DNA from: an uncultured Clostridia bacterium
GTDB lineage: Bacteria > Bacillota > Clostridia > Christensenellales > Borkfalkiaceae
Direction: 5' to 3'
Length of the DNA stretch: 64,000 bases
Assembly (NCBI GenBank): GCA_947624805.1
Contig: CANQLW010000001.1
Coordinates: forward strand, 37,073 to 101,072
Program-made: the position numbers and the translations under genes
Shown here: piece by piece, positions 1 through 64,000 of the stretch
Layout: each line of letters begins with the position of its first letter
Numbering within the stretch: position 1 is the stretch's first letter
The notes under the pieces: generated by a model
Told to the model about the DNA's origin: nothing
What the model saw: only the letters and a program-made list of their open reading frames with translations
Database searches by the model: none

Positions 1-1
1 C

Positions 2-229
2 GAGGACGCCGTCTTTGGTGATATGAGGGAGATCGTATGCGCCGACGCACCGACGGATATCTACATCTCCCCCGTCGGCTGTGACGGGATCCTGAGGCGC
101 AGCCGTGAACGGAACCTTTCCGTCAATCCGCGGCTCAAAAAGGTCTTGGAGAGGATCTCGGCCGAGATGCCCGAGGAAGAGATCGAGGCGCGTTCCAAGG
201 TCCAGCGGCGAGGCAAATACAGCAAATAA
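2..229 (+). CDS. 3' end of a CDS truncated by the window edge (possibly the C-terminal tail of a mobile-element DNA methyltransferase)
   Basis: The frame is open from the window edge to the stop at 229. The tail SPVGCDGILRRSRERNLSVNPRLKKVLE resembles a tail I recall from phage/ICE cytosine methyltransferases. No catalytic motif lies inside the window. Confidence 0.3.
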   Translation, partial: EDAVFGDMREIVCADAPTDIYISPVGCDGILRRSRERNLSVNPRLKKVLERISAEMPEEEIEARSKVQRRGKYSK

Positions 230-284
230 TTTGCAGATCCCCGTCCATGCCGCACCCGCGGACGGCCTGTTACTCTTTTTACGG

Positions 285-480
285 CCATTCTGCCCTTCTC
301 CTTGCCCACCCCCCTACCCCCCTCCTTAGGAGGGGGCATAAAAAGCGCCTCTTCGGGGAGGATCCTTCGACTCCGCGCTTCGCGCTCCGCTACTTCGTCG
401 CTGACGCTCCTCGTGCCGCGCTTAGAGCAACAAGAATGCGCGCGGGGCAGGATGACCGTAAAGCGCGAGGAGGCAACAGG
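285..480. repeat. Mosaic GC-rich intergenic repeat (REP/BIME-like family, copy R1)
   Basis: 390-419 (ctacttcgtcgctgacgctcctcgtgccgc) is identical to 51058-51087. 411-456 is a reverse-complement relative of the module at 10328-10376. It shares ggatccttcga with about 10430 and 55553. Confidence 0.7.
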
Positions 481-491
481 GGGCGGGGGAA

Positions 492-1433
492 TTATCCGTT
501 CACCTGCTCCATCATCCTCCGTTTGTGGTCGAGGAGGGAGTGGACGTACAGCTTCAGCGTAATGACGGGCGAGCGGTGGCCGAGCACTTCGGACAGCGTC
601 TTGTCGTCCATCGCCCTCTCGTTCGCCCGCGTCGCAAAGGTGTGCCTGAGGGCATGGAATTTCTTATGCGGAATGCCGAGTTTCTGCAATAACAATTGAT
701 AACTCCTCTGAAACGACCGCACGCGGACCGTCTCCCCCTTGGCGTCCGAGATGACGAAGTTCGACTTGCTCTCCTTCTTCATCTCCGAAAGTAACGCCAT
801 GAGACAGCTCGGCAGGGGAATGATGCGGCGGGAGGAATAGGTCTTGGGACGGTCGATGATCTTCTTATAGTTCCCGTTCTCGTCCTTTCCGTCACGGCAG
901 GTCTTTGAGATCGTCATGAGGGCATTTTCAAAGTCAATATCGTCCCATTCGAGGGCCAAAAGTTCCCCGATCCTCAGTCCCGAGTGCAGGCAGATGATGA
1001 TGCCGTTGAGCTTGTGCCGCGAAGAGCGTTTTTGCAGCATTTTTGCGATCTCATCCTCGATACGCTTCTGCTCGCTCTCCGTAAAGACGACCACTTCCGT
1101 CTCAGGGGCTTTGGGGAGCTCGAGTTTATCGCCGATGTATTTCTCCGCATAGCCAAGATTATAGGCGCGGCGCAGAGAATTTCGGAACACACTGAAAATC
1201 AGCCTGATACTGTTTGCCGAGAGCGGGCCGCCCGTGAGTAGATTGCCATGCTCCAACAGCCCCGTGATGTAATGCTGGATGCAGGCGACATCGAGTTCGT
1301 TGATCTCGATCTCCCCGAAAATCGGTTCGAGCCGCAGGCGGATCGTGTCCTTGTATGCCTTGTATGTGCGTTCTTTTTCGACGGGACGGACATAGTCCTC
1401 GAGCCAGATATTCAGCCACTGTCCGTATTTCAT
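492..1433 (-). CDS. Tyrosine recombinase / phage-type integrase
   Basis: 313 aa. The C-terminal catalytic region HALRHTFATRA...LGHRSPVITLKLYVHS carries the R..HxxR..Y signature. The N-terminal SAM-like core-binding region is typical of XerC/D-phage integrases. Confidence 0.9.
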   Translation of the reverse strand: MKYGQWLNIWLEDYVRPVEKERTYKAYKDTIRLRLEPIFGEIEINELDVACIQHYITGLLEHGNLLTGGPLSANSIRLIFSVFRNSLRRAYNLGYAEKYIGDKLELPKAPETEVVVFTESEQKRIEDEIAKMLQKRSSRHKLNGIIICLHSGLRIGELLALEWDDIDFENALMTISKTCRDGKDENGNYKKIIDRPKTYSSRRIIPLPSCLMALLSEMKKESKSNFVISDAKGETVRVRSFQRSYQLLLQKLGIPHKKFHALRHTFATRANERAMDDKTLSEVLGHRSPVITLKLYVHSLLDHKRRMMEQVNG

Positions 1434-1591
1434 GATTCACCTCTTATCATTTGTAACTCCATTGTAGCAGAAATAAAAACGGCTTGCAAATGGCAAACCG
1501 TTTTACTAAACAAAAAAAATTTCAGAAATTTTTCGAAGCGCCCGATTGCGCCGTTTTTTGGCACAAAAAACGGGTAGGCCATGGGCCCTCA

Positions 1592-1636
1592 ACAAAAAAA
1601 CAGATGAAAACGTCTCCTCCGATCAGGGGGAGACGT
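1592..1636 (-). terminator. Possible Rho-independent terminator overlapping the helicase stop codon
   Basis: Stem acgtctcc (1610-1617) pairs with ggagacgt (1629-1636). On the minus strand it is followed by ttttcatctgttttttt. Confidence 0.4.
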
Positions 1637-3422
1637 AGTATTTTGTGAGTTTTCTCTTGGTGATGGCGGTCGTCACGGCGTCGAGGAATGCCGATTTGTC
1701 GGGGATGGAGATCTCAAACATCTCGTTGTTCCTCGTATTCCACAGGATCCCCTTGGAAAGCCCGAGCCCGATCATATAGACGGCACATTGCAGAAAGTGC
1801 GGATGTGATAATTCGGAGACGAATTTCAGCTCATAGACCACGCCGTCCTTGACAACGTCGGCGAGGCCGCTTGCCTCAAACGCCTTCCCGCCCGTCTCGT
1901 CCCCGAAGGCGATCGAGCAGGGCACCTGCACCTCTTCATCGGCGGAGAGCACGGCTCCGAGCCGCTGCACCAGTGCCCGCTTCTCCTCCCGCTGTACGAA
2001 AGGCGTCCGCACTTGTTTTCTGTATCGCTCCTGTTTGGTCTCCAAGGATATCAAAAACAGAATCTTCTCCTCAATCGAGGCGCGCCTGACCTCGGATGCA
2101 AACATGAAGGACAGTTCGGGGTGGACGGCAAAGAATAAGTCGAGTTCCTTATCGATATCGTAATGATGAAAATACGCCGCCTCCTGATAGATGCCGATAC
2201 AGGGGGAAAGATCGATGAGTTCGTCCCTGTTTTTGATCGCGATCTCCCTGCGGTCCGTCTGTCCGACGGGCTCGATCCCGAGCAATGAATAACATTTCTC
2301 GATGTCCTCGATATATTTGAAATCGAACATCGAGGAGATATCCATTGCCGAGAAGGGCGTCTCGGAGCATACATTCGTCGAGAGCGTCTCCTCGGAGAGC
2401 TTTGCCCCGCCGCCCGCGACGAAGACGATCTTCTCCTTGCCGCGGCTCGCCGCGACGCAGAAAATATTGCGGAGAATCTCATAGGACTGCTGCGGTTTCT
2501 CGATCCGTACCGCCCAGTAGCTCTCCGTAAAGTCGAATACCATGCAGATCTTGCGCTCCAAGCCCTTGCTGCTGTCATAGGTCGTGAAGATCGCACAGCT
2601 GTCCGTCGGGTCGACTGCCCTGTCCCCGTCGTCGTCCTGAATGCTCGCATAGACGGTCGCCTTGTTGAATTTCTCGGGGAACAGATCCTCGAGCTCGTTC
2701 AATACCTCCGCCATCTGTCCCGTCCGTGCGCCGAGGCAGAGGATATCCCCCGGCCGCTGTGCCGCCAGAAAGGAGACGGCCTCATCGGCGTCCATGTCAA
2801 CGACGCTGCAACCCGCGTTGACGCCGATGATCGGCTTGTTCCAGATGCGTCCGAGCATCGCGGCGTGCTCTCCCGAGAGGCGGAAACATTTCGTAAAGGT
2901 CAGACGCTCGCAGTCGCCCAGGAAGCTGCCGATGAACGCTCTGACGTCAAGAGCGGTCTTGTCGTAGATCTTTTGCTCCATATCCCCCACGGCGATGATC
3001 TGCATGGCGGGATTGCAGGATCTGATGTAGAGGAGCAGCTCGGCGAGCTCCTGTTCGATGTCCTGATACTCATCGAGGACGAGGACGTCGTAGTGCGGCA
3101 GGGCGGGCCTGACACGGTTGAAGGTCTGGATGAGGTCGTGGATGCCCGCACGGATCCCGTACGCATGGAGCATCATATAAGCAAAACCGTGATAGTTGGT
3201 CACGGTCACGTTGTATCTTCTGATCTTTGCACGGGCATCGATCTTGAGGAGCTTGTTATATGTCAGATACAAGATCTTCTTCCCCGAAAACCTGTCGCAG
3301 AGCCGCTGGATCGCCGTCGTCTTGCCGCTCCCGATGCAGGCATCGACGAGAACGTTTTTCCCCTGCATGGCGACGGAGATAAAATGCTCCTGCTCATCGG
3401 ATAACCGAAAATTTTGCCCCAT
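1623..3422 (-). CDS. UvrD/PcrA-like SF1 helicase fused to a C-terminal PD-(D/E)XK (RecB/Cas4-type) nuclease
   Basis: 599 aa. Walker A is DACIGSGKTT and motif II is VLVLDEYQD. TTYDSSKGLERKICMVFDF is present. The C-terminus has D..VYELKF plus QCAVY (the QxxxY of the RecB nuclease family). Confidence 0.8.
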   Translation of the reverse strand: MGQNFRLSDEQEHFISVAMQGKNVLVDACIGSGKTTAIQRLCDRFSGKKILYLTYNKLLKIDARAKIRRYNVTVTNYHGFAYMMLHAYGIRAGIHDLIQTFNRVRPALPHYDVLVLDEYQDIEQELAELLLYIRSCNPAMQIIAVGDMEQKIYDKTALDVRAFIGSFLGDCERLTFTKCFRLSGEHAAMLGRIWNKPIIGVNAGCSVVDMDADEAVSFLAAQRPGDILCLGARTGQMAEVLNELEDLFPEKFNKATVYASIQDDDGDRAVDPTDSCAIFTTYDSSKGLERKICMVFDFTESYWAVRIEKPQQSYEILRNIFCVAASRGKEKIVFVAGGGAKLSEETLSTNVCSETPFSAMDISSMFDFKYIEDIEKCYSLLGIEPVGQTDRREIAIKNRDELIDLSPCIGIYQEAAYFHHYDIDKELDLFFAVHPELSFMFASEVRRASIEEKILFLISLETKQERYRKQVRTPFVQREEKRALVQRLGAVLSADEEVQVPCSIAFGDETGGKAFEASGLADVVKDGVVYELKFVSELSHPHFLQCAVYMIGLGLSKGILWNTRNNEMFEISIPDKSAFLDAVTTAITKRKLTKYYVSP

Positions 3423-3553
3423 ATTGTTTGTCCTTACCGTCCTGTTCTTTGAAAAATCCGAACGTTCCGCCGATAGCGGGTTTATTTTACCATATCGGGA
3501 ACGGGGTTGTCAAATAAATCGGCTCCCGCTTCCCCCGTTCGTGCGGGACGGGG

Positions 3554-4360
3554 TCAGAGGGGGATGCGGAGGAAGCGGTCGGCGAGACAACAGAGGCGCA
3601 TCAGGGCGGCGAGCGTCTTGTCGGGCGCGGTGATGAGGACCCTCAGTTCCCTCTTGTTCAGCTCGGCGCCCCATTCGTTCGCGGTCCGTATGATCTCCGT
3701 CAACTGATCGGGATCGAAGGGGTCGGAATAGCCCGACAGGGCGGCGCCCATGTCGCCCACATACAGATCGGCATCCTCGCAATAGACGGCAAATTCATCC
3801 GTCCCGTTACTGAGCGAATATCCGTCGACGGAGATGATAAACTTCTCCCCGTCCTTCCGAAAGGAGATGCTCCCCCGCGTCGACTCGCACAGAGGAATGA
3901 GGAGCTCCGCCAGACTGCGCTGCGCCCGCTTTTCCACCGTTGGCTTTCTGATGCCCCAACGGGATAACGCCATCCGTTTTGCAAGAACAGCGTCCTCCTC
4001 CGCGATTGCCTGCATGGAAATCGTTTTTTTCTTCCCCGCATCGGCGGCAGCGCGGACACGCTCGAAAAAATCCCTTCTCCGCGCCTCGAAGAACTTCTTC
4101 CCCGCCCGTTTCCAGTCGGGCTCCTCCCCGTCGGGCGGGGGCTCCTCCCCGTCGGGCGGGGGGTCCTCCACGTCGGGCGCCTCATTCCCCGTAAAGGCGT
4201 ATTGCCTGCCGTCCTCCGTCCTGAGCGATCCGTCCGACACATAGCCGTCGAGGATGGATTTGAGCGTCTCATAGGGCAGTCCCGTCTCATAGAGCAGGTC
4301 GAAGACGTCTGCCGCACCGTCATTTCCCGCGATGTAGCGCAGGACATCCCGATCTTCCAT
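3554..4360 (-). CDS. Hypothetical protein (possible N-terminal winged helix; internal PPPDGEE repeat)
   Basis: 268 aa. It is coupled to the upstream gene by a 1-nt overlap. A tandem DNA repeat at about 4118-4170 encodes PPPDGEEPPPDGEEP. I recognise no catalytic motif. Confidence 0.5.
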   Translation of the reverse strand: MEDRDVLRYIAGNDGAADVFDLLYETGLPYETLKSILDGYVSDGSLRTEDGRQYAFTGNEAPDVEDPPPDGEEPPPDGEEPDWKRAGKKFFEARRRDFFERVRAAADAGKKKTISMQAIAEEDAVLAKRMALSRWGIRKPTVEKRAQRSLAELLIPLCESTRGSISFRKDGEKFIISVDGYSLSNGTDEFAVYCEDADLYVGDMGAALSGYSDPFDPDQLTEIIRTANEWGAELNKRELRVLITAPDKTLAALMRLCCLADRFLRIPL

Positions 4361-5967
4361 CAGAAATCATCCTCCCGCTGCATCCACGAGACGTCATAGT
4401 TATAGCGTGCATCCTTAAAGTCGAGTGCAGGCGCGGCGATCGGCTTTGCCTGCGGATAGGCGAGATACTCGGGCACGTCATAGTAGAGTTCGAACCTGCC
4501 GTTTACGGGCATATGGTTGTTGATCGTGATATACACTTCCCCGGGGCTCAGACGGTGCATGAGATCGTCCACGCTCACGAGGAATGCCTCGATGAACTTG
4601 ATCGTGTCCATGAGATAGCTCGCGGGGTCCTCGATGACGTGCTGGCCGATCTGCTCCTTCACGGCACGGGCGGTGGCGAGGTCGTTTGTCCCGAGGAAGA
4701 AGGAGAGGTCGCTGTTGGTACGGAACTGCTGTGCGATGCCCGCCGAATAGGTCGTCTCGAGCTGGGAGTAGTCCTGCACGATCGCCGTGATAAACAGATT
4801 GAGCCCACGTCCGATGCTGAAAATGGTCGGATAGATGTCATCCGCCGTGAGGGTGGGGAACTCGTCGCAATAGAACACGACGGGCACGCGGAGGGGCTCG
4901 CCGAGTTTCTTCGACAGATCCTTGAGAGTATTCAGGGTACGGATGATGTACTTGTTCACGATGTTGCGCATATACTTGTCCGACAGGTCGTACGAGAGGA
5001 ACAGGACCTGCGGCGTCGCGGCAAGGGTCTCCGTGTCGAGATTGTCCGTCAGGGTCAGATTTCTGACGTCGGGGAAGGTGTAATCGTTGAGATACTTCTC
5101 CACGAATTGCAGATAGCACGCCCGCGTGTTGGGGGCGTTCTGCGTGACGCCGCGCACATACGAATGCGTCCGCGAGGAGTGATCCCGCGTGGAAAAGAAG
5201 CCGCAGTCGTAGAACCCGCTGTTGTCATAGGAGAATTTACGGAAGATGCGTGCGATGCTTCCGAAATTGATCTGCTCGGGCAGGACGCGTTTGCGCCCCG
5301 TGGCCCGTTCCTGCTCTTTGGTGAGGGTGAGATCCTCGAAGAGCCCGACGATCATGCCGAAGATGAACATCTTCGCCTGCTGTTCCCACGTCGGGTCCTT
5401 CGTCGCCTCCACGATGAAGTATTGGTCGAGGACCTTACGGGTCTCCGTTAAAACGTCCTCGCGGAGGATGTCCCTGTCCTCGGAGAGCTCGGCGTCACGG
5501 TAGCGCACGGCAAGGGGATAGAAGGGGTTGAAAAATACCTCCGAGCAGGTCGGGCGGATGAAGTCCATGACTTTGACGTTCTCCTCCCCGTAGATCCCCT
5601 TGAGGTATTCCCCCGTCAAACGGTAGAGCTCCCCCTTGACGTCCGTGATGATGACGGAGTGCTCGCCCGTGAGATTGAAGAGCGTCGTGATGAGGTATCT
5701 CAGGCTCTTTCCCGAGCCCGTGTTCCCCGCGACGAGCGCATGGCAGAGCCCGTCCCGCTGTACGATCATCAAAGAACCGTCTTCGGCGCGGTAGGAAGAG
5801 ATGGGCATCCCAACGGGATGGGGCTCAAACGCGCGGTGCACGCTGTAGCCCCGTTCCCCCTCGACCTCCTGCACGGAGAGCAGTCTCGAATGCTCCCCGG
5901 GGACGTCCTTTGCGATCTGTTCGATGAGTGCATGGTTGAGTTTTGTCATAGCGGTATTAAAAACCAA
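4360..5967 (-). CDS. VirD4/TraG/TraD-like coupling-protein-type ATPase (FtsK/HerA-superfamily P-loop)
   Basis: 535 aa. Walker A is VAGNTGSGKS and Walker B is VVFYCDEFPTL. The IVQDYSQLETTYS and TNDLATARAVKEQIG blocks are typical of T4CPs. No N-terminal TM helices are visible. The start is uncertain (TTG at 5967 or ATG at 5949). Confidence 0.7.
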   Translation of the reverse strand: MVFNTAMTKLNHALIEQIAKDVPGEHSRLLSVQEVEGERGYSVHRAFEPHPVGMPISSYRAEDGSLMIVQRDGLCHALVAGNTGSGKSLRYLITTLFNLTGEHSVIITDVKGELYRLTGEYLKGIYGEENVKVMDFIRPTCSEVFFNPFYPLAVRYRDAELSEDRDILREDVLTETRKVLDQYFIVEATKDPTWEQQAKMFIFGMIVGLFEDLTLTKEQERATGRKRVLPEQINFGSIARIFRKFSYDNSGFYDCGFFSTRDHSSRTHSYVRGVTQNAPNTRACYLQFVEKYLNDYTFPDVRNLTLTDNLDTETLAATPQVLFLSYDLSDKYMRNIVNKYIIRTLNTLKDLSKKLGEPLRVPVVFYCDEFPTLTADDIYPTIFSIGRGLNLFITAIVQDYSQLETTYSAGIAQQFRTNSDLSFFLGTNDLATARAVKEQIGQHVIEDPASYLMDTIKFIEAFLVSVDDLMHRLSPGEVYITINNHMPVNGRFELYYDVPEYLAYPQAKPIAAPALDFKDARYNYDVSWMQREDDF

Positions 5968-6586
5968 ACCTCCTTCCCGTACCCTTTGCGGTATCGGGGT
6001 CGATCCCGTACTTGATCGCGAGCTCCTCGAGCGCCTCGGGATGAAGGATCATTTCGGGCATCTCGGCGAGCTTGCCGTAGATCTCATCCGCCGAGCCCGT
6101 GCGGAGAAGCAGGATGCCCGCGTCGCAGTTGCCGCCCGCCGTAAAGGCATCCGAGAGGACCTCGAGCGCGAGTTCGCGTCTCTTCGGATTGCGCAGAAGG
6201 ATCTGCACGGCGTAGAGCACGGATGCCGCGTGATCGCGGGTGTGGGCTGCGGCGCCCGCCGCGGGAGCCGTACGGGTCTCATCCATGACTTCCGCGACCC
6301 TGAGAAGCGCCTCGTATGCAACGGCGAGGACGTCCTTCCCGATCATGGGGGCGACTTTTCTGCCGCTCCCGATCCCGCAAAGATATTTCTCCACCAGACG
6401 AACGTCTGCCGCCGTCTGAAGTGACGCGAGCATTTCGTCTGCAAGGATCTCCGCCCCGTAATTCTTTTCTTCCGCGGAGAGACCGAAGAGGTCGGCGATC
6501 TCGTCCCAGACCGAGTCGGCGGGTACGTCCTCGATCCTGCTCGTCGCGATTGCGCAACAGATTGCGCGCGATGTTAAGTAGTTCAT
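5957..6586 (-). CDS. Hypothetical helical protein
   Basis: The start was reassigned to the ATG at 6586, preceded by aaggaggtg. The longer track ORF (to 6670) has no RBS. No motif recognised. Confidence 0.5.
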   Translation of the reverse strand: MNYLTSRAICCAIATSRIEDVPADSVWDEIADLFGLSAEEKNYGAEILADEMLASLQTAADVRLVEKYLCGIGSGRKVAPMIGKDVLAVAYEALLRVAEVMDETRTAPAAGAAAHTRDHAASVLYAVQILLRNPKRRELALEVLSDAFTAGGNCDAGILLLRTGSADEIYGKLAEMPEMILHPEALEELAIKYGIDPDTAKGTGRRFGF

Positions 6587-6749
6587 GTCGCTCACCTCCT
6601 TTCGTGATACATTCATATTATACTCTTCCGCGCTGCCGCCCGCAACGGCAAAAGACTTCGGTTTCTGCAAGATCGAGTCCTGTTTTTACCGAAGTCTTTT
6701 CTCTGTTACGATTTTCTTGTAATGGTTACAAGTTCCCTGCCTTTTCCCC

Positions 6750-7091
6750 CTATTTCAGAATGACGAGGTCCTCCACCTTCGCGATGCCGCAGATACGGCA
6801 ATAGAAGATGAGAAATTCGAGATCGGGGAAGCTCTTCCCGTTCTCCCAGTTTGCGATCTGGCTGGTCGCGACGCCCATGACGCGGGCGAGGTCGGACTGG
6901 CTGATGTCCTCCTCCTCGAAATCCTCCGCCTGACAACTGTCGCAGTCCGTGCCGTCGCAGATGGGATGGCGCTTGTGGACGTGCAGCTCATGGCAGACAT
7001 AGCGGTGCAGATGGATATTGTATTTACGAAGCCGCTGGAGCCGCTCGCCCGTCGCGGCGCGGTCCACTGCTACGAAATCGATGTGTTCCAT
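6750..7091 (-). CDS. XRE-family HTH regulator with an N-terminal His/Cys-rich segment
   Basis: The HTH is ISQSDLARVMGVATSQIANWENGKSFP. The N-terminal segment is HRYVCHELHVHKRHPICDGTDCDSC. Confidence 0.75.
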   Translation of the reverse strand: MEHIDFVAVDRAATGERLQRLRKYNIHLHRYVCHELHVHKRHPICDGTDCDSCQAEDFEEEDISQSDLARVMGVATSQIANWENGKSFPDLEFLIFYCRICGIAKVEDLVILK

Positions 7092-7098
7092 GCTCCCC

Positions 7099-7383
7099 TC
7101 ACTTCACGATCTTGTAGCCGAGCTTGATGAGAAATTTCAACGCCTCGAGGGACGTCCTTCTGTCGTAGTCCTTGTCCGTCTCGGAGAGCTCCTCATAGGG
7201 AATGATGAGGGGGTGTGTCTTGTTGTCACGGTCGAGTTTTTCGCCGTATGTCCAGCCCTCGGCGAGCTTGCCCGCCGCCCATACCTCATGCGTATTCTTT
7301 GCGAGCTGCTCCGCGAGCGCCATCACGTCCGCCCCGACGGCAACGTCCGTTGTGTCGAGCGGTCTCGGGATATATTTCATCAT
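7099..7383 (-). CDS. Stand-alone RyR (ryanodine-receptor repeat) domain protein
   Basis: 94 aa. LAEQLAKNTHEVWAAGKLAEGWTYGEKLDRDNKTHPLIIPYEELSETDKDYDR fits the bacterial RyR-domain pattern. A strong RBS (aaggagg) lies upstream. Confidence 0.75.
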   Translation of the reverse strand: MMKYIPRPLDTTDVAVGADVMALAEQLAKNTHEVWAAGKLAEGWTYGEKLDRDNKTHPLIIPYEELSETDKDYDRRTSLEALKFLIKLGYKIVK

Positions 7384-7412
7384 TGACCTCCTTATCTGCC
7401 CGTCTGCGGCTT

Positions 7413-10214
7413 TTATTTTGAGAGTTTATAGCGTTTTAACAGGATCGTCTCGTTCAACAGGTCCGTTGTGTGTTTATAGATGACTTCCGTGCCTGCGGCG
7501 TCGATGCTCTGCGTCTCGGCTTCGAGGGTGATGAGTTCCCCCGCCCGCTTGACGACGTCCATGCGCGGCGATTCCTTCTTTTTGGCCTTCCAGAGCTCGG
7601 TCATGGGCGTATCGAGCATCGGGAGGATATTCGCCCGCTCGCCCGCGTTCGCCGATTGCAGACGGTCGCAGAGGGAGGTGATTCTCAGGCGGAGGATCTG
7701 GATATACAGCCCGCGGCTGATCTCGAAGTCCCATGCCTTGAATTCGGAATAGTTCGAGCGTCCCCCGTCCTTTCCGTCCGTATTCTTTCTCAGAAGGGTA
7801 ATGAGAAGAGAGAGCCTGTCGAGCGCGTCGATGTCCTCCCGCCCGTGAAGAAGGATGCGGTCGAGCCAGACGTCAAGCTCCATGTCCTCCGTGCTCCTTC
7901 TCATCTCATAAATTGCCTGCCTGAGCGGGAAAATCTCCGCGCTGAGGGCGGTCCTGATCGCGTCATAGTCCCCGCCACCGATGATCGCTGCTACGGCGCT
8001 GAACCGCTGGGGATCTGAGACCGTCATACGGGCGAACTCCGTGACGAGCTCCTTGATGGAGGGGAAATTCTCGTTGCTGTCGAGAATGCAGGCATGGAGA
8101 CGGAGGAAGCTGTCCCTGTGCTTTCTGTTCACATAATAGAGATCCTTTGCCTCCGCCAAGGGGGTAAATGCCATGGAGGCAAACTCCTTGGCAGACGGGC
8201 AGCGGAACCCGCACGAGCGCATATAGGCGAGCCAGCGGCGGTGTTCGAGCCAGTAGAGCTGCCGCCTCGCCTCCTCCTGTTCCTCATCCTTGGAGGGATG
8301 GGAGACCATGTCGAAGAGGCTCTTCGCGTGCCCCTCGAAATATCCCCTGCTGAAGAATTTATAGGGGGTATGCAGGGCGACGGCGACGGATGCCTGCCAG
8401 TCGTCATCATTGAAGAACTGCCCTCTGCCCGAGGGCCCGTCGAGAAGATCGGCGCCGTTCGCGCTGTCGTGGATGCGGTGGGCCTCCGCCGCGCGCAGCT
8501 CGATCCCGTACATCCTGACGCTCGCATAGGAGAAACATTGCCCCATCGTGCTGAACGGTTTGAGGATGCACCACTTGCTGTGCACACTGCTGCGGCGCTC
8601 CCTGAGCACATCATAGAGATCGTCGTCCTCAATGGCGAAGTCGACGATCGCGGGGGGAACGTCCTCGGTGTTGCCGTACCGCTCCGTGAGCTTCCGCTCG
8701 ATCCAGAGCGCGGCCTCGTAGTTGATCTGATCGCCGCCGAAGGCGACGAGAAACCTCTGGGCGGGGAGGGAGTCTGGACTGAGCATCCGCTTGCTGAAAT
8801 CCTCTTCGAAATCCCGCGAGGGGAAGTCTGCACGGATGAACTCGCAGCTGCAATCCTTGCCGAGCATCCCGTTCGTCTCTACCCTGAGTTCGCCCTCGAG
8901 CTGTTTTGCATTCTGTGCATAGACGAGGATCTCGACCTTCTCCGCCGTGCAGGGCGCCTGCCCCGCGCTCATCTTATAGCACCATGCAGCCGCCTTGATG
9001 TATTCCTTTGCGATACGGCCGCCGCCGAGGATGACGATACGGATCGTATGGGCGGAGCGGACGAGTGCGCTCTTTCCGAAATACCCCTGCCAGACGCGGT
9101 CGAGGTCTTCGCCGTCGGGGCGTTCGTCGCCGGGGGCGGAGATCGCCGCCAGTTTGTCGAGCAGGACGCTGCCGTCGATCATGCCGTACACGACATTTCT
9201 GTACTCATTGACGCACTTGACGAAGAGCGGGGCGTTTTCGAAGGTACGGAGCAGGGAGGCCTTGGCGGCATGGATGAGGGCTGAGGATTCCCCCTTCTGC
9301 ACAAAGGCGTAGAGCTCCATGCCCCCTGCATGGCGGGCAAAGGCCTTGGGATTCCCGTTCACCTTCCGCCCCGCCGCGGGCAGCCAGAGCTTGCATTTTT
9401 CGGCGGAGAGGAGGGAGATCGCCGTCGTGACGTTGCTCTCCTCCCTGCTGTCGATGAGAAAATAGATGATCCGTTTGGAGAATCTGAACAGCCAGTGGAA
9501 GGGATGTTCGAGGATGTCGTCCTTGATACAGATCGCGCCGATGCGCTGTGCACGCATCATGAGCTCGGAATTGTTCTCCGAGCGGTCGTCCGAATAGGCG
9601 TCCGTGAAGACGATGCACGCGCTTTTGAGCCATTTCTCCTCATTGGGATCGATGAGCCCGTCCGTCTCCCCTTCCGCGCCCCCGCGCTGCTTTCTGAGCA
9701 GCCATGAACGCCTTGCGATGTCCTCTGCGAGCACGATAGAGCGCTCGTTGAGCTCCGAAAAGACATATTTTGTCTTATGGAGATCGAAGAAGAGGCGGAG
9801 CCGCGGAAAGAAGGAGAAGAGGAGCTGTCCGATGAAGCAGGCGCCCGCGATCGGGGCGAGCAGCGAGAAGACGGACATGAGGGCGAGGAAGAGTCCCGAG
9901 CCGATCGCATTGGCAAACGCCGTCTGTGCCTTTGCCGCGATCTCCGTATAGCCTGCGTCGAGGCTGAAAAATTGCAGGGTAGTGGAGAAGATCTCGACGG
10001 TCTTCTCCCCGAGGGACCCCTCCCCCACGCCGATGACATAGGCGATCTCCATCAAAAAGACGGAGCCGATGAGACTGGCGGCGAAGATATAGCCGCGGCG
10101 CAGTCTCCACTTGGACATCCAGTGATAACGGAGAAAGAGCGCCACGGTCCCGATGAGAAAGACGAGCGCGGAAAGACACAAGAAAATATTCGCGATGATA
10201 TGAGAAAGATCCAT
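7413..10214 (-). CDS. Large membrane protein: N-terminal TM bundle, Rossmann-like (TrkA-N-like) segment, divergent RyR-like C-terminal segment
   Basis: 933 aa. The first ~140 aa contain about 4 hydrophobic helices. IRIVILGGGRIAKEY is a GxGxxG/A-type motif. LYWLEHRRWLAYMRSCGF...KHRDSFLRLHACIL resembles a degenerate RyR repeat. Confidence 0.65.
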   Translation of the reverse strand: MDLSHIIANIFLCLSALVFLIGTVALFLRYHWMSKWRLRRGYIFAASLIGSVFLMEIAYVIGVGEGSLGEKTVEIFSTTLQFFSLDAGYTEIAAKAQTAFANAIGSGLFLALMSVFSLLAPIAGACFIGQLLFSFFPRLRLFFDLHKTKYVFSELNERSIVLAEDIARRSWLLRKQRGGAEGETDGLIDPNEEKWLKSACIVFTDAYSDDRSENNSELMMRAQRIGAICIKDDILEHPFHWLFRFSKRIIYFLIDSREESNVTTAISLLSAEKCKLWLPAAGRKVNGNPKAFARHAGGMELYAFVQKGESSALIHAAKASLLRTFENAPLFVKCVNEYRNVVYGMIDGSVLLDKLAAISAPGDERPDGEDLDRVWQGYFGKSALVRSAHTIRIVILGGGRIAKEYIKAAAWCYKMSAGQAPCTAEKVEILVYAQNAKQLEGELRVETNGMLGKDCSCEFIRADFPSRDFEEDFSKRMLSPDSLPAQRFLVAFGGDQINYEAALWIERKLTERYGNTEDVPPAIVDFAIEDDDLYDVLRERRSSVHSKWCILKPFSTMGQCFSYASVRMYGIELRAAEAHRIHDSANGADLLDGPSGRGQFFNDDDWQASVAVALHTPYKFFSRGYFEGHAKSLFDMVSHPSKDEEQEEARRQLYWLEHRRWLAYMRSCGFRCPSAKEFASMAFTPLAEAKDLYYVNRKHRDSFLRLHACILDSNENFPSIKELVTEFARMTVSDPQRFSAVAAIIGGGDYDAIRTALSAEIFPLRQAIYEMRRSTEDMELDVWLDRILLHGREDIDALDRLSLLITLLRKNTDGKDGGRSNYSEFKAWDFEISRGLYIQILRLRITSLCDRLQSANAGERANILPMLDTPMTELWKAKKKESPRMDVVKRAGELITLEAETQSIDAAGTEVIYKHTTDLLNETILLKRYKLSK

Positions 10215-10326
10215 CCCGATTCCTCTTTTGTTGGCTTCTTTTCAGTATAGCGCAAAGTACGGGATTTGTCAAGGTCATGCCGCGCATTTCCTGCAATGCA
10301 CATCAAAAGCCGTTGCTTTTTCGCCG

Positions 10327-10520
10327 CGTCATCCTGAGGCGAAGCCCGCGCGCATTCTATTGCACGAAGTGCGGCACAAGGCGCGTCAGCGACAAAGTAA
10401 GGATCCCGAAGATCGAAATTCGTTCTTCGGGATCCTTCGAAACTTGCTCATCGAACGTTGTTCTTTTTCACTGTCTCAGGATGACGCGGGGCGCGCGGCG
10501 GGATGACGCGGGGCGCGCGG
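10327..10520. repeat. TIR-bounded MITE/REP-like unit plus 22-bp tandem duplication (family copy R2)
   Basis: cgtcatcctgag (10327-10338) and ctcaggatgacg (10475-10486) are perfect inverted repeats. An internal 12-bp-stem hairpin pairs ggatcccgaaga (10401-10412) with tcttcgggatcc (10424-10435). ggatgacgcggggcgcgcgg occurs twice (10479-10498, 10501-10520). Confidence 0.75.
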
Positions 10521-10544
10521 GACAGGAAGGCGCAAATAAGGTTG

Positions 10545-10940
10545 TCAGAGCGTGTAATACAGGGCGAGGAAGACGCCTGCGAGGGCGATAAAACACAGGC
10601 CGACGATGAGGAGGAAGGCGAGCGAGCGCTTCGTCCCCTTCTTTGCCTCGCGGTATTCATAGAAATCCTTGTATTTGCGCTCGAGGTTCTTGCGGAACAG
10701 GCTGAAAAACAGGACCATGGAAAAGGCGAGCATATCGAATACGCCGCCGTTCCCCGCAAAGATGATGAGCCCGACGCAGGTGAGGATGATGCCCGAGACG
10801 AAGAACGCATCGGAGAGGATCGCCATCACCTGAACGGCCCTCTCCTCCGCAAAGATCCCCCGCGCGCCCATGACGGCGAGCGATATCCCCGCACCGATGA
10901 GGATCGCGATCAGGTATTTGAGCAGAGTCGGCTTTTTCAT
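10545..10940 (-). CDS. Small integral membrane protein (DUF3899-like)
   Basis: 131 aa with 4 hydrophobic segments and a central charged loop FRKNLERKYKDFYEYREAKKG. A 4-nt overlap with the upstream ABC ATPase gene implies co-transcription. Confidence 0.6.
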   Translation of the reverse strand: MKKPTLLKYLIAILIGAGISLAVMGARGIFAEERAVQVMAILSDAFFVSGIILTCVGLIIFAGNGGVFDMLAFSMVLFFSLFRKNLERKYKDFYEYREAKKGTKRSLAFLLIVGLCFIALAGVFLALYYTL

Positions 10941-12184
10941 GCAAGCTCCGCTTTATAGCGTTCGAACTCCACATCGTTGCAGTACACGAAATGCCCTTCC
11001 GAGACTTCCCGCATGGACGGGCGGTCGACGGAGTAGTCATGCTCTGCGATGGGGTTATAGACGATCCTCGTGCGGCCGCGCTCATAGACGGGGTCAGGCA
11101 GCGGGATCGCCGACAGCAGCGACCGCGTATAGGGATGCAACGGGTGGGCGAAGAGCTCATCCGAGGGCGCGAGTTCCACGAGTTTCCCGAAGTACATGAC
11201 ACCGATACGGTCGGAAAAGTACTTGACGACGGAGAGGTCGTGCGCGATGAAGAGGATGGTGAGCCCCAGCTCGTGCCTTAAATCGTTGAGCAAGTTGATG
11301 ACCTGCGCCTGAATGGAGACGTCGAGCGCGGAGATGGGTTCGTCCGCGATGATGAGCTCGGGGTTCAGGATGATCGCCCTTGCGATGCCGATCCTCTGCC
11401 GCTGGCCGCCCGAGAACTCGTGCGGGTATCTGTTCGCATGATCGGGAACGAGCCCGACGAGATCGAGCATCCTGAAGACCTGTTCCTCGATGTACTTCTT
11501 ATCCTTGACGCCGCGGATGACGAGCCCCTCGGAGATGATCTCGCGCACGGTCATGCGGGGATCGAGCGAGGCGATCGGGTCCTGAAAGATCATCTGGATC
11601 CTGTTCATGATGCGGTCTTTGCCCGCGAGGCGGACGGCTTCCCGCTCCTCCTTTTCAAGGGCGGCGAGCTTGTCGGGATCTGTCTCCCCCGCTCTCTTCT
11701 CCGCAAAACTTTGGCGGACCTTCTCCACCTGCGCCTTGGCAAATTTTTTGTTGCAGTTCCTGTGATCGTCGACGGCGCTCCGAATGTTTGCGGACTGCTC
11801 CGCCATCACGCGGTGGAGCTCCTCCTCCGCTTGTTTGAGGCGGGCGGTGCATTCTTCCTCATCGCCGCCCGATTTGCGGAGCGCTTCGACCTCCTGTTTT
11901 TCCTTTCTGTAAGCGGCCTTTGCGGCGCGGACGGCGTCCTTATAGGTACGTGTCCCCGCGCAGATCCGCTGTCCGTCGAAGTAGATGCTCCCGCCCGTGA
12001 TGTCATAGAGGCGGATGATCGAGCGTCCCGTCGTCGTCTTGCCGCAGCCCGATTCGCCGACGAGCCCGAAGACTTCGCCGCGCCTGACGTCGAAGCTGAC
12101 GTCGTCCACGGCCTTGAGTTCCCCCCTGCCCATTTTGAAATACTGGCAGAGATGATCGACTTTCAGGATGATGTCATCATTCAT
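10937..12184 (-). CDS. Oligopeptide/dipeptide-type ABC transporter ATP-binding protein (OppF-like) with a coiled-coil insertion
   Basis: Walker A is GESGCGKTT, the Q-loop is [14 protein letters not shown], the signature is [14 protein letters not shown] and Walker B is [12 protein letters not shown]. An approx. 130-aa charged insertion lies between Walker A and the Q-loop. Confidence 0.9.
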
Positions 12185-14399
12185 GGGGCGTCTCCTCCTT
12201 TGCCGCCGCGGCGGCTTTCATACGGGCGATCCGTTCGGTGACCGCCTTGGGCGGGTCGACCTTGGGCGCGTCGGGGTGCAACAGCCACGTCGCCGCGCTG
12301 TGCGTCTCGGAGATACGGAACATGGGCGGCTGCATCTCGAAATCGATCTTGAGCGCATACTTGTTGCGCTCGGCAAAGGCGTCCCCCTTGGGGGGATAGA
12401 TCATATTGGGCGGAGTGCCCGGGATCGCCTCGAGCTTCTCCTTGGTGTCGAGGTCGGGCATCGAGGAGAGGAGCGCCCATGTATAAGGATGGGCGGGCGA
12501 ATAGAAGATATCTTCCGCCGTGCCGATCTCGACGATCTTCCCCGCATACATGACGGCGACCCTGTCCGCCATGTTGGCAACGACGCCGAGGTTGTGCGTG
12601 ATGAAGATGACGGAGAGATTTCTCTGTTGCTTGATCCTGTTGATGAGTTCGAGGATCTGGGACTGGATGGTCACGTCGAGCGCGGTCGTCGGCTCGTCGC
12701 AGATGAGGATGTCGGGATTGGCCGAGAGTGCGATCGCGATGACGATACGCTGGCGCATTCCGCCCGAGAGCTCGAAGGGGTATTGATAGTAACGCTTTCT
12801 CGGCTCGGGGATGCCGACCTCGTCCATGAGTTTGAGGGCACGGAGTTTGGCCATGCTCTTTGTCACCTTATAGACGACGCCAGATGCCTTCTCCTTGAGA
12901 TAATCGATGAGCGCGTTCGCCTTCTTGGGGAAATCCGTCTCGGTATCGGCGATCTTGCCCTCGAAATCCGCCGTCACGCGGTCGAGCAGGTTCAGGATCT
13001 CCTCTCTGGCGTTCTGCAGGTCGACGAGATCCTTTTCCGCCACGCTGTAACCGGGCGTCTTGCCCTTGGCGACGAGGGCGTCATACTTCGCCTTCTGGCG
13101 GGCGTAACGCTTCTCCTCGCGGACGTTGCGGACGCCGCCGTCGAAATACTGCTCCACCGCCGCCGCGAAGCTCGTGGGGAAAGTGTAAGCGAGGTTATCC
13201 ATGATGATCTCGAGGCGGTCGATCCCGTCCGTCACTGCCTTGGAAAGGGACTTGACGGCGGCAAGGCACGCCTTTTTGTCGAGCGTCTCCGCTTCGAATA
13301 CGCCGCGGAGCCTTTGGATCTCCGCACAGGCGGCAGATTTCCTCGCACACGCCTCGCCGCGGGAATAGCGCAGCGCCTGCTCCGCCCGCCCGATGAAGGC
13401 GTACATGAAGTGCTCGCCGAGATAGTTATGGAGATACTCGTTGAGCTCCTCCACCCCGAGATCGGGCAGGGGCTCTCCCGAGAAGGTGTAAAAGTACCCC
13501 ATCGCGAAGAAGTTGGGCTTGGGCAGAGCGACCGCCTCCGACAGGATCTCCGCGATCGCGGAAAGTTTTTGGGAGAGCGCCGCAAAATCGAACATCTCCA
13601 CCTTTTCCCGCCCCGTAAGGGAGGAGAAAAAGGCGCCGAGCTTCTTTTTGAAGGGCTGTTTTAAGAGCTGTCTCGCCTCCCTGATGAGCGATTTGAGCTC
13701 CTCCGCACGGGCGCTGACGACATAGGTATCGAAACTGTCCCCCGCACGGCCGAGCGCGGCACGGATGTCGTGTCCGACGTCCTTATATGCCTCCTTTTCG
13801 ATCCGGAAGAGGATGTCCCCGATGTCGGAGAGGGCGTCCTCCGCCGCCTCTTTGGCACGGTTATATGCCTGTTCGAGGGCGATATGTTTGAACTCGAAGC
13901 GGTCGAAATCCTCGCAGAGCCGCTTATTCTCTGCGGCGGCCTCCGCGCCAAATGCGCCGTCCATGGCGGCGTTTAAGAGCTTGAGCGTCGCGTTGAAGTC
14001 CCGCCGCGCGTTCTTCTGGCTGACTCTGCCCTTGATGAGCATCGCCTCGGTCATCTGCTTGCCGATCCGCATGATCGGGTTGAGGGAAGAGAGCGGGTCC
14101 TGAAAGATCATCGCAATCTTGTCCCCGCGGATACGGTGGAATTCCTCCTCGGAGATCTTCATGAGATCCTGCCCGCCGTAGACAATCTCCCCGCCCTCTT
14201 TGATGGCATTCCCCGCGAGGATGCCCATGACGGCACGGTTGGTGACAGATTTCCCCGAGCCGCTCTCGCCGACGATCGCGAGCGTCTCCCCCTTGTAGAG
14301 CTTGAAGGAGATGTCCCGCACCGCCTGCACCTTCCCCGCGTCCGTGCGGAAGGAAATTTTGAGGTTGTTGACTTCGAGCTTGATTTCTTTCTCTTCCAT
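12177..14399 (-). CDS. Oligopeptide/dipeptide-type ABC transporter ATP-binding protein (OppD-like) with a very large insertion
   Basis: Walker A is GESGSGKSV, then IAMIFQDP. The signature LSGGMRQRIVIAIAL and Walker B ILICDEPTTALD follow about 400 aa later. The start was reassigned to the ATG at 14399 (MEEKEIKLEV), 1 nt after the permease stop. Confidence 0.9.
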   Translation of the reverse strand: MEEKEIKLEVNNLKISFRTDAGKVQAVRDISFKLYKGETLAIVGESGSGKSVTNRAVMGILAGNAIKEGGEIVYGGQDLMKISEEEFHRIRGDKIAMIFQDPLSSLNPIMRIGKQMTEAMLIKGRVSQKNARRDFNATLKLLNAAMDGAFGAEAAAENKRLCEDFDRFEFKHIALEQAYNRAKEAAEDALSDIGDILFRIEKEAYKDVGHDIRAALGRAGDSFDTYVVSARAEELKSLIREARQLLKQPFKKKLGAFFSSLTGREKVEMFDFAALSQKLSAIAEILSEAVALPKPNFFAMGYFYTFSGEPLPDLGVEELNEYLHNYLGEHFMYAFIGRAEQALRYSRGEACARKSAACAEIQRLRGVFEAETLDKKACLAAVKSLSKAVTDGIDRLEIIMDNLAYTFPTSFAAAVEQYFDGGVRNVREEKRYARQKAKYDALVAKGKTPGYSVAEKDLVDLQNAREEILNLLDRVTADFEGKIADTETDFPKKANALIDYLKEKASGVVYKVTKSMAKLRALKLMDEVGIPEPRKRYYQYPFELSGGMRQRIVIAIALSANPDILICDEPTTALDVTIQSQILELINRIKQQRNLSVIFITHNLGVVANMADRVAVMYAGKIVEIGTAEDIFYSPAHPYTWALLSSMPDLDTKEKLEAIPGTPPNMIYPPKGDAFAERNKYALKIDFEMQPPMFRISETHSAATWLLHPDAPKVDPPKAVTERIARMKAAAAAKEETPHE

Positions 14400-14400
14400 A

Positions 14401-15963
14401 TCAGCCCTCCGTCCCGCGCAGGGTGGGATTGAACGCGTCCCTGAGTCCATTGCCGAACAGGTTGAAGCTCAGCATCAGAAGGATGAGGAACACCGACGGG
14501 AACATCGTGATGAACGGCGCCGTGGTGAGCGCACTCTGCCCCGCGGCGATGAGCGTCCCGACGCTCGTGATATTGCCCGTGGACAGATTGATGATGCCGA
14601 GGTAGCTCAGACTCGTCTCCGAGTAGATCATGCTCGGAATGATGAGCGCACAGCCCGTGATGAGCGTCCCGATTGCATTGGGGAAGATGTGTTTCCAGAT
14701 GACCCGCCTGTCCTTTGCGCCGAGCGTACGGGCGGCGAGGACATATTCCTGATTCTTGAAGCGGTAGAACTGCATACGCGTGCTCGACGCCATGCCGATC
14801 CACCCCGTCAGGAAGAAGGATATAAACAGGACGAGGATCTGGCTCGAACCGCCCATATGGAGCTTTAAGAGGGTGATGATAATCATCGTCGGCACCGCGC
14901 TCAAAATATCCGAAATACGCTCCATGACGAGGTCGATCTTCCCGCCGTAATATCCCTCGATCGCGCCGTAGATCGCGCCGACGACGAGATTGACGACGGC
15001 GACGGCGATTGCAAAGAGGAAGGAGAAGCGGGCGCCCGAAGAGAGGCAGGTGAGGATGTCCTGACCCGAACCCGTCGTTCCGAAGACAAAATAGGGCTCG
15101 GTGATGCCGTCCTTCAGAATCTGCGTGTGGTTATAGATGTAGTATTCGTAATAGTTGATACGGCACTCGACGCCCGAAGAGGTACGGCGGGCATAGCTGT
15201 ACCATACCGTCTCGCCGTCTTCATTCAGGAAGCCGTCTTCCCCCTCGATACGGAGGGAATGATATCCGTTGTCGCTCTCACCCTTGACGGTCGTAGTCGC
15301 GTAAACGGGGATGACGTTGCCGTTTTCGTCCGTCTCGATCTTTGTCTTGTTGGAGCCAGACGTCTTGAAATAATAATTGGCGTCGTTCGTGTTCTGCTGG
15401 GCGGCGGGACGGTTCTTGACGGGGACCATCGGATAGATGACCTGCCTTTGATATTCCGTCTGATACTGCTGCAGCGACTCATACTCCTCCCGTGAGAAGT
15501 TTTTGTAGATCATGCCGTTCCTCTGGTAGGAGTCGAGGCGGAACGTATAGAGCAGCGTCCCGTCTTTATAGGTCGTGGTATATTCCTGATTCTTGACGGC
15601 GTTGTGCCCCGTCTCCTGCCCCATGGCATAATAATACAGGAAGGACGTGGCGCCGTATTGCTTTTCCTCACAGCCGTCCCAGAACGAAGTGTTTTCGAAA
15701 AGATGCGACTTGGGGAGCGTCGTCGTGAAGTAGGAATCCTGATAAGCGACGCTGTACTGCGTACAGTAGGGCGTGATGAGGGCAAACAGGACGAGGATGA
15801 CAATGATAATCGCCCCCGCGACGGAGCCCTTGTTCTTGCAGAAGCGCGAAAACGCGTCGTGCAGGGAGGAACGTGGCTTCGTCTGCAGGGATTTGTCGTG
15901 TGTGACGTCCTGCGTTGCCGCGAATTCGAATTTTTCCTTGGGGATGACGATTTTCTCTTCCAT
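14401..15963 (-). CDS. ABC transporter permease (OppC-like) with a large extracytoplasmic insertion
   Basis: 520 aa. The C-terminal half has the BPD-transporter permease pattern (EAA-like loop ...YVLAARTLGAKDRRVIWKHIFPN). An approx. 230-aa hydrophilic loop follows TM1. Confidence 0.85.
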   Translation of the reverse strand: MEEKIVIPKEKFEFAATQDVTHDKSLQTKPRSSLHDAFSRFCKNKGSVAGAIIIVILVLFALITPYCTQYSVAYQDSYFTTTLPKSHLFENTSFWDGCEEKQYGATSFLYYYAMGQETGHNAVKNQEYTTTYKDGTLLYTFRLDSYQRNGMIYKNFSREEYESLQQYQTEYQRQVIYPMVPVKNRPAAQQNTNDANYYFKTSGSNKTKIETDENGNVIPVYATTTVKGESDNGYHSLRIEGEDGFLNEDGETVWYSYARRTSSGVECRINYYEYYIYNHTQILKDGITEPYFVFGTTGSGQDILTCLSSGARFSFLFAIAVAVVNLVVGAIYGAIEGYYGGKIDLVMERISDILSAVPTMIIITLLKLHMGGSSQILVLFISFFLTGWIGMASSTRMQFYRFKNQEYVLAARTLGAKDRRVIWKHIFPNAIGTLITGCALIIPSMIYSETSLSYLGIINLSTGNITSVGTLIAAGQSALTTAPFITMFPSVFLILLMLSFNLFGNGLRDAFNPTLRGTEG

Positions 15964-16982
15964 TATTTTGCCCCCATTCTGATCCTCGGGTCGATGAACC
16001 CGTAGGAGATGTCAACGACGATCCCCGCCGCCAGCCCGACGAGAGTATAGAACCCCGAGAGCAACATGAAGAAATCGTAGTCCTGATAGGTGATGGAGTC
16101 GAGATACAGCCCGCCGACGCCGGGGATGGAGAACATCGCCTCGATGATCAGAGACCCTGACAGCACTGCGACAAACTCGGAGAGAATGGACGGGAAGATC
16201 GGCACCATGGAGTTGCGGAGCGCATGGCGGATCGTCGCCTGTCCGCGCGTCAGTCCCTTGGTGCGTGCGAGCAGCATATAGTCGCCCGTGAGCACTTCGG
16301 AAAGCTCCGCCCGCGTGAAGCGCGTATAGCCCGCGATCGAACCGAGACAGAGCGAGAACACGGCAGGGAGCATACTCCTGAACATCGACCATGAGAAGTA
16401 ATCATACCCCGAATCCATCGTCAACGGAAACCATCCGAGCCTGAAACAAAAGACATACTGGATGACGAGCCCGAGGACCATGGACGGAAGGGAGATAAGC
16501 AGGATGACGATGACGTTGATGACCTGATCCTCCCACTTGTTCTTTTTGAGCGCGGCAAAGATGCCGAGCCCGAGCCCGATCGGCACGCCGATAATCGTCG
16601 AATAGATATTGATGAGGATCGTGGGCGGGAGTTTCTCCAAAAATACATCCCAGACGGGCTGGTTGCGGTACTCGGGAAGCGCAACGCCGACGCCGAAATC
16701 GCCGTAACGGAAGATACGCATGAGGTAGATCCCGAGCTGTTGCATGATCGGCACATAGTCGAATCCGACGACGTGCTGGGAACTCCCCGTCCCCTCAATG
16801 ACCAGATTACAGATGTAGCCGCGCGCCTCGAGCTGCCGATATGTGATCATCGCATCCTGTCCCTGAACGACGGGCACAACGATCGGAAGCAGCTTGATGA
16901 GGACAAAGCACATGACCATGATGACCGCAAAGGTCATGATCATGAGCCCGAGCCGCTTCATCACATACTTGAACATATACAT
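15963..16982 (-). CDS. ABC transporter permease (OppB-like)
   Basis: The EAA loop is YMLLARTKGLTRGQATIRHALRNS. The start was reassigned to the ATG at 16982 (MYMFKYVMKRLG), preceded by gaaggtga. Confidence 0.85.
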   Translation of the reverse strand: MYMFKYVMKRLGLMIMTFAVIMVMCFVLIKLLPIVVPVVQGQDAMITYRQLEARGYICNLVIEGTGSSQHVVGFDYVPIMQQLGIYLMRIFRYGDFGVGVALPEYRNQPVWDVFLEKLPPTILINIYSTIIGVPIGLGLGIFAALKKNKWEDQVINVIVILLISLPSMVLGLVIQYVFCFRLGWFPLTMDSGYDYFSWSMFRSMLPAVFSLCLGSIAGYTRFTRAELSEVLTGDYMLLARTKGLTRGQATIRHALRNSMVPIFPSILSEFVAVLSGSLIIEAMFSIPGVGGLYLDSITYQDYDFFMLLSGFYTLVGLAAGIVVDISYGFIDPRIRMGAK

Positions 16983-17004
16983 AGCATTCACCTTCTGAAT
17001 GTTT

Positions 17005-17044
17005 TCAAAAAAGAACATATGGGGGCGAAATTACTTCCGCCCCC
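17005..17044 (-). terminator. Intercistronic hairpin/attenuator between the binding-protein and permease genes
   Basis: gggggcg...cgccccc stem at 17021-17044, followed on the minus strand by atatgttctttttt. Confidence 0.5.
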
Positions 17045-17069
17045 AAATAATTCTCTTGGGACTGAAACC

Positions 17070-19754
17070 TTATTCTTCTGCCTTGTAGAAATTGGTCAGA
17101 TTGTTCTTATAGCTTGCCGCAAAGCTCTCCCACTCGCCGTCGTTGTAGTTGACGATCATGTAGCGCGTGCCGCCGAAGCCCATGAAGATGTTGTAATCTT
17201 CGCTGAAGTGGCTGAACTTCGCGCCGAGCAGAGATGCGCTGTACTCGGAAGTCGTCATGATCGTGAAATACTTCTCGAGAATGAGCTTTTCCATGGCGGC
17301 AAGGAGTTCCATGCGCGCGCCCTCGGGGATCACACCCGCGCTCCAGTTATACGTCTCGGGAAGGCTGTAATTTACTGCAAGACCGTTGAGGCAGGCATAC
17401 CAGTTGAGCACGCTCATCGTGAGCTCTTCGCCCGCGCCCTCAAAGTCGCCGTAAGACGTGGGCATCGTGTAGGTGAAGGTCTCGGCGCTCGTATTCCACC
17501 ACGTGGAGTACATGAGCCTTGCAGTGGGATCGACATAGCACTGAAGGAATCCTTCGGGGTCGAACGCGCCGCCCGAGAAGCCCGTGCCGGCGGCAAATTC
17601 GTATGCGCCGCTCTTGAAGTCGTCTGCCCAGCTGTCGCCGAAGGAAGCGTCGAATGCGAGTTCGATCTTCCCTTCGAAAGATGTGCCCTTCGTGAGATCC
17701 TCGAAGAATTTCACGAAATAATCCCACTGGCGGCGTGTATTGTCATTGTCCGCAGAGGTACCGAACGTGATCGTGATCTTCTTGCTCTGGTCGTAGCCGT
17801 AATCGACATCGTTTCCGTCCGCGTCCTTGTTGGTCGTGAGCTGCGTCCATGCGCTTTCAAGGAGTTCCTTGGCGAGGGGACGGTTCATGCCGTTCATCGC
17901 CTCATAGGCTTCCTCATAGTCCGTGTAGGTGTTGACGCCGTCCGTCCACTTGCCATTGGAATCCTTCGAGAACCCATAGACGGAGAGCAGTCCCTCTTTC
18001 GCCTGCTGGGTGTCACGGTAGACGCCGCCGTTCTCTACGTCATAGTAGTAGCTCGGGCCGAGCAGGCCGTAGCAGGAAAGGTGCGAAGTGTAGCAGGTCT
18101 GGTTGTAATCGTCACGGTCGAGGAAGAGCGAGATCGCCTGACGGAAATCCTTGATGGCGAGGACGCTCGCATTGTGGCCGTTCGCCTTCAACCCTGCGAG
18201 GTTGGAATACAGGTTGATGCCGAAGCTGCCGGTCCCGGGCGCAAAGCGCGTGTACTTGGAGTTACGGTAATCGTCCTTGTGGCCGACATCGAGACCGATA
18301 TCATCGATATAGCCGCCGAGGAAGCTCATCCACTGGGTCGTGAGATTCTCGATCTTCTCGCAGTAGAACGCATCGATGTTATACTGACCTTTGTTGGTGT
18401 CGAGATTATAACCGTACCAGTTGGTATTGCGCTCGACCATATAGGACTTGCCGCCCTGGAAAGCTGTCAGTTTGTAGGGGCCCCAGCTTGCGCTCGTCGC
18501 AAGAGAGGTGTTGTAATCCGTCGTCCAGAGGGTGGAACCCGCCTGAGGCTCATGCTTGCAGGACTCATAGAGGCTCTTCTTGACGAGGGGAAGGCTCGAG
18601 AAGTTGTATGCCGCGAGATAGGAAAGCGTCACGCCGTCATCTTTGAAGAACTCGAAGGGCCTGTCGAGGCAGACAACGATATCGTAATCCCCTTCTGCGT
18701 AGATACCGACTTCGCTGAATTCCATTTCATCGAACACTGCGCCGAAGAAGGCCATTTCCTGCCATTCCTGATAAGCATAATCGCCTGCCTCCGCCGCATA
18801 TGCCGCCACATCATCATAGCCGTGCAACTGCGCGATGATATCCATCAGGAGATTCAACGATTCCTCGTTGAGTTTGACGATCCCCGTGACAGAATCAGCG
18901 TATGCCGCGAACAAGGAGGCAGCGCCGTAATCTGCAAGGCTCACACCCCAGTTGCCGCCGTCTGCCGGGTCGAGGATGACGAAATATGTATCTTCGCCCT
19001 TGGTGTAGGTATAATATCCGTCACTGTCCGTTTGAAGTTCGGAGTTGTTGAAGTATTCATCTTCGCCGAAATCTTCGCTGACGATGTGGTCTACGGCGCC
19101 GAGACGTCCGCCGTACAAATACTGTCTCGCGTTCCTGATTGGCGTGCCGTTATAATAGGTATTCGCACGCAGATTGAAGAACAGCGGGTCGAGCTGTTGC
19201 TCCATGGTATAGACGAAATCCTCGGCCTTGATCGCGGTGCCGTCGTCCCACTTGAGGTCGTGACGGAGGGTGATCTTCCAAGCGTAGCCGCCCGCTTCTT
19301 TCTGCTCCTCGGTGTAGCCCCACTTCGCATCGACCGTGGACGTAACGTCTTCGAGCGCGGTCGCCGCGGAATAGTTCACACTGAAGCTGCTGGGAACGAT
19401 CGCATCGGCATTGATGCTGCCGTCCGCCTTGAACTTGCCGCCCTTCGCTTCGTCGAACTCATAATCATATTCGAAGAAGGGAGAAACGATGTAGTCGAGG
19501 ATCTGCGTGTCGTTGTTGTCCGAATAGGTGAGCTCGTTCCAGTTGCTGGGCATGACCGTCGTATAGGTACGATACGTCACAGCGTTGGGATTTGTCACGG
19601 TGAAATCAGTCTTGCCGTCCACGGCGGGGTTGCTGCCGTCGCCGCTGTCGGGGCCGGGGTCTTCATTGCCGCCGCACGCCGCCATTCCGGCTACGGATGC
19701 GGAAAGAACCGCAGTGATCATAAAAGCCGCAATTCTTTTCCAGTACTTTGCCAT
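17070..19754 (-). CDS. Family-5 (Opp/Dpp-type) extracellular solute-binding lipoprotein, unusually large
   Basis: The start was reassigned to the ATG at 19754 (MAKYWKRIAAF...), preceded by ggaggt. The signal peptide ends in the lipobox GMAAC. Length is about 894 aa. It is the first gene of the ABC operon. Confidence 0.85.
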   Translation of the reverse strand: MAKYWKRIAAFMITAVLSASVAGMAACGGNEDPGPDSGDGSNPAVDGKTDFTVTNPNAVTYRTYTTVMPSNWNELTYSDNNDTQILDYIVSPFFEYDYEFDEAKGGKFKADGSINADAIVPSSFSVNYSAATALEDVTSTVDAKWGYTEEQKEAGGYAWKITLRHDLKWDDGTAIKAEDFVYTMEQQLDPLFFNLRANTYYNGTPIRNARQYLYGGRLGAVDHIVSEDFGEDEYFNNSELQTDSDGYYTYTKGEDTYFVILDPADGGNWGVSLADYGAASLFAAYADSVTGIVKLNEESLNLLMDIIAQLHGYDDVAAYAAEAGDYAYQEWQEMAFFGAVFDEMEFSEVGIYAEGDYDIVVCLDRPFEFFKDDGVTLSYLAAYNFSSLPLVKKSLYESCKHEPQAGSTLWTTDYNTSLATSASWGPYKLTAFQGGKSYMVERNTNWYGYNLDTNKGQYNIDAFYCEKIENLTTQWMSFLGGYIDDIGLDVGHKDDYRNSKYTRFAPGTGSFGINLYSNLAGLKANGHNASVLAIKDFRQAISLFLDRDDYNQTCYTSHLSCYGLLGPSYYYDVENGGVYRDTQQAKEGLLSVYGFSKDSNGKWTDGVNTYTDYEEAYEAMNGMNRPLAKELLESAWTQLTTNKDADGNDVDYGYDQSKKITITFGTSADNDNTRRQWDYFVKFFEDLTKGTSFEGKIELAFDASFGDSWADDFKSGAYEFAAGTGFSGGAFDPEGFLQCYVDPTARLMYSTWWNTSAETFTYTMPTSYGDFEGAGEELTMSVLNWYACLNGLAVNYSLPETYNWSAGVIPEGARMELLAAMEKLILEKYFTIMTTSEYSASLLGAKFSHFSEDYNIFMGFGGTRYMIVNYNDGEWESFAASYKNNLTNFYKAEE

Positions 19755-19931
19755 AATATATACCTCCATAAAATGAATTACCGATTCGGCGCTCCCCGCG
19801 GGAAGCGAATAAAGTTTTTATAGCACAAGCCGTGGCTTGTGCTGCCCCCTTTGCGTAGAAAAGGGGTGACCCTCTTTCTCGCCTGAAGATTTTATTCTAT
19901 TTTATTCATCGACCGTGAATCGATTTTTTTC

Positions 19932-19961
19932 ATTCTACATGAAAATATACACATTTGTCAA
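19932..19961 (-). promoter_or_regulatory. Candidate sigma-A promoter of the ABC importer operon
   Basis: Read on the minus strand: ttgaca (19956-19961), an 18-nt spacer, then tagaat (19932-19937). It lies in an AT-rich intergenic region about 170 nt upstream of the ATG. Confidence 0.4.
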
Positions 19962-20156
19962 ACGAAATTTCGTCGATTTTTGAATTTTTTCTAAAATTTT
20001 TTCTTTTGGTCATTCGTTTTAGTTATAGTTCTGCCTTTTTTTGTTAAATTTTATGGCGATTTTGCATTTTTCGCCCCATACCTGTATGCACCCGCAATTT
20101 TTTGATTCTAACATTCTGAAAATCTTTGCCTGTATAAATGATTCTTTTTGGGGCTC

Positions 20157-20275
20157 CCTACGGTCATCCTGAGCGTAGCGAAGGACCGCCCCGCGTCCTA
20201 CGGTCATCCTGCCCCCTTTTTAAGGGTGGGCAAGGGGGGTGACGAGCAAAGAAATCGTTCGAAACTAAAACAATC
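20157..20275. repeat. Mosaic GC-rich intergenic repeat (family copy R3)
   Basis: ctacggtcatcctgagcgtagcgaagga is followed by a second ctacggtcatcctg. It shares the gtcatcctgag core and the ...cgttcgaaac tail with other copies. Confidence 0.65.
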
Positions 20276-20325
20276 CCCCCATATAGGGAGGATTGGAAAA
20301 AACGCAAAGTGACTGTTATTGTCCG

Positions 20326-21234
20326 TTACTGCCTGTCGATGCCTTGCGTCATGCTGATGCCCGTCACATAGGCGTGGGAGAGGATCTCGCAATAGTGGCT
20401 GTCGTGGGCAAAGCCGAAGACAATCGAAATATCGTCCCGCTCCTGATGGGACTGTTCCCCCATCTTCTTGCCGTCGATATACACCTCATAAATCCCGCCC
20501 TTGAGGGACAGGCGCATATGGAACCGCGTGCCGACCGTCGCAACGGCTCTGCCGCCCAAATAGAAAGTGCCGCCGAGGTTGGTGATCTCCGCCTTGATGA
20601 TGCCAAGCGAGATGTACAGCTTTCCGCCCGGGTGAGGCTGGATCGTCGAGGTATTGATATCGCACTCGATCTCGAAATCGTCGCTTCTGCCGATGTTGTA
20701 GATGACGCCCTCGTCCATCTGGCTGACATGGTAGCCGTGGAATTCGATCTGCTTCTCGTTTGCGCTGACGTGCACGGGCACTTCGGTATAGGAACCGTAG
20801 GAGTGGGTCACGATCTTGTCGAATTTCTTCCATGTCACGTTGCTGAAGGTGACGATCTTGACTTCCTTGCCCTGCGCGAGGGTGATCTTCTCCCCGCTCC
20901 TGCCTCGCGTGGCCGTGGGAATGGAGTAGTCGATGACCATATTCTTGCAATAGACGCAGTCGAAGGCATATTTCATGCCCTTGGTGCAGGCGTGGTTGCG
21001 CGGAGAACAATTACAGCCGCCGACCGTCCTCGAACCGCATTTCAGGCAGGGCAACAGCGCGCCGTCCGTCTGGAATACGGGCTGTCTGATCTCGGAATAG
21101 ATCACGCTCGCTTCCTCATCGGTGAGATGTGTAAAGTTGACGACCCGCCATTCCGAGCCGAATTTTTTGATTTCCAAACCGTAATATTGCTTGCTCTTGT
21201 CGCAATATCCCTTGATGATCTTTGTGCCTTCCAT
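20326..21234 (-). CDS. Cys-rich (TerY-C-like?) metal-binding domain protein with a beta-rich C-terminal domain
   Basis: 302 aa. The cluster is CLKCGSRTVGGCNCSPRNHACTKGMKYAFDCVYCKN. It is the last gene of the PP2C-kinase operon, 18 nt after the preceding gene. Confidence 0.5.
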   Translation of the reverse strand: MEGTKIIKGYCDKSKQYYGLEIKKFGSEWRVVNFTHLTDEEASVIYSEIRQPVFQTDGALLPCLKCGSRTVGGCNCSPRNHACTKGMKYAFDCVYCKNMVIDYSIPTATRGRSGEKITLAQGKEVKIVTFSNVTWKKFDKIVTHSYGSYTEVPVHVSANEKQIEFHGYHVSQMDEGVIYNIGRSDDFEIECDINTSTIQPHPGGKLYISLGIIKAEITNLGGTFYLGGRAVATVGTRFHMRLSLKGGIYEVYIDGKKMGEQSHQERDDISIVFGFAHDSHYCEILSHAYVTGISMTQGIDRQ

Positions 21235-21252
21235 ATGTTTCCTCCTTAAAAA

Positions 21253-21666
21253 TTATAATAGCAACCAGATCATGACGCCGCTCGCCACTGCCCCGATGAC
21301 GGCGATCAGGATCACCGACCCGACACCCGTGCCGTCCGCCGGCAGCGAAGATCTCGAGATCATTCTGATGATCAGGAACACGCACGCGGTGATGACGACG
21401 ACGACCATGCTCACGGCGATCACGATATAGAGAAGGGTCGTGAGTCCGAGCGCCGCCCTCGGGTCCTGAGCGCCCGAGAGGAGGGATGTCAGAAAGGCGA
21501 GCGCGACGGCGGCAGCCATCGAACAGCCCTGCATCGCCCTGAGTCCGCGGCACCGCGCCGCCTTGTCCGACCGCGCGGCATAATTATTCAACCAAAGATA
21601 GACGACGGCGCTCCCGACGCTGATCACGTCGAGCAATACCGTCACGATAAACAGTAAAATCGTCAT
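21253..21666 (-). CDS. Small integral membrane protein (about 4 TM)
   Basis: 137 aa, almost entirely hydrophobic helices. Tightly packed in the PP2C-kinase operon. Confidence 0.55.
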   Translation of the reverse strand: MTILLFIVTVLLDVISVGSAVVYLWLNNYAARSDKAARCRGLRAMQGCSMAAAVALAFLTSLLSGAQDPRAALGLTTLLYIVIAVSMVVVVITACVFLIIRMISRSSLPADGTGVGSVILIAVIGAVASGVMIWLLL

Positions 21667-21687
21667 AACTTACTCCTTTCCTCCGGA

Positions 21688-22266
21688 TCAATGACTGAGG
21701 GCCCGTACGGTGACTTCGGAGAAGAAACTCCTCAGTGCTTCCGTTTTGACGACGGCGTTCTCCCTGATGACTTCCCAGATGGGGAAGGTCCCCGCGGCAG
21801 CCCGTGCGGAGAGAGACCCGCGCAGCGCGGTCAGGACGGGAGGGGCGGTGAGCGACTCGCGGATGCGGGCGCCCATGTAGGACAATACCGTCATACAGCC
21901 GTCGGCAAGGGACTGCCAGCCCTGTGCAAGGCGGGCGATCATAAACTCGGCATTTTCCGTAAAGTATTTATAGGCATCCCCTGCGAAGACGGAGATGAGT
22001 CCGCCCGTGAAGACAGCGACGCCCAAAATGATGAGTATGATCTCAAAGGCGAGGTAGACCTTTGTCGCCAGAATGTCCGAGAGGCTGCTCGCACGCGCCG
22101 TGCGTTTGATCCCCCGCTTCGCGCTTGCCACTCTGCGTTTGATCTCCCGCTTCGCCTTCGCCTCCTTGCGGACAGATTTCTTGGTCCGCTCCTCGCCGCA
22201 GACAAAACAGACGGTATCGGAATCGTCTTCGTTCACGGAGGAACAGTTTTCACATATCCAGCTCAC
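21688..22266 (-). CDS. Zinc-ribbon membrane protein
   Basis: The N-terminus WICENCSSVNEDDSDTVCFVCGEER has a CxxC...CxxC pattern. A basic linker follows, then the TM helix YLAFEIILIILGVAVFTGGLISVF. Confidence 0.6.
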   Translation of the reverse strand: MSWICENCSSVNEDDSDTVCFVCGEERTKKSVRKEAKAKREIKRRVASAKRGIKRTARASSLSDILATKVYLAFEIILIILGVAVFTGGLISVFAGDAYKYFTENAEFMIARLAQGWQSLADGCMTVLSYMGARIRESLTAPPVLTALRGSLSARAAAGTFPIWEVIRENAVVKTEALRSFFSEVTVRALSH

Positions 22267-22281
22267 GTTCCGCCTTCTTCC

Positions 22282-23841
22282 TTACTTTTTCTTGACGAAG
22301 CCGAGCATCTTGAGCGTTTCGATCGTCATGAAGCGCAGTTCTCCGCTCGTCTTGATGAGCGAATACCCCTGCACGCCCTTTCTCTCCTCTCTTCCGATGC
22401 CCTTGTAGCCGCCGCCCGTGACGGCGTCCATATCGTAGCAGTAATCGGAATCCTTGTCCCAGAGCGTCCCGTCGTCCACGACTTCCCGCGGCGCCGCGGG
22501 AGCGAGAGCAGGGGCGGGAGCGGGCTTTGCGGGTGCGGCTCCGCCCGCGCGCGTTGCAAAGCCGAGCAGCACAAGCGTTTCGACGGTGAACCTTCTGGCG
22601 ACGCCGTCCGATTTATACAGATTGTAGCACTTCGTGCCCTTGTAGTCGAACTGCGCGGAAGCGACATAGCCGCCTGCACGGAGTTTTCCCTCGTCAAAGG
22701 TGATCCCGTGTTCGGGCCATGCGGCGCAGAATCCCGCGGGTTTGGGAGCGGGCGCGGGCGCAGGCGCAGGGGCGGGCGCAGGCCTTGCTGCCGTACTCGT
22801 AGCCGAATATGTGCTGCGCGGCGCGGCTGCGGCCGTAGCCTCTTCCTCCGTCTCTCCTTCGATGGCGACGGCGCCGTCCTTCTTGAGGGGGATGACCGTC
22901 TTGGTTTTGAGGACTTCGAGCACTTCCTGTGCGCTCGGACGGTCTTCGGGCTCGAGCTGGATCATCGCCGCGATCAGATGGCGCAGATACTTGTCCTTGA
23001 TGGCGCTGCTCACGACCAGCTTTGCCCCTGCGAGCTGTGCCTCGCAGCAGTAGACGGTCTTCCCGCTCTCCTCGCGTTCCTTGAGCGCTCCGCTCAGTCC
23101 CACGATCTTGGGGTGGAGCCCCTTCTTGTGCCGCTTTCCGTCGGAGCCCGTGACATCCTCCGTCACGAGATAGTCATGGAAGACGAGCCCGAGGGAGTAG
23201 ACGTCCGATTTGAGGGAAAGATTGGCGATGACCTCGTCGGCGAGATCATACATAAAGCACTGGGCGAGTTCGGGGGACATGAAGCTCTGGTCGCCGCCGA
23301 GCTCGTCGGGGCGGATCGCTTCGACGAAATAGCTCCTGTCGAAGTCGATGATCTTCGCAACGGCCTTCCCCGAAGAATTTCTTGCCGCGAGAATATTCGT
23401 CCGCTTTAGGTCGCTGTGGACGATCTTCTTTCTGTGGATGCTCATGAGCGCGCCCGCGGCGGTCAGCATGATGAAGAGCACGTCGGACTGGGGCAGGGAG
23501 AGGATCTCCTCGTCCTCGATGAGGTTATCGACGAACTCCGTCGCTTCGATATAATAGATATCGTCCACGAACCAGTCGGTCGGCAGGATGATGTTCCCGC
23601 CCGGGCCTGCGAGGCTCCCGAGCGCCTCATTGATCTTGATCCTGTTCCCCTTGAAATCGTTGAACTCCCGCTCCATTTTTGCATAGAGCTTGGGGGAGGT
23701 CGAGTCGTCGTGGCGAGGCATCTTGTATTCGCCGTAGCGTTTGAGGAAGAAGCGCTTGCCGCCCTTCGTCCCCAGCGCCGTATGTCCCATGTTGGAGACT
23801 TTCCATGCGTCCTCTTCTACTTCATAGCCGTGTATATTCAT
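22282..23841 (-). CDS. Ser/Thr protein kinase (TerY-P triad kinase) with a duplicated C-terminal domain
   Basis: The catalytic loop is VHSDLKRTNIL and the DFG-equivalent is IIDFDRS. The conserved Lys lies in FFLKRY. SPELA is present. The C-terminus has two ~64-aa repeats separated by Pro/Ala linkers. Confidence 0.85.
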   Translation of the reverse strand: MNIHGYEVEEDAWKVSNMGHTALGTKGGKRFFLKRYGEYKMPRHDDSTSPKLYAKMEREFNDFKGNRIKINEALGSLAGPGGNIILPTDWFVDDIYYIEATEFVDNLIEDEEILSLPQSDVLFIMLTAAGALMSIHRKKIVHSDLKRTNILAARNSSGKAVAKIIDFDRSYFVEAIRPDELGGDQSFMSPELAQCFMYDLADEVIANLSLKSDVYSLGLVFHDYLVTEDVTGSDGKRHKKGLHPKIVGLSGALKEREESGKTVYCCEAQLAGAKLVVSSAIKDKYLRHLIAAMIQLEPEDRPSAQEVLEVLKTKTVIPLKKDGAVAIEGETEEEATAAAAPRSTYSATSTAARPAPAPAPAPAPAPKPAGFCAAWPEHGITFDEGKLRAGGYVASAQFDYKGTKCYNLYKSDGVARRFTVETLVLLGFATRAGGAAPAKPAPAPALAPAAPREVVDDGTLWDKDSDYCYDMDAVTGGGYKGIGREERKGVQGYSLIKTSGELRFMTIETLKMLGFVKKK

Positions 23842-25922
23842 AGCGTTGTCTCCTTATAAAGTCTCTTGTAGATCTCCTCGTACTTTGCATACAGCCGTTC
23901 ACGGAGTTTATAGTTCTTGTCCGCCTCGGCATATTGTGCATAAAGCTCCGCGATCTTTCCGACCTTGGTGCCCAATTCTTCGTCCGTCAGGATCTCCTTG
24001 TGCGCCGCGGCGAAGTCTGCGATGAGCTTGGCGGTCTCCGCCTCCCAGAACCTGATGCAATACTTCTCGGGCAGGCCGCCGATCTCGTCCGTCACCATTT
24101 TCAGCGTCTTCTTCTTCTCGCGGTAACGCCCGATCTTGTCGGACAGATATATCCGAAGCCCGGAGGGCATCGAGATGGTCTCAAAGAATCCGTCCTCCGT
24201 GCAGAGCTTTCTCGTGAGCACGGCGATCGCCTTTTCCGCGGCGGGCGTTTTGACGTTCTTCTCGTTGAAGCTGTTGAATTCCTCGAGCGCCTTCTTATAC
24301 AATTTATAATCTTTACGGTTGCCCGTCGCCGCGATGGAGCCGAGTTTCTGCGCCGCCGATAAGGCAGATTTGAGCGCTTTGGAGACGACTTCGAGCGCGG
24401 GATCCCCCTCTGCGGCCTTGTCGATGTCGAGCAGGAGTTCTTTCTTCGCGAGGACATCCCGAACGCTCGTCTCGAGGATCTCGAGGTTCAGCTTGGTCTC
24501 GCCGATGATATTCCCGCGGATCTCGTTGACCTTGCTCTCGAGGCTCTTTGCCTTCGTGATCTCCCTGTCGGGCTTGGACGGGCCCCCTTCGATGGGGATC
24601 TGAATGAAATAGGGATCGCGCAGCCAGTGGTAAGTCACCTTATCCTTGACGAGCTTTTCAAGCTCTTTGATGTCCGCTATGCAGCCGTTTTCCCTCGTAC
24701 TCAGCGTTTCGAGCTCCTCATTATAGGGCGCAAAATGCCCTTGGCGGATGGCGTCTTTGACGAAATCGCAGACCTCCTCCCGTTCGATGAGCTTGTCCCT
24801 GACGGCATAGACGGCGCCCTCGAGCTGTCCCTCGAGCATCTCGCGCTCGCCGCTGTAATCCTGTTCGAGGATCCCCGGCAGTTCGGCGACATAGTCGCTG
24901 TCGATCTTTGCAAGACGGGCATCGATCGCCTCCTTGACGGCGGCGTAATCCGCAAAGCCGTAGGCGAGGAGTCCCATCGTGTTGCTGTCGTCGTGGTTCC
25001 CGATATCTCCGAAGCACTTGTCGAGCGCCTCGGCGGCCCCGTTGAACCCGTCTGCATTTTTCAGGGAATCCAGGAAGACGTATTCGAGGTCGATCGGGGA
25101 GGCGAAGCACTGGCATTTATAGCATCCGTCCGTCGCATTGAAGAGCAGGACGGGCTTGGGGACCTTGACGAGTCTCCCCTCGAGCGTGAAGGGCTTGGTG
25201 AGGGTGACGAGGTTGAACATCGTCTCGTCCCGCTCGTGGTCCTCGGTGATCTGGCCGAGCCCGTTTGCGTCCCAGAGATACCCCCGCGAGTCGCCCGCCC
25301 AGAGATAGAGGACGTCGCAATCCGTCTCGTGCTCGTCGACGAGGGCGATGACGAGGGTGGAGGGCAGAAGGTAGGAGCCCTTCGTCTTGGATTCGAGCTC
25401 GAGCCCCATGCGCTCCGCGACGCGGCGGAGCTTCTTTTCGAGTTCTGCGGCGAGGTTTTTCCCGATCTCCGCCGCATAGGCAGCGGCCTCCTCTTCCGTC
25501 TTCTCCCGAAGCGCGGCAAAGAGCTTGTCCTTTGCGAACTGCGGATCGAACCTGAGTTCGTAGAGCGCGATCGCCGTCACGAGACGGGAGGCGAAATACC
25601 CGCTCGTCCGCTTGCCGTTGGGTTCCTTTTGATAGACGTCTTTGAGCTCGAAGAGTTCGCGGAAGCTCTTGAGAACGAACTCCCGATAGGCTTCGTCGGC
25701 ATCATCGAATGCCTTGCCGAAGGCGACGCCGAAAAACTTGTCTCTGTCGAGCGCGTCGGGGTTGAGCTTCGTGTGCGGATAGCCGCCTCTTCCCCCCAAG
25801 CCGTCTGCGACGATGATGATCCCGTCCGAGGCATAGGGATAGCCGTCTTCCCCGACGAGCACTTTCTGCCCTGTGCCGAGCATACGGTGCTTCTGATGCT
25901 GCATCTGCATCTGCATGATCAT
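23838..25922 (-). CDS. PP2C-family protein phosphatase (TerY-P triad phosphatase) with a long helical C-terminal extension
   Basis: IIIVADGLGGRGG, LWAGDSRGYL, LLFNATDGC and GNHDDSNTMGL are PP2C motifs in the first ~330 aa. About 360 further residues are charged and helical. A 4-nt overlap links it to the kinase gene. Confidence 0.85.
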   Translation of the reverse strand: MIMQMQMQHQKHRMLGTGQKVLVGEDGYPYASDGIIIVADGLGGRGGYPHTKLNPDALDRDKFFGVAFGKAFDDADEAYREFVLKSFRELFELKDVYQKEPNGKRTSGYFASRLVTAIALYELRFDPQFAKDKLFAALREKTEEEAAAYAAEIGKNLAAELEKKLRRVAERMGLELESKTKGSYLLPSTLVIALVDEHETDCDVLYLWAGDSRGYLWDANGLGQITEDHERDETMFNLVTLTKPFTLEGRLVKVPKPVLLFNATDGCYKCQCFASPIDLEYVFLDSLKNADGFNGAAEALDKCFGDIGNHDDSNTMGLLAYGFADYAAVKEAIDARLAKIDSDYVAELPGILEQDYSGEREMLEGQLEGAVYAVRDKLIEREEVCDFVKDAIRQGHFAPYNEELETLSTRENGCIADIKELEKLVKDKVTYHWLRDPYFIQIPIEGGPSKPDREITKAKSLESKVNEIRGNIIGETKLNLEILETSVRDVLAKKELLLDIDKAAEGDPALEVVSKALKSALSAAQKLGSIAATGNRKDYKLYKKALEEFNSFNEKNVKTPAAEKAIAVLTRKLCTEDGFFETISMPSGLRIYLSDKIGRYREKKKTLKMVTDEIGGLPEKYCIRFWEAETAKLIADFAAAHKEILTDEELGTKVGKIAELYAQYAEADKNYKLRERLYAKYEEIYKRLYKETTL

Positions 25923-26036
25923 AACGGTTCCTCCAAAACTTCGATTTATCGGAAGCCGTCCCGCGCCGCGCGGCGCAAAACGGCATTATGTGCAAAATTG
26001 GTTGCTAAAATTTCAGAAAATGGCTACAAAAACCGC

Positions 26037-26100
26037 TTCCCCGACGGGAAGGCCTTTGTAAACTGAAAAAACGAAAACGGGAAGGCGGGAAAGTCCCGCC
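26037..26100 (-). terminator. Two consecutive hairpin + T-tract structures downstream of the vWA gene
   Basis: Hairpin ggcggga/tcccgcc (26084-26100) is followed on the minus strand by ttcccgttttcgttttttc. A second hairpin, cttcccc..gggaagg (about 26037-26053), is followed by cggtttttg. Confidence 0.55.
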
Positions 26101-26115
26101 TCCCCTTCGGTTGCG

Positions 26116-26802
26116 TCAGATGGATTTGACGAGCAGGTGGATGCAGGTCTCGATATCCGTATCGTCACAGCCTGAACCCGCCTTGGATGCCGTATGGAAG
26201 GTGTTGGTCCAGTCGACCATGTCGGACCACGGTTCCATATCGGGCGCGAAGACAAGGAGACGCTTTGCACGCTTCTCCATGATCTGGCCTTCCCAGAGAT
26301 CTCTCAGTTCGGAAAGATCCTTGGGCATATCCGAGGGATAGGAAGCGCTTCCCGATCTCGTGCCGAGCGGAAGTGCGGATGCGTCCGTGTACATGATGAT
26401 GACGTGACGTCTCACGGCGCCCGTTCTCACCCAGTCGGACTTCATGGCGAGCGCCAGAGCCTCGAGCGAGTTCTCGGGTTCATCGCCGCCGCCCGATGCT
26501 TCGATCCCGTCCACGAAGTTGTGGAAGGCGTCGTTGTCCTCATCGAGCACGAAGAAGGGCGATTCGACCATGGGCTGGGTGTCCACGCCGTAGTCACGGA
26601 AGGCGATGACCTTCACGCGAAGCTGCGCGACGGCCTTGGGCGGATCCTGCGCGTTCATTTCGGCGACGAATTTCTGATAGAAGGAGAGCGCGTTGCTCTT
26701 GACTTCGTCGATGATCGACGCCATACTTCCCGTCGCATCGATGCACATGACGATGTCGACATTGTACTCCAGACCTTGTCCTACCGGTTTTGCGATTGGC
26801 AT
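26116..26802 (-). CDS. von Willebrand factor A domain protein (TerY-like)
   Basis: 228 aa. The MIDAS motif is DIVMCIDATGSM (DxSxS-type). The layout is a typical vWA beta-alpha pattern. RBS ggagga lies upstream. Confidence 0.85.
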   Translation of the reverse strand: MPIAKPVGQGLEYNVDIVMCIDATGSMASIIDEVKSNALSFYQKFVAEMNAQDPPKAVAQLRVKVIAFRDYGVDTQPMVESPFFVLDEDNDAFHNFVDGIEASGGGDEPENSLEALALAMKSDWVRTGAVRRHVIIMYTDASALPLGTRSGSASYPSDMPKDLSELRDLWEGQIMEKRAKRLLVFAPDMEPWSDMVDWTNTFHTASKAGSGCDDTDIETCIHLLVKSI

Positions 26803-26833
26803 TTGTTGTTATCCTCCGTAATGTTTTATTTTT

Positions 26834-27307
26834 TCAGAATGATTTCATAAAGTCCTCCAGCGACAGGCCGCCCCTGTCGAGCAGAAGGAATTTGTCGTTG
26901 TAGTGGTCGATCGTGAAGCAAGACACATCGATCATATAGGCGAGGAGCTGCTTGGAAATGAGGCTCCCGACAAAGCTCGAAGTGAGCTTGAACATGATCT
27001 TCCCCGTCTCGTACTCATAATCGAAGCAGCCGTCGGCGAGCTTGTAGTTTGCATGGCTCGTCGCGATTGCGCCGTCGACGCGCTTTTCGGGGCTGAAAGC
27101 GAAGGGGAGCATGGACATCATGATGACGAGGTCGCGCTCCAAGTCGACGTGGATGAGAAATTCCATGGGAATATCTTCCCCGTTCACGGTGAAGTGCACG
27201 AGACGCTGGTCATCGACACGGTCGTACTTCCAATGTCTGTCGTCGAGCATTTCGAGAAGCGTAGAATAAACGGTATCGGCGTTTTTAGTTGATTTCTGTT
27301 CTGCCAT
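26834..27307 (-). CDS. YbjN-like (T3SS-chaperone-fold) protein, paralog 2
   Basis: 157 aa. It aligns by eye with the neighbouring 159-aa protein (LEMLDDRHWKYDR / CEMLDEKKWHYSK; DGCFDYEYETGKIMFKLTS / DGSFDFDYINGVIFFRLTS). The pattern fits YbjN-family proteins. Confidence 0.55.
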   Translation of the reverse strand: MAEQKSTKNADTVYSTLLEMLDDRHWKYDRVDDQRLVHFTVNGEDIPMEFLIHVDLERDLVIMMSMLPFAFSPEKRVDGAIATSHANYKLADGCFDYEYETGKIMFKLTSSFVGSLISKQLLAYMIDVSCFTIDHYNDKFLLLDRGGLSLEDFMKSF

Positions 27308-27322
27308 GTCTGTTTTCCTCCT

Positions 27323-27802
27323 TTAACTCTTCATGTAATTTACGATCGCGTCGTTGTCCATATCGCTCTTGGCAACCATCAGGAACTTATCGTTGAACCT
27401 GTCGATCGTCACGCAGGAGCAGAGCAGGATATACTCAAAGACAGGCTTGCCGATCAGGCTGTCGCGATAGCTCGAGGTCAGCCGGAAGAAGATCACACCG
27501 TTGATATAGTCGAAGTCGAAGCTGCCGTCCAAAATGCTGTGGTTGGCGCAGCTCGCGGCGACGGCCATCGCCGTACGCTTCTCTTCGGGAATCACAAACG
27601 GCATCGGGGAAAGCAAGAGGATGAGTTCGCGCTCGGCATCCACTTCGATCCTGATGTCCATCGGAAGATCATCCCCCCGTGCGCCGCAACTGATCACGAG
27701 GTTCTCTTCGTCTTTGCTGTAATGCCACTTCTTTTCGTCGAGCATTTCGCACAAAGACTTGAATGTGGCTTGCGCCAGCTTCATGTTTTTTTCGTCCGCC
27801 AT
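27323..27802 (-). CDS. YbjN-like (T3SS-chaperone-fold) protein, paralog 1
   Basis: 159 aa, paralogous to 26834-27307. RBS aaggaga lies upstream. Confidence 0.55.
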   Translation of the reverse strand: MADEKNMKLAQATFKSLCEMLDEKKWHYSKDEENLVISCGARGDDLPMDIRIEVDAERELILLLSPMPFVIPEEKRTAMAVAASCANHSILDGSFDFDYINGVIFFRLTSSYRDSLIGKPVFEYILLCSCVTIDRFNDKFLMVAKSDMDNDAIVNYMKS

Positions 27803-27823
27803 AATTCTCTCCTTGATTCTTTA

Positions 27824-29809
27824 TTAAAAACCGATCAGGGTTTTTTTCCGTCCGTTGAGGGCGAAATCCTTCTCGCAGCTCGCCCGCTCGAAGTCGTCCC
27901 GCGTGAGCGTGATCTCCCGCTTGTCTGCAAGCTGGCTGCGCATCGCCGCCTTCGCCCATGTGCGCTCGAACAAGTTCCTGACGAACCTGCCGTTGCTGAA
28001 TTCCTTGGAGTTCAGGATCTCCTCGGGGAAGTTGTCGAAATATTCCCTCGCCGCCGTGAGGAGGTCCTCCTCGTAGCGGAACTTCTTCTTGACCATGGAT
28101 GCAAAGATCCCGTAGAGCTCTTCACGGGTGAAGTTGGGGAACTCGATGGTATAGGGCATTCTGCTCGCGAGCCCGCGGTTGCCCTCCATGAGCTTCTCCA
28201 TATCGTCCGTATAGCCCGCCATGATGACGACAAAGTCCCCTCTGTGGTTCTCCATCTCCGCGACGAGGGTGTCGATCGCCTCTCTTCCGTAGTCGCGGCT
28301 GTTCGAATCGCCGCGGTAGAGGGAATAGGCCTCGTCGATGAAGAGAACGGAGCCGTACGCGTCACGGCAGATGCTCGCCGTCTTGGGCGCGGTCTCGCCG
28401 ATGTACTGCCCGCACAGGTCTCTCCCCTTGACCTCGAAGAAGTTGCCGATCCGCAGCACTCCCCGCTCTTTGAGGATCTTGCCGACGATACGGGCGACGG
28501 TCGTCTTGCCCGTGCCGGGGTTGCCGACGAAACGCATATGGATGCAGGGGCGCTCGGCGGCGCTTTCCCGCATGGAGAGCTCGATCTGTGCGACGATCTC
28601 GTCGATCTGCTTCTTGATCTTGTCGTTCCCGACGAGCGTTGCGAGCATTTCGGCGCCCGTGAGCCCGTCCTCACGCAGATAAGAACTCAGCTTCTTGGTA
28701 TCGTTCGCGGTGATGACGTTGCCCGTCTTCTTCCGCGCCGCATTGTCGAGCAGTTTGGTATAGATGAGCTCGCGCGTGACCTTTTTGATCGTATTGAGCC
28801 CGTAGAACTTCCCGTCGCTCTTCTCCTCGGAGATGCGCTCCTGAAAATATTTCCACGCGGCGGGGGAGACTTTGTAGCCGAACTCTGCGATCTCCCGCTC
28901 GGCAAGGACCTTGATCTCCTGTCTGCCGAAGGGCGGGAAGGAAAGCGTCTTGATGCAGATGAGGTCGTTGAGGGACTGTTTCAGGCTCTCCATGACGTCC
29001 TTCTCGACGAAGGGGATCCTGAAGACGACGACGAACTTATCCTTTGCCTTTTCGACGGCGCGCAGGAAGGTCTTGAAGCGGGCGTGCTCCATCCGCGTCA
29101 TCCATTCGCTGATGTCGATGCAGAGGATGCGTACATTGCTCCAGTCCGCCGTCGAGAGCACGTTCATGACCGCCGAGAAGGGCTCCATGTCGTCCTTGTA
29201 GGGTCCGAGCTTCTCCTCGATGACGGAGCAGCTGTGCATCTTGTCGAGATCGAGCGCCGTAAAGAGCTTGGCAAGCAGTCTGAGATAGGTGGAGAGCCCG
29301 CAGCCTTCCCCGATCGAGAACAGATAGTTCTGGTAGAAGAGCACGGATTCGAGCTTCTTGCTCTTGACTTCGGGGGCGACGGAGACGATCTCCCTCGCGA
29401 GCTTTTTGAGCTCATCGGCGCCGACGAGCCCGTCGATCTCCTTGAGCACGGCCCTGACGCTCCCGTCGTCTTCCTCTTCCTCCTCATCCTCATCGTTCGC
29501 ATCGGGGATTTGCTCCACCTCGGCGCCCTCCTCCGCCTCGGGGGCATCGGAGACGTTCATCGTGAGGATGTCGTCGATGTTTTCGAGCGGATATGCCGCC
29601 GAAAATGCCCATTGGACCTGTTCGGAGACCTTTTCCGTCTGCGCATCCTCCTTGATGAGAAGGGTCAGGGAGGTGAGTGTCTTTGCCGCCGATTCGACGA
29701 CGTCGAGCTTTTTGAGCTCCTCTGCAAGTGTGTCGATGGGAAGATGTTCGTCCTCCCTGTGCGACAGGACCCAGTTGGCGTCCAGTTCGATAATCAGTTG
29801 TTTTTTCAT
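27824..29809 (-). CDS. CbxX/SpoVK/EccA-type AAA+ ATPase with a degenerate N-terminal AAA-like module and an acidic linker
   Basis: Walker A is FVGNPGTGKTTVARIVGKIL and Walker B is VLFIDEAYSLY. GREAIDTLVAEMENHRGDFVVIMAGY is typical of the CbxX family. The N-terminal half has a degenerate loop, IGEGCGLST. Confidence 0.85.
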   Translation of the reverse strand: MKKQLIIELDANWVLSHREDEHLPIDTLAEELKKLDVVESAAKTLTSLTLLIKEDAQTEKVSEQVQWAFSAAYPLENIDDILTMNVSDAPEAEEGAEVEQIPDANDEDEEEEEDDGSVRAVLKEIDGLVGADELKKLAREIVSVAPEVKSKKLESVLFYQNYLFSIGEGCGLSTYLRLLAKLFTALDLDKMHSCSVIEEKLGPYKDDMEPFSAVMNVLSTADWSNVRILCIDISEWMTRMEHARFKTFLRAVEKAKDKFVVVFRIPFVEKDVMESLKQSLNDLICIKTLSFPPFGRQEIKVLAEREIAEFGYKVSPAAWKYFQERISEEKSDGKFYGLNTIKKVTRELIYTKLLDNAARKKTGNVITANDTKKLSSYLREDGLTGAEMLATLVGNDKIKKQIDEIVAQIELSMRESAAERPCIHMRFVGNPGTGKTTVARIVGKILKERGVLRIGNFFEVKGRDLCGQYIGETAPKTASICRDAYGSVLFIDEAYSLYRGDSNSRDYGREAIDTLVAEMENHRGDFVVIMAGYTDDMEKLMEGNRGLASRMPYTIEFPNFTREELYGIFASMVKKKFRYEEDLLTAAREYFDNFPEEILNSKEFSNGRFVRNLFERTWAKAAMRSQLADKREITLTRDDFERASCEKDFALNGRKKTLIGF

Positions 29810-29839
29810 GCGATATCCTTATCCGTTATTGATTTTTTG

Positions 29840-31945
29840 TCAGTGATTGGTAAATACGATGAGCTTGTCGTGCTTTTCGAGCTTGACGGGGATCTCCGTC
29901 TGGTCCCCCTCGAAGAGGGTGATCCTGCCGCCCGGTTTGACATAGCCGAGCACGACCGTGGGATTTTGCTTTTCCTTGGGGATCCCCCCGCCGACGGAGG
30001 CCTCCCAGACGCCGCGGATGAGCTCCGCCGCCGTGCACGCGGGCGGGATCTCGTCGAAGAAGGCGGACACCTTTTTCGTATAGATCTCCTTGCTGTCGTA
30101 CTCCTCCGTCTCCCCCGTGTCATAGGTCAGAATGTCCGTATAGAAGTCAAAGATCGCTTCCTTCTCGCCGATCTGTGTGATCATCTTGGAGATGTAACGG
30201 TTGCTGATAACGACGTTGTCCACGCTGTAACGGGAGACGATGTCGTGATGCTTGGGGTCGAGGATCTCGACGATGACGTCCACGCTCTCGGGGTCGAAGG
30301 CGGGATCCGCCTCCTTTTTCGCCGCGATGATGTCCTGTACATAGACAAGATTGGCGAGCGGGCGGGCGTCGATCTCCTCATTGAGGGCGGTATCGTCGGA
30401 GAGGATGAGAATACTCGTATCCTCTTTGTTGGCGTTGATGATCTCCTCGATCGAGGCGCAGATGAGGTCCTTATCGTAGACGCTCGCCGCGATCGTCCGC
30501 TTGACGAAGGGGTATTCCTCATAGCCGTTCATCTTTTCGAGGCTCTCGAGATCGTCGATCACGGCGATACGGAGGATCTCCTCCCCCTTCCTGTGCCACT
30601 CGTTCCAGAAGGCGCGGAAGCCCTCCATGATCTCGCGGATCTTGCTGTTGTGCCCGAGGATGACGACGTTTTTGCACTCGATCCAGTAGTTCCTGTTGAG
30701 GCGGATGTCGGGTGCCGCGGCCTTGTCGCCGCCGCCGCGGGCGATGTCGCGCTCCGAGGCCGCGGAATAGAACATATACCCGTTGCCCTTCTCCGCCATC
30801 GACGTGAGCGGGATCGCACACCTGTGCGAGGAGAGATAGTCCGTGACGAAAGCCGTCTCGTCCTCCACCGTCCTCTTCTCGGCGAAGAAGGTCGCACCCT
30901 TGTTGGAAAAGAGCTCCTTATAGACGAGGTTGAGCTCGGGCATGAGCGAGAACTGGGAGAGAAGCTGGCCGAGGATCTGGTTGATGCGTACGGGGATGAT
31001 GTTGCACTTCCCGTCCACCTGTTTGTATTTGATGATCTTGTTGACGAGCTCGAGCGTCCAGTCGTCCGAGATCTCGACGACGATCTTCTGCCCGTCCTCG
31101 GAGTAATCCGCCGAGGTGATGTCCGAGACGAGCATGAGCGTTTTGATCGTCTGTGCGTTGCCCTTGCTCTTGTCGCGGATCTTTTCACGGGTATCGTACT
31201 TGCAGACGGCGTTGTTGACGTCGTCCCCGAGGATGACGATGGATTCCGCCTTCTCGATCGCGATGTCGCGGAGGCGTTTGAGGGAGAACTCGTCCCCTTC
31301 CCGGATGATGACGGTGAGATTGCTCCTCCTGCGGCGGAAGAGATAGACAAGCCGCCCGAAGACACGATGCTTTTCGAGGCATTCCCGCAGCACCGCCTTG
31401 TTCTCGACGTGAAGGGTATCTGAGATCCGCTCGTCGATCTCCCGCTGGATCTCCTTCTTTCTGCCGCTCACGAGCACGACAACATACCGCTTTTTACGGC
31501 AATACAAAAGATCGTTGATGATCTCCGACGCCCGCGTGTTCCAGTTGAGGATGACGAAGTGGTGGGAGATCCTGAGTCTGCGGGAATCGGAATTGGAATC
31601 GGCGATAAAGCCCGAGATGTAGTTCGTGACATAACCGATGACGGCGCCTGTGAACGAGACCATGCCGATGAGGATGATGACGAGGCAGACGATGGCGACC
31701 GCGACACCCGACTCCCCGATGTCCGCGATGACGAACTGCACGCAGCCCGCGTCGAGGATCATCGTGATCGTATAAAACGCCGCCTCGAAGAAACCCATCT
31801 TCTCCGTCCCGTCCAGCGAGAAGGAGGAAATGATGAGCGCCGCGACGACCATAAAGACCACGTTGAAAAGAAGGATCGCCAGCAGGATGATCCTCCCCGG
31901 GTATTTCGCGAGCTGTATGCTGAACCATTCACGCAGTTTTTTCAT
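29840..31945 (-). CDS. CASTOR/POLLUX-like cation channel homolog (TM pore module + two RCK/TrkA-N-like domains)
   Basis: The start was reassigned to the ATG at 31945 (MKKLREWF...). TM helices are followed by the pore-like segment FFEAAFYTITMILDAGCVQF (compare the ADxGNH filter of CASTOR/DMI1). The RCK-like starts are HHFVILNWNTRASEIINDL and KNVVILGHNSKIREIMEGF. Confidence 0.7.
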   Translation of the reverse strand: MKKLREWFSIQLAKYPGRIILLAILLFNVVFMVVAALIISSFSLDGTEKMGFFEAAFYTITMILDAGCVQFVIADIGESGVAVAIVCLVIILIGMVSFTGAVIGYVTNYISGFIADSNSDSRRLRISHHFVILNWNTRASEIINDLLYCRKKRYVVVLVSGRKKEIQREIDERISDTLHVENKAVLRECLEKHRVFGRLVYLFRRRRSNLTVIIREGDEFSLKRLRDIAIEKAESIVILGDDVNNAVCKYDTREKIRDKSKGNAQTIKTLMLVSDITSADYSEDGQKIVVEISDDWTLELVNKIIKYKQVDGKCNIIPVRINQILGQLLSQFSLMPELNLVYKELFSNKGATFFAEKRTVEDETAFVTDYLSSHRCAIPLTSMAEKGNGYMFYSAASERDIARGGGDKAAAPDIRLNRNYWIECKNVVILGHNSKIREIMEGFRAFWNEWHRKGEEILRIAVIDDLESLEKMNGYEEYPFVKRTIAASVYDKDLICASIEEIINANKEDTSILILSDDTALNEEIDARPLANLVYVQDIIAAKKEADPAFDPESVDVIVEILDPKHHDIVSRYSVDNVVISNRYISKMITQIGEKEAIFDFYTDILTYDTGETEEYDSKEIYTKKVSAFFDEIPPACTAAELIRGVWEASVGGGIPKEKQNPTVVLGYVKPGGRITLFEGDQTEIPVKLEKHDKLIVFTNH

Positions 31946-31954
31946 TGTTATTTT

Positions 31955-31983
31955 ATTATAACAAAATATATCAGGTACGTCAA
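31955..31983 (-). promoter_or_regulatory. Candidate sigma-A promoter giving a (near-)leaderless channel mRNA
   Basis: Read on the minus strand: ttgacg (31978-31983), a 17-nt spacer, tataat (31955-31960), then only 9 nt (aaaataaca) to the ATG at 31945. There is no SD sequence. Confidence 0.45.
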
Positions 31984-32138
31984 CACTTTGACAAAAAATC
32001 ATAAAAAGATTTTTATTTTTCACAGATTCGGGATCAAATCCGACAAAATTTTCCTCCCGCGGCACAAGAACAGGGGCGGCGCCTGGGGGGAAGAAGGGGG
32101 GACGGAGAGCATTCCCTTGACTTTCTTTCCGAATTTTC

Positions 32139-32167
32139 TTGACAAAACCGTATTCTCATGGTATGAT
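32139..32167 (+). promoter_or_regulatory. Candidate extended -10 promoter of apgM
   Basis: ttgaca (32139-32144), a 17-nt spacer, then tgg+tatgat (32159-32167). A structured leader (ccgcccc ttcg gggcgg) precedes RBS aaaggag. Confidence 0.45.
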
Positions 32168-32245
32168 AAACACCGAAAAAAACCGATCGCGGGTCCGCCC
32201 CTTCGGGGCGGCTGCAATCAGGATCGGCAAAGGAGTTTTATCGCT

Positions 32246-33499
32246 ATGAACAAACAGATGTCCATCATTTCCAAGATCTCTAAGAAAAACGACAACAAGA
32301 TCTTATTCCTCGTCGCAGACGGGCTGGGCGGAATGTGCCATCCCGACTATGACAACAAGTCCGAGCTCGAATATGCAAACCTTCCCGCCCTCGACAGATT
32401 CGCCGCAGACGTCCGTACGGACACGGGTCTCATCTATCCCGTCATCCGCGGCGTCATCCCGGGGAGCGGCTCGGGGCACTTCGGGCTGTTCGGCTACGAT
32501 CCCACCGAGGAGGAATTCATGGTCGGGCGCGGCGCCCTCGAGGCAGCCGATCTCGAACCCGGCCTCGTCCGCCGCTCGGACATCGTCGCCCGCTTCAACT
32601 TCTGCTCCCTCGGCAAGGACGGAAAGGTCGCAGACCGCCGCGCGGGGCGCATTGCCGACGGGCATGAGTTCGCCGACATCATCAATGAAAAGGTCAAGGT
32701 CGAGGGCTACGACTTCACCGTCATCGCGACGAAGGGGTACCGCGGCGTCCTCGTCATCCGTGACAGCGAGGGAAGACTGAGCGACGAGATCACCGATACC
32801 GATCCCCAGTCCGAAGGGCTCCCCCTTCTCACCGTCACGCCGAGACAGAACGCCAAAAACGTCGAAGGGGCACAGCGCACGGCGGATTTCGTCAACGAAT
32901 TCAACAGACAGGTCACCGAGGTGCTCAAGGACCAGCCGCTCGTCAACGGGCTCGTGATCCGCGGCTTCTCCAAATTCCCCACCCTGCCGAAGTTCGACGA
33001 CATCTATTCCACCCATTCGCTCGCCATCGCCTCCTTCCCCTTTTACCGCGGGATCGCATATCTTCTCGGCATGGACATCGCGCACGGCTGTCTCACCTTC
33101 GAGGACCAGATCGAGGCGCTCAAACAGAACTATGACAAGTACGATTTCTTCTATCTGCACTATAAGGATTCCGATTGCAGGGGCGAGGACAGGAATTTCC
33201 CCGGCAAGGTGCAGGCGCTCGAATATCTCGACTCTAAGCTCGATGAGATCCTCTCACTCGGCTTCGACACCGTCGTGATCACGGGCGACCACTCCACCCC
33301 TTCCTACATGGGCGCCCACAGCCATCACGCAGTGCCCCTCGCGATCCGCAGCAAGCGCAACCGCGGCGTGGACGAGAGCAAGAAGTTCGATGAGAGAGAG
33401 TTCTCCCACGGCTATCTCGGCACTGTCTACGGCAAGGACCTCATGATGATGGTGCTCGCAGCGGCCGGGCGGCTCGCAAAATCCGAAGACTTCATCTGA
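32246..33499 (+). CDS. apgM: Cofactor-independent phosphoglycerate mutase, archaeal/ApgM type (alkaline-phosphatase superfamily)
   Basis: The start was reassigned to the ATG at 32246 (MNKQMSIISK), after aaaggag. ILFLVADGLGG, PGSGSGHFGLFGYDP and VVITGDHSTPSYMGAHSHHAVPL fit the ApgM pattern. Length is 418 codons including the stop (417 aa). Confidence 0.75.
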   Translation: MNKQMSIISKISKKNDNKILFLVADGLGGMCHPDYDNKSELEYANLPALDRFAADVRTDTGLIYPVIRGVIPGSGSGHFGLFGYDPTEEEFMVGRGALEAADLEPGLVRRSDIVARFNFCSLGKDGKVADRRAGRIADGHEFADIINEKVKVEGYDFTVIATKGYRGVLVIRDSEGRLSDEITDTDPQSEGLPLLTVTPRQNAKNVEGAQRTADFVNEFNRQVTEVLKDQPLVNGLVIRGFSKFPTLPKFDDIYSTHSLAIASFPFYRGIAYLLGMDIAHGCLTFEDQIEALKQNYDKYDFFYLHYKDSDCRGEDRNFPGKVQALEYLDSKLDEILSLGFDTVVITGDHSTPSYMGAHSHHAVPLAIRSKRNRGVDESKKFDEREFSHGYLGTVYGKDLMMMVLAAAGRLAKSEDFI

Positions 33500-33510
33500 C
33501 GGGACACACG

Positions 33511-33548
33511 CAGCCGACGCCCTTTCCGACGTCGGCTGTATCTTTTTA
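33511..33548 (+). terminator. Rho-independent terminator after apgM
   Basis: cagccgacg (33511-33519) pairs with cgtcggctg (33530-33538), followed by tatcttttta. Confidence 0.6.
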
Positions 33549-33580
33549 TTATGCGGAATTTTTCCGCGGGAGACAAGGTC

Positions 33581-35002
33581 ATGAAAAAAACGCTCTCGGT
33601 CATCATAGGGCTTGCCGTCAACTTCATCCCCGCCGCGATCGTCGCAGGTCTGACGTGGTATTGGAACGTCCTGCCTTGGTATGCCGTCCTCATCCTCGTT
33701 CTTCTCGTCCTCGCCGTCGAGGGTCTCATCTTCTTTTTGACGGGATTCCGCAGGATCGGGATCACCGATTCGAGCAAGCGCCGCGGGGATTCCCAAAAAT
33801 TCGCCGAAATTTTGCAGGACGCGAGATCTTCCGTCGACTTCCTCGTCTCGTGGGGCGGGTCCCTTCCCGGGCTCTCCCGCGATTACAGACAGCAGTTCGA
33901 GGAAATGGTGTCGCGCGGGGTCAAGATCCGCATCCTCATGCTCAAACCCAACTCCTTCGGCGTGTATGAGCGTCTGCTCAGATCGGCAAAATGGACCCGC
34001 CGTTCCCACATCAACCAGATCGACGCATTCATCGAGTTCAAGGAAAACCGTATCACGGAGAACCACTGGGACGATTTCAGGATCGCCTTCTATGAAGAGG
34101 AGGCGTGCTGGTCGATGGCGATCGTCGACGGCCGTTTTGCCTCGGTCGGCTTCTACGGCGAAGGGGTCGGGCGGGATCATCCCTCCCTCGAACTTGCCAA
34201 GGGCAAAAACCCCAATCTCTTCGACTTCTTCCGTGAGACATACGAGACGATGTGGGAGCGCTGTTCGACCAAGAACACCATCCATACTTATACGAATTTC
34301 AGCCAGCTTCTCGAGGCGGACGAGCGGCGCAAAAGGCAGGGGCTCGTGTTCTGCTTCATCGGTCCGTGCGGCGCGGGGAAGACTTCGATCGTCAACAAAC
34401 TCCTCGATCGCCACAACTTCAGGCAGATCAAAACGACGACGACCAGACGCCAGCGCGACGCCTCGGAGGCGGTCTCGCAGTACAATTTCGTCACCTCGGA
34501 AGAATTCGACAGCATGATCGCCGAGGGCGGCTATGTCACGGCACGCTACTGCGACAACCGCTATGCGATCAGCCGCGACGACATCGCACAGTGGCGCAAC
34601 GGCGAGGAGGATTTCATCATGGACTCCATCTTCGACGCGGATGACCTTCGAGAGGCCTTCGGGAACCGTCTCGTGCTCATCTATGTCACGGCGTCCACAA
34701 AGCAGATCATGATCGACCGTGTCCGCGGCCGTTTCAAGAACTCCGTCTCCCTCCTGCAGCTGCGCAAAGAGCACGCGGACGTGATCGCGGCGAGCGCTCC
34801 CCTTTGCGATTACATCCTCATCACGGACGGAGAGCTCGACGATACCCTCGATGCAGCGGAACGTATCATCAAGGCGGCCAAAAAGAGCTATGCGGAATAC
34901 GGCCGCGTGCGTGCCTATGACAGCGACGCGGAGGAGTTCCTCGCCGACCGTAAACTCGACGGAGGGCAACTGCCCCGCGTCAACGAAAAAGTTATTCTGT
35001 AA
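33581..35002 (+). CDS. Membrane-anchored protein: 2 TM + unknown middle domain + C-terminal guanylate-kinase-like P-loop domain (paralog A)
   Basis: The start is probably the ATG at 33581 (MKKTLSVIIG); the track start at 33551 lies inside the terminator T-tract. The GK-like region is FCFIGPCGAGKTS...TTTTRRQRDASEAVSQYNFVTSEEFDSMIAEGGYVTARYCDNRYAIS. Confidence 0.7.
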   Translation: MKKTLSVIIGLAVNFIPAAIVAGLTWYWNVLPWYAVLILVLLVLAVEGLIFFLTGFRRIGITDSSKRRGDSQKFAEILQDARSSVDFLVSWGGSLPGLSRDYRQQFEEMVSRGVKIRILMLKPNSFGVYERLLRSAKWTRRSHINQIDAFIEFKENRITENHWDDFRIAFYEEEACWSMAIVDGRFASVGFYGEGVGRDHPSLELAKGKNPNLFDFFRETYETMWERCSTKNTIHTYTNFSQLLEADERRKRQGLVFCFIGPCGAGKTSIVNKLLDRHNFRQIKTTTTRRQRDASEAVSQYNFVTSEEFDSMIAEGGYVTARYCDNRYAISRDDIAQWRNGEEDFIMDSIFDADDLREAFGNRLVLIYVTASTKQIMIDRVRGRFKNSVSLLQLRKEHADVIAASAPLCDYILITDGELDDTLDAAERIIKAAKKSYAEYGRVRAYDSDAEEFLADRKLDGGQLPRVNEKVIL

Positions 35003-35014
35003 GGAGGCAGGGCG

Positions 35015-36418
35015 ATGAATAAATTTTACGGCATCCTCTTCGACATCCTCATCGGGCTCGCGGCATCCGCGCTCGCGTCCGTGCTCCTTCTCATCTGCAA
35101 CGTCGTCGACTGGAGATATCTCCTCATGGCGCTCATCCCCGTCTTCTGTATCGTCTCCTCTTCCCTCTATCTGATGCGGCGGTACCGTAAGATCGGGCTG
35201 TGCGGGTTCCGCAAACGCACGAGCGCAGTCAAGCAGCTCCTCGGCGCCGTCAAAAAGACAAGATCGGCGGCGGATATCCTTCTCGGGCGGGAAGTGTATG
35301 CCTTCTTCTCCGAAGAAGGGATCTCCCTCCTGCTCACAAAGGCAAAGACGGCGAAGCTGAACCTTCTGCTCCCCGCCCCCTATTCCGAGGCGACGCAGGC
35401 ATACAACGACGCCGCGGGACAGGACGTCTCCCCCGTCGATCCCGACCGCCTTCTCGGGTTTCTCAAACGGCTGTGTGCAGAGGACGGGCAGCTTCCGAAA
35501 GGGCTGCGCATCGGGCTGTACGCCTCCCCCATCCACGCGAGCTTTGTGCTCTCGGACAGCAGAAAGGGCTGTGTCGCCCTCCGCGCCGATCCCTTCGGGG
35601 CAAAGTGGCCCGTCATCTCCATGCGTACGATCGACGGCATCCAGACATACTGCTCCGCCTTCCGCGACTACTTCAACATCACATGGCGGGAGTGCCGCAG
35701 ATTTTACGGCATGAGCGACGTCAACCGTATCATCCTCGAGAACGACAGGCGGCAGGGGCACGGCATCGTGATCGCCGTCACGGGCCCCTCGGGCGCGGGC
35801 AAGACGACCGTCGTCTCCGCCCTTATCGCAGACCGCAAGTGCGAGGTCGAGACGATCCCGACTTATACGACCCGCCCGCCCCGCCCGAATACAGACGAAT
35901 CCAAACAATACAAATTTGTCTCGCGGGAAGAATATGAGAGCATGGAACACGAGCACCGTTTCATGGTGAGCGCGGAATTCTGCGGCAACCGCTACGGTGT
36001 GACGAACACCGATGCCTATGCCGTCCTGAGCTCGAGAAAGAGCCTGCTCCTCGACACGATCGCCAACCCCGCAGACCTCAAGAGTATCTTCGGCAACCGT
36101 GTGATGATCATCTATCTCACCGCGCCGACCAACGAAGAGGCGGTACGCCGTCTCAAACAGCGGGGCGTCATCGGCACTGAAGAGCTCAGACGCCGCGTCG
36201 AATACGGCAAACAGCAGGCACAGAATGCACAGCACTGCGACTATCTCGTCGTGAACGAGACGGTCGAAGAGACGGTAGCTGCCGTCAAACGCATCATCCG
36301 CGAGGCAAAACTCGAATATCTCGAGACGGGGGACGTCGTCGCCGAGACCATTCTCGAAGATACTTCCTTCGTCGCGATCAGCTGCGGAAAACTGCCGCAG
36401 GACGAGGTCACGATATGA
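35015..36418 (+). CDS. Membrane-anchored protein: 2 TM + unknown middle domain + C-terminal guanylate-kinase-like domain (paralog B)
   Basis: RBS aaggagg lies upstream. The GK-like region is IAVTGPSGAGKTT...TYTTRPPRPNTDESKQYKFVSREEYESMEHEHRFMVSAEFCGNRYGV. The architecture matches the preceding gene. Confidence 0.7.
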   Translation: MNKFYGILFDILIGLAASALASVLLLICNVVDWRYLLMALIPVFCIVSSSLYLMRRYRKIGLCGFRKRTSAVKQLLGAVKKTRSAADILLGREVYAFFSEEGISLLLTKAKTAKLNLLLPAPYSEATQAYNDAAGQDVSPVDPDRLLGFLKRLCAEDGQLPKGLRIGLYASPIHASFVLSDSRKGCVALRADPFGAKWPVISMRTIDGIQTYCSAFRDYFNITWRECRRFYGMSDVNRIILENDRRQGHGIVIAVTGPSGAGKTTVVSALIADRKCEVETIPTYTTRPPRPNTDESKQYKFVSREEYESMEHEHRFMVSAEFCGNRYGVTNTDAYAVLSSRKSLLLDTIANPADLKSIFGNRVMIIYLTAPTNEEAVRRLKQRGVIGTEELRRRVEYGKQQAQNAQHCDYLVVNETVEETVAAVKRIIREAKLEYLETGDVVAETILEDTSFVAISCGKLPQDEVTI

Positions 36419-37056
36419 ACAAGATCATCTGTATCGATCTCATGGAGACCTTGATCGGGCGGGACGATGCCGCGTTCTGCGCCCGTCTCTCCGAACTCCT
36501 CTCCCTCCCCCCGTCACGGGACGCCTTTGTCACAAAGACGGTCCGCCAGCGCTATCTCGAATACTCCATGGGCAACTACGGAAGCGACGGGGAATACCTC
36601 TCCGTGCTCCTGCTCTCCCTCGCGGGGCGCCCCGCCTCCAAGGAAGAGATACAGGCCGCCGCCGCCGATCTTCTCGGGCACTACCGTGCCATCGAGGGAA
36701 GCATCGGCTTTCTGAAAACATTGAAGGAGCTCGACTGCCGCGTCTGTATCGCCTCGAATTTCGTCACGTCGTGGGCAGTTGCCATTTTGGACCGTCTCGG
36801 CATGACCCCCTATACGGACGATGTTTTCATCTCCTCGGATCTTCGGGTCCGCAAACCCGCGCCCGCCTTCTTCCTGCATATCGCCGATACCCTCGGCGTC
36901 CCCCCGCAGGAGGTGACTTTCATCGGCAATTCCTATGTCAACGACTATCTCGGCGCAAAGAACGTCGGCATGGAAGCCTATCTTCTCAAAGAAAACAATA
37001 CGGAGGGCGAGGGCCTCTGCTACGATGAAATCGCCTCGCTCCTGAAAAAAGGATGA
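36415..37056 (+). CDS. HAD-superfamily hydrolase with atypical motif I
   Basis: Motif I reads IICIDLMETL, with Met at the D+2 position. Motif II is CIASNF, motif III is VRKPAPAFF and motif IV is FIGNSYVNDYLGA. A 4-nt overlap links it to the preceding gene. Confidence 0.7.
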   Translation: MNKIICIDLMETLIGRDDAAFCARLSELLSLPPSRDAFVTKTVRQRYLEYSMGNYGSDGEYLSVLLLSLAGRPASKEEIQAAAADLLGHYRAIEGSIGFLKTLKELDCRVCIASNFVTSWAVAILDRLGMTPYTDDVFISSDLRVRKPAPAFFLHIADTLGVPPQEVTFIGNSYVNDYLGAKNVGMEAYLLKENNTEGEGLCYDEIASLLKKG

Positions 37057-37060
37057 GACC

Positions 37061-38083
37061 ATGATCAAACTCGGCATCGGAACGACGGGCAAATGCAACA
37101 TGAACTGCGAGCACTGCTACTCGCGGCGGTACGACGGCAAGACGCTGTCGCTCGAAGACATCCATGCGATCGCAGAGGCGATCGGGATCGACTCGGTGAA
37201 CTTCGGCACGGGGGAAAACATCCTCAACCCCGATTTCCCCGCAATCGTGGACGATCTCTATGAACGGGGGATCCCCCTCTCGCTGACGACGAACGGGTTC
37301 TCGATCATGAAGATGTCCGACGGGCAGATCCTCAAATTCCACGACATCGATTTCTCCCTCGAATTTCCCACGCGGGAGCTTCAGAACAGTTACCGCGGGC
37401 ACAATTCATGGGAGATGGTCACGGCGGGCATGGCGCGGTGCAAGACGCTCGGCGTCCCCTTCTCCGTCGCGACCGTCCTCATGAACGCCAACGCCCCCTA
37501 TCTCCCCGACTTCTACGGGCTGATCGGGCAGTACGGCTGTTTTCTGCGGATCAACGTCATCAAGTTCAATGAAAGGACACATTCCCCCGACGACGAACAG
37601 GCGCTCACCTATGAGACCTTCTGGGAGAGCATCCGAAAGATTCTGGAACGGTTTTCCCTCATCTCCTGCTCGGAGCCCATCCTCCGCGCCGCGCTCGGGC
37701 TCGGGGACGACTGCGGCATCCCCTGCGGAAGGGCCTCCATCCGTATCCAGCCCGACAGGAGCATCCTGCCCTGCGTCTATTGGGGGGATTCTTCGCTCAC
37801 GGTCGACGATCTCATACGGCAGGGAGAGGACGTCCTTTCGTCCCCCGAATTTGCCGCCGCCTCCCTGCTCCCCGAAGTCTGCCGCGGGTGTGCCTATGTA
37901 CTGCCCTGCGCGGGCGGCTGTGCGAGCCGCCGCAAACTCTCGAAGGCGGGACTCGCGGCGCCCGATCCCTACTGTCCCCTCGTGCGCGGGGAGCAATTCC
38001 CCCGCCTTTCCTACCGTCCGAACGGGGAGGGCGTCGATCTCATCCACTCGAAATATCTTTGCACGATCATACTCGGCATTTAA
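37061..38083 (+). CDS. Radical SAM enzyme with a C-terminal SPASM/twitch-like Cys cluster
   Basis: The CxxxCxxC motif is GKCNMNCEHCYS. The C-terminal cysteines are CGRASIRIQPDRSILPC...CRGCAYVLPCAGGCASRR...YCP. Confidence 0.8.
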   Translation: MIKLGIGTTGKCNMNCEHCYSRRYDGKTLSLEDIHAIAEAIGIDSVNFGTGENILNPDFPAIVDDLYERGIPLSLTTNGFSIMKMSDGQILKFHDIDFSLEFPTRELQNSYRGHNSWEMVTAGMARCKTLGVPFSVATVLMNANAPYLPDFYGLIGQYGCFLRINVIKFNERTHSPDDEQALTYETFWESIRKILERFSLISCSEPILRAALGLGDDCGIPCGRASIRIQPDRSILPCVYWGDSSLTVDDLIRQGEDVLSSPEFAAASLLPEVCRGCAYVLPCAGGCASRRKLSKAGLAAPDPYCPLVRGEQFPRLSYRPNGEGVDLIHSKYLCTIILGI

Positions 38084-38092
38084 GGAGGGAGC

Positions 38093-39418
38093 ATGGCTCT
38101 TTTTTGGTCGGAGGGCCTCCTCGTGCGCTCTGCACGCGGCAGGACCTGCTTTTTCAACAGACTGACGGCGGACTATACCGTCGCGGACGGCATTTTCACC
38201 CCCGCGGCAGGCTCCGCGCTCACAAAAGAGGAAGAGGATGCGCTCTCCCCCGCCCTTTTCGCCGCACTTGAGAAGGCGGGGCTCCTTTGCCCCTCGCCCT
38301 CGGGACCTTCCGCGGCGCCCGAAGACGCGCCCTGCCTCGAGCACATCAACTTCCTCGTGACGGACGGCTGCAACCTCGGCTGTACCTATTGCCAGATCGA
38401 AAAAAATCTCACGGCGGGCAGGGTACAGGATCTCTCCGTCTCCGACGCAAAGGCGGCCCTCGACAGGCTGAAAGCGTTTGTCCCCGAAGATGCCCGCGTC
38501 ACCGTCAATCTCACGGGCGGCGAACCGCTCGTCAACTTTGAGACGGTAAACTTTCTCCTCGGCTATGCGAGCGAGTGCTTCGGCTCCCTGCGCTTTTCCC
38601 TCTTCACGAACGGAACCCTGCTCGACAGCCGCATCGCCCGTATTCTCAAGGAGTACAACGTCCTCACGATCGTCTCGCTCGACGGTCCCGAAGAGATCCA
38701 CGACAAACGCCGCAGAGATCTCGGCGGGCAGGGATCGTATGCACGCAGTCTCGAAGGGTACAGGACCGCTCAGGCGGAAGGATGCAGCTGTGCGCTCTCC
38801 TCCGTCGCCTGTGAGGAGACCCTCTCGGATATCGATACCTTCGCCGATTGGGCGATCTCTCTCCGCCCTCTGAGCCTCGGATATAACTATCCCCATCTCC
38901 TTCTCGGACACCCCGGGGGGACGTTCGAAGTCTCCCGATACACCGCCGCCATCCTCGCCCTGCACCGCAAAATGCAGGGGCACGGGATCTATCTCGAAAA
39001 CTACGAACGCTTCCGCCGTGCCGTCGCGGCAAAACGGGTACGGCGCAGGGAATGTCAGGCGTGCGGCAGGGGGATCACCGTCCGCGCGGACGGAAAGTTC
39101 GGGCCCTGCAAGTCCCTTCTCGTCTCGGACAGGATCGTGCTCTGCCCCGAGACATTCGACTACTCCTCCGACGAGACCGTACAGAGCTGGGCGGCACGGA
39201 CCCCCCTCTCCAAAGCGGAATGCAGAAAATGCGATGCGCTCGCGATCTGCGGCGGGGGCTGTGCCTATGACGCCTATATTCTTCACGGCGATCCGATCGC
39301 ATTCGACGAGCGGCTCTGTCCCCACTTCCGCGCGATCATGGATGAGATCTTATACGACCTCTGCATCCGCGGGGGGACGGACGGCGGCGATCCCCTCTTC
39401 GGGACCGTCGGTCACTGA
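38093..39418 (+). CDS. Radical SAM/SPASM enzyme with an approx. 90-aa N-terminal extension (possible RRE/PqqD-like)
   Basis: TDGCNLGCTYCQ, NLTGGEPL and SLDGPEEIHDKRR are present. The SPASM region is CQACGRGITVRADGKFGPC...CRKCDALAICGGGCAYDA. Confidence 0.8.
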   Translation: MALFWSEGLLVRSARGRTCFFNRLTADYTVADGIFTPAAGSALTKEEEDALSPALFAALEKAGLLCPSPSGPSAAPEDAPCLEHINFLVTDGCNLGCTYCQIEKNLTAGRVQDLSVSDAKAALDRLKAFVPEDARVTVNLTGGEPLVNFETVNFLLGYASECFGSLRFSLFTNGTLLDSRIARILKEYNVLTIVSLDGPEEIHDKRRRDLGGQGSYARSLEGYRTAQAEGCSCALSSVACEETLSDIDTFADWAISLRPLSLGYNYPHLLLGHPGGTFEVSRYTAAILALHRKMQGHGIYLENYERFRRAVAAKRVRRRECQACGRGITVRADGKFGPCKSLLVSDRIVLCPETFDYSSDETVQSWAARTPLSKAECRKCDALAICGGGCAYDAYILHGDPIAFDERLCPHFRAIMDEILYDLCIRGGTDGGDPLFGTVGH

Positions 39419-39432
39419 ACGGGGAGGAGTAC

Positions 39433-40731
39433 ATGAGACCCATCAACGAAAAACTGCTGCAGATCCCGAAGATCTACACCAAAAAGATCACGGAGGCGAT
39501 CAAGGAAAACAGGGACGCCGTCAATCTCGCAAGGGGGGATTCCGAATTCATCACCCCAGCGCCCGTGACGGACTATCTCAAACATATCATCGACGACCCC
39601 GGCCCGCACGGGGGATTCAACGACCCCGTCGGGAAATGGACACACTATGAAAAAGAGGCGGGGTCCGAGCATCTCAGGCGTTCCGTCTGTGAAAAATATG
39701 CACGGGAGAGCGGGCTTTCTTTCACCAAGGAGCAAGTCCTCGTGACCCACGGGGGCATGAACGCGATCTTCTACGCCTTCTTGTCCCTTCTGACGGAGGG
39801 GGACGAGATCCTCGTCTTCGACCCCGCCTATATCGCCTATGAGCCCATCGGCGCCTTCCTGCTCCAAGGGGTCACCGTAAAGCGCTTCCCCCTCTCGGAG
39901 AAAGAGGGCTACGAGATCGATCTGAAAAAACTCGGCGAGGCGGTGACGCCCCATACCAAGGCGATTGTGTTCACTTCTCCCTACAATCCCTGCGGGAAGG
40001 TGTATTCATATGAGGCGGTCGGGGCGCTCTCCCGCTTCTGCCGTGAACGGGAGATCTATCTCATCCATGACGAAAACCACGAAAAGGAGATGTACGACGG
40101 CAACCGTCACTATCCCGCGGCGATGTTCGATCCCGATCTCTCCCATACGGTCCTGCTCAACAGTATGTCCCGCCTCGGCATGGGGGGATGGCGGGTCGGG
40201 TGGATGATCGCAAACCCCCGTATCATCCGTGCCGCGACGAACGTGAATGCCTATGTCAATATGACCTGCAACACCTTTGTGCAGGAATGCGCCGCCTTTG
40301 CGCTCGACAACTACGGCACGCTCGGCTATGACGGCATCTTCGCCCACTACGGAGAAAAGCGGGACAAGCTCTATGCCTTTCTCACGGGGATCCGCGGCAT
40401 CACCTGTTTCCGCCCGCAGGGAACCTGCTATCTCTTTCCCGATGTCGGGGAATTCTTTGCTCTGCACCGCGATGAGATCTTCTCTGTAATCTTCAAAAGC
40501 GATTGGTTCCTCGCGCTCGGCGAACAGGAAAGGGAACGGGAGAGGGAACAGGCAGGATCGAGCGTCTCCTATGCAGTCTATCTCTACTTTCTCCTCCGCT
40601 TCAAAGTCGGCGTGCTCCCCGGGTGCTGTTACGGCCCCGCGAGCGACAGCCATATCCGCCTGTCCGTCTCCGTCAAAGAGCAGGCGATCGACGAGGCGAT
40701 CCGCCGCCTCTCCCCTCTGCGGGAACTTTGA
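39433..40731 (+). CDS. Class I/II aminotransferase-fold protein lacking the PLP-binding lysine
   Basis: SPYNPCGKV, LIHDENHEKEMY and HIRLSVS fit the fold. The SxSK motif reads NSMSRLGMGGWRVGW (codon CGC at 40171-40173), so it has Arg where the Schiff-base Lys is expected. Confidence 0.8.
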   Translation: MRPINEKLLQIPKIYTKKITEAIKENRDAVNLARGDSEFITPAPVTDYLKHIIDDPGPHGGFNDPVGKWTHYEKEAGSEHLRRSVCEKYARESGLSFTKEQVLVTHGGMNAIFYAFLSLLTEGDEILVFDPAYIAYEPIGAFLLQGVTVKRFPLSEKEGYEIDLKKLGEAVTPHTKAIVFTSPYNPCGKVYSYEAVGALSRFCREREIYLIHDENHEKEMYDGNRHYPAAMFDPDLSHTVLLNSMSRLGMGGWRVGWMIANPRIIRAATNVNAYVNMTCNTFVQECAAFALDNYGTLGYDGIFAHYGEKRDKLYAFLTGIRGITCFRPQGTCYLFPDVGEFFALHRDEIFSVIFKSDWFLALGEQEREREREQAGSSVSYAVYLYFLLRFKVGVLPGCCYGPASDSHIRLSVSVKEQAIDEAIRRLSPLREL

Positions 40732-40740
40732 GGAGACGCC

Positions 40741-41688
40741 ATGCAGATCACTTTAACGGATATCGGCGATCCCCGCTTTTCCAAGGCCCTGAAAAAGGCC
40801 TTCCCCGATGCAGATGTCTTCATACAGGACGGTCCCTTGGGAGAGAGGTTTGCGGAGTCGGACATCGTCATTACGGGCAGAAATTTCAGGTTCGGCGCTG
40901 AGGCGGTAATGTCGCTCAGGCATTGCAGGGCGATCATCCGTAACGGGATCGGATATAACAATATCGATACGGCTGCGGCGCGGAGGGCGGGCATCGACGT
41001 CTTCAATATGCAAGATTATTGCATCGACGACGTCGCCGAACATACCATGGCGATGCTGCTCGCTTATTCGAGACGGCTCATGGACCATGCACGGGCGGAG
41101 TCCCTCCTCACGGCGGCGTGGGGGAGCCCGTCCGATCGGATGTTCCGTCTGAAAGGGAAGAAGCTCGGCGTCGTCGGCTTAGGCAACATCGGGAGCGCCG
41201 TGGCGGCACGGGCGGCGGCGTTCGGGATGCAGATCGGATGTTTGGATCCCGCCCTCTCCCGTGCTCCCTGCCCCCTTTTTCATGATCTGAAGGAGCTGGC
41301 GGCGTGGGCGGACATTCTCACCGTCCATGTTCCCCTCACCCCCGCGACAAAGGGATTTTTATGCGCGGATGTGTTTGAAAAAAGCCGCGGGATCGTATTG
41401 ATCAATACCTCGCGCGGCGGAGTCGTCGTCTATGAAGATGTCCTGCGCTGCATGAAAGAGGGCAGGATCGGGGCGTTTTTGACGGATGTGCTCGACCGTG
41501 AACCGCCCGACGGGAACCCCGTCATCCATGAACTTCTCGACCCCGACAGCCCTCTTCGGGACAGGATCCTGATCACCCCGCACGTCGCTTTCTCCTCTTT
41601 TGAGAGTGCAGAGGACCTCACGAAGAGCATCCTCGCGCTCCTCTCCGATCTCCTTACAGGCCGCACCCCCCTTCGCCCCGTCAACTGA
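40741..41688 (+). CDS. D-isomer-specific 2-hydroxyacid dehydrogenase (NAD-binding)
   Basis: GVVGLGNIGSAVA (GxGxxG), INTSRGGVV, TDVLDREP and ITPHVAFSS supply the R/E/H catalytic set. Confidence 0.85.
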   Translation: MQITLTDIGDPRFSKALKKAFPDADVFIQDGPLGERFAESDIVITGRNFRFGAEAVMSLRHCRAIIRNGIGYNNIDTAAARRAGIDVFNMQDYCIDDVAEHTMAMLLAYSRRLMDHARAESLLTAAWGSPSDRMFRLKGKKLGVVGLGNIGSAVAARAAAFGMQIGCLDPALSRAPCPLFHDLKELAAWADILTVHVPLTPATKGFLCADVFEKSRGIVLINTSRGGVVVYEDVLRCMKEGRIGAFLTDVLDREPPDGNPVIHELLDPDSPLRDRILITPHVAFSSFESAEDLTKSILALLSDLLTGRTPLRPVN

Positions 41689-41737
41689 CCAACCCTCCCC
41701 CCTTGCCCACCCCTCCATACAAAACAACGAAAAATAC

Positions 41738-41766
41738 GGCGCGGGCGGCAAATTGCCGCCCGCGCC
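41738..41766. terminator. Bidirectional terminator hairpin between convergent genes
   Basis: Perfect 13-bp stem ggcgcgggcggca / tgccgcccgcgcc with loop aat. It lies between the stops at 41688 (+) and 41778 (-). Confidence 0.6.
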
Positions 41767-41777
41767 GTGCATTTGGT

Positions 41778-43271
41778 TCAAAGAAACGCTTTCAGCGCTT
41801 CATACACTTTTACCATTGCATAGGTATCGAGTTCGCAATACTTGAGAAGAGCCGCTTCGGCGCGTTTTCTCTCCTCCTCTCCCATCCCCGCAAGGCGCGG
41901 GAAGAGATCCATCGCCTCGCTCCCGTTGTGCACTTCCTCAAGATTATGATAATCGAGCGAGGGGTCGTCGGGATAGAGCGCGGGGAGCACGCTCTTGATG
42001 GAAAAGGAACCCCCCATCGCCCCCGTATAGTAATATCCTTTACGGAAGGGGTCGATGAGATCGGCGATATGGTCACAGACGGACAAAAGATGCGGGGCGA
42101 GATCGGGAAAAGCGTCCGCGAGCTCCCTGATACGTCCGCATTCAAAACTCTTGTTGTAGGCGAGTACGCAGACGTCTTCGGGGATATCCGCGACGAGCCG
42201 CTCGGCAAGAGCACGGCGGGGATCCTCCTCGGGACGGCCGAGGAATTCACGATGCTCGACCGGAGCGTCCTCTTTCAGGATGTGCAAAGAGTACTGCACG
42301 GGGATCTGCTGGTAAGGACGGGTCCCGTCGTAAGGCGGAATGGGGAGCTGTATTGTCTCAAAATCGAGGAAATACAGCGGATATGTGAGCGTTTTGAGGA
42401 ATTCTGCGATATGTTCACGGTCGATGTGGGCATCCTGCCGCCCGAGGGAAAATTCGATCTGGCGGAGACAGATCTCCCCGAGCTTTGTCCCGCTTCCGAG
42501 GGCATCGCCGAAGGAACGCACGCCGCTTTTCAGGAGCGCGACCTTTTTCTTGAAGGACAGCCCGTAGAGGTCAAAGACGGAGGGCGAGGGCAACTCCCGC
42601 GTGCAATAGGAGAAAAAGGCGCAAGCATAGGGCTCATTGCATTGTTCCCCGACGCCGATCCCGGGCTCCTCCGCCGAGCGCATCACCTTCTTTGCCTCTC
42701 CGAGATACTCCGCGGCGACCGCCCGCTCCGCAAAAGCGGCTTCCGTCACATCGGTGACGCGGAAGAGCCTTGAAAGGTCGAGCTCCCCCTCGCGGACATA
42801 GCTGTTGTCGAGGGTGACGAGGCAGACCCGCTTGACATTCACCCCGCATCTTCCGAGGACATATGTCTGATAACCCGTATCGGTGAGATAGACGGCGTGA
42901 TCGGGCGACGTACTGCTCTTGACCTCGAAGACGTCGTAGCCGTCGCCATTCTTTTTGAGAATGTCCACGGCGCAATACAGCCCGTCCGCGTCGAATGCGG
43001 CCTCGCAGATGACCTCTCTCCCCTCGGCGAGATACTGTTTTGTGAGCGCTTTCATGCGGCCGAGATCGAGGGAACCGTCAGACCGATAAGATGTGACCTC
43101 AACATAATCGCCGAAGAGTCCCATCGCGAGGTCCCCCACTTCGTTCCCCGCCGTGAACCTCGCCTCACGGGCGGCGTCCTCGGTATAGACCTCGGGTTTG
43201 TATTTTTTGAGCCACGGGATCTTGGGGCATTGCCTGAAATCGCAATATTTTGATTTGCTGAAATAAAACAC
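41778..43271 (-). CDS. DUF2779-like protein (predicted nuclease-fold protein)
   Basis: 497 aa. The N-terminus FYFSKSKYCDFRQCPKIPWLKKY is characteristic of DUF2779 as I recall it. It uses a GTG start with RBS aaggagg. Confidence 0.6.
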   Translation of the reverse strand: MFYFSKSKYCDFRQCPKIPWLKKYKPEVYTEDAAREARFTAGNEVGDLAMGLFGDYVEVTSYRSDGSLDLGRMKALTKQYLAEGREVICEAAFDADGLYCAVDILKKNGDGYDVFEVKSSTSPDHAVYLTDTGYQTYVLGRCGVNVKRVCLVTLDNSYVREGELDLSRLFRVTDVTEAAFAERAVAAEYLGEAKKVMRSAEEPGIGVGEQCNEPYACAFFSYCTRELPSPSVFDLYGLSFKKKVALLKSGVRSFGDALGSGTKLGEICLRQIEFSLGRQDAHIDREHIAEFLKTLTYPLYFLDFETIQLPIPPYDGTRPYQQIPVQYSLHILKEDAPVEHREFLGRPEEDPRRALAERLVADIPEDVCVLAYNKSFECGRIRELADAFPDLAPHLLSVCDHIADLIDPFRKGYYYTGAMGGSFSIKSVLPALYPDDPSLDYHNLEEVHNGSEAMDLFPRLAGMGEEERKRAEAALLKYCELDTYAMVKVYEALKAFL

Positions 43272-43345
43272 GGCTCCTCCTTTTGCAGATACCGCCGTCG
43301 GGCTTTCACACCGACCATTCGTTTGCGCTGCGGCACGGCAAAATC

Positions 43346-43374
43346 ATTATACCACGTTTTTTCCCCTTTTTCAA
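43346..43374 (-). promoter_or_regulatory. Candidate extended -10 promoter
   Basis: Read on the minus strand: ttgaaa (43369-43374), a 17-nt spacer, then tgg+tataat (43346-43354). Confidence 0.45.
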
Positions 43375-43387
43375 GCACTCCCCGAAA

Positions 43388-44233
43388 TCATCCCGAGACG
43401 AGGGTTTTCAGAGGGTTTGCATATTGCCCCGCGGCGCAGGCGGTGAGGAGTTCCTCCTCGCTCAGCTCTGCATAGAACGTCCCCGCTTCGAAGAGGAGCA
43501 AGGTAAGATACCTGTCCTCCCGCAGATATCGGATCGCGTCCTGCACGGTCGCATCCGCGGAGAGGGCGATACGGATCTCCTCCACCCCGCGTGAAAAAGA
43601 TCTCTCCCGTGAAAAGGGCATACGTCTGTAACCCCCGCCGCCGAATGCGCCCGCGGCGAGAAGGAGCGCAAAAAAGAGCGCCGAAAAAGCGGGCTCCGAG
43701 AAGCAACTCCAGATAAAGAGCCCGAGGAGAACGGCGGCGATCGCAAGGGTCAGGGCACGGCAGAGAAGCATCGCCCGCCGCTCCCCGAGCGGGGAGAGCA
43801 GGATCCTGAGGATGCGTCCGCCGTCGAGCGGCCATGCGGGGAGCAGGTTCACGAGGCATAAAGACACCGAGACATACGCCGCCACGTCCGTGTAGGCATA
43901 CGTCTCGGGAAAGAGCCACCACAGGGAGATAAAGAGGAGCGCGGTCAGGGCATTGGCGAGCGGTCCCGCGAGGCAGACCGCGATCTCCTGCTTGGGCGGG
44001 ATCCCGCCGAGATCCCCCGAAATGACGGCGCCGTACGGCATCAGCACGACCCTGTCGAGCACGAAACCGTAACGTCTCGCCGCAAAGGCATGAGCGCACT
44101 CGTGCTCGAGCGCCGCAAGTACGGCGGAGAGGAAGACGAGCAGTTTCCCCGTGAATGCCGAGAGGATCCCCGCTGCAAAAAAGAGCGGGTGGATCCGCAG
44201 CTTCTCAGCTCCACGCAAGCGTGTTTTCCGCAA
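43388..44233 (-). CDS. spoIVFB: Site-2 (M50) intramembrane metalloprotease, SpoIVFB-like
   Basis: HECAH (HExxH) and NLLPAWPLDGGRI (NxxPxxxLDG) are present. The N-terminus KLRIHPLFFAAGILSAFTGKL resembles that of B. subtilis SpoIVFB. The C-terminal region is CBS-like. Confidence 0.8.
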   Translation of the reverse strand: MRKTRLRGAEKLRIHPLFFAAGILSAFTGKLLVFLSAVLAALEHECAHAFAARRYGFVLDRVVLMPYGAVISGDLGGIPPKQEIAVCLAGPLANALTALLFISLWWLFPETYAYTDVAAYVSVSLCLVNLLPAWPLDGGRILRILLSPLGERRAMLLCRALTLAIAAVLLGLFIWSCFSEPAFSALFFALLLAAGAFGGGGYRRMPFSRERSFSRGVEEIRIALSADATVQDAIRYLREDRYLTLLLFEAGTFYAELSEEELLTACAAGQYANPLKTLVSG

Positions 44234-44951
44234 CCGTATATTGATCGATGAGCGAGCCGTCCGAATAGAACATCACCCGTACGGCATCCTCGCCGTCCGT
44301 ATAGCCGAAGGGGACGTTGCTCTTCACGTTCTGCCCGACCGTAAAATAGACATTGTCGAGCCCCGAGATGACGGTCGAGAAGGAATCGGAATGCTTGATC
44401 TCGACGGTATATCCGCTCTCGCTGTCCCCGTTCACGGAAGCGAGCGTCCCCTCACAGGGAGCATAGACGGTGCATTTCGCCGTAAAGCTCAGTACCCCCG
44501 TTTCATTGACGGCGAGCTCCACGTCCGTATAGTCATTGACGAGCGGAGAGAGGGTGAAATCCGAATAGGTACGGCTGTCCACCGTCTCGGCGTTTCCGCG
44601 GAAGAGCCCGCGTACAAAGGTATTGATGGCGCTCGAGGGGAGAAAGATATTCGTGAGGAAGATCGCGGCACAGAGTGCACAGACGGCGGCAAATTCCCCG
44701 ATGACGAGGCGGCGCAGGCGGCGATCCTTCCCCGACTCCGTCTTCATCTCCCGCTCAATGGGACGGCTCTCGGCGAAGAGCGGGTCGTCCGCCTCCTCCA
44801 TGCGGTCATTGACCTGCTCCACGAGACGGTCGGAGAGGTCCTCCTTCTGTTCCTTTTGCTCCTTCTTCTTTTTGGGCTTCTCCTTTCGGTTCATCGTTAC
44901 GGTCTCGACTGGGATCTCAAGCATCTCGGCATAGTTCAACTCATCGTTCAT
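44205..44951 (-). CDS. spoIVFA: SpoIVFA-like membrane protein with a LytM/M23-like C-terminal domain
   Basis: One TM helix (LVIGEFAAVCALCAAIFLTNIFL). The M23-like segment is PCEGTLASVNGDSESGYTVEIKHSDSFSTVISGLDNVYFTVGQNV. It overlaps the M50 gene, as in spoIVF operons. Confidence 0.6.
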   Translation of the reverse strand: MNDELNYAEMLEIPVETVTMNRKEKPKKKKEQKEQKEDLSDRLVEQVNDRMEEADDPLFAESRPIEREMKTESGKDRRLRRLVIGEFAAVCALCAAIFLTNIFLPSSAINTFVRGLFRGNAETVDSRTYSDFTLSPLVNDYTDVELAVNETGVLSFTAKCTVYAPCEGTLASVNGDSESGYTVEIKHSDSFSTVISGLDNVYFTVGQNVKSNVPFGYTDGEDAVRVMFYSDGSLIDQYTVAENTLAWS

Positions 44952-45030
44952 AACACACCTCTTTTTGTTGATTTTGACGCTTCTGCGCCGTTCGCAATCA
45001 TAATGTATGCCGCCGATGTCCCGTTTAGAA

Positions 45031-45062
45031 GAAAAAATCCCTGTCGAAGACGCACGACAGGG
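45031..45062 (-). terminator. Rho-independent terminator after the cysteine desulfurase gene
   Basis: ccctgtcg (45039-45046) pairs with cgacaggg (45055-45062). On the minus strand it is followed by attttttc. Confidence 0.55.
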
Positions 45063-45138
45063 AGGGATTTATGGGAATTACGGGCGTTTAGCCCGTTTGG
45101 GACGTTCGGAGCATTCTGCCGCGGTCGGGCGTAGCGGC

Positions 45139-46239
45139 TCAGAGCGCCTTGACGGCGCGGATGACGGCCTCGGCGGCGAACAGGGTCTCTTCCTCCGTCG
45201 TCTCCCGCCCGAAGGAGAAACGGACGCCCCGCCGCGCCTCTTCTTCGCTCCGCCCCATTGCAAGAAGGACGTGCGAGGGAAGGCTCGCGTGCGCCGAACA
45301 GGCCGCCCCGCCCGAGCAGGCGACGCCGTTGAGATCGAGGAGATTCAAAAGGACCTCGCCGCCGTGCTCAAAGGTCATGTGGGAGATGTTGGGGGCACGG
45401 TTTGCGCCGTCGGTTTTCACCCCGCCGCCGAGCGCGGACAGGATCTTGTCCTCAAAGAGATCGCGAAGTCTGCCCGTATGGGCACAGAACGCTTCCCGTT
45501 CCTCACAGGCGAGCTCGAGCGCTCTCGCAAAGCCGACGATCCCCGCGACATTAAGCGTCCCGCCGCGGAGGGAATGTTCCTGCTCCCCCCCGACGATCAG
45601 GGGCTTCATCGGCACTTCCTTCTTGACGATGAGCGCGCCGATTCCCTTGGGCCCTCCGATCTTATGGGCGGAGAGGGCGACGGCATCCGCGTTTTGCAGG
45701 ATTTTTTGAAGGTCCTGCGTGCACGCCGCCTGTACACAATCGGAGAAGAGATACCCGCCCCGTGCGTGTGCGATACGAGCCGCTTCTGCAACTGGCTGGA
45801 TGCAGCCCGTCTCATTATTGACACCCATGACCGCAACGAGAGGGTGGTTTTCGGACATGGTAGTCTCAAATTCGTTCAAGGACAGGATCCCGTCCTCACG
45901 GCACGGACATGGTACCGCCTTTCCGACCGCTCTGAGGGGAATTGCCGATAAAACGGCGGCGTGTTCTGCTGTAAAGTAGAGGAGATCCCCCGCCCCGAGA
46001 CAGCGAATCGCCCAGTTGTCCGCCTCCGTACCGCCCGAGGTAAAATAGACTTCTGCGGGTTTGACGCCGAGGAGCGCGGCGATGCGGTCACGCGCGGCAG
46101 TCACGAGATGTGCCGCCCGTCTGCCGAAGCTGTGGAGGGAGTCGGGGTTGCCGAAATCCTCTTTGAGGACGGGGAGCATCGCCCCGAGGACTTCGCTCCG
46201 CAGCGGCGCCGTCGCCGCATGATCGAGATAGACGTTCAT
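45139..46239 (-). CDS. nifS: Cysteine desulfurase (NifS/IscS class)
   Basis: The start was reassigned to MNVYLDHAATAPL (46239). The PLP-Lys motif is SAHKIGGPKGIGAL and the catalytic Cys loop is SGGAACSA. Confidence 0.9.
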   Translation of the reverse strand: MNVYLDHAATAPLRSEVLGAMLPVLKEDFGNPDSLHSFGRRAAHLVTAARDRIAALLGVKPAEVYFTSGGTEADNWAIRCLGAGDLLYFTAEHAAVLSAIPLRAVGKAVPCPCREDGILSLNEFETTMSENHPLVAVMGVNNETGCIQPVAEAARIAHARGGYLFSDCVQAACTQDLQKILQNADAVALSAHKIGGPKGIGALIVKKEVPMKPLIVGGEQEHSLRGGTLNVAGIVGFARALELACEEREAFCAHTGRLRDLFEDKILSALGGGVKTDGANRAPNISHMTFEHGGEVLLNLLDLNGVACSGGAACSAHASLPSHVLLAMGRSEEEARRGVRFSFGRETTEEETLFAAEAVIRAVKAL

Positions 46240-46311
46240 GCCCGTATTATACCGCACCCGCCCGTGCAAGTCAAGCAATTCCCCCGCTACGCCGTCCCTC
46301 TTAGAACGGAG

Positions 46312-48834
46312 TCAGGGCTCGGCGGAGACGAGATAGAGCGAGCCGAGCGTTCTGGAATAGGAGATATACCGCTCGTTGTAGGTCATATCGCCGTCAAAGA
46401 TGACCGCGGCGTCAAATTCAAGGCCCTTGCATTGCTCCACGGTATGGACATATCCCGCGAGCGCGTCGTTTTTTGCAAGCCGTTCTGCCGTCACCGCGTC
46501 CCGTCCGCTGATGATGATCGCCACCCTCGCGCCCTCCTCCTGAAAGGCGAGATACCGCCCGATCTCCCGCTCCTTCACGGACAGCACCTTCGCGCCGTCG
46601 ATCCCGAGCGGCGTCATCCTCTTTTGCAGTCTTTCATTGATGAACGCCGTCACTTCCTGTGTATTACGATAGTTCTCATTGAGTTCATAGCAGGAGAACG
46701 TTCCGATGCTCTCAAGGCGTGACCAGCTGTCCACGCCCCGCGAGGGGTCAACGCGCTGGTCGATATCCCCGAAGATATTGAATGCGGCCCTTCTGCCGCA
46801 GACGGCACGCAGGAGCCGATACTCGTTCGGGTCGAGATCCTGTCCCTCATCGATACAGATGAGTTGGCCCTCATACAAATTCCCGCTCCTCTTTTTGGCG
46901 CCGCCGAACAGGAAATTCATCAATGTCTCAGCATAGAGCTCACCGCGGGAACATCCCTTCCGTGCACGGTCCTCCCCATAGCGTACCCCGTAACGGGAAA
47001 GCGAGAGTTTGGGCCTTTCGGGAGCGCCGATGTTTTCGAAATGAAAGGTAAGAGGCCTCTGCGCCTCCCGACACTTTGCACAAAATCTCCTGCTGAGATA
47101 GGGAAGATCGGCGGGCTCGAGGCGGCCCTTGCTGCAACGGCTGCAAAAACTACCCTTGATCCACTCACTGCGGTTGGCAAAGTCCCGTCCGCCGTCCTGA
47201 TAGCGGTCGTTGAGCTCCTCGAACTCCCTTACGCGCGCCGCCCACTTTTCCCCTTCCTGGGCAATGCGTGCGCTCAGGGTCTCATAAAAGGCATCGGAGT
47301 AGTAATATCTGTCGGCGTCTGCATCCCCGTCCTGCTGTTCCGAGAGCCGTGCACGGAGTTCGCGCACTCTGTCATCGTCGACATAACGGGAGAGAACGTC
47401 GAGGTAGAATTCGGTGACTGTCCGCAGTCTGACCTGTTGCAGGCGCAGATCGTGGATAACGGGCGCAATGTGCTGTTTGAATTCCTCGCTCGGCACGATC
47501 ACGGTGACGGCGCTGAGGTCCAGCGCCCCGCGGAATGCCAAAAATTCAAGCCGCTGCAGGAGGATCATCGTCTTGCCGCAGCCCGCGCAGCCCTGTACGA
47601 TCAGGTTCTCCCCGCGGGGACGAGTGATGATCTGGGTCTGGTTTTCCTGTATGGTCGGGATGATGTCCGTGAGCCGCTTGTCATTCTTTTTCCGTTCGAG
47701 AATACGGGCGAGGAAGCGGTCATAGACGATCTCGTCCTGCCCGACTCCCCGAAGATAACTTTGAAAGACCTCGACCAGTTGTCCTTTTCTGATGTCAAAG
47801 CGGCGCTTGAAGAGGACGGTATATTCGATTCCCTCATAAGAAAAACCGGTGAGACGGTCATAGATATGTGCGGGCACGGGCGCATTGTGTGAATAGACGG
47901 TGAGCCGATCGTCGCTGCCCAGCATAAAGTAGTCCTGTCCGATGTAGAGATCCAGCTGCTCGCCCCCGCCGCTTTCCAATAGCATACGCCCGAAGTAGGG
48001 ATCGTCGAGACGGGCACGGAGGAACCCGAGCTTCTCGCGCTTGTTCATCGCCCGCTCCTTCCCTGCCTGAAAGACACGGAGATCGGCGAGGTCGCGGACA
48101 TCTTTGATATCTTCGTTGAATTGCGCCTCACGGTCCAAACGGCGGATCTGTTCCTTCATGCGCTCCCGCAGAAAGGCGAGATGCTCCGTTTCCTCCTGTT
48201 TGATCGCATTTTTATCGGCATCTGCCGCACGCAGACGGCGTACAGAGACAAAGGCACGGTGCAGGATCTCGCCGTGGACATCTGTGATCGTGCCGTGGGC
48301 CGGATCGAAATCTTCTTCGGTGAACGCGCCGTCCTCATCGTCGTCTGATGCCTCGTACTCCTCTTCCGCGGTCTCTGCCGAGAGACGGGAGATCCTTTCC
48401 GCTGCCTCTTCATCCCCCAACTCCGCCGCGAGACGGAGAAAACCGAGCGCTTTTTCATCGTCCCGTTCCGCCTGACCGCCCTCCGAATAGGCACGAAAGA
48501 GCCATTGGACGGAGGGAAGATAGGCGAGCGCCGCCGCTTTGCTGTGGCAGTAAATCGCCTTTTGGAGATTCTTCCCGATCCCGAGCCCGCGTTCGAAGAG
48601 GAGGCCGAGACGGTACATACAAACGGCATGACCGCACTGCGCGCCGAAACGGTAAAGATATGCCGCGTCGAGATAATTTTGCTGCCGTTCCCGCTCCTCC
48701 GCGGCGGCACAGATCTTTTCGGCGGAGGCATAGAAGCCGTCGAGATTGAAGCCGCATTCGGGGCAATATTTCGCCGATTTTTCGAATACGTTTCCACATT
48801 GCGGACAGAATATTTCCCTCTTCTTTTGCTCCAT
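46312..48834 (-). CDS. HelD/UvrD-like SF1 helicase with an N-terminal zinc ribbon and Sel1-like repeats
   Basis: CPQCGNVFEKSAKYCPECG is the zinc ribbon. YRLGLLFERGLGIGKNLQKAIYCHSKAA is Sel1-like. Walker A is QGCAGCGKTM, with CIDEGQDL and CKGLEFDAAVIFD. Confidence 0.8.
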   Translation of the reverse strand: MEQKKREIFCPQCGNVFEKSAKYCPECGFNLDGFYASAEKICAAAEERERQQNYLDAAYLYRFGAQCGHAVCMYRLGLLFERGLGIGKNLQKAIYCHSKAAALAYLPSVQWLFRAYSEGGQAERDDEKALGFLRLAAELGDEEAAERISRLSAETAEEEYEASDDDEDGAFTEEDFDPAHGTITDVHGEILHRAFVSVRRLRAADADKNAIKQEETEHLAFLRERMKEQIRRLDREAQFNEDIKDVRDLADLRVFQAGKERAMNKREKLGFLRARLDDPYFGRMLLESGGGEQLDLYIGQDYFMLGSDDRLTVYSHNAPVPAHIYDRLTGFSYEGIEYTVLFKRRFDIRKGQLVEVFQSYLRGVGQDEIVYDRFLARILERKKNDKRLTDIIPTIQENQTQIITRPRGENLIVQGCAGCGKTMILLQRLEFLAFRGALDLSAVTVIVPSEEFKQHIAPVIHDLRLQQVRLRTVTEFYLDVLSRYVDDDRVRELRARLSEQQDGDADADRYYYSDAFYETLSARIAQEGEKWAARVREFEELNDRYQDGGRDFANRSEWIKGSFCSRCSKGRLEPADLPYLSRRFCAKCREAQRPLTFHFENIGAPERPKLSLSRYGVRYGEDRARKGCSRGELYAETLMNFLFGGAKKRSGNLYEGQLICIDEGQDLDPNEYRLLRAVCGRRAAFNIFGDIDQRVDPSRGVDSWSRLESIGTFSCYELNENYRNTQEVTAFINERLQKRMTPLGIDGAKVLSVKEREIGRYLAFQEEGARVAIIISGRDAVTAERLAKNDALAGYVHTVEQCKGLEFDAAVIFDGDMTYNERYISYSRTLGSLYLVSAEP

Positions 48835-48861
48835 TCCCGTGTTCTCCTTTGTTCACCGTTT

Positions 48862-48890
48862 ATTCTATCATAATTTTTTATGAAAAACAA
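48862..48890 (-). promoter_or_regulatory. Candidate promoter of the helicase gene
   Basis: Read on the minus strand: ttgttt (48885-48890), a 17-nt spacer ending in tga, then tagaat (48862-48867). RBS aaaggagaa precedes the ATG at 48834. Confidence 0.4.
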
Positions 48891-48929
48891 CGCGATTTCG
48901 CATTTTTACTCCATAATCCCCGAAAATTT

Positions 48930-49400
48930 CATCCGTCACCCCGCCCCGCGTGCGTTCTGCGTCATCCTGAGACGGTGAAAAAGAACGAAGTCCGCCCCGC
49001 GCGCGTTCTATTACACAAAGCGCGGCACGAGCGGCCTTGCCGCGAAGTAAGGATCCCCTCAAACGGAGTCCGCCCCTCGCCCACTCTCCTTCTCTCTGCG
49101 TCATCCTGAGACAGTGAGCCGTACGCAGTCCGAACGGCAATTTTCGAAGGATCCCCTCAAACGGAGTCCGCCCTTGCCCACCCCTTGAGGGGTGGGTGTC
49201 ACGGCTTCGCCGTGACGGAAGGGGTGTTCTCTTGGCGCCCCTCATAGGGGAGCTGGCGCCGAAGGCGGCTGAGGGGTTTTGAAACCCTATCCCCCGCTAC
49301 GCGGGTACTTCCCCTACGAGGGGAAGCAAGTGCCAATTTACTACGCGGGTACTTCCCCTACGAGGGGCAGCGAGGGCCTCTCGCCCGCCTCATTTCCTTG
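48930..49400. repeat. Cluster of mosaic GC-rich hairpin repeats (family copy R4)
   Basis: gtcatcctgag occurs at 48961 and 49100. Hairpins include cccacccc ttga ggggtggg and gtcacggc ttc gccgtgac. ctacgcgggtacttcccctacgagggg occurs twice, about 43 bp apart. Confidence 0.7.
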
Positions 49401-49448
49401 CTCTCTCATATTTTCCGAAAAATTTTTTGAGAAAAATTACAGAGGGGG

Positions 49449-49477
49449 TTGCAATTTGTCGAAAAATTGAGTATAAT
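49449..49477 (+). promoter_or_regulatory. Candidate sigma-A promoter upstream of radC
   Basis: ttgcaa (49449-49454), a 17-nt spacer, then tataat (49472-49477). It would give a leader of about 260 nt. Confidence 0.45.
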
Positions 49478-49527
49478 AAGCAAAACTAAAACATCGGGTC
49501 CGTCACAAAGTTTATTCATATATATCA

Positions 49528-49731
49528 GATCAACAAAGTAAACAAAGTAAACAAAATAAACAAAGAGACAACCCAAAAACCAACCCAAACAGCAATTCAT
49601 CAAACAACCCACGAAATAATCTAAACGACAACCCAAACGATAACCCAAGCCACAACCCAAAAGATAAAAAACAAGACAACTCCAACAGACAACCCAAGCA
49701 ACAACCCACAGACACATCAATCAATAAACCA
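49528..49731 (+). repeat. A+C-rich, G/T-depleted degenerate 12-nt-periodic repeat array
   Basis: AACCCA starts at 49570, 49582, 49606, 49630, 49642, 49654, 49691 and 49703, with a variant aactcca at 49678. Most spacings are 12 or 24 nt. My hand count for 49531-49730 is 15 G and 15 T in 200 nt. Confidence 0.8.
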
Positions 49732-49743
49732 AGGGGAAAGAGT

Positions 49744-50589
49744 ATGGCAAACAGATCGAGGAAAAAGAGTAATCAGGATGAACCGACAGACCTAATCCCG
49801 AACGGAACGGAGGAAGAATCCGTACCCAAAAAGACGAAAGCAGATAAACCGGGGAAAGGAGCCATGCACGACGGTCATCGGGAGAGAATGTATAACCGTC
49901 TGTCCAAAGACGATACATTAGAAGATCATGAACTCCTCGAACTCCTACTCTTCTTCGTCATCCCCAGAAAGAATACCAACGAAACAGCCCATCTGCTCCT
50001 CAATAGCTGTAAGAGTCTTTCAGGTGTCTTCCATACCAATCCCACAGTACTTCAGTCGGTAGAAGGAGTAGGACCGCAGACGTCGTACTTTCTCAGAGGG
50101 ATCGGAGAACTCTATGACAGAATGGGAAAGGAAGGGCTTCGTCCGAAGGGAGGAGATCCGTTCTCTTTCAGTGAGTTCAGGAAACACGTACAGGAAAAGT
50201 ATAAGCCTTTCAATTATGAAGTTCTTGAGTTTTACAGTGTAGACTCCAAAGACAGGATCACATTCTCTTCTATGATATCATCGGGAGAGAATGATCATGT
50301 GGCGGTGGCGCCTGAGGATATTACCAAATTTCTTGCGGAGAACAAACCGAGCGGGTTTGCGGTGGCACATAATCATCCGAATGCTTCTTGTCTTCCGTCT
50401 GAGAGGGACAATGACTTTACGAAGAGGATTCATCTGATCTGTGCGTTGAACAATGTGAGATTTCTCGATCATGTGATCGTCGGGAATGATGCTGTGTACA
50501 GTTACAGACTGACGGGACAGTTAGGACGGATCGAGAAGCAGTGCGACATCGATCGGCTCATTCACTCGGACCTTCCCCCTGAGTGGTAA
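49744..50589 (+). CDS. radC: RadC-family JAB/MPN domain protein
   Basis: The JAB motif is AVAHNHPNASCLPSERDNDFTKRI. The N-terminal HhH-like region is GHRERMYNRL...ELLELLLFFVIPRKNTNETAHLLL...GVGPQT. A Lys-rich 40-aa N-terminal extension means the start could instead be the internal Met at aa 41. Confidence 0.8.
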   Translation: MANRSRKKSNQDEPTDLIPNGTEEESVPKKTKADKPGKGAMHDGHRERMYNRLSKDDTLEDHELLELLLFFVIPRKNTNETAHLLLNSCKSLSGVFHTNPTVLQSVEGVGPQTSYFLRGIGELYDRMGKEGLRPKGGDPFSFSEFRKHVQEKYKPFNYEVLEFYSVDSKDRITFSSMISSGENDHVAVAPEDITKFLAENKPSGFAVAHNHPNASCLPSERDNDFTKRIHLICALNNVRFLDHVIVGNDAVYSYRLTGQLGRIEKQCDIDRLIHSDLPPEW

Positions 50590-50678
50590 GGGAAAGAAGA
50601 GATTGGTTGAGATAGAGGAAAAGTCAGATAACCTGATAACCTGATACCTAAATGAGTAAATACCCTGATACCCCAAAA

Positions 50679-50706
50679 GGAGAAAGCAGCCGCTTTCTCC
50701 TTTTTT
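50679..50706 (+). terminator. Rho-independent terminator after radC
   Basis: ggagaaagc (50679-50687) pairs with gctttctcc (50692-50700), followed by tttttt. Confidence 0.65.
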
Positions 50707-50719
50707 GATTAAAGGGGGG

Positions 50720-51250
50720 GAAGGATGATGAGAGAACACCCCTTCCGTCACTCGCGTTGCTCGTGCCACCCTTCTCGCGCAGGTAGAGTCCTGCGCTTGG
50801 TCATCGTTCGCGCCTCTGATGCGCTCACTCATGTCGCAACGCGCGAAAGGTCCACTGGACCTTTCGCAGAACGCGTTGCTCCACCTCAAGGGGTGGGCAA
50901 GAAATGGGGTGGGCATTATCCCCTCCTCAGTCGCGCTTCGCTCGACAGCTGTCTCGGGCGGGTAGAGCCCCGCCCTACTTCGCGGCAAAGCCGCTCGTGC
51001 CGCGCTTAGTGCAATAGAACGCGCGCGGGGCGGTCACCGCTCGCGCCTCTGATGCGCTACTTCGTCGCTGACGCTCCTCGTGCCGCCCTTCGACGACAAA
51101 AGAACGTGCGGGCGGGGCGCTCATGTCGCAACGCGCGAAAGGTCCACTGGACCTTTCGCAGAACGCGTTGCTCCACCCTCGGGGGAGCTTTGTCGGACTT
51201 CGTTTGAGGGGATCCTTCGGCTACGTCTCAGTCACGCTATGTGTGGCTGA
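50720..51250. repeat. Cluster of mosaic GC-rich repeats (family copy R5); includes direct-repeat copy A at 51054-51219
   Basis: It contains the 11-bp-stem hairpin gcgaaaggtcc act ggacctttcgc twice (about 50836 and 51135). 51054-51219 is repeated at 55397-55562. Confidence 0.75.
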
Positions 51251-51545
51251 GATGGGGAATAAGGGGGGTAAAATTCTCACCTCTACCCATTTCAAGAGGG
51301 TCCGATCGACCTTATATTAAGACGAGCACGCGCCACGCTGTCACAGCCCTAACTTTTTCAGTAAAATCAAAAAATTATAATTACAATCAGCGCAGGGAAA
51401 TATTGGGGGGCAAATTGGAAAACAACTCCATCTTTTGCGCGAAATTTTAGGCTTAAGCAATATTAGCAAACACAAAAGTTATTCCTGTATAATCAAGGAG
51501 CAATCTAATATTTGAAGAATATTAGAAAAATGTGTCGAAAAATTA

Positions 51546-51575
51546 TTGACAAATATTTTTTCGCTGTGGTATATT
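51546..51575 (+). promoter_or_regulatory. Candidate extended -10 promoter of the AT-rich cassette
   Basis: ttgaca (51546-51551), an 18-nt spacer, then tgg+tatatt (51567-51575). RBS aggaga lies 8 nt before the ATG at 51606. The palindrome ctaatatt tgaag aatattag (51505-51525) lies just upstream. Confidence 0.5.
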
Positions 51576-51605
51576 GTTGTTGAAAAAATTTAGGAGATAT
51601 TAAAA

Positions 51606-51830
51606 ATGGATAACGAATCAAATCGTGAGAAATTTGTAAGGTTGGCGGAAGCAAGAACTCAAAAAATCATTGATACAATAAAGCTATTGGGTAATTGCTC
51701 TAATCGGTATGTGTATGAATATACCGAAAAAGACGTGGAAAAGATTTTTTCTACGATTGAAGCAGAACTCAAAACTGCAAAGGCAAAATTCACCGGCGGC
51801 GGTAGCAAAGAAACGAGATTTAAGCTCTAA
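51606..51830 (+). CDS. Small hypothetical helical protein (first gene of the cassette)
   Basis: 74 aa with a good RBS. Its AT-rich codon usage matches the two downstream genes. No motif recognised. Confidence 0.55.
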   Translation: MDNESNREKFVRLAEARTQKIIDTIKLLGNCSNRYVYEYTEKDVEKIFSTIEAELKTAKAKFTGGGSKETRFKL

Positions 51831-51844
51831 TTGCGAGGGTGCAA

Positions 51845-54259
51845 ATGAAAAACTTGTTTTATAAAATTTATAATTGCGATTCTTATGCCGCGCTCTATGA
51901 ATTAGTTCATCATGACCCGTTTTTGAGCGATCCGGCGAATTGGCGACCCTATGGTGACAATAAGAATAATTGCGGCACGTTTGAAAATCAGCAAGCAAAA
52001 CCGGAAGCGGCTCTTGTCGAGAAACTTACCAATTCGATAGACGCTATTTTAACGAAAGAGTGCCTTATTCGAGGAATCGACCCGAAATCCAAATCTCCCG
52101 AAGTTCCGCAAACGATGACGGAAGCAATCGAACGGTATTTCAATGTTATTAAGGGCAAATGGGAGAACGCCGTTGAGTCGCGCCGCAAGGAAATCGCGTC
52201 GAGATTACAAGTAATTTTGACGGGAGATAAACAGACGCCCAATATTGCAATCTATGATGACGGGGAGGGGCAAACTCCAAGCGCGTTCCCGAATACATTT
52301 TTATCGTTACATCGCGGGAACAAAATAGATATTCCCTTTGTGCAGGGGAAATTTAATATGGGATCTACCGGTGCCGTGCTGTTTTGCGGCGGAGATGAAA
52401 AATATCAGCTTATCGTTTCAAGACGCGCCAAAAAGCTATGTTCGGCAGACGAATACAAATATGGCTTCACGCTTGTGCGCAAGCACCCGCTTTCTCCCGA
52501 AGAAGAAATTACTATGAAAAGTACATGGTATGAATATTTTGTAATCAACGATGCCGTTCCCTCTTTTGAAGCCGAAGCGTTGGAATTGGGATTGGATAAA
52601 AAGAAACCCTTTATTGACGGTACGGTCATCAAGTTATATTCCTATGAGTTATCGCGTGGGTGTCAATCGGACGCTACTTTTGATTTGTGGCGCGAATTGA
52701 ATACCCTGCTTTACGATTCAAGTTTACCCGTCTTGATTTGCGAACAGCGAGATTTCAAAGGACACTCGAAAGAGAAAGTCATGTTGGGAAATAAAACCCG
52801 TGTTTCCATTGACGATAGAGATAAAAAGTATAAATCGTGGTCGTATGCAATTCAAGACCTTGCCACTTTTGGCGCAGATATTCCGATAGAAGTAACTGTT
52901 TTCAAACCGGAAGTAAAGAATCCGGAGTTCATCAGACAACGTTCCGTGATTTTTACCCTAAATGGTCAAACGCAGGGCTTTGAGGGGAAAACCTTTATCA
53001 GCACGGATTTGGGATTTAGACAGTTGCGCGAATATATGCTTATTTGCGTCGATTGCACCAAAATCAAAACGAGTGTCCGCAACGAAATTTTCATGTCCTC
53101 CCGCGATAGAATGCGTGAGGGGAAATACTATACGATTCTAAAAGAACAGCTTATCGCATTGCTGAAAAGCGATGATAACTTGAAACAGCTGAATCAAGAG
53201 TATAAGGGGAAAGAACTTGCGGAATCCAAAGATGATAAAGAATTGATACAGCACCTTTTTGAAAATTTGAAAAACAATGATAACATCAAGCGATTGCTCA
53301 CAAATATAAAGGGCTTGTATTCTTTCTCGTCAACCAAACGGGCAGAACAACCCCATGAAAGCGGAACTTCCAAAAAGAAAGCAGAAACGCCCGAGCTGAA
53401 ACGATTCCCCTCCTATTTCAAAGTCACAAACTTAAAAGAAAAAGACGGAAAATTATATAAAGCTATCGCATTGGATAGTCACGGAACAATTACGTTTGAA
53501 ACAAATGCGGAAGATGAATTTTTGACCCGCAATGTTGAGAAAGGCGAATTGGAAATCTCCATACTGAATTATAGCAATCACGGGCAAGGCGGCGAGGGAG
53601 ATCGACTTCCCACTTCTCCCGACGACAAACTCATTATTAGTCGTTCCGGTCCGAATGACGGAGAGATTCGACTTTCTATAACGCCAACAGAAAAAGCCGT
53701 CGCGGGGGATATGTTTGAAATCTCCGCAAAAATGATTTCTGTTGCAGGAGAATTGGAAGTTGTCGTTTTTGTCGGAATCGACGATAAAAAGGAAAAGAAA
53801 TCAGAACCGGCAAAAGTAGAAGAAACGCCTAATTTGAACCTGCCAAAGATGATTCGAGTGTTCAAAGATAAAAAAGATGATGATTCGCCGGTATGGGCAG
53901 ACTGCAATCCCCCCATGACGGCAGACGACGTTATACAACTCGTGATAGACGATGAAAATATCAGCGAAATCCTTATCAATATGGATTCAAACTTACTTAA
54001 AAAACAGGTAAATAAGCGCGGCGTTTCCGTCGAAATGGTAGGAAAGAAATATGTCACAAGTATTTATTCTCACGCTCTGATTTTATATTCTACTCTCTAC
54101 GGATATTATAACGGTCAGAACGAGGCAGTAAACTCTGACTTTGATAAGCATGAATTAGATAGTATTCGAGAAAATCTGGAAAAAGCCATTCCTGCGATAT
54201 TCAAATATTATGGCGGTTTCCTCATGGATATTGGGGATATGGATTTAACCGATGAATAA
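51845..54259 (+). CDS. GHKL (Bergerat-fold, HATPase_c-like) ATPase, large multidomain protein
   Basis: The N-box is ALVEKLTNSIDAIL (ExxxNxxDA), the G1 box is IAIYDDGEGQ (DxGxG) and the G2 box is QGKFNMGSTGAV (GxxGxG). The ATG at 51845 follows gaggg; the track start is a GTG at 51839. The ~550 C-terminal residues have unknown function. Confidence 0.7.
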   Translation: MKNLFYKIYNCDSYAALYELVHHDPFLSDPANWRPYGDNKNNCGTFENQQAKPEAALVEKLTNSIDAILTKECLIRGIDPKSKSPEVPQTMTEAIERYFNVIKGKWENAVESRRKEIASRLQVILTGDKQTPNIAIYDDGEGQTPSAFPNTFLSLHRGNKIDIPFVQGKFNMGSTGAVLFCGGDEKYQLIVSRRAKKLCSADEYKYGFTLVRKHPLSPEEEITMKSTWYEYFVINDAVPSFEAEALELGLDKKKPFIDGTVIKLYSYELSRGCQSDATFDLWRELNTLLYDSSLPVLICEQRDFKGHSKEKVMLGNKTRVSIDDRDKKYKSWSYAIQDLATFGADIPIEVTVFKPEVKNPEFIRQRSVIFTLNGQTQGFEGKTFISTDLGFRQLREYMLICVDCTKIKTSVRNEIFMSSRDRMREGKYYTILKEQLIALLKSDDNLKQLNQEYKGKELAESKDDKELIQHLFENLKNNDNIKRLLTNIKGLYSFSSTKRAEQPHESGTSKKKAETPELKRFPSYFKVTNLKEKDGKLYKAIALDSHGTITFETNAEDEFLTRNVEKGELEISILNYSNHGQGGEGDRLPTSPDDKLIISRSGPNDGEIRLSITPTEKAVAGDMFEISAKMISVAGELEVVVFVGIDDKKEKKSEPAKVEETPNLNLPKMIRVFKDKKDDDSPVWADCNPPMTADDVIQLVIDDENISEILINMDSNLLKKQVNKRGVSVEMVGKKYVTSIYSHALILYSTLYGYYNGQNEAVNSDFDKHELDSIRENLEKAIPAIFKYYGGFLMDIGDMDLTDE

Positions 54260-54278
54260 GGAGTGAATTTTTAATATT

Positions 54279-55148
54279 ATGAGTAACGGTCTTGAATTGA
54301 GTTGTGATAAAAAGTTCTTTTATGCGACTGTCAAAATTGAGAACCATACTATGAATGGGACGGTAAAACATTCAACAGGATTTTTTTATAATTTTGAAAC
54401 AAGTAATGGCAAAACTGTGAGGGCTATTTTAACTTGTAAACACTCGATTGAGGACTTTGCCAAAATCGATTTAATTACTTGTTTAGATAATGGGCGCGCT
54501 GAACCGATAGATAATGTTCGTTTTACAATGACATATGCCGCTGATAGCCCTTTGATTGTAAAACACCACGATAAAACAATCGATCTTGCCGCGCTTATTT
54601 TTTCTTATGACGATAAAATTTTTTTAAGCGGAAATCAGCAACCTTTTTATCTATCATTAGATAATTCTTTAATCCCAACCGAAGAACAACTTAATCAGTT
54701 ATCATATATAGAAGAAGTCCTTATGGTAGGCTATCCACAAAATATTTGGGACACATATAACAATAAGCCAATTATTAGAAAAGGAATTACTTCATCTCCT
54801 ATTCAACTTGATTTTGGTGGGAAAAAACAATTCTTATTGGATATTGCCTCTTTTCATGGCTCGAGTGGATCGCCTGTTTTTATATATAAACCTTCTCCTC
54901 ATCTTGAAAGTAATGCATTGGTGTTTAATCAACAAGTATATCTTTTGGGAATGTTTTTCGGTGGATGGGAAGAAGTAACAAATGGCAGTACTCCGGTAAC
55001 AGCTTATGATAAAGAACAGGACAAGAAATATGATTTAGAGCTGGTTTTGCCTAATCATTTAGGTATCGTTTTGAAATCCGCAGTTTTTATGGAATTAAAA
55101 GATCTTATTGAAAAGTGTATTGAGGAAGAGGTTGTAAAAAGAAAATAA
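54279..55148 (+). CDS. Trypsin-like (S1/chymotrypsin-fold) serine protease, no signal peptide
   Basis: The triad context is ILTCKHSI (His), TIDLAALIF (Asp) and FHGSSGSPVF (Ser). No hydrophobic N-terminal leader is present, so it is predicted to be cytoplasmic. Confidence 0.8.
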   Translation: MSNGLELSCDKKFFYATVKIENHTMNGTVKHSTGFFYNFETSNGKTVRAILTCKHSIEDFAKIDLITCLDNGRAEPIDNVRFTMTYAADSPLIVKHHDKTIDLAALIFSYDDKIFLSGNQQPFYLSLDNSLIPTEEQLNQLSYIEEVLMVGYPQNIWDTYNNKPIIRKGITSSPIQLDFGGKKQFLLDIASFHGSSGSPVFIYKPSPHLESNALVFNQQVYLLGMFFGGWEEVTNGSTPVTAYDKEQDKKYDLELVLPNHLGIVLKSAVFMELKDLIEKCIEEEVVKRK

Positions 55149-55259
55149 AAACAGCCCTTTCAATTACCACTTGTTCAGGTTAAGCCCCCCGCCCGCTCGC
55201 GACATTGACTTGACGGAGTAAGGCAAAGAGGAAATCATTGGAAGAAATAACTGTCGATC

Positions 55260-56100
55260 TGCGCTATGGAAAGATGCCCGTCAAGGGCGTCTTTTCTTGT
55301 GTGGCAAAACCCATCCTGAAAAGAATTTCACCCCCCTCGGTCTCACTACGTTCGACAGCTGTCTCGGGCGGGGCGGTCAACGTTCGCGCGGGATAATGCG
55401 CTACTTCGTTGCTTCGCTCCTCGTGCCGCCCTTCGACGACAAAAGAACGTGCGGGCGGGGCACTCATGTCGCAACGCGCGAAAGGTTCACCGGACCTTTC
55501 GCAGAACGCGTTGCTCCACCCTCGGGGGAGCTTTGTCGGACTGCGTTTGAGGGGATCCTTCGAAACTAACAATTCGGACTTCGTAATGCTCACTGTCTCA
55601 GGATGACGCGGGGGGAGGGGCGCCGAGGGTCGGACTGCGTTTGAGGGGACATGGTGCATTGTCTTACCCCCCATCCGTCTTTACTTCGCAAATCCACCCT
55701 CCCCCCATAGGGGGTAGGGCTTCAACCCCCACCCCTACCCCGTCCCCTTAAAAAGGGGGCGGGCGAGAAATACGGACTTCGTTTGAGGGGATCCTTCGCT
55801 GCGCTCAGGATGACGCAGGGGAGGAGGGCAGGCAACCCCCACCCCTACCCCGCCCCCTTAAAAAGGGGGCGGGCGAGAAATACGGACTTCGTTTGAGGGG
55901 ATCCTTCGCTGCGCTCAGGATGACGCAGGGGAGGAGGGCAGGCAACCCCCACCCCTACCCCGCCCCCTTCAAAGGGGCCGGGCAAGAAATATGGACTACA
56001 TTTGAAGGGATCCTTCACCCCCTACGGGGGTTCAGGATGACGCTGGGGGGAGGTGGGCAAGAATAAGGGCGGGATGACAGTAAAGCGCACGAGATGACGC
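55260..56100. repeat. Cluster of mosaic GC-rich repeats (family copy R6); includes direct-repeat copy B (55397-55562) and a 110-bp tandem array (55723-56052)
   Basis: 55731-55840 and 55841-55950 differ at one position by my alignment. A third unit is degenerate. ctcaggatgac occurs at 55597, 55804 and 55914. Confidence 0.8.
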
Positions 56101-56142
56101 ACGGGAAGAAGAGGAAAACAAGAGGTTGATTTTTTCGGCGAG

Positions 56143-56242
56143 GTGTGGTATAATCCTCTCAAACAGAGTGTGGTATAATCCTGTCAAACAGAGTATGATA
56201 TAATCCTCTCAAACGGGTGTGATATGATCTTCTCAAAACGGA
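56143..56242 (+). repeat. Four tandem 25-bp units, each carrying a TGnTATAAT-like element, immediately upstream of a CDS
   Basis: The units are gtgtggtataatcctctcaaacaga (56143-56167), gtgtggtataatcctgtcaaacaga (56168-56192), gtatgatataatcctctcaaacggg (56193-56217) and tgtgatatgatcttctcaaaacgga (56218-56242). The ATG is at 56250. Confidence 0.8.
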
Positions 56243-56249
56243 GGCAAGC

Positions 56250-56834
56250 ATGAAGAGAAAACAAGAAAAAGAGGAGCTGATCCGATACATCGAACGGATC
56301 CGCGATGATGAGGGCCATGCTGTCGTGGACGTCGATCTCGGGGAGGATGTTACGCGGTACGATCCCCTCAGTCTCAAGGGGCAAAAGGATCTCAATGGCG
56401 AGATCTACGACTACATCGAGGCGCAAACGAACATTATCCCCGCCGAGGTCCCCCTCCGCATCCGTTTCCACGGCGAATTCACCGAGGCGGAGCAGGAAGA
56501 GATCAAAACCGCCATCCACCGTCACTACGTAATGAAGTCCTTCGATCTCTCATGGGATCTCATGGCGAATCTCAGGAAGATGCTCATCCTCGCGATCTTC
56601 GGCGCCGCCGTGCTCGCCGTATATCTGTACTTTGCGATCACGGGGGAACACGTCTTCATGACGGAGATCCTCTCGATCGTCGGCTCCTTCTCTCTGTGGG
56701 AAGCGGCGGACGCGCTCCTTCTCGAACGCCCCCATCTGCGCCGTGAGATGCGTAACAACGACCAAAGTCTCTCCGAACGCATCGAATTTGTCACAGCGGA
56801 ACCGAAAACGGAGCCGAAAACCGAACAGCTTTGA
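56250..56834 (+). CDS. Hypothetical 2-TM membrane protein
   Basis: 194 aa. An acidic N-terminal domain is followed by two hydrophobic helices (MLILAIFGAAVLAVYLYFAI, ILSIVGSFSLWEAADALLL). RBS aacggagg lies upstream. Confidence 0.55.
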   Translation: MKRKQEKEELIRYIERIRDDEGHAVVDVDLGEDVTRYDPLSLKGQKDLNGEIYDYIEAQTNIIPAEVPLRIRFHGEFTEAEQEEIKTAIHRHYVMKSFDLSWDLMANLRKMLILAIFGAAVLAVYLYFAITGEHVFMTEILSIVGSFSLWEAADALLLERPHLRREMRNNDQSLSERIEFVTAEPKTEPKTEQL

Positions 56835-56850
56835 ACCCAATACACAAAAT

Positions 56851-56884
56851 CAGCCCGCAGGCATTGCCCGCGGGCCGATTTTAT
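56851..56884. terminator. Bidirectional terminator between convergent genes
   Basis: gcccgc (56853-56858) pairs with gcgggc (70-75 of the same 100). T-runs flank it on both strands (gatttta on plus, tgattttgtg on minus). Confidence 0.5.
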
Positions 56885-56905
56885 CATTCAGGGAGGAAAA
56901 AAGTC

Positions 56906-59731
56906 TTATTCATCCGTCTGTTCTTCTTTTTCTTTCCTGAAAAAGAGGAAGTACGTCCAACAGCCGATCCCGACGAGGCAGACGACGTCGATGGCGCCGA
57001 GCGCCCAGAGCCAGTTTGCGGCGACGGTATTTGCGCCCTTGGAGACAAAGGTCTCGGCGCGCTGCACGGTATTGCAATAGGTATAGAGAATGTTATGCGC
57101 GGCGTTCTTCATGAGCGAAAGCGCCGTCGGGCTCTTTTTGTCGGCGTGAATGCTCTCCCCGAGCTCTGCACCGACGCAGTTGAGCCACAGATCGCTGCCC
57201 GCCCGAAGGCCCGTGTCCGCGTTCATATACGTCCTGTCCAGCAGATAGGCGTCCGTGACGACTGTGCCGCGGAATCCCCATTCATTGCGCAGGACCTGTG
57301 TCATGAGCGCAGAGGATGCGCCCGACCAGACCGCTCCGATCCGATTGAAGGAAGACATGATCGCGTTCGCGCCGCCCTCTTTCACCGCTATCTCAAAGGG
57401 TCTCAGATAGATCTCGCGGAGCGTCTGTTCGGTCAGCCATGTGTACAGTCCCTCGCGCTTGTTCTCCGTCTCGTTGAGGGCGAAATGCTTGACGTAGCAA
57501 TAAAGTCCCATGTCGATCGCTCCGCTCACGGTCTCCGCGGCGAGTTTCCCCGCGAGGAACCCGTCCTCGGAGTAATACTCATAATTTCTGCCGTCGAAGG
57601 GAGAACGGTGGATATTGACCGCGGGTGCATACCAGCCCGCGACACCGAGCTGCGCCGCTTCGCTGCCGATCGCGCTGCCGTATGTCTTTGCGACTTCCGT
57701 GCTCCAGCTGCAGGCAATGACCGTCTCGATGGGGTAATAGGTCGTCTTCGCGTTGTTCGTCGTCATGACGGAATCGGAGATGCCCGCGGGGCCGTCAAGG
57801 TCGATGAATTTCGGCTTTGCGATGGAGGCGACTGCCTCTGTCCCGTAGCCGCCCCGTTCCATCAGGGCGACGAGTTCGCTCTGCGCCATGCTGTTGAGAA
57901 CGATCTCCCACTTGGGGGAATCGTAATCGGAGCCGAGCTCCATCATGAGCCCGAGATCGGGCTCTCCGTCCTTGAAGAGCGGAAGTTTTTCCCCGCTTGC
58001 CTCATAGGCGGGAAGGGTGGGCTCGGGGACGGTAGTCGTCATTTCGGGCTTGACGCGGGCCGCCGTCACCTGCGGGAACGTCCCCTCAAAATCTACTCTC
58101 GTGAGATAGGAGATGTTCTGGTTGGTCGATGTGCCGTCGATGGAGACGCCGTCCGTCGCGCTCTCCCCCGTGAAGTGATTTTCCACGGGATTGCCCGTCT
58201 TCTCATCGTTTTTCAAGAGAAGGGTCTCGGACATGGTATAGGCAAATTTGTTCACATAGGTGTGTGCATCCTTGGAGAGATACACATTGTATATACCGTC
58301 CTCGAGGCAATAGCCCGCCTCACCCGTGACATTGAGCCCCGCGTAATCGTACGATCTCATGTCGCGCACCTGAAAGGACAGCGTCACCGTCGTGCTCTCC
58401 CCGGGGGAAATGAGCGGAGTCTTCCGGAAGGCGACGAGATTCTTTGACGCCTTCTCGATCCCGCCGTCGTAGTAGGGCGGCTCATAGTAGACTTCCACGA
58501 CATCCTTGCCCGCAGCATTCCCCGTATTCGTCACCCTGACCTCGATCTCGATCTTATCGTCCGCGCCGAGTTCGGAGCCGTCCGCGGGGGAGATATTTTT
58601 GACTTCCCAGTCGAAGGTGGTATAGCTGAGCCCGTAGCCGAAGGGGTACTGGACGACGTCGCCGTAGCCGTGAACGCCCCACTTCTCCGCGGCGTAATCG
58701 CTCTCCCAGAACCCTGCGCTGTCCGCCGTCTCATACCATTTATATCCGACATAGATGCCCTCGGCGTAGTCCACATAGTACTCTTCGGCCGAGGCATATT
58801 TGTGAATGCTCCCCGCTTCGTTGTCCACTTCGAGCCCGTTGGCGGAATTTGCATAGGATGCCGCCGTCGAAAGGTCATAGGCATAGGTATCGGCGAGCCT
58901 TCCCGAGGGGGCCGTCTCGCCCGTGAGGACCTTCCCCACCGAAACGGTGCCCGACTGCCCCGTCGCGCCGATGTAGAGCGCGGCGTCCGCCTTCGTCTCC
59001 GCTTCGTCGAGGAACCCGAGTTCCATCGCATTGCAGGTATTGACGATAACGATGACTTTCTCAAATCTGCTGCGGACAAGGCGCATGAGCCCCTCCTCCT
59101 CGGTGCTGATCTCGAGATACGTCCGCGTCGCGTCGGCGTCGGAATAGGTCTTATCCTGTTTTCTGGTGAGATCCCCCTGCTCCCTGCCGAGGCGGGAAAG
59201 GACGACGAGCGCCGTGGAGGAATACCCCTCCGCCCCCGTCTCCGAGATCCATTTCTCCACATCGGAGGGCTGGGGTTCGATGAGGTTGAAATACTTGTCC
59301 GTGTCCCGTGAACGGCAGAAGGAGGTGTATTTCTGCATGAGCCCTTCGTTGTACTCGAGCCCCGCTTCTCTGAGCCCTTGCAGGAAGGTGACGCGCGCCT
59401 CGGTGTTCTTGGTCGCCCCCGACCCCGAGCCCGAATAGACGAAACCCTCGTCCGTCGCGCCCCAGCCGAACACGTTCACTTTGCCCTTGCCGAGGGGGAG
59501 CGCGTTGTCGTTTTTGAGGAGTACGATTCCCTCCGCCTCGACATAGCGGACGACGTCATCCCCCTTTTCATAGTCGATGTTCTCCGTGTTGAGCCCATAT
59601 CCTCCGAAATAGGTGGTGATGAAATCCCTGAGCGCGATGCACGCCACATTCCCCGCGACGAGCGCGAGGAAGATGACTGCGATGATACACGCCTGTAAGA
59701 TCTTGACAACTTTTTTTGTCTTGTCCGGCAT
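56906..59731 (-). CDS. Glycoside hydrolase family 3 (beta-glucosidase/xylosidase-like) with N- and C-terminal hydrophobic anchors
   Basis: KHFALNETENKREG and FRGTVVTDAYLLD (nucleophile region) are present. GYGLSYTTFDW is the hallmark of the GH3 C-terminal domain. The TM-like segments are ILQACIIAVIFLALVAGNVACIAL and WLWALGAIDVVCLVGIGCWTYFLFF. Confidence 0.85.
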   Translation of the reverse strand: MPDKTKKVVKILQACIIAVIFLALVAGNVACIALRDFITTYFGGYGLNTENIDYEKGDDVVRYVEAEGIVLLKNDNALPLGKGKVNVFGWGATDEGFVYSGSGSGATKNTEARVTFLQGLREAGLEYNEGLMQKYTSFCRSRDTDKYFNLIEPQPSDVEKWISETGAEGYSSTALVVLSRLGREQGDLTRKQDKTYSDADATRTYLEISTEEEGLMRLVRSRFEKVIVIVNTCNAMELGFLDEAETKADAALYIGATGQSGTVSVGKVLTGETAPSGRLADTYAYDLSTAASYANSANGLEVDNEAGSIHKYASAEEYYVDYAEGIYVGYKWYETADSAGFWESDYAAEKWGVHGYGDVVQYPFGYGLSYTTFDWEVKNISPADGSELGADDKIEIEVRVTNTGNAAGKDVVEVYYEPPYYDGGIEKASKNLVAFRKTPLISPGESTTVTLSFQVRDMRSYDYAGLNVTGEAGYCLEDGIYNVYLSKDAHTYVNKFAYTMSETLLLKNDEKTGNPVENHFTGESATDGVSIDGTSTNQNISYLTRVDFEGTFPQVTAARVKPEMTTTVPEPTLPAYEASGEKLPLFKDGEPDLGLMMELGSDYDSPKWEIVLNSMAQSELVALMERGGYGTEAVASIAKPKFIDLDGPAGISDSVMTTNNAKTTYYPIETVIACSWSTEVAKTYGSAIGSEAAQLGVAGWYAPAVNIHRSPFDGRNYEYYSEDGFLAGKLAAETVSGAIDMGLYCYVKHFALNETENKREGLYTWLTEQTLREIYLRPFEIAVKEGGANAIMSSFNRIGAVWSGASSALMTQVLRNEWGFRGTVVTDAYLLDRTYMNADTGLRAGSDLWLNCVGAELGESIHADKKSPTALSLMKNAAHNILYTYCNTVQRAETFVSKGANTVAANWLWALGAIDVVCLVGIGCWTYFLFFRKEKEEQTDE

Positions 59732-59746
59732 AAGCCCCTCCGATCC

Positions 59747-61288
59747 TTACCCGAGAACGATCACTTTGCCGCCCTCTCTCGCGCTGTTGGCGCTGAGCAT
59801 CTGGAACCCGTAAGCCATGAGATCCACGCGAGAAGCATACCCGTCGCGGATGTCCCCCGTCTGGGGGTCGAGTTCCTCCTCTGTCGGCGCAGAGGAGATG
59901 CTGTCGATCTGCAGGGCGACGTAGAAACTTCCGCCGCGGCCGAGCTGTTTGCCCCAGCCGTTGCCGCCGATCTGCGTCTTGTCGAAATTGGAAGATGCAG
60001 GTTCCTCGAAGGCGGGAATGGAGAACTCCACCGCATAGCCGACGGCACCCTCCGCGATATGTGCCTCGTCGCCGCCCTTTGCGACATCTCTGCCCTGTGC
60101 ATCGAAGAGGCGGGTCGCATAATTGCTCTCTGTGCCGATGAATGCATCATAGTAGGCAGAGTTCTTGTCCGCCTGCGTGGTGCCGTTGATGCTGTACCCG
60201 AAGGCGTCGATGATGATCTTGTGATACTTGCCCCCGACGCCGTACCAGAGCTCCAGCGCGTCCCCCATCCAAGGGTTGGAATTTCTGTCGTAATAGCTCT
60301 TGCCGCGGGTGACGACTTTCTCGTCCCTGACCTCAGCATAGAAGTAGATCCTGCCGCCATGCTGTGTCGCATAGAGGGTGGCGTCTATGGGCGTCGTACC
60401 GCCCTGCGGGGTCGCGACGTTCTTCCACTCGTTCTCGTCTTTGATCTCCCCCGAGGAGCCGCCCCGCGAGCTCTGCACGACGCCGTGCGTGAGGTCGAAG
60501 AGCTCCTTATAGGAGGCATCTTTGACTGCATCGATCGTGATTTCCTCCGACGCGCGCTCCACGACGCCGTCTCCCTGCTTTACGACCGTCTTTACGGTGA
60601 TATCTGCCGTAAGGGAGGCGGGGACTGCCGTCCAGCTCTCGAAGACATACCCGATGGGGAGGGCGATCGAGGTACTCAGGCGTCCCTTTTCGGAGCTCTC
60701 CACATAGTAAGTCCCGTGCGCCTCGTAATTGCCCTGTTGGGTGCCGTCGAGGGCGTTATAGCGCGCCGCGTCCAGTAAAATGACGGGATCCGACGTGTCG
60801 GGATAGCTCTGGGCGGAGAGGGGCTGGCCCTCATAGGCGCTCACCGTCTTGATGACGCTGTCGTCCCAGTTTGCAAAGGTCACGGTGACGCTGCCGAGCG
60901 GGGCGTAGAGGACATGGACGTCCATATCCGCAGTGATGCCGCCCTGCTGCCATGCCGTCGTATCGTACCCGATGACTTTGTACCCCTCGACGTCGAATTT
61001 TGCCTCGATCGCCGCGGAGACGGACACGCGGTTGCCGCCGCGGGAGGTGAGTTCCTGTTTTGCCGTATAGGCGGAGGGCTTCCCGCTCTCGTCGAGCGTC
61101 GCAGAGGCGGGGTCGAAGCCGTAATGGAAGGTGATCGTGAAATCCGTCTTCTGCTCGTTCTGTGTCCCGCCGTTCCCCGTGCCCTCGTCGGGCGTTTTTG
61201 TGCCGTTGTCGCAGGCGCCGAGCAGGCAGGTGAGGGAGAGCGCCGCCGTGAGGGCGAGGCTCAAAAAGATTTTGGATGTTTTCTTCAT
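59747..61288 (-). CDS. Secreted lipoprotein, possible carbohydrate-binding (CBM9/DOMON-like C-terminal region)
   Basis: The signal peptide ends in the lipobox LLGAC. The C-terminal region has GDALELWYGVGGKYHKIIIDAFGYS. It lies in an operon with the GH3 gene. Confidence 0.6.
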   Translation of the reverse strand: MKKTSKIFLSLALTAALSLTCLLGACDNGTKTPDEGTGNGGTQNEQKTDFTITFHYGFDPASATLDESGKPSAYTAKQELTSRGGNRVSVSAAIEAKFDVEGYKVIGYDTTAWQQGGITADMDVHVLYAPLGSVTVTFANWDDSVIKTVSAYEGQPLSAQSYPDTSDPVILLDAARYNALDGTQQGNYEAHGTYYVESSEKGRLSTSIALPIGYVFESWTAVPASLTADITVKTVVKQGDGVVERASEEITIDAVKDASYKELFDLTHGVVQSSRGGSSGEIKDENEWKNVATPQGGTTPIDATLYATQHGGRIYFYAEVRDEKVVTRGKSYYDRNSNPWMGDALELWYGVGGKYHKIIIDAFGYSINGTTQADKNSAYYDAFIGTESNYATRLFDAQGRDVAKGGDEAHIAEGAVGYAVEFSIPAFEEPASSNFDKTQIGGNGWGKQLGRGGSFYVALQIDSISSAPTEEELDPQTGDIRDGYASRVDLMAYGFQMLSANSAREGGKVIVLG

Positions 61289-61345
61289 GGTTTTCTCCTT
61301 ATCGCTTTGGTCGGGGAAGCCTTATACGGCTCCCCCTTCCCTTTC

Positions 61346-63997
61346 TCAATCCGATACTTTGGTGAGGAACGCTCCGCCAAACAGAAGCGCCCGATAATTT
61401 GCCGTCGTCTTGGTGCAGTGCACCTTTACCGTCCATTCGCCCGCCTCGAGCTCTACGAGATGTGTGCCGTTTTCGTCTACAAGGTTATCGGAGAGCAACA
61501 TCTTTCCGTGAGGCTTCCCGCAGGAGCTTACATCTTGCTGACAGATCTTCTGCGAGGTGAGCACGATGGTCTTATCGCCCTTGACGAGCGTAATCTTCAA
61601 CTCATTGTCCGTATGGTCCTTATAGGCGGAGGCGAGGAAGGTAATGTCATAGACGCCGCCTGTGAGTGTTACGGTCTGCGATTGCTCCTCGGAGATTACA
61701 TTGTTGTTGGAGTTGGAGATGAGGTTCACGTTGAAGCCGAGATTCTGCCCGAAATAGGAAGCGGTGTGAGTCCGTCCGTCATGCGAAGTTACGACGATCC
61801 CCTCGGGCTGTGCAACAAGCACGAGCTTGACCCCGCGAAGCGTGAAGCTGTATTCCGCATTCACCAGATACTGCGTGTGCATCACGAGCTCCTGTTCTTT
61901 CCCGCCCTCAAGATAGACGTTGAAATAGTTTGCATTGTAGCCGCCGTCGCCGCCCGAATAACCGTACGCGAGAGAGGCGTCCGTATCGATGATATTATAG
62001 GATTGGATGAATCCCTTCATATTGCTCATCATGGCAGACGTCTGATAATAGTCAGGGTACATCGTCTTATTGATCAGTGCGCCGACATCGGCATCGTCTT
62101 TTTTCTCTGTCGTTTCCTGACGGACATAGGCATAATCCAGATAGACGCGATACAGTCCCGATTTCTCCGCGGGGATCTCGACTTTGAAGGAAGTGAGGCA
62201 GACACCTGCCTGTTTGTTGTTTGCGGGTGCGTTCGCAAAACGGTATTCCTTCGTGCCGCATACCGTACAGGTGAGCGACCCGTCCGTGAGCGTTTCGCTC
62301 TTATAGCTGTGTCCCGTGGCGGGGAGGACGGTGTTCTTGACGGCGCCGCACTCCGTGCAGACTTGTTTCTTGCTCCCCGCGCTCTCGCAGGTCGGGGATA
62401 CGACATCCTGGTCCTCATAGTGATGTTCGCAGGTCTCGCCCGTGCTCTCAAAGAAGATGCCGCCGCCCGAGAACGCGATCCGCTTGCTCGTGTCCGCGTT
62501 GACCGCTTGCAGACTCACCGTCCAGTCTCCCGCCGTGAGATAGACGAGATGTTCCCCGTCCGCGTCGAAGAGATTGCGGCTGAGACGGGTCGTCGAGAGC
62601 GAGCTCTCCGCCGCCGCGCTGAGGCCTTTGGAGTTGAGTTCGATCGTCTGCGCCCCGTTCGTGAGGGTGAGTTTGATTTCCGTATTATTCGCCGCCGTGA
62701 CGAGGACGGAGCTGTCGTACCAGCCCTCTTCGGCGATCGTGAGCGTCCCGCCGCGCGTTTCGTTCCATGAGCCGTTTGCCATCATGTTCACGGAGAGCCC
62801 GAGCGTGCTCTTGCCCGATGTGAAGTATGCACCCGTCCAGTGCGCCTGTGTATAGTACCATGTGTAGAGATAGAGATCGGTCAGGCTCTCGGCTTCGAGT
62901 CTCGCACCCGTCACAGTGACGTCCGTGCAATCGGAGAAGTGGAGTTCAAGTATATTGTCCCCCCCCGTGAGATATACGCTGAAACAGGAGGCGTTGTAGC
63001 CGCCCGCCGCGCCAGCATACGCCGCGGGGACGGAAGCATCCTTCGTGAGCAGGTTGAAGCTCTGCATTCCCTGCCCGTCCTCTGCCTCGAGCGCCTCGTT
63101 GAGCGTCTTGTTGACGACGCCCGCGTAGAAGTTCGAGATGTCGACGTCTGCGGCGCTCTCCGACCTCTCAACAGTGTAACGGAGATTGAGCTTGTAGACG
63201 CCCGCCTTGTCCGCCTTGACGGTAAACGTCTCGGTATAGTACTTGCCCGTGCTGTTGTTCACGTCATACGTCTTCGCCGCGCTCTTTGCGAGGGGCTCGA
63301 AGTTGTATTCCTGTACGCCGCAGATGTCACAGACCCCTCTGTCTCCCGCCGCGATCGTATGGTCCGAATAGGAGTGGCCGTAGCTGACCTCGCTGTATGT
63401 ATCGCCGCAGCCCGTGCAGGAATAGGTCTCCTCGCCCGTCTGTGTGCAGGAAGCGGGAACGCTCGACGTGTGCGTATAGGAATGTTCGTGTGCCCCTTCC
63501 GCCTTCTTGGCGAAGAGCCCGCAGCCGAACAGGACGAATGCCTTGGAGTCGCCCGTATGGTCGTAAGCGCCGACGGTGACCGTCCAGTCTCCCGCCGTGA
63601 GGTAGACGTTCTGTCCCCCCTTCGTGCCGCCCGTGTAGCAATCATAGGAGCCCTTATACACGTGGACATCCTCTGCCTTCTCCGTGCCCGTGTAGGTATA
63701 GAGATCGTTCAGATAGCCGAAGTCCGTCTTTGCGGGGAGCCCGTCCGAGCGCATCGTGATGCGGTGCAGCACGCCGTCTTCCTCCCGTGTGAAGGTGAAA
63801 TAGATCTCGCTCGCCGCCGCATGACCGTTGTTTGCGCCCGCGCCGAAGTAGCCGAAGGTATAGAGCCCGTCCTCCGCAACAGAGAGGGTCGCCGTCGAGG
63901 CGACGACGGTCTGCCCGCTCCCGCAGATGAGATAGGGACCGTACCCGACGCCGTAGGTGAGCAGATTCCGCGCGTGGGTGTTCTCGAAGAGCGCCAA
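61346..63997 (-). CDS. Large secreted/surface protein, N-terminus beyond the window; three related ~300-aa modules
   Basis: The frame is open to the window edge. Recurrent blocks are LTAGDWTV, GG(A/I/L)F..K and Cys pairs (CTQTGEETYSCTGCG; CESAGSKKQVCTECG) followed by GHSY. Confidence 0.6.
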   Translation of the reverse strand: MALFENTHARNLLTYGVGYGPYLICGSGQTVVASTATLSVAEDGLYTFGYFGAGANNGHAAASEIYFTFTREEDGVLHRITMRSDGLPAKTDFGYLNDLYTYTGTEKAEDVHVYKGSYDCYTGGTKGGQNVYLTAGDWTVTVGAYDHTGDSKAFVLFGCGLFAKKAEGAHEHSYTHTSSVPASCTQTGEETYSCTGCGDTYSEVSYGHSYSDHTIAAGDRGVCDICGVQEYNFEPLAKSAAKTYDVNNSTGKYYTETFTVKADKAGVYKLNLRYTVERSESAADVDISNFYAGVVNKTLNEALEAEDGQGMQSFNLLTKDASVPAAYAGAAGGYNASCFSVYLTGGDNILELHFSDCTDVTVTGARLEAESLTDLYLYTWYYTQAHWTGAYFTSGKSTLGLSVNMMANGSWNETRGGTLTIAEEGWYDSSVLVTAANNTEIKLTLTNGAQTIELNSKGLSAAAESSLSTTRLSRNLFDADGEHLVYLTAGDWTVSLQAVNADTSKRIAFSGGGIFFESTGETCEHHYEDQDVVSPTCESAGSKKQVCTECGAVKNTVLPATGHSYKSETLTDGSLTCTVCGTKEYRFANAPANNKQAGVCLTSFKVEIPAEKSGLYRVYLDYAYVRQETTEKKDDADVGALINKTMYPDYYQTSAMMSNMKGFIQSYNIIDTDASLAYGYSGGDGGYNANYFNVYLEGGKEQELVMHTQYLVNAEYSFTLRGVKLVLVAQPEGIVVTSHDGRTHTASYFGQNLGFNVNLISNSNNNVISEEQSQTVTLTGGVYDITFLASAYKDHTDNELKITLVKGDKTIVLTSQKICQQDVSSCGKPHGKMLLSDNLVDENGTHLVELEAGEWTVKVHCTKTTANYRALLFGGAFLTKVSD

Positions 63998-64000
63998 TGC

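Follow-up and report, generated by a model that had tools for sequence, protein, structure and literature searches.

Gene content and boundaries of the operon

Within the 64,000-nucleotide stretch of DNA analyzed here (the window), which comes from an uncultured Clostridia bacterium, seven tightly packed co-directional genes occupy positions 33581 to 41688 of the forward strand. The gaps between them are, in order, 12, –4, 4, 9, 14, and 9 nt, bearing out the range of –4 to 14 nt given in the first-pass annotation, and each start has a GGAG-type ribosome-binding site. The genes encode two guanylate kinase-like (GK-like) proteins (GK-like 1, 33581 to 35002, 473 aa; GK-like 2, 35015 to 36418, 467 aa), a HAD-superfamily protein (36415 to 37056, 213 aa), two radical-SAM/SPASM enzymes (rSAM-A, 37061 to 38083, 340 aa; rSAM-B, 38093 to 39418, 441 aa), a protein with the AspAT fold of class I/II aminotransferases (the AT-like protein, 39433 to 40731), and a PGDH/GhrB-like D-isomer-specific 2-hydroxyacid dehydrogenase (40741 to 41688, 315 aa). 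The domain calls made earlier were all right (two Guanylate_kin, one HAD, two Radical_SAM with SPASM, one Aminotran_1_2, and one 2-Hacid_dh were found).

Ahead of this block lies a gene for an apgM-like protein of the cofactor-independent phosphoglycerate mutase family (32246 to 33499, forward strand; 417 aa; Pfam PhosphMutase and Metalloenzyme), which scores below the cutoffs of NF003160 (415 versus 468 bits) and TIGR00306 (279 versus 320 bits) and matches PDB entry 2zkt at 1e-45. The same gene stands before the block in each of the four related loci that are complete (L002, L004, L005, and L006); it is the conserved first gene and eighth member of the cluster. The interval from 33581 to 41688, credited by the first-pass annotation with eight genes, holds seven, and eight are reached once apgM is counted. 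Across loci, the apgM product is 67 to 89% identical, versus 33 to 66% for the remaining genes, and behind it stands an intercistronic, terminator- or attenuator-like element consisting of a hairpin with a 10-bp stem (33510 to 33539) and a T-run (33510 to 33549 overall, forward strand; z = –2.5); L002 and L004 likewise have a hairpin there. Because apgM is far better conserved and is followed by this hairpin, it may be a housekeeping gene merely linked to the block. The sole forward-strand promoter-like site between 32000 and 43500 (32139 to 32167; TTGACA-17-TATGAT with TG, sigma-70-like by consensus match only) lies upstream of apgM. The earlier placement of the operon start after an apgM terminator agrees with the hairpin and T-run but left apgM outside. 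The strong bidirectional terminator described at the other end was found as a GC-rich hairpin with a 15- to 16-bp stem (41735 to 41769, assigned to no strand), which forms the end of the operon and also of the convergent DUF2779 gene.

In the window, the operon is flanked upstream by a TerY-P-like set of VWA, PP2C-like, and protein kinase genes (22282 to 26802, opposite strand) and on the other side by a Cas4-like DUF2779 nuclease and a HelD-like helicase. The TerY-P neighborhood pointed out earlier is thus present, but it is not kept with the cluster at any other locus. Prophage or integrase DNA adjoins three other copies of the cluster, with a phage head-maturation protease and a phage phosphoesterase beside L002, phrog_8308 beside L004, and integrase fragments beside L005.

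Residue substitutions in the encoded proteins

The two GK-like proteins share one architecture. GK-like 1 consists of two transmembrane segments (aa 7 to 25 and 35 to 53), a middle domain of the PLD fold (aa ~62 to 250) that is catalytically dead in both proteins, a P-loop domain of the guanylate kinase fold (aa ~253 to 434), and a conserved C-terminal tail. N-terminal pairs of hydrophobic segments occur in the block only in these two proteins, in agreement with the membrane anchoring first proposed for both. The kinase-fold domains share their fold, their P-loop, and the TTRxxR...Y motif that binds phosphate with guanylate kinase and PhnN (PF00625); GK-like 2 retains GPSGAGKTT, TTRxxR, and the Tyr, and matches to guanylate kinases of the PDB (10sr and 3lnc) are at 1e-22 to 1e-20. 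Unlike those enzymes, the domain is fused to two transmembrane helices and a dead PLD-fold domain, and its scores against TIGR03263 are 72.5 and 118.6 (cutoff, 160). In both proteins, Val, Val/Ile, and Ile stand where guanylate kinases have the Glu, Ser/Thr, and Asp that contact guanine, and this exchange of base-recognition residues for hydrophobic ones rules them out as guanylate kinases. Homologues are rare (12 in 5.8 billion clusters), the membrane-anchored family was found in this gene cluster only, and loci with a single copy retain the GK-like 1 paralogue type. The HAD protein was aptly called atypical: its motif I reads D-L-M-E-T, lacking the Asp at +2, and motifs II to IV are present.

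Both radical-SAM enzymes have a CxxxCxxC motif (C12/C16/C19 in rSAM-A) and the full set of SPASM cysteines; the C-terminal tail HSxYLCTxIF of rSAM-A and the C-terminal SVGH of rSAM-B are invariant, and rSAM-B begins with a variable domain of ~85 aa. The closest structure to rSAM-A is anSME (TM 0.71; scores against the anSME family lie far below its cutoff of 349), its best curated match is MftC, PqqE is the best among solved structures, and BlsE is the top Foldseek match by E-value (2e-12). BlsE is also a weak sequence match to rSAM-B, the top curated match of which is QhpD (123.8 bits; cutoff, 453) and the closest solved or curated relatives of which (QhpD, PapB, CteB, cyclopropylglycine synthase, and anSME) are peptide or protein modifiers. 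Since the nearest relatives of both enzymes act on peptides or proteins, a substrate of this kind is possible. No recognizable RRE or docking domain was found in rSAM-B, and nine N-terminal domains gave no PqqD/RRE Pfam signal.

The AT-like protein (Aminotran_1_2) is Lys-less, as the first-pass annotation held: at the position of the Schiff-base lysine stands R247 (codon 40171 to 40173, NSMSRLGMGGWRVGW), aligned to K234 of Thermus thermophilus AspAT. The D-E-x-Y motif is replaced by HDENHEKE, and there is an insertion near the C terminus. Ordinary transamination should be severely impaired with Arg in place of the lysine. The PLP-binding and α-carboxylate-binding residues are retained, with N185, D213, R254, and R409 invariant as the equivalents of AspAT N194, D222, R266, and R386; the residues contacting the phosphate and the pyridine ring of PLP are invariant, which speaks for continued binding of PLP or PMP. 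Cys279 and Cys332 are invariant and family specific, and they align to AspAT positions that we take to line the active site. The clade is discrete, scores dropping to 173 bits after 419 bits, or after 316 bits when a partial member is counted; every member carries Arg at the Lys position, and the next-best matches carry Lys. Only 3 representatives were found among 1.84 billion.

Conservation of the cluster and its trio

The gene order of the window was found again in about 12 independent metagenomic contigs (conserved synteny in L002, L004, L005/L006, L009, L013, and L014), with protein identities of 33 to 66% and different flanks, indicating that the adjacency is not due to chance; the refutation by chance adjacency foreseen in the first-pass annotation thus fails. 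In all 12 loci with enough sequence, the genes for rSAM-A, rSAM-B, and the AT-like protein are adjacent. Clusters that bear this trio elsewhere differ widely and contain ligases, nucleotidyltransferases, NMP/NDP kinases, NUDIX proteins, transketolase, and sulfate-activation genes. The partners are a Mur ligase, a double Ddl, NUDIX, a B12-rSAM, and NTP_transferase in L012; AsnB, aldehyde dehydrogenase, EamA, PNP_UDP_1, ATP-sulfurylase/APS kinase, HldE-like, SIS, and transketolase in L010 and L022; NrtR-like, QRPTase_N, PanC-like, and thymidylate kinase in L015; NeuB, CMP-sugar synthetase, transketolase/transaldolase, and CDP-alcohol transferase in L016 and L019; and LuxCE, Ddl, NDK, a pyrophosphatase, and an ABC exporter in L023. 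These enzymes point to small-molecule, nucleotide-linked biosynthesis. The nucleotide or phospho-sugar/acid flavor suggested earlier is plausible in view of the NMP/NDP kinases, NUDIX proteins, nucleotidyltransferases, nucleoside phosphorylase, and transketolase in the other clusters of the core.

All NCBIfam equivalog matches in the cluster fall below cutoff, PADLOC gave weak generic matches without a matching system, and a full-text literature search returned nothing on this gene combination. The statement that no characterized pathway could be recognized holds for the curated families, defense models, and literature queried.

Alternative explanations and a candidate pathway

A RiPP-type pathway, in which rSAM-B, with rSAM-A, would modify a ribosomal precursor peptide encoded elsewhere and, as for mycofactocin and PQQ, the remaining enzymes would process or tailor the fragment released from it, is very unlikely. 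Although rSAM-B falls within the wide SPASM clade of peptide maturases, its extra N-terminal domain sits where RREs usually do, and rSAM-A has MftC as its best curated match and PqqE as its best among solved structures, the gaps of at most 14 nt leave no room for a precursor gene, a comparison of 11 loci shows no conserved small ORF outside the large genes that might encode one, the RRE signal is lacking, and the window version has neither a peptidase nor a typical RiPP exporter. The missing precursor gene would suit a different role for the two enzymes, namely, that they modify the AT-fold protein posttranslationally, for example, by cross-linking or oxidizing its family-specific active-site cysteines; a protein-derived cofactor would then replace PLP-lysine chemistry, and the matured enzyme would act in the pathway. 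The invariant Lys-to-Arg change, the placement of C279/C332, the position of rSAM-B directly 5' of the AT-like gene in 12/12 loci, the protein-modifying relatives of rSAM-B, among them QhpD, which cross-links a protein subunit, and the structural match of rSAM-A to anSME are consistent with this role; like the maturases anSME (sulfatase formylglycine) and QhpD (quinohemoprotein amine dehydrogenase) with their protein substrates, rSAM-B always goes with one particular partner. Unlike those systems, the cluster contains no sulfatase or QhpC-like substrate and always carries two different rSAMs. Since the rSAM matches are all well under family cutoffs, the cofactor-binding residues remain invariant, no docking domain was recognized, and such a cofactor has no precedent in the AspAT fold, we consider this maturation unlikely.

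Distinctly improbable is an anti-phage or intermicrobial conflict system, which by viperin-like logic would make a toxic or chain-terminating nucleotide analogue, which the kinases would phosphorylate at the membrane to give the di- or triphosphate. Phage or integrase DNA beside L002, L004, and L005, the window copy's position between the VWA/PP2C/kinase set and the nuclease and helicase, and NMP/NDP kinases beside rSAM-A relatives (GK-like here, thymidylate kinase in L015 and L020, NDK in L023) would fit such a system; prokaryotic viperins likewise place a radical-SAM enzyme beside an NMP kinase-type gene, sometimes in mobile DNA, and the rSAM core has weak pVip matches. However, the viperin analogy drawn in the first-pass annotation fails on membership: the match of rSAM-A to NF038283 (35.6 bits; cutoff, 180) covers only the N-terminal cluster-binding region, both rSAMs have full SPASM domains, and two rSAMs and an AT-fold protein are obligatory partners here. 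Moreover, no PADLOC system matched, phage and plasmid collections yielded no family member, IMG/VR, phage, and plasmid records none with the AT-like family, the trio also occurs in glycan/lipid-type clusters with NeuB, glycosyltransferases, and CDP-alcohol transferases, and the window neighbors are not kept elsewhere. Ordinary metabolism, with a serine pathway-like mutase, PGDH-like dehydrogenase, aminotransferase, and phosphatase set by chance beside unrelated genes, is extremely unlikely; the four families mirror SerA/SerC/SerB logic, but synteny and residue data already contradict it, given the absence of the catalytic Lys and the HAD Asp+2, the equivalog scores under cutoff, the extreme rarity of the GK-like and AT-like families, and an order kept with both rSAM genes in every locus.

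At about even confidence, we favor an eight-gene accessory operon, comprising the apgM-like gene and the seven tightly coupled genes, that makes a small phosphorylated metabolite. Radical-SAM enzymes are paired with PLP enzymes in blasticidin S (BlsE/BlsG/BlsH), desosamine (DesI/DesII), and butirosin (BtrN/BtrS) biosynthesis, that is, in peptidyl-nucleoside and amino-sugar antibiotic clusters. The present operon follows that logic, coupling radical-SAM chemistry to an enzyme of the PLP/PMP fold, and it too has kinases, phosphatases, and dehydrogenases; the sister clusters add ATP-grasp ligases and nucleotidyltransferases. There is no orthology (identities are 15 to 20%), however; the PLP-fold partner is a Lys-less AspAT-type protein (PF00155) instead of DegT-type, both rSAMs carry full SPASM domains, and the operon occurs in uncultured anaerobes rather than in actinomycetes. 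ColD and E1 (CDP-6-deoxy-L-threo-D-glycero-4-hexulose-3-dehydrase) are Lys-less PMP-dependent enzymes of dideoxy-sugar biosynthesis that keep their cofactor noncovalently, E1 working with iron-sulfur or radical chemistry. Like the AT-like protein, they are fold-type I PLP enzymes with a naturally replaced Schiff-base lysine, but the replacement is His rather than Arg, they belong to another subfamily (DegT/DnrJ/EryC1), and their substrates are NDP-4-keto-sugars, whereas the AT-like protein keeps the α-carboxylate Arg typical of amino/keto-acid enzymes.

We infer the substrate, order of steps, and product of the favored pathway as follows. Going by family names only, with all equivalog scores below cutoff, the ApgM-like mutase and PGDH-like dehydrogenase may draw off a glycolytic C3 phospho-acid (2-PG/3-PG) and oxidize it to an α-keto acid. 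The Lys-less AT-fold protein could hold the α-keto or amino acid as a noncovalently retained PMP/PLP adduct, by a logic comparable to that of ColD and E1, on which rSAM-A and rSAM-B would perform the chemically demanding steps, whether an oxidation driven by H-abstraction, the formation of a C-C bond, or a rearrangement. The atypical HAD and the membrane-anchored kinases, of the GK fold with a hydrophobic pocket where the guanine pocket was, would trim the product and phosphorylate it again on the inner side of the membrane. The catalytic heart of this pathway would be the trio. The operon is real, rare, and conserved, and the trio is its core, recurring in other uncharacterized biosynthetic clusters of anaerobic bacteria.

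Gene organization and genomic setting of the operon

The operon is a single unbroken gene block on the plus strand of the window, as defined by the ORF listing and a codon-bias filter. It opens with an apgM-like gene (32246-33499), in which PhosphMutase/Metalloenzyme-type Pfam domains are clearly present, followed by two guanylate kinase-like genes (GK-like 1, 33581-35002; GK-like 2, 35015-36418), a HAD-like gene (36415-37056), two radical-SAM genes with a SPASM cysteine pattern (rSAM-A, 37061-38083; rSAM-B, 38093-39418), an aminotransferase-like gene (AT-like, 39433-40731), and a 2-hydroxyacid dehydrogenase gene (40741-41688). Pfam and NCBIfam returned the domains that the first-pass annotation had named, Guanylate_kin in both long proteins, HAD, Radical_SAM in two proteins, Aminotran_1_2, and 2-Hacid_dh; no operon protein reached a curated NCBIfam equivalog cutoff. 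The intergenic gaps from apgM to the dehydrogenase are, in order, 81, 12, -4, 4, 9, 14, and 9 nt, and a GGAG-type ribosome-binding site lies 5 to 9 nt upstream of every start codon in the block. The same annotation had placed eight genes at 33581-41688; the ORF listing has only seven there, and the number rises to eight if apgM is included. We count apgM as the eighth gene. It is always linked, is under far stronger constraint than the others, and holds the sole promoter-like site: the only sigma-70-like plus-strand site within 32000-43500 is upstream of it (32139-32167), and its protein is 67 to 89% identical across loci, compared with 33 to 66% for the remaining cluster proteins. Its scores come near to, and stay beneath, the cutoffs of NF003160 (415.4 versus 468 bits) and TIGR00306 (278.8 versus 320 bits). 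The gene may also serve central metabolism, with an expression level different from that of the others.

A 10-bp hairpin followed by a T-run (hairpin at 33510-33539, plus strand) lies 3' of apgM. In three loci, a hairpin of differing sequence occupies the matching position between apgM and the first kinase gene (spacer at 33497-33583 in the window; 2881-2971 and 2222-2329 in the related loci L002 and L004); it may represent a conserved attenuator or a site of mRNA processing, giving apgM an expression level different from that of the rest. The last gene is followed by a GC-rich hairpin of 15 to 16 bp (41735-41769) that has the form of a terminator in both orientations. Scanned against Rfam over its whole length, the window gave zero family matches, indicating that the operon is not preceded by a riboswitch or leader.

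The operon does adjoin a TerY-P-like locus in the window, as had been pointed out, but a functional link between the two is not supported: this VWA/PP2C/kinase triad (22282-26802, upstream, on the opposite strand) is missing from the flanks of every other cluster copy. The triad is part of a long co-directional minus-strand block (20326-32065), which adds an AAA+ ATPase and a membrane protein to it; the block encodes three proteins without a Pfam match, a Ser/Thr kinase, a 694-amino-acid (aa) PP2C-like protein, a VWA protein, two small proteins without a Pfam match, a SpoVK/CbbX/EccA-type AAA+ ATPase (661 aa), and a 741-aa protein with multiple transmembrane segments and no family match. Downstream of the operon are genes for a DUF2779/Cas4-like protein, M50 and M23 peptidases, a NifS-like protein, and a HelD-like helicase with Sel1 repeats. 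None of these neighbors, upstream or downstream, is found beside cluster copies elsewhere. The DUF2779 gene (41778-43271, minus strand, 497 aa) converges on the operon, and the two have the terminator hairpin in common; the DUF2779 protein has a nuclease region of the Cas4 type at its N terminus (PADLOC Cas4, 1.7e-6) and a UU173-family match. The 840-aa HelD/UvrD-like helicase with its Sel1 repeat (46312-48834, minus strand) matches a zinc-ribbon (seleno)protein model over a short N-terminal stretch. Further downstream, a low-GC island (48900-56200; 42 to 47%, versus about 58% elsewhere) contains genes for a RadC-like JAB protein (49744-50589), an 806-aa protein without a Pfam match (51839-54259), and a trypsin-like peptidase (54279-55148). 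This stretch resembles DNA gained by horizontal transfer and is possibly a defense or mobile island.

The gene order apgM, one or two GK-like genes, HAD, rSAM-A, rSAM-B, AT-like, and dehydrogenase is retained in every context recovered (L002, L004, and L005/L006), with flanks that differ on either side, and a metagenome scan added partial copies in three more loci (L009, L013, and L014). The GK-like protein is rare: a search of 5.8 billion protein clusters yielded no more than 12 homologues of full length. A profile search of genome contigs with the GK alignment gave two weak, irrelevant relatives among the matches listed, and this search was dominated by the generic P-loop pattern and is uninformative on species distribution. 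The AT-like family was not found in phage, plasmid, or IMG/VR records; a search of viral contigs with the AT-like alignment gave zero relatives, and tblastn of phage and plasmid records returned generic aminotransferases only, at less than 30% identity. The 3' flanks of the cluster copies hold a phage phosphoesterase and a head-maturation protease in L002, a phrog_8308 protein in L004, and integrase fragments with a YhcG nuclease in L005. Metallophos genes downstream in L002 and L004 were considered as cluster members and rejected as probable prophage genes; that of L002 matches a phage phosphoesterase PHROG.

A three-gene core of two radical-SAM enzymes and an aminotransferase-fold protein

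The genes for rSAM-A, rSAM-B, and the AT-like protein are adjacent in all 12 loci with enough sequence for tblastn comparison. Two more divergent loci, L010 and L012, retain just this trio from the operon, in dissimilar clusters. The L012 partners are a HIBADH-like dehydrogenase, a Mur ligase, a NUDIX protein, a double D-Ala-D-Ala ligase, a B12-radical-SAM protein, and a nucleotidyltransferase; L010 and L022 combine an asparagine-synthase-like protein, an aldehyde dehydrogenase, EamA, a third SPASM radical-SAM enzyme, a nucleoside phosphorylase, ATP-sulfurylase, APS kinase, and HldE-like, SIS, and transketolase proteins, with a class II aldolase additionally in L010, which corresponds to an Omnitrophota-annotated protein. 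The partners in L015 (Wukongibacter sp. M2B1) are NrtR-like, QRPTase_N, class III aminotransferase, PanC-like, SDR, B12-radical-SAM, and thymidylate kinase proteins; in L016, transketolase, glycosyltransferases, sulfatase-like proteins, and a CDP-alcohol transferase; in L019 (Riflebacteria), NeuB, a CMP-sugar synthetase, transketolase/transaldolase, and a CDP-alcohol transferase; and in L023, LuxC/LuxE, Ddl, NDK, a pyrophosphatase, and an ABC exporter. Trio hosts comprise Clostridia-like organisms, Omnitrophota, Riflebacteria, and Planctomycetota.

The AT-like protein matches PF00155 with 149.8 bits and reads NSMSRLGMGGWRVGW where aminotransferases have S-x-[SA]-K. Its R247 is aligned to K234 of Thermus thermophilus AspAT, and arginine occupies this Schiff-base lysine position in all 25 family members and likewise in the locus copies, even in such distant forms as L019 and P0196; the next-best homologues outside the clade have lysine. 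The PLP-holding residues N185, D213, and R254 and the α-carboxylate-binding R409 are invariant among the 25 members, HDENHEKE takes the place of D-E-x-Y, and C279 and C332 are invariant, family-specific cysteines, aligned to AspAT positions that we take to line the active site. The clade is sharply bounded: scores drop from 419 bits (316 for a partial member) to 173 bits in a search of 5.8 billion clusters, and among 1.84 billion representatives at 50% identity a profile search gave only three members (709, 466, and 369 bits), followed by ordinary aminotransferases at 269 bits.

Both radical-SAM enzymes have the CxxxCxxC motif and a complete SPASM cysteine set, in keeping with the seven-Cys pattern for two auxiliary clusters. 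In rSAM-A, these are C12/C16/C19 and C203, C222, C238, C274, C277, C283, C287, and C305 (TIGR04085, 29.4 bits versus a cutoff of 27); in rSAM-B, they are C93/C97/C100 and the conserved C231, C321, C339, C377, C380, C386, C390, and C409. The rSAM-A family is large (at least 340 relatives at E <1e-20) and has an invariant C-terminal HSxYLCTxIF tail. The nearest structure to the rSAM-A AlphaFold model (pLDDT 93) is anSME (TM 0.71); since BlsE, SuiB, viperin, PqqE, MoaA, and DesII come next, this structural match is generic. rSAM-A scores 35.6 bits against the viperin model NF038283 (cutoff 180), over residues 9 to 84 only, and the PADLOC pVip hits (38 to 46 bits) cover only the radical-SAM core; with a score beneath the cutoff and a SPASM domain that the viperin definition does not allow for, rSAM-A falls outside the viperins. 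An assignment as ArsS/ArsL-like arose from L017, where P0137, a 40%-identical rSAM-A homologue, adjoins a SAM methyltransferase and an ArsP permease; it was rejected, as ArsL belongs to a subfamily with an RCCLKC tail, unlike the HSxYLCTxIF of the rSAM-A family. The same lead had included the conjecture that rSAM-A might adenosylate its substrate.

For rSAM-B, the top curated matches are QhpD (124 bits), PapB, and other peptide maturases, and the nearest solved relatives are CteB, cyclopropylglycine synthase (8vpo), and anSME. The protein has a variable N-terminal domain of about 85 aa and an invariant C-terminal SVGH. These resemblances raise the question of a RiPP pathway, which we consider unlikely because no precursor gene was found: small ORFs conserved across 11 loci all lie inside large genes, and the gaps of at most 14 nt between the seven coupled genes leave no room for a precursor gene in the window cluster. 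The N-terminal domains of nine rSAM-B orthologues gave no PqqD/RRE Pfam match at E values up to 10.

Relatives of rSAM-A also occur in other gene sets. The 40%-identical paralogue of L017 (9001-12885) belongs to a different four-gene set with a TehB/NodS-like SAM methyltransferase, an ArsP_1 permease, and an AIRS-family (SelD/ThiL-like) protein, which may be a metalloid (As/Se/Te) organification cluster; the RCCLKC tail seen in ArsL is absent here. A 44%-identical relative belongs to a series of four radical-SAM genes in L020 (8027-15353) and L021, with thymidylate kinase, methyltransferase, NTP_transf_5, and nitroreductase partners, adjoining alginate lyase genes, and no AT-like gene; the recurrent pairing of rSAM-A with an NMP kinase may be meaningful.

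Kinase-like proteins, HAD-like protein, and dehydrogenase

Both GK-like proteins exceed the PF00625 gathering score of 25.2 (55.7 bits for GK-like 1, 95.8 for GK-like 2) and stay below the guanylate kinase equivalog cutoff of TIGR03263 (72.5 and 118.6 bits versus 160.45). The P-loops read GPCGAGKTS and GPSGAGKTT, and T-T-R-x-x-R and the phosphate-binding tyrosine (Q-Y-x-F) are invariant in the 12 GK-like sequences. Guanine is recognized in the yeast enzyme by Glu69, Ser80, and Asp100, with roles known from the yeast and Escherichia coli enzymes. On alignment with solved guanylate kinases (PDB 10sr and 3lnc; E of 1e-22 to 1e-20), the guanine-reading Glu, Ser/Thr, and Asp columns are Val, Val/Ile, and Ile in the GK-like proteins.

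Among the operon proteins, only the GK-like proteins have hydrophobic segments, two each (residues 7 to 25 and about 35 to 54); given the two transmembrane segments and the positively charged residues that come behind the second one, the soluble part is expected on the cytoplasmic side. The middle domain of about 185 residues has a PLD fold (AF2 model from ten sequences, pLDDT 81.5), and Foldseek matched it to the TrmBL2 effector domain, vaccinia F13, FAM83, Zucchini, Nuc, and PssA (E of 1e-6 to 1e-4, TM of about 0.5). Of the PLD catalytic motif HxK(x)4D, HxK is absent, positions 7 and 5 before the aspartate being I/Q and A/S, and only the aspartate (D122, alignment A6) is invariant. Because the HxK is missing, we regard the domain as a dead PLD fold, which most simply would be a ligand-binding or dimerization domain. 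A membrane-anchored kinase that joins a dead PLD fold to a GK fold without a guanine pocket is a new architecture and poses a testable substrate question.

The HAD-like protein (PF00702, 68 bits) has D-L-[MI]-[ED]-T as motif I in four orthologues (D-L-M-E-T in the window), which keeps the nucleophile aspartate and lacks the Asp+2 general acid/base; motifs II to IV are conserved (S114, K147, and G-[ND]-S-x-x-N-D177). The dehydrogenase is over the cutoff for 2-Hacid_dh_C (134 bits) and far under that of the D-3-phosphoglycerate dehydrogenase equivalog TIGR01327 (160 versus 454 bits).

Possible chemistry of the trio and role of the operon

The data are consistent with an accessory operon for the biosynthesis of a small molecule, with the portable trio as its base. 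The partner genes, among them NMP/NDP kinases, NUDIX proteins, nucleotidyltransferases, amide ligases, dehydrogenases, transketolase, and sulfate activation enzymes, point to a nucleotide-linked or phosphorylated product with an amino- or keto-acid-derived unit. Judged by family names only, the mutase, the PGDH-like dehydrogenase, and the HAD-like protein would suggest that the pathway starts from 2-PG or 3-PG. ColD and E1 are lysine-less enzymes that hold PMP/PLP noncovalently. The AT-like protein may be likened to them, in that it probably retains PMP/PLP noncovalently without the Schiff-base lysine, and the difficult step would be performed by the radical-SAM enzymes. A bolder and rather doubtful proposal is that the AT-fold protein is an unconventional PLP enzyme, serving either as a scaffold that shows a noncovalently bound PLP-substrate aldimine to both radical-SAM enzymes in trans or as an enzyme whose active-site cysteines these proteins convert to a new protein-derived cofactor.

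A serious rival is that both radical-SAM enzymes mature the AT-fold protein itself: rSAM-A and rSAM-B alike resemble protein-modifying SPASM enzymes, and they are strictly linked to the AT-like gene. A role of the product in defense is possible, on the sole basis of location, as other cluster copies lie near phage or mobile DNA.

Neither the cluster, the trio, nor the Lys-to-Arg clade is described in Pfam, NCBIfam, PADLOC, PHROGs, the PDB, or the phage and plasmid collections, and full-text literature searches returned no account of the cluster, the trio, or a Lys-to-Arg aminotransferase clade. The radical-SAM biosynthetic gene cluster is familiar as a type, but the trio module, which has no characterized member, and the kinase architecture are not. 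Should the biosynthetic reading hold, the operon represents one version among a family of orphan clusters with a common trio, which is wired to varied downstream chemistries (ligases, nucleotidyltransferases, and sulfate activation). Either the scaffold or the cofactor case, if true, would be a new mode of joining an aminotransferase fold to radical-SAM chemistry, and such chemistry would constitute a portable three-gene module across many orphan biosynthetic clusters of anaerobes. Solving the trio reaction would define new radical-SAM/PLP-fold enzymology, assign functions to a set of dark gene clusters, and bring to light a new metabolite, for which an antibiotic, antiviral, or envelope role is conceivable.

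Follow-up and report, generated by a model that had tools for sequence, protein, structure and literature searches.

A recurrent small protein-GHKL ATPase pair and a separately catalogued S1 protease in a probable, apparently acquired operon of an uncultured Clostridia bacterium

The window, a 64,000-nucleotide stretch of a contig from an uncultured Clostridia bacterium, contains an AT-rich islet bearing three + strand genes, which encode a small protein, a large GHKL ATPase and an S1 serine protease (Table 1). The gaps between them measure 8-14 nt and then 19 nt, and public gene calls of the GHKL product are 804 aa long, as a start at ATG 51845 would give. Neither a terminator-like site nor a strong promoter was found in the gap between the GHKL and protease genes, and so co-transcription of all three genes is likely. 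An earlier, sequence-only reading of this DNA had described three co-oriented, closely spaced genes with a promoter-like element of their own, and the arrangement is present as described.

Table 1. Positions of the genes, protein domains, motifs and flanking elements at the locus, numbered along the window.
Feature	Position	Strand	Remarks
RadC-like JAB protein gene	49744..50589	+	JAB domain E 4e-22; neighbour, context and not part of the operon
Left flanking direct repeat	51072..51219	+	148 nt; hairpin-rich, G+C-rich, REP-like
AT-rich islet bearing the operon	51221..55160	.	G+C 0.389 vs 0.58-0.62 in flanks
Promoter-like site	51546..51575	+	TTGACA, 18-nt spacer, TG-extended TATATT; 11/12 matches
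Small partner protein gene	51606..51830	+	74 aa
GHKL ATPase gene	51839..54259	+	806 aa from GTG; probably 804 aa from ATG 51845
Bergerat ATP-binding domain	52001..52648	+	about aa 55-270
Motif I (ExxxNxxD)	52019-52045	+	E61KLTNSIDA69
Motif II (DxGxG)	52256-52270	+	D140DGEG144
G2-box variant GKFNMGSTG	52346-52372	+	in Bergerat domain
GyrB/MutL-type transducer domain	52649..53113	+	about aa 271-425
Two Ig-like beta-sandwich domains	53417..53983	+	about aa 527-715
C-terminal helical bundle	53990..54229	+	about aa 718-797; structural match not found
S1 serine protease gene	54279..55148	+	289 aa
Protease triad codons	His55 54441-54443; Asp102 54582-54584; Ser196 54864-54866	+	
Right flanking direct repeat	55415..55562	+	148 nt; 97% identical to left copy

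The sharp compositional shift that had been claimed for the cassette is borne out by the G+C content of the islet and its flanks, and within the islet the protease gene (G+C 0.333) differs from the GHKL gene (0.415). The direct repeats said to bracket the cassette are also present; the pair measures 148 nt at 97% identity and stretches to about 199 nt at 92%. They are members of a local repeat cluster (49000-56100), which brackets radC too. The position of the cassette beside radC was likewise correctly recognised, and radC, itself low in G+C (0.436), forms a second such cassette between repeats of the same family. Overall, the AT-rich segment looks horizontally acquired.

The motifs and predicted fold of the 806-aa protein indicate that it is a true GHKL ATPase. 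In an alignment of 38 diverse relatives, N65 and D68 of motif I are invariant and E61 nearly so, as are, without exception, D140, G142 and G144 of motif II. The expected position of the G2 box is occupied by G170KFNMG175, a GxxNxG variant in which G170, N173 and G175 are invariant, whereas the sole literal GxxGxG in the protein (G582QGGEG) lies in a low-confidence, disordered loop outside the ATPase domain. All three Bergerat boxes had been claimed; ExxxNxxDA and DxGxG are indeed intact and conserved, but the literal third box falls outside the domain and its likely equivalent is the GxxNxG variant. The transducer domain carries a conserved FMxSRDR motif, including the invariant R422. Against Pfam HATPase_c_3 the window protein scores 14.1 bits, below the cut-off of 25, and the same profile matches 12 of the 38 relatives (best E 1.6e-7). 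A Foldseek search with the AF2 model (pLDDT 74.9) returned as top matches the ATPase-plus-transducer regions of GyrB, ParE and HtpG and also matched GRP94 (E 2.5e-9 to 9e-4), and the alignment to GyrB and ParE spans about 420 columns. Motifs, the profile matches of relatives and structural similarity together support the GHKL fold.

Motifs I and II, the likely G2-box variant and the ATPase-plus-transducer arrangement are shared with GHKL ATPases of the GyrB, ParE, MutL, Hsp90 and MORC types. Unlike those enzymes, the window protein has no Toprim domain, MutL C-terminal endonuclease, MORC coiled-coil/CW or Hsp90 middle and C-terminal domains; it carries instead a pair of Ig-like domains and ends in a helical bundle. 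With regard to MORC/paraMORC proteins, the window protein has a transducer domain and the gene neighbourhoods are of the same kind; no MORC structure appears in the top 50 PDB matches. The protein shows no recognisable nuclease, toxin or other effector domain.

The family to which this ATPase belongs is large and unnamed. It comprises 1,770 clusters at 50% identity, in which all named members are designated "hypothetical protein", and it has no Pfam-specific, NCBIfam, PADLOC or PDB match: PADLOC recognises neither the window protein nor the 38 diverse relatives, NCBIfam yields nothing relevant and PHROGs nothing, and PDB sequence and profile searches matched no chain at the sequence level.

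The 74-aa product of the first gene is predicted to form a helical hairpin (helices 6-32 and 41-63) that ends in a conserved RFKL tail, and it has no family match and no PDB match, structural search included. A small gene lies directly upstream of the GHKL gene (0-28 nt) in 26 of the 90 loci that have room for one, and this pairing includes relatives just 27-28% identical to the window GHKL protein. Among the small proteins from six loci, those of the five relatives are 69-81% identical to that of the window. By its recurrent gene position, the small protein is a genuine partner of the GHKL gene and not of the protease. Most members of the GHKL family are without the small gene, as is one locus (L007) whose intact GHKL gene is 78% identical to that of the window, and no fusion of the small protein to a GHKL relative was found among 435 proteins.

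The neighbourhoods of the GHKL family include a link to phosphorothioation. Forty-one loci, which represent a large clade of the GHKL family, adjoin SspC, SspD or SspB, in at least five architectures, and minimal loci composed of sspBCD plus a GHKL gene exist. No mention of this link was found in the searchable literature, and the literature searched on GHKL or HATPase proteins with ssp genes or defence contained nothing on the family. Elsewhere, members of the family lie near a type IV restriction enzyme, GmrSD or STAND NTPases. In the window itself, tblastn with SspB, SspC and SspD sequences found no ssp genes; the gene calls of close relatives' loci contain no PAPS-reductase genes, and most loci of the window's own GHKL clade have housekeeping genes around them and form no part of a recognisable defence island.

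The product of the last gene is, judging from its sequence, a cytoplasmic S1 (trypsin-fold) serine protease. It matches Pfam Trypsin_2 (PF13365) at 28.7 bits against a cut-off of 27.6, and the complete triad that had been noted earlier (H55, D102 and S196, the last within GSSGSP) is invariant in 34 family members. Its N-terminus, by inspection only, is not hydrophobic, in agreement with the reported lack of a signal peptide. Unlike the GHKL protein, which PADLOC leaves unmatched, the protease corresponds end to end to PDC-S45, also phrog_7688 (E 4.7e-72, 240 bits, residues 7-282 on profile positions 14-288 of 293). PDC-S45 is a single-gene S1 protease family and a computational candidate, for which experimental validation was not found in the literature searched; the window copy differs in that it sits, likely co-transcribed, behind an unrelated two-gene module. 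A weak match to Lamassu LmuA (E 1e-5, residues 15-204 on profile positions 9-160) covers the N-terminal part of the LmuA model only, and PADLOC gives no LmuB or LmuC match for the two neighbouring proteins.

The sequence-only reading had treated the trio as one conserved module in which the ATPase senses and the protease executes, and comparison across genomes speaks against both parts of that proposal. A profile search found the protease in none of the other GHKL-seeded loci (about 100), and the two genes co-occur solely in contigs identical to the window; what recurs is the small protein with the GHKL ATPase. Three independent protease relatives, the closest ones found (49-54% identity), are solitary genes in defence islands, with HEPN, restriction-modification/Mrr and AAA_15/KAP genes as neighbours, and none of their loci contains a GHKL gene. 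The unit of analysis shifts accordingly: conservation as a module applies to the small protein together with the GHKL ATPase, and the protease stands apart as an already catalogued candidate. A defence role, which had also been suggested for the cassette, remains plausible because both parts have relatives in the neighbourhood of restriction, STAND, HEPN and phosphorothioation genes.

We therefore lean, with modest conviction, towards one acquired operon that stacks two independent candidate defence modules. That the three genes instead form one integrated system, in which the GHKL ATPase senses infection and activates a dedicated S1 protease, with the small protein as partner, substrate or inhibitor, is in our judgement unlikely. 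Such a system would fit a single operon with one strong promoter, a 19-nt gap between the GHKL and protease genes and no internal terminator, as well as an islet and direct repeats common to all three genes, and that short gap, free of terminators and strong promoters, makes a lineage-specific coupling conceivable. Many GHKL relatives also have a variable gene within about 20 nt downstream, which can be read as a swappable effector slot. Where the genes in this slot can be identified, however, they are unrelated defence genes that are self-sufficient (GmrSD, STAND NTPases), and to this may be added the G+C content of the protease gene, which differs from that of the other two, the solitary, single-gene nature of the PDC-S45 relatives and the lack of co-occurrence described above. 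Very close relatives are represented by just one independent contig (89% identity), which stops at the GHKL stop codon and does not extend to a downstream gene.

Two further explanations concern the pair itself. It could stabilise a mobile element as a toxin-antitoxin or addiction module, in which the product of the small upstream gene neutralises a toxic ATPase that is not a phage sensor. The tight coupling of a small upstream gene to a large downstream one is of the expected form, an identical pair occurs in two different chromosomal contexts within a shared 3.8-kb block that ends in 48-nt imperfect terminal inverted repeats, and the pair is found on plasmids as well as beside recombinases and rolling-circle replication genes. 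Yet the ATPase is evidently not obligatorily toxic, since most family members, and the intact GHKL gene of L007, do without the small gene; moreover, conservation is higher in the small protein than in the large one, an unusual pattern for antitoxins, and no toxin-type domain was found. We regard this explanation as slightly less probable than the integrated system. Less probable again, and to our minds improbable, is the proposal that the family assists DNA modification or metabolism (phosphorothioation, repair, for example) with no immune effector role, and that the window copy is an orphan remnant. The constant SspBCD neighbour, seen even in the minimal loci, the fold common to GyrB/MutL DNA enzymes and the adjoining radC gene are all compatible with it, but many clades, including that of the window, have no ssp genes nearby, catalytic residues are kept in the solo forms, locus position varies between strains and modification by the known SspABCD system proceeds without such a protein (PMC8092258).

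Under the preferred reading of two stacked modules, one promoter would drive an operon of two separable candidate immunity modules in an acquired islet. The first would consist of the 74-aa helical-hairpin protein and the ~805-aa GHKL ATPase as a recurrent pair. By analogy with GyrB, MutL, MORC and Hsp90, the ATPase may dimerise on ATP binding and behave as a clamp or sensor that is gated by nucleotide and most likely works on DNA, and the small protein could serve as its regulatory or adaptor partner. The ssp-linked clade suggests that members of the family read DNA, or act on it, where self and non-self are distinguished; the window copy would be a solo form. The second module, the PDC-S45 protease, is probably an independent, infection-triggered proteolytic effector of the abortive-infection type. 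The analysis shows directly the gene structure, motifs, folds, neighbourhoods and family sizes; anti-phage activity of either module, the clamping of DNA, the part played by the small protein and the trigger of the protease are all proposed here by inference.

A bolder version of this scheme seems to us possible but doubtful: the pair would be an autonomous anti-phage system of an unnamed type, and its relatives a missing partner of orphan SspBCD, the ATPase being an ATP-gated clamp that tells modified DNA from unmodified, or foreign from self, without a nuclease domain of its own, with the PDC-S45 protease perhaps recruited in this lineage. A known restriction partner is lacking for about 84% of sspBCD clusters (PMC8092258), and if the family is a phosphorothioation-linked sensor or effector, part of these orphan clusters would be explained; a nuclease-less GHKL clamp would then join the known repertoire of bacterial immunity. 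The analysis in any case brings to notice a large unannotated GHKL family and ties one of its major clades, through several gene architectures, to SspBCD phosphorothioation.

Known systems offer partial parallels. No named system that pairs a GHKL ATPase with an S1 protease was found, in line with what had been stated earlier. IetAS, an AAA+ ATPase with a subtilisin-like S8 protease (PMC13069673), likewise sets ATPase and serine protease genes side by side in a defence setting, but the window ATPase is GHKL and not AAA+, its protease is S1 and not S8, PADLOC gives no IetA or IetS match and the pairing is not conserved. The ssp-linked GHKL clade occupies the same position beside sspBCD as SspE, DndI, SspFGH and DndFGH, all NTPases thought to act on DNA; the GHKL family nevertheless lacks the DUF262/HNH of SspE and DndI and the Walker A or FtsK-like features of SspF and SspH (PMC8092258), and PADLOC reports no Ssp, Dnd or Pbe match for 38 family members. 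IetAS, SspFGH, DndI and SspE were accordingly rejected as identities, as their domain content does not fit. In the GHKL-Shedu protein VcSduA (PMC12137116), a GHKL ATPase is the regulatory module of an anti-phage protein and is fused to a nuclease (DUF4263), and in SLFN-pAgo-GHKL (bioRxiv 10.64898/2026.05.29.728809) such a module is fused to an Argonaute/Schlafen core, whereas the window family has no recognisable effector domain. The CapK/CapS kinase-repressor pair found upstream of immune operons (PMC13373217) was also set aside: CapK is a kinase of the anti-sigma-factor type and CapS has a STAS domain, as against a GyrB-like ATPase of ~800 aa and a 74-aa helical hairpin.

With respect to the origin of the segment, an empty-site search for the window returned solely contigs identical to it. 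A phage origin was considered and rejected, there being no relative in 50,697 phage records; IMG/VR contigs gave ten weak to moderate matches. Rfam matches in and around the cassette are at chance level only, and no tRNA gene is present there. A related element at another locus (L003) is flanked by tRNA genes.

The small-protein, GHKL ATPase and S1 protease genes lie in an AT-rich islet (51221-55160) with a G+C content of 0.389, set between flanks of 0.58-0.62, which bears out the sharp composition shift reported by the sequence-only reading. G+C is lower in the protease gene (0.333) than in the GHKL gene (0.415). The three co-oriented genes do have a promoter-like element of their own, the best in the region, about 30 nt 5′ of the small gene. 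Because this site precedes the small gene, and neither a terminator-like hairpin nor a strong promoter was found at the GHKL-protease junction, the trio is probably co-transcribed as a single mRNA. Public gene calls on window-identical contigs give the GHKL product as 804 aa, corresponding to a start at ATG 51845; when the 806-aa form was looked up for an exact match, there was none. In NCBI the protease (P0271) is called at 265 aa, which leaves out the first 24 residues of the 289-aa ORF (window 54279-54350). Since these N-terminal residues are conserved within the protease family, the NCBI call is probably truncated and the longer start preferable.

Features of the operon and its surroundings (window coordinates)
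Feature	Position	Strand	Details
radC (RadC-like JAB)	49744-50589		G+C 0.436, low-G+C cassette
Left direct repeat	51072-51219		148 nt, 97% identity to right copy
Promoter-like site	51546-51575	+	TTGACA-18-TATATT, TG extension
Small-protein gene	51606-51830	+	ORF call, 74 aa
GHKL ATPase gene	51839-54259	+	ORF call, 806 aa
S1 protease gene	54279-55148	+	ORF call, 289 aa
Right direct repeat	55415-55562		148 nt, 97% identity to left copy

Sequence motifs and a predicted structure together identify the large protein as a GHKL ATPase, as had been proposed. Two of the three Bergerat boxes first assigned to it stand, namely motif I (E61KLTNSIDA69, ExxxNxxDA) and motif II (D140DGEG144, DxGxG), both conserved in its relatives. 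The third is less clear-cut: the sole literal GxxGxG (residue 582) falls in a low-confidence loop of the AlphaFold2 model and is not the ATP-lid motif, and the place of the G2 box is taken by the variant G170KFNMG175, which is invariant throughout the family. Pfam HATPase_c_3 scores the window protein at 14.1 bits, below threshold, and matches 12 of 38 diverse relatives (best E 1.6e-7); a sequence-level search of the PDB returned no related chain. In Foldseek searches with the AlphaFold2 model (33 sequences, mean pLDDT 74.9), about 420 columns align to GyrB/ParE ATPase-plus-transducer regions (E 2.5e-9 to 4e-7), and HtpG is matched as well. Residues ~527-715 match Ig-like beta-sandwiches, and the matches to viral structures are just as generic. 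From the N-terminus, the predicted architecture runs from a set of helices through a Bergerat domain, a transducer, a helical linker and two Ig-like domains to a helical bundle at the C-terminus; neither a nuclease nor any other effector domain was detected in the protein.

The last gene encodes a trypsin-fold protein (Pfam Trypsin_2, 28.7 bits against a cut-off of 27.6), in which the complete catalytic triad noted earlier is confirmed as His55/Asp102/Ser196, invariant in 34 relatives. Its N-terminus is non-hydrophobic, by inspection only, in agreement with the reported lack of a signal peptide. A new system built from a GHKL ATPase and an S1 protease is not supported. PADLOC places the protease, over its full length, in PDC-S45 (E 4.7e-72), a candidate family that is already catalogued but unvalidated; phrog_7688 also matches it (E 1.4e-37). 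PADLOC and NCBIfam recognise 0 of 38 diverse GHKL-family members. The GHKL family comprises 1,770 clusters (50% identity, E <= 0.001), of which 562 are reached at E <= 1e-30, and 2,349 proteins in a word-indexed search at E <= 0.001; every named member is a "hypothetical protein". The small protein-GHKL pair falls in no named system, but GHKL ATPases are known to recur in conflict systems and the pair is in keeping with this.

About 100 loci encoding GHKL relatives were compared (2 from reference genomes, 80 from metagenomes, 10 from viral contigs and several found by exact look-up), and neither single-sequence nor profile searches found the protease in them. GHKL and protease genes occur together only in five contigs that match the window at 100% identity. 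Three independent relatives of the protease (49-54% identity) each stand alone: one beside genes for a HEPN protein and a serine recombinase, another beside a restriction-modification cluster that includes Mrr, and the third beside AAA_15/AAA_21 and KAP-type NTPase genes. Directly 3′ of the GHKL gene, other loci carry unrelated genes. Those that could be identified encode one GmrSD enzyme and three STAND/NB-ARC NTPases, described as self-sufficient defence genes, as well as two unrelated enzymes, one like a nucleoside deoxyribosyltransferase and the other an inositol monophosphatase. By gene content, then, the arrangement follows the pattern of defence-island stacking as opposed to that of a dedicated effector slot.

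The conserved unit, as far as gene order indicates, is the small protein plus the GHKL gene, though the small gene is not universal. It lies 0-28 nt 5′ of the GHKL gene in 26 of the 90 loci with room for it, including loci whose GHKL proteins are merely 27-28% identical to that of the window. It is absent from most distant GHKL clades and from one close relative (L007), in which an intact GHKL gene (78% identity) has its own promoter. Among six loci, the window's own and those of five relatives, the small proteins share 69-81% identity with the copy in the window; GHKL proteins, taken from a wider set of relatives, share 46-89% with theirs in the window. For the small protein, structure prediction gives a helical hairpin whose C-terminal RFKL tail is conserved (pLDDT 87). 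Searches found neither a structural nor a family match for it, nor any fusion to a GHKL protein. The pair is mobile: two chromosomal sites of unrelated context (L003:7031-10815 and L006:7029-10815) encode an identical pair of proteins, in each case within a 3.8-kb block (98.8% identity between the two). The block ends in 48-nt imperfect inverted repeats, has a second inverted pair further inside and contains no recombinase; in L003, direct repeats of 152 nt that include a tRNA 3′ fragment lie on either side of it.

The family's most distinctive context lies outside the window. In a neighbour-joining tree labelled by neighbourhood, a large GHKL clade has SspC and SspD, proteins of DNA phosphorothioation, in almost every locus with enough flank, and often SspB. 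PADLOC supports the neighbours' identity (SspC E = 0, SspD 2.6e-83), and annotated plasmids agree. The 41 Ssp-linked loci (L030, L032, L033, L039, L041, L046, L059, L062, L074, L084, L095, L113, L114 and others) show at least five architectures, including these: sspBCD with the GHKL gene alone (minimal, e.g. L030, L033); a kinase-DUF262-sspD-sspC operon on which the GHKL gene converges; GHKL with genes for a 176-aa protein and then a DndB-like protein after it; and sspCD, a histidine-kinase-like GHKL paralogue, a 679-aa protein, GHKL and iscS in that order. A Hymenobacter plasmid (L113, NZ_CP110137.1 65.8-75.4 kb) carries GHKL, SIR2, DUF262, PAPS reductase, SspC and DUF4007, with integrase genes on both sides. 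The mutual identity of the linked GHKL proteins (28-100%, median 53%) argues that the association is not a single recent island. The known restriction partners SspE, DndI, SspFGH and DndFGH differ from the GHKL family in domain content (PMC8092258, PMC11662687), and a literature search found no description linking a GHKL protein with sspBCD. No ssp genes are present within the 64-kb window or in the loci of its own GHKL clade. The GHKL family, above all its SspBCD linkage, merits follow-up.

Further regularities are seen among these loci. In L050, L074, L079, L085, L086, L088 and L114, the sspD-GHKL interval holds a conserved two-protein pair, one member of ~790 aa with HATPase_c_3 and HATPase_c domains, annotated as a sensor histidine kinase, and the other of ~680 aa with no family match; a cysteine desulfurase gene often converges on the GHKL gene. 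In L059, L067, L070, L075, L081, L083, L084 and L087, the sspC-sspD operon encodes a Ser/Thr protein kinase (PD-T4-6/Stk2-like) and a DUF262 (GmrSD_N) protein, and is convergent on the GHKL gene. The Hymenobacter plasmid has a SIR2 protein in place of the kinase.

The best-supported reading of the operon is a horizontally acquired stack of two separable candidate defence modules. In the first, the GHKL protein may act as an ATP-gated dimeric clamp or sensor on DNA, as suggested by its GyrB/MutL-type ATPase-transducer core, by the conservation of its catalytic residues and by the occurrence of family members near phosphorothioation and restriction genes; the small protein could be its regulatory or adaptor partner. 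In the second, the intracellular protease would be triggered independently. The sequence-only reading had instead proposed a new system in which the ATPase serves as sensor or switch and the protease as effector. Such an integrated trio, for all its probable shared transcript, is unlikely, as the protease does not co-occur with GHKL relatives in any locus examined except the window-identical contigs. That the operon is an addiction module seems slightly less probable again, and a role as a non-immune accessory of DNA modification, which the Ssp neighbourhoods bring to mind, is the least probable of the three.

The operon is indeed bracketed by direct repeats and close to radC, as first described; the repeats are G+C-rich and hairpin-forming, and can be extended to about 199 nt at 92% identity. 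No tRNA genes or credible Rfam matches were found in the cassette region. Related elements cluster locally (49000-56100) and also bracket radC. Because radC is likewise low in G+C and enclosed by this repeat family, the radC-to-operon region seems to consist of two cassettes in a row with repeat mosaics between them. The repeats on either side of radC (49000-49400 and 50700-51220) belong to the cassette-flanking family, with the upstream side inverted. Just 5′ of radC, an A/C-rich stretch repeats every 12 nt (49566-49714; about 12 copies, roughly 64-69% matches), and the region is adjoined upstream by a gene of host-like G+C (46312-48834, - strand) for an 840-aa protein with a zinc ribbon, a Sel1 repeat and a UvrD/AAA_19 helicase region. 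Downstream of the operon, a 110-nt G+C-rich unit composed of motifs that also flank the cassette is present in 2.7 tandem copies (55723-56016; 95% matches). Next, at 56143-56237, a 25-nt unit (GTGTGGTATAATCCTCTCAAACAGA) is repeated in tandem about four times, with a TATAAT-like hexamer in every copy; this array lies directly 5′ of a 194-aa ORF without a Pfam match (56250-56834).
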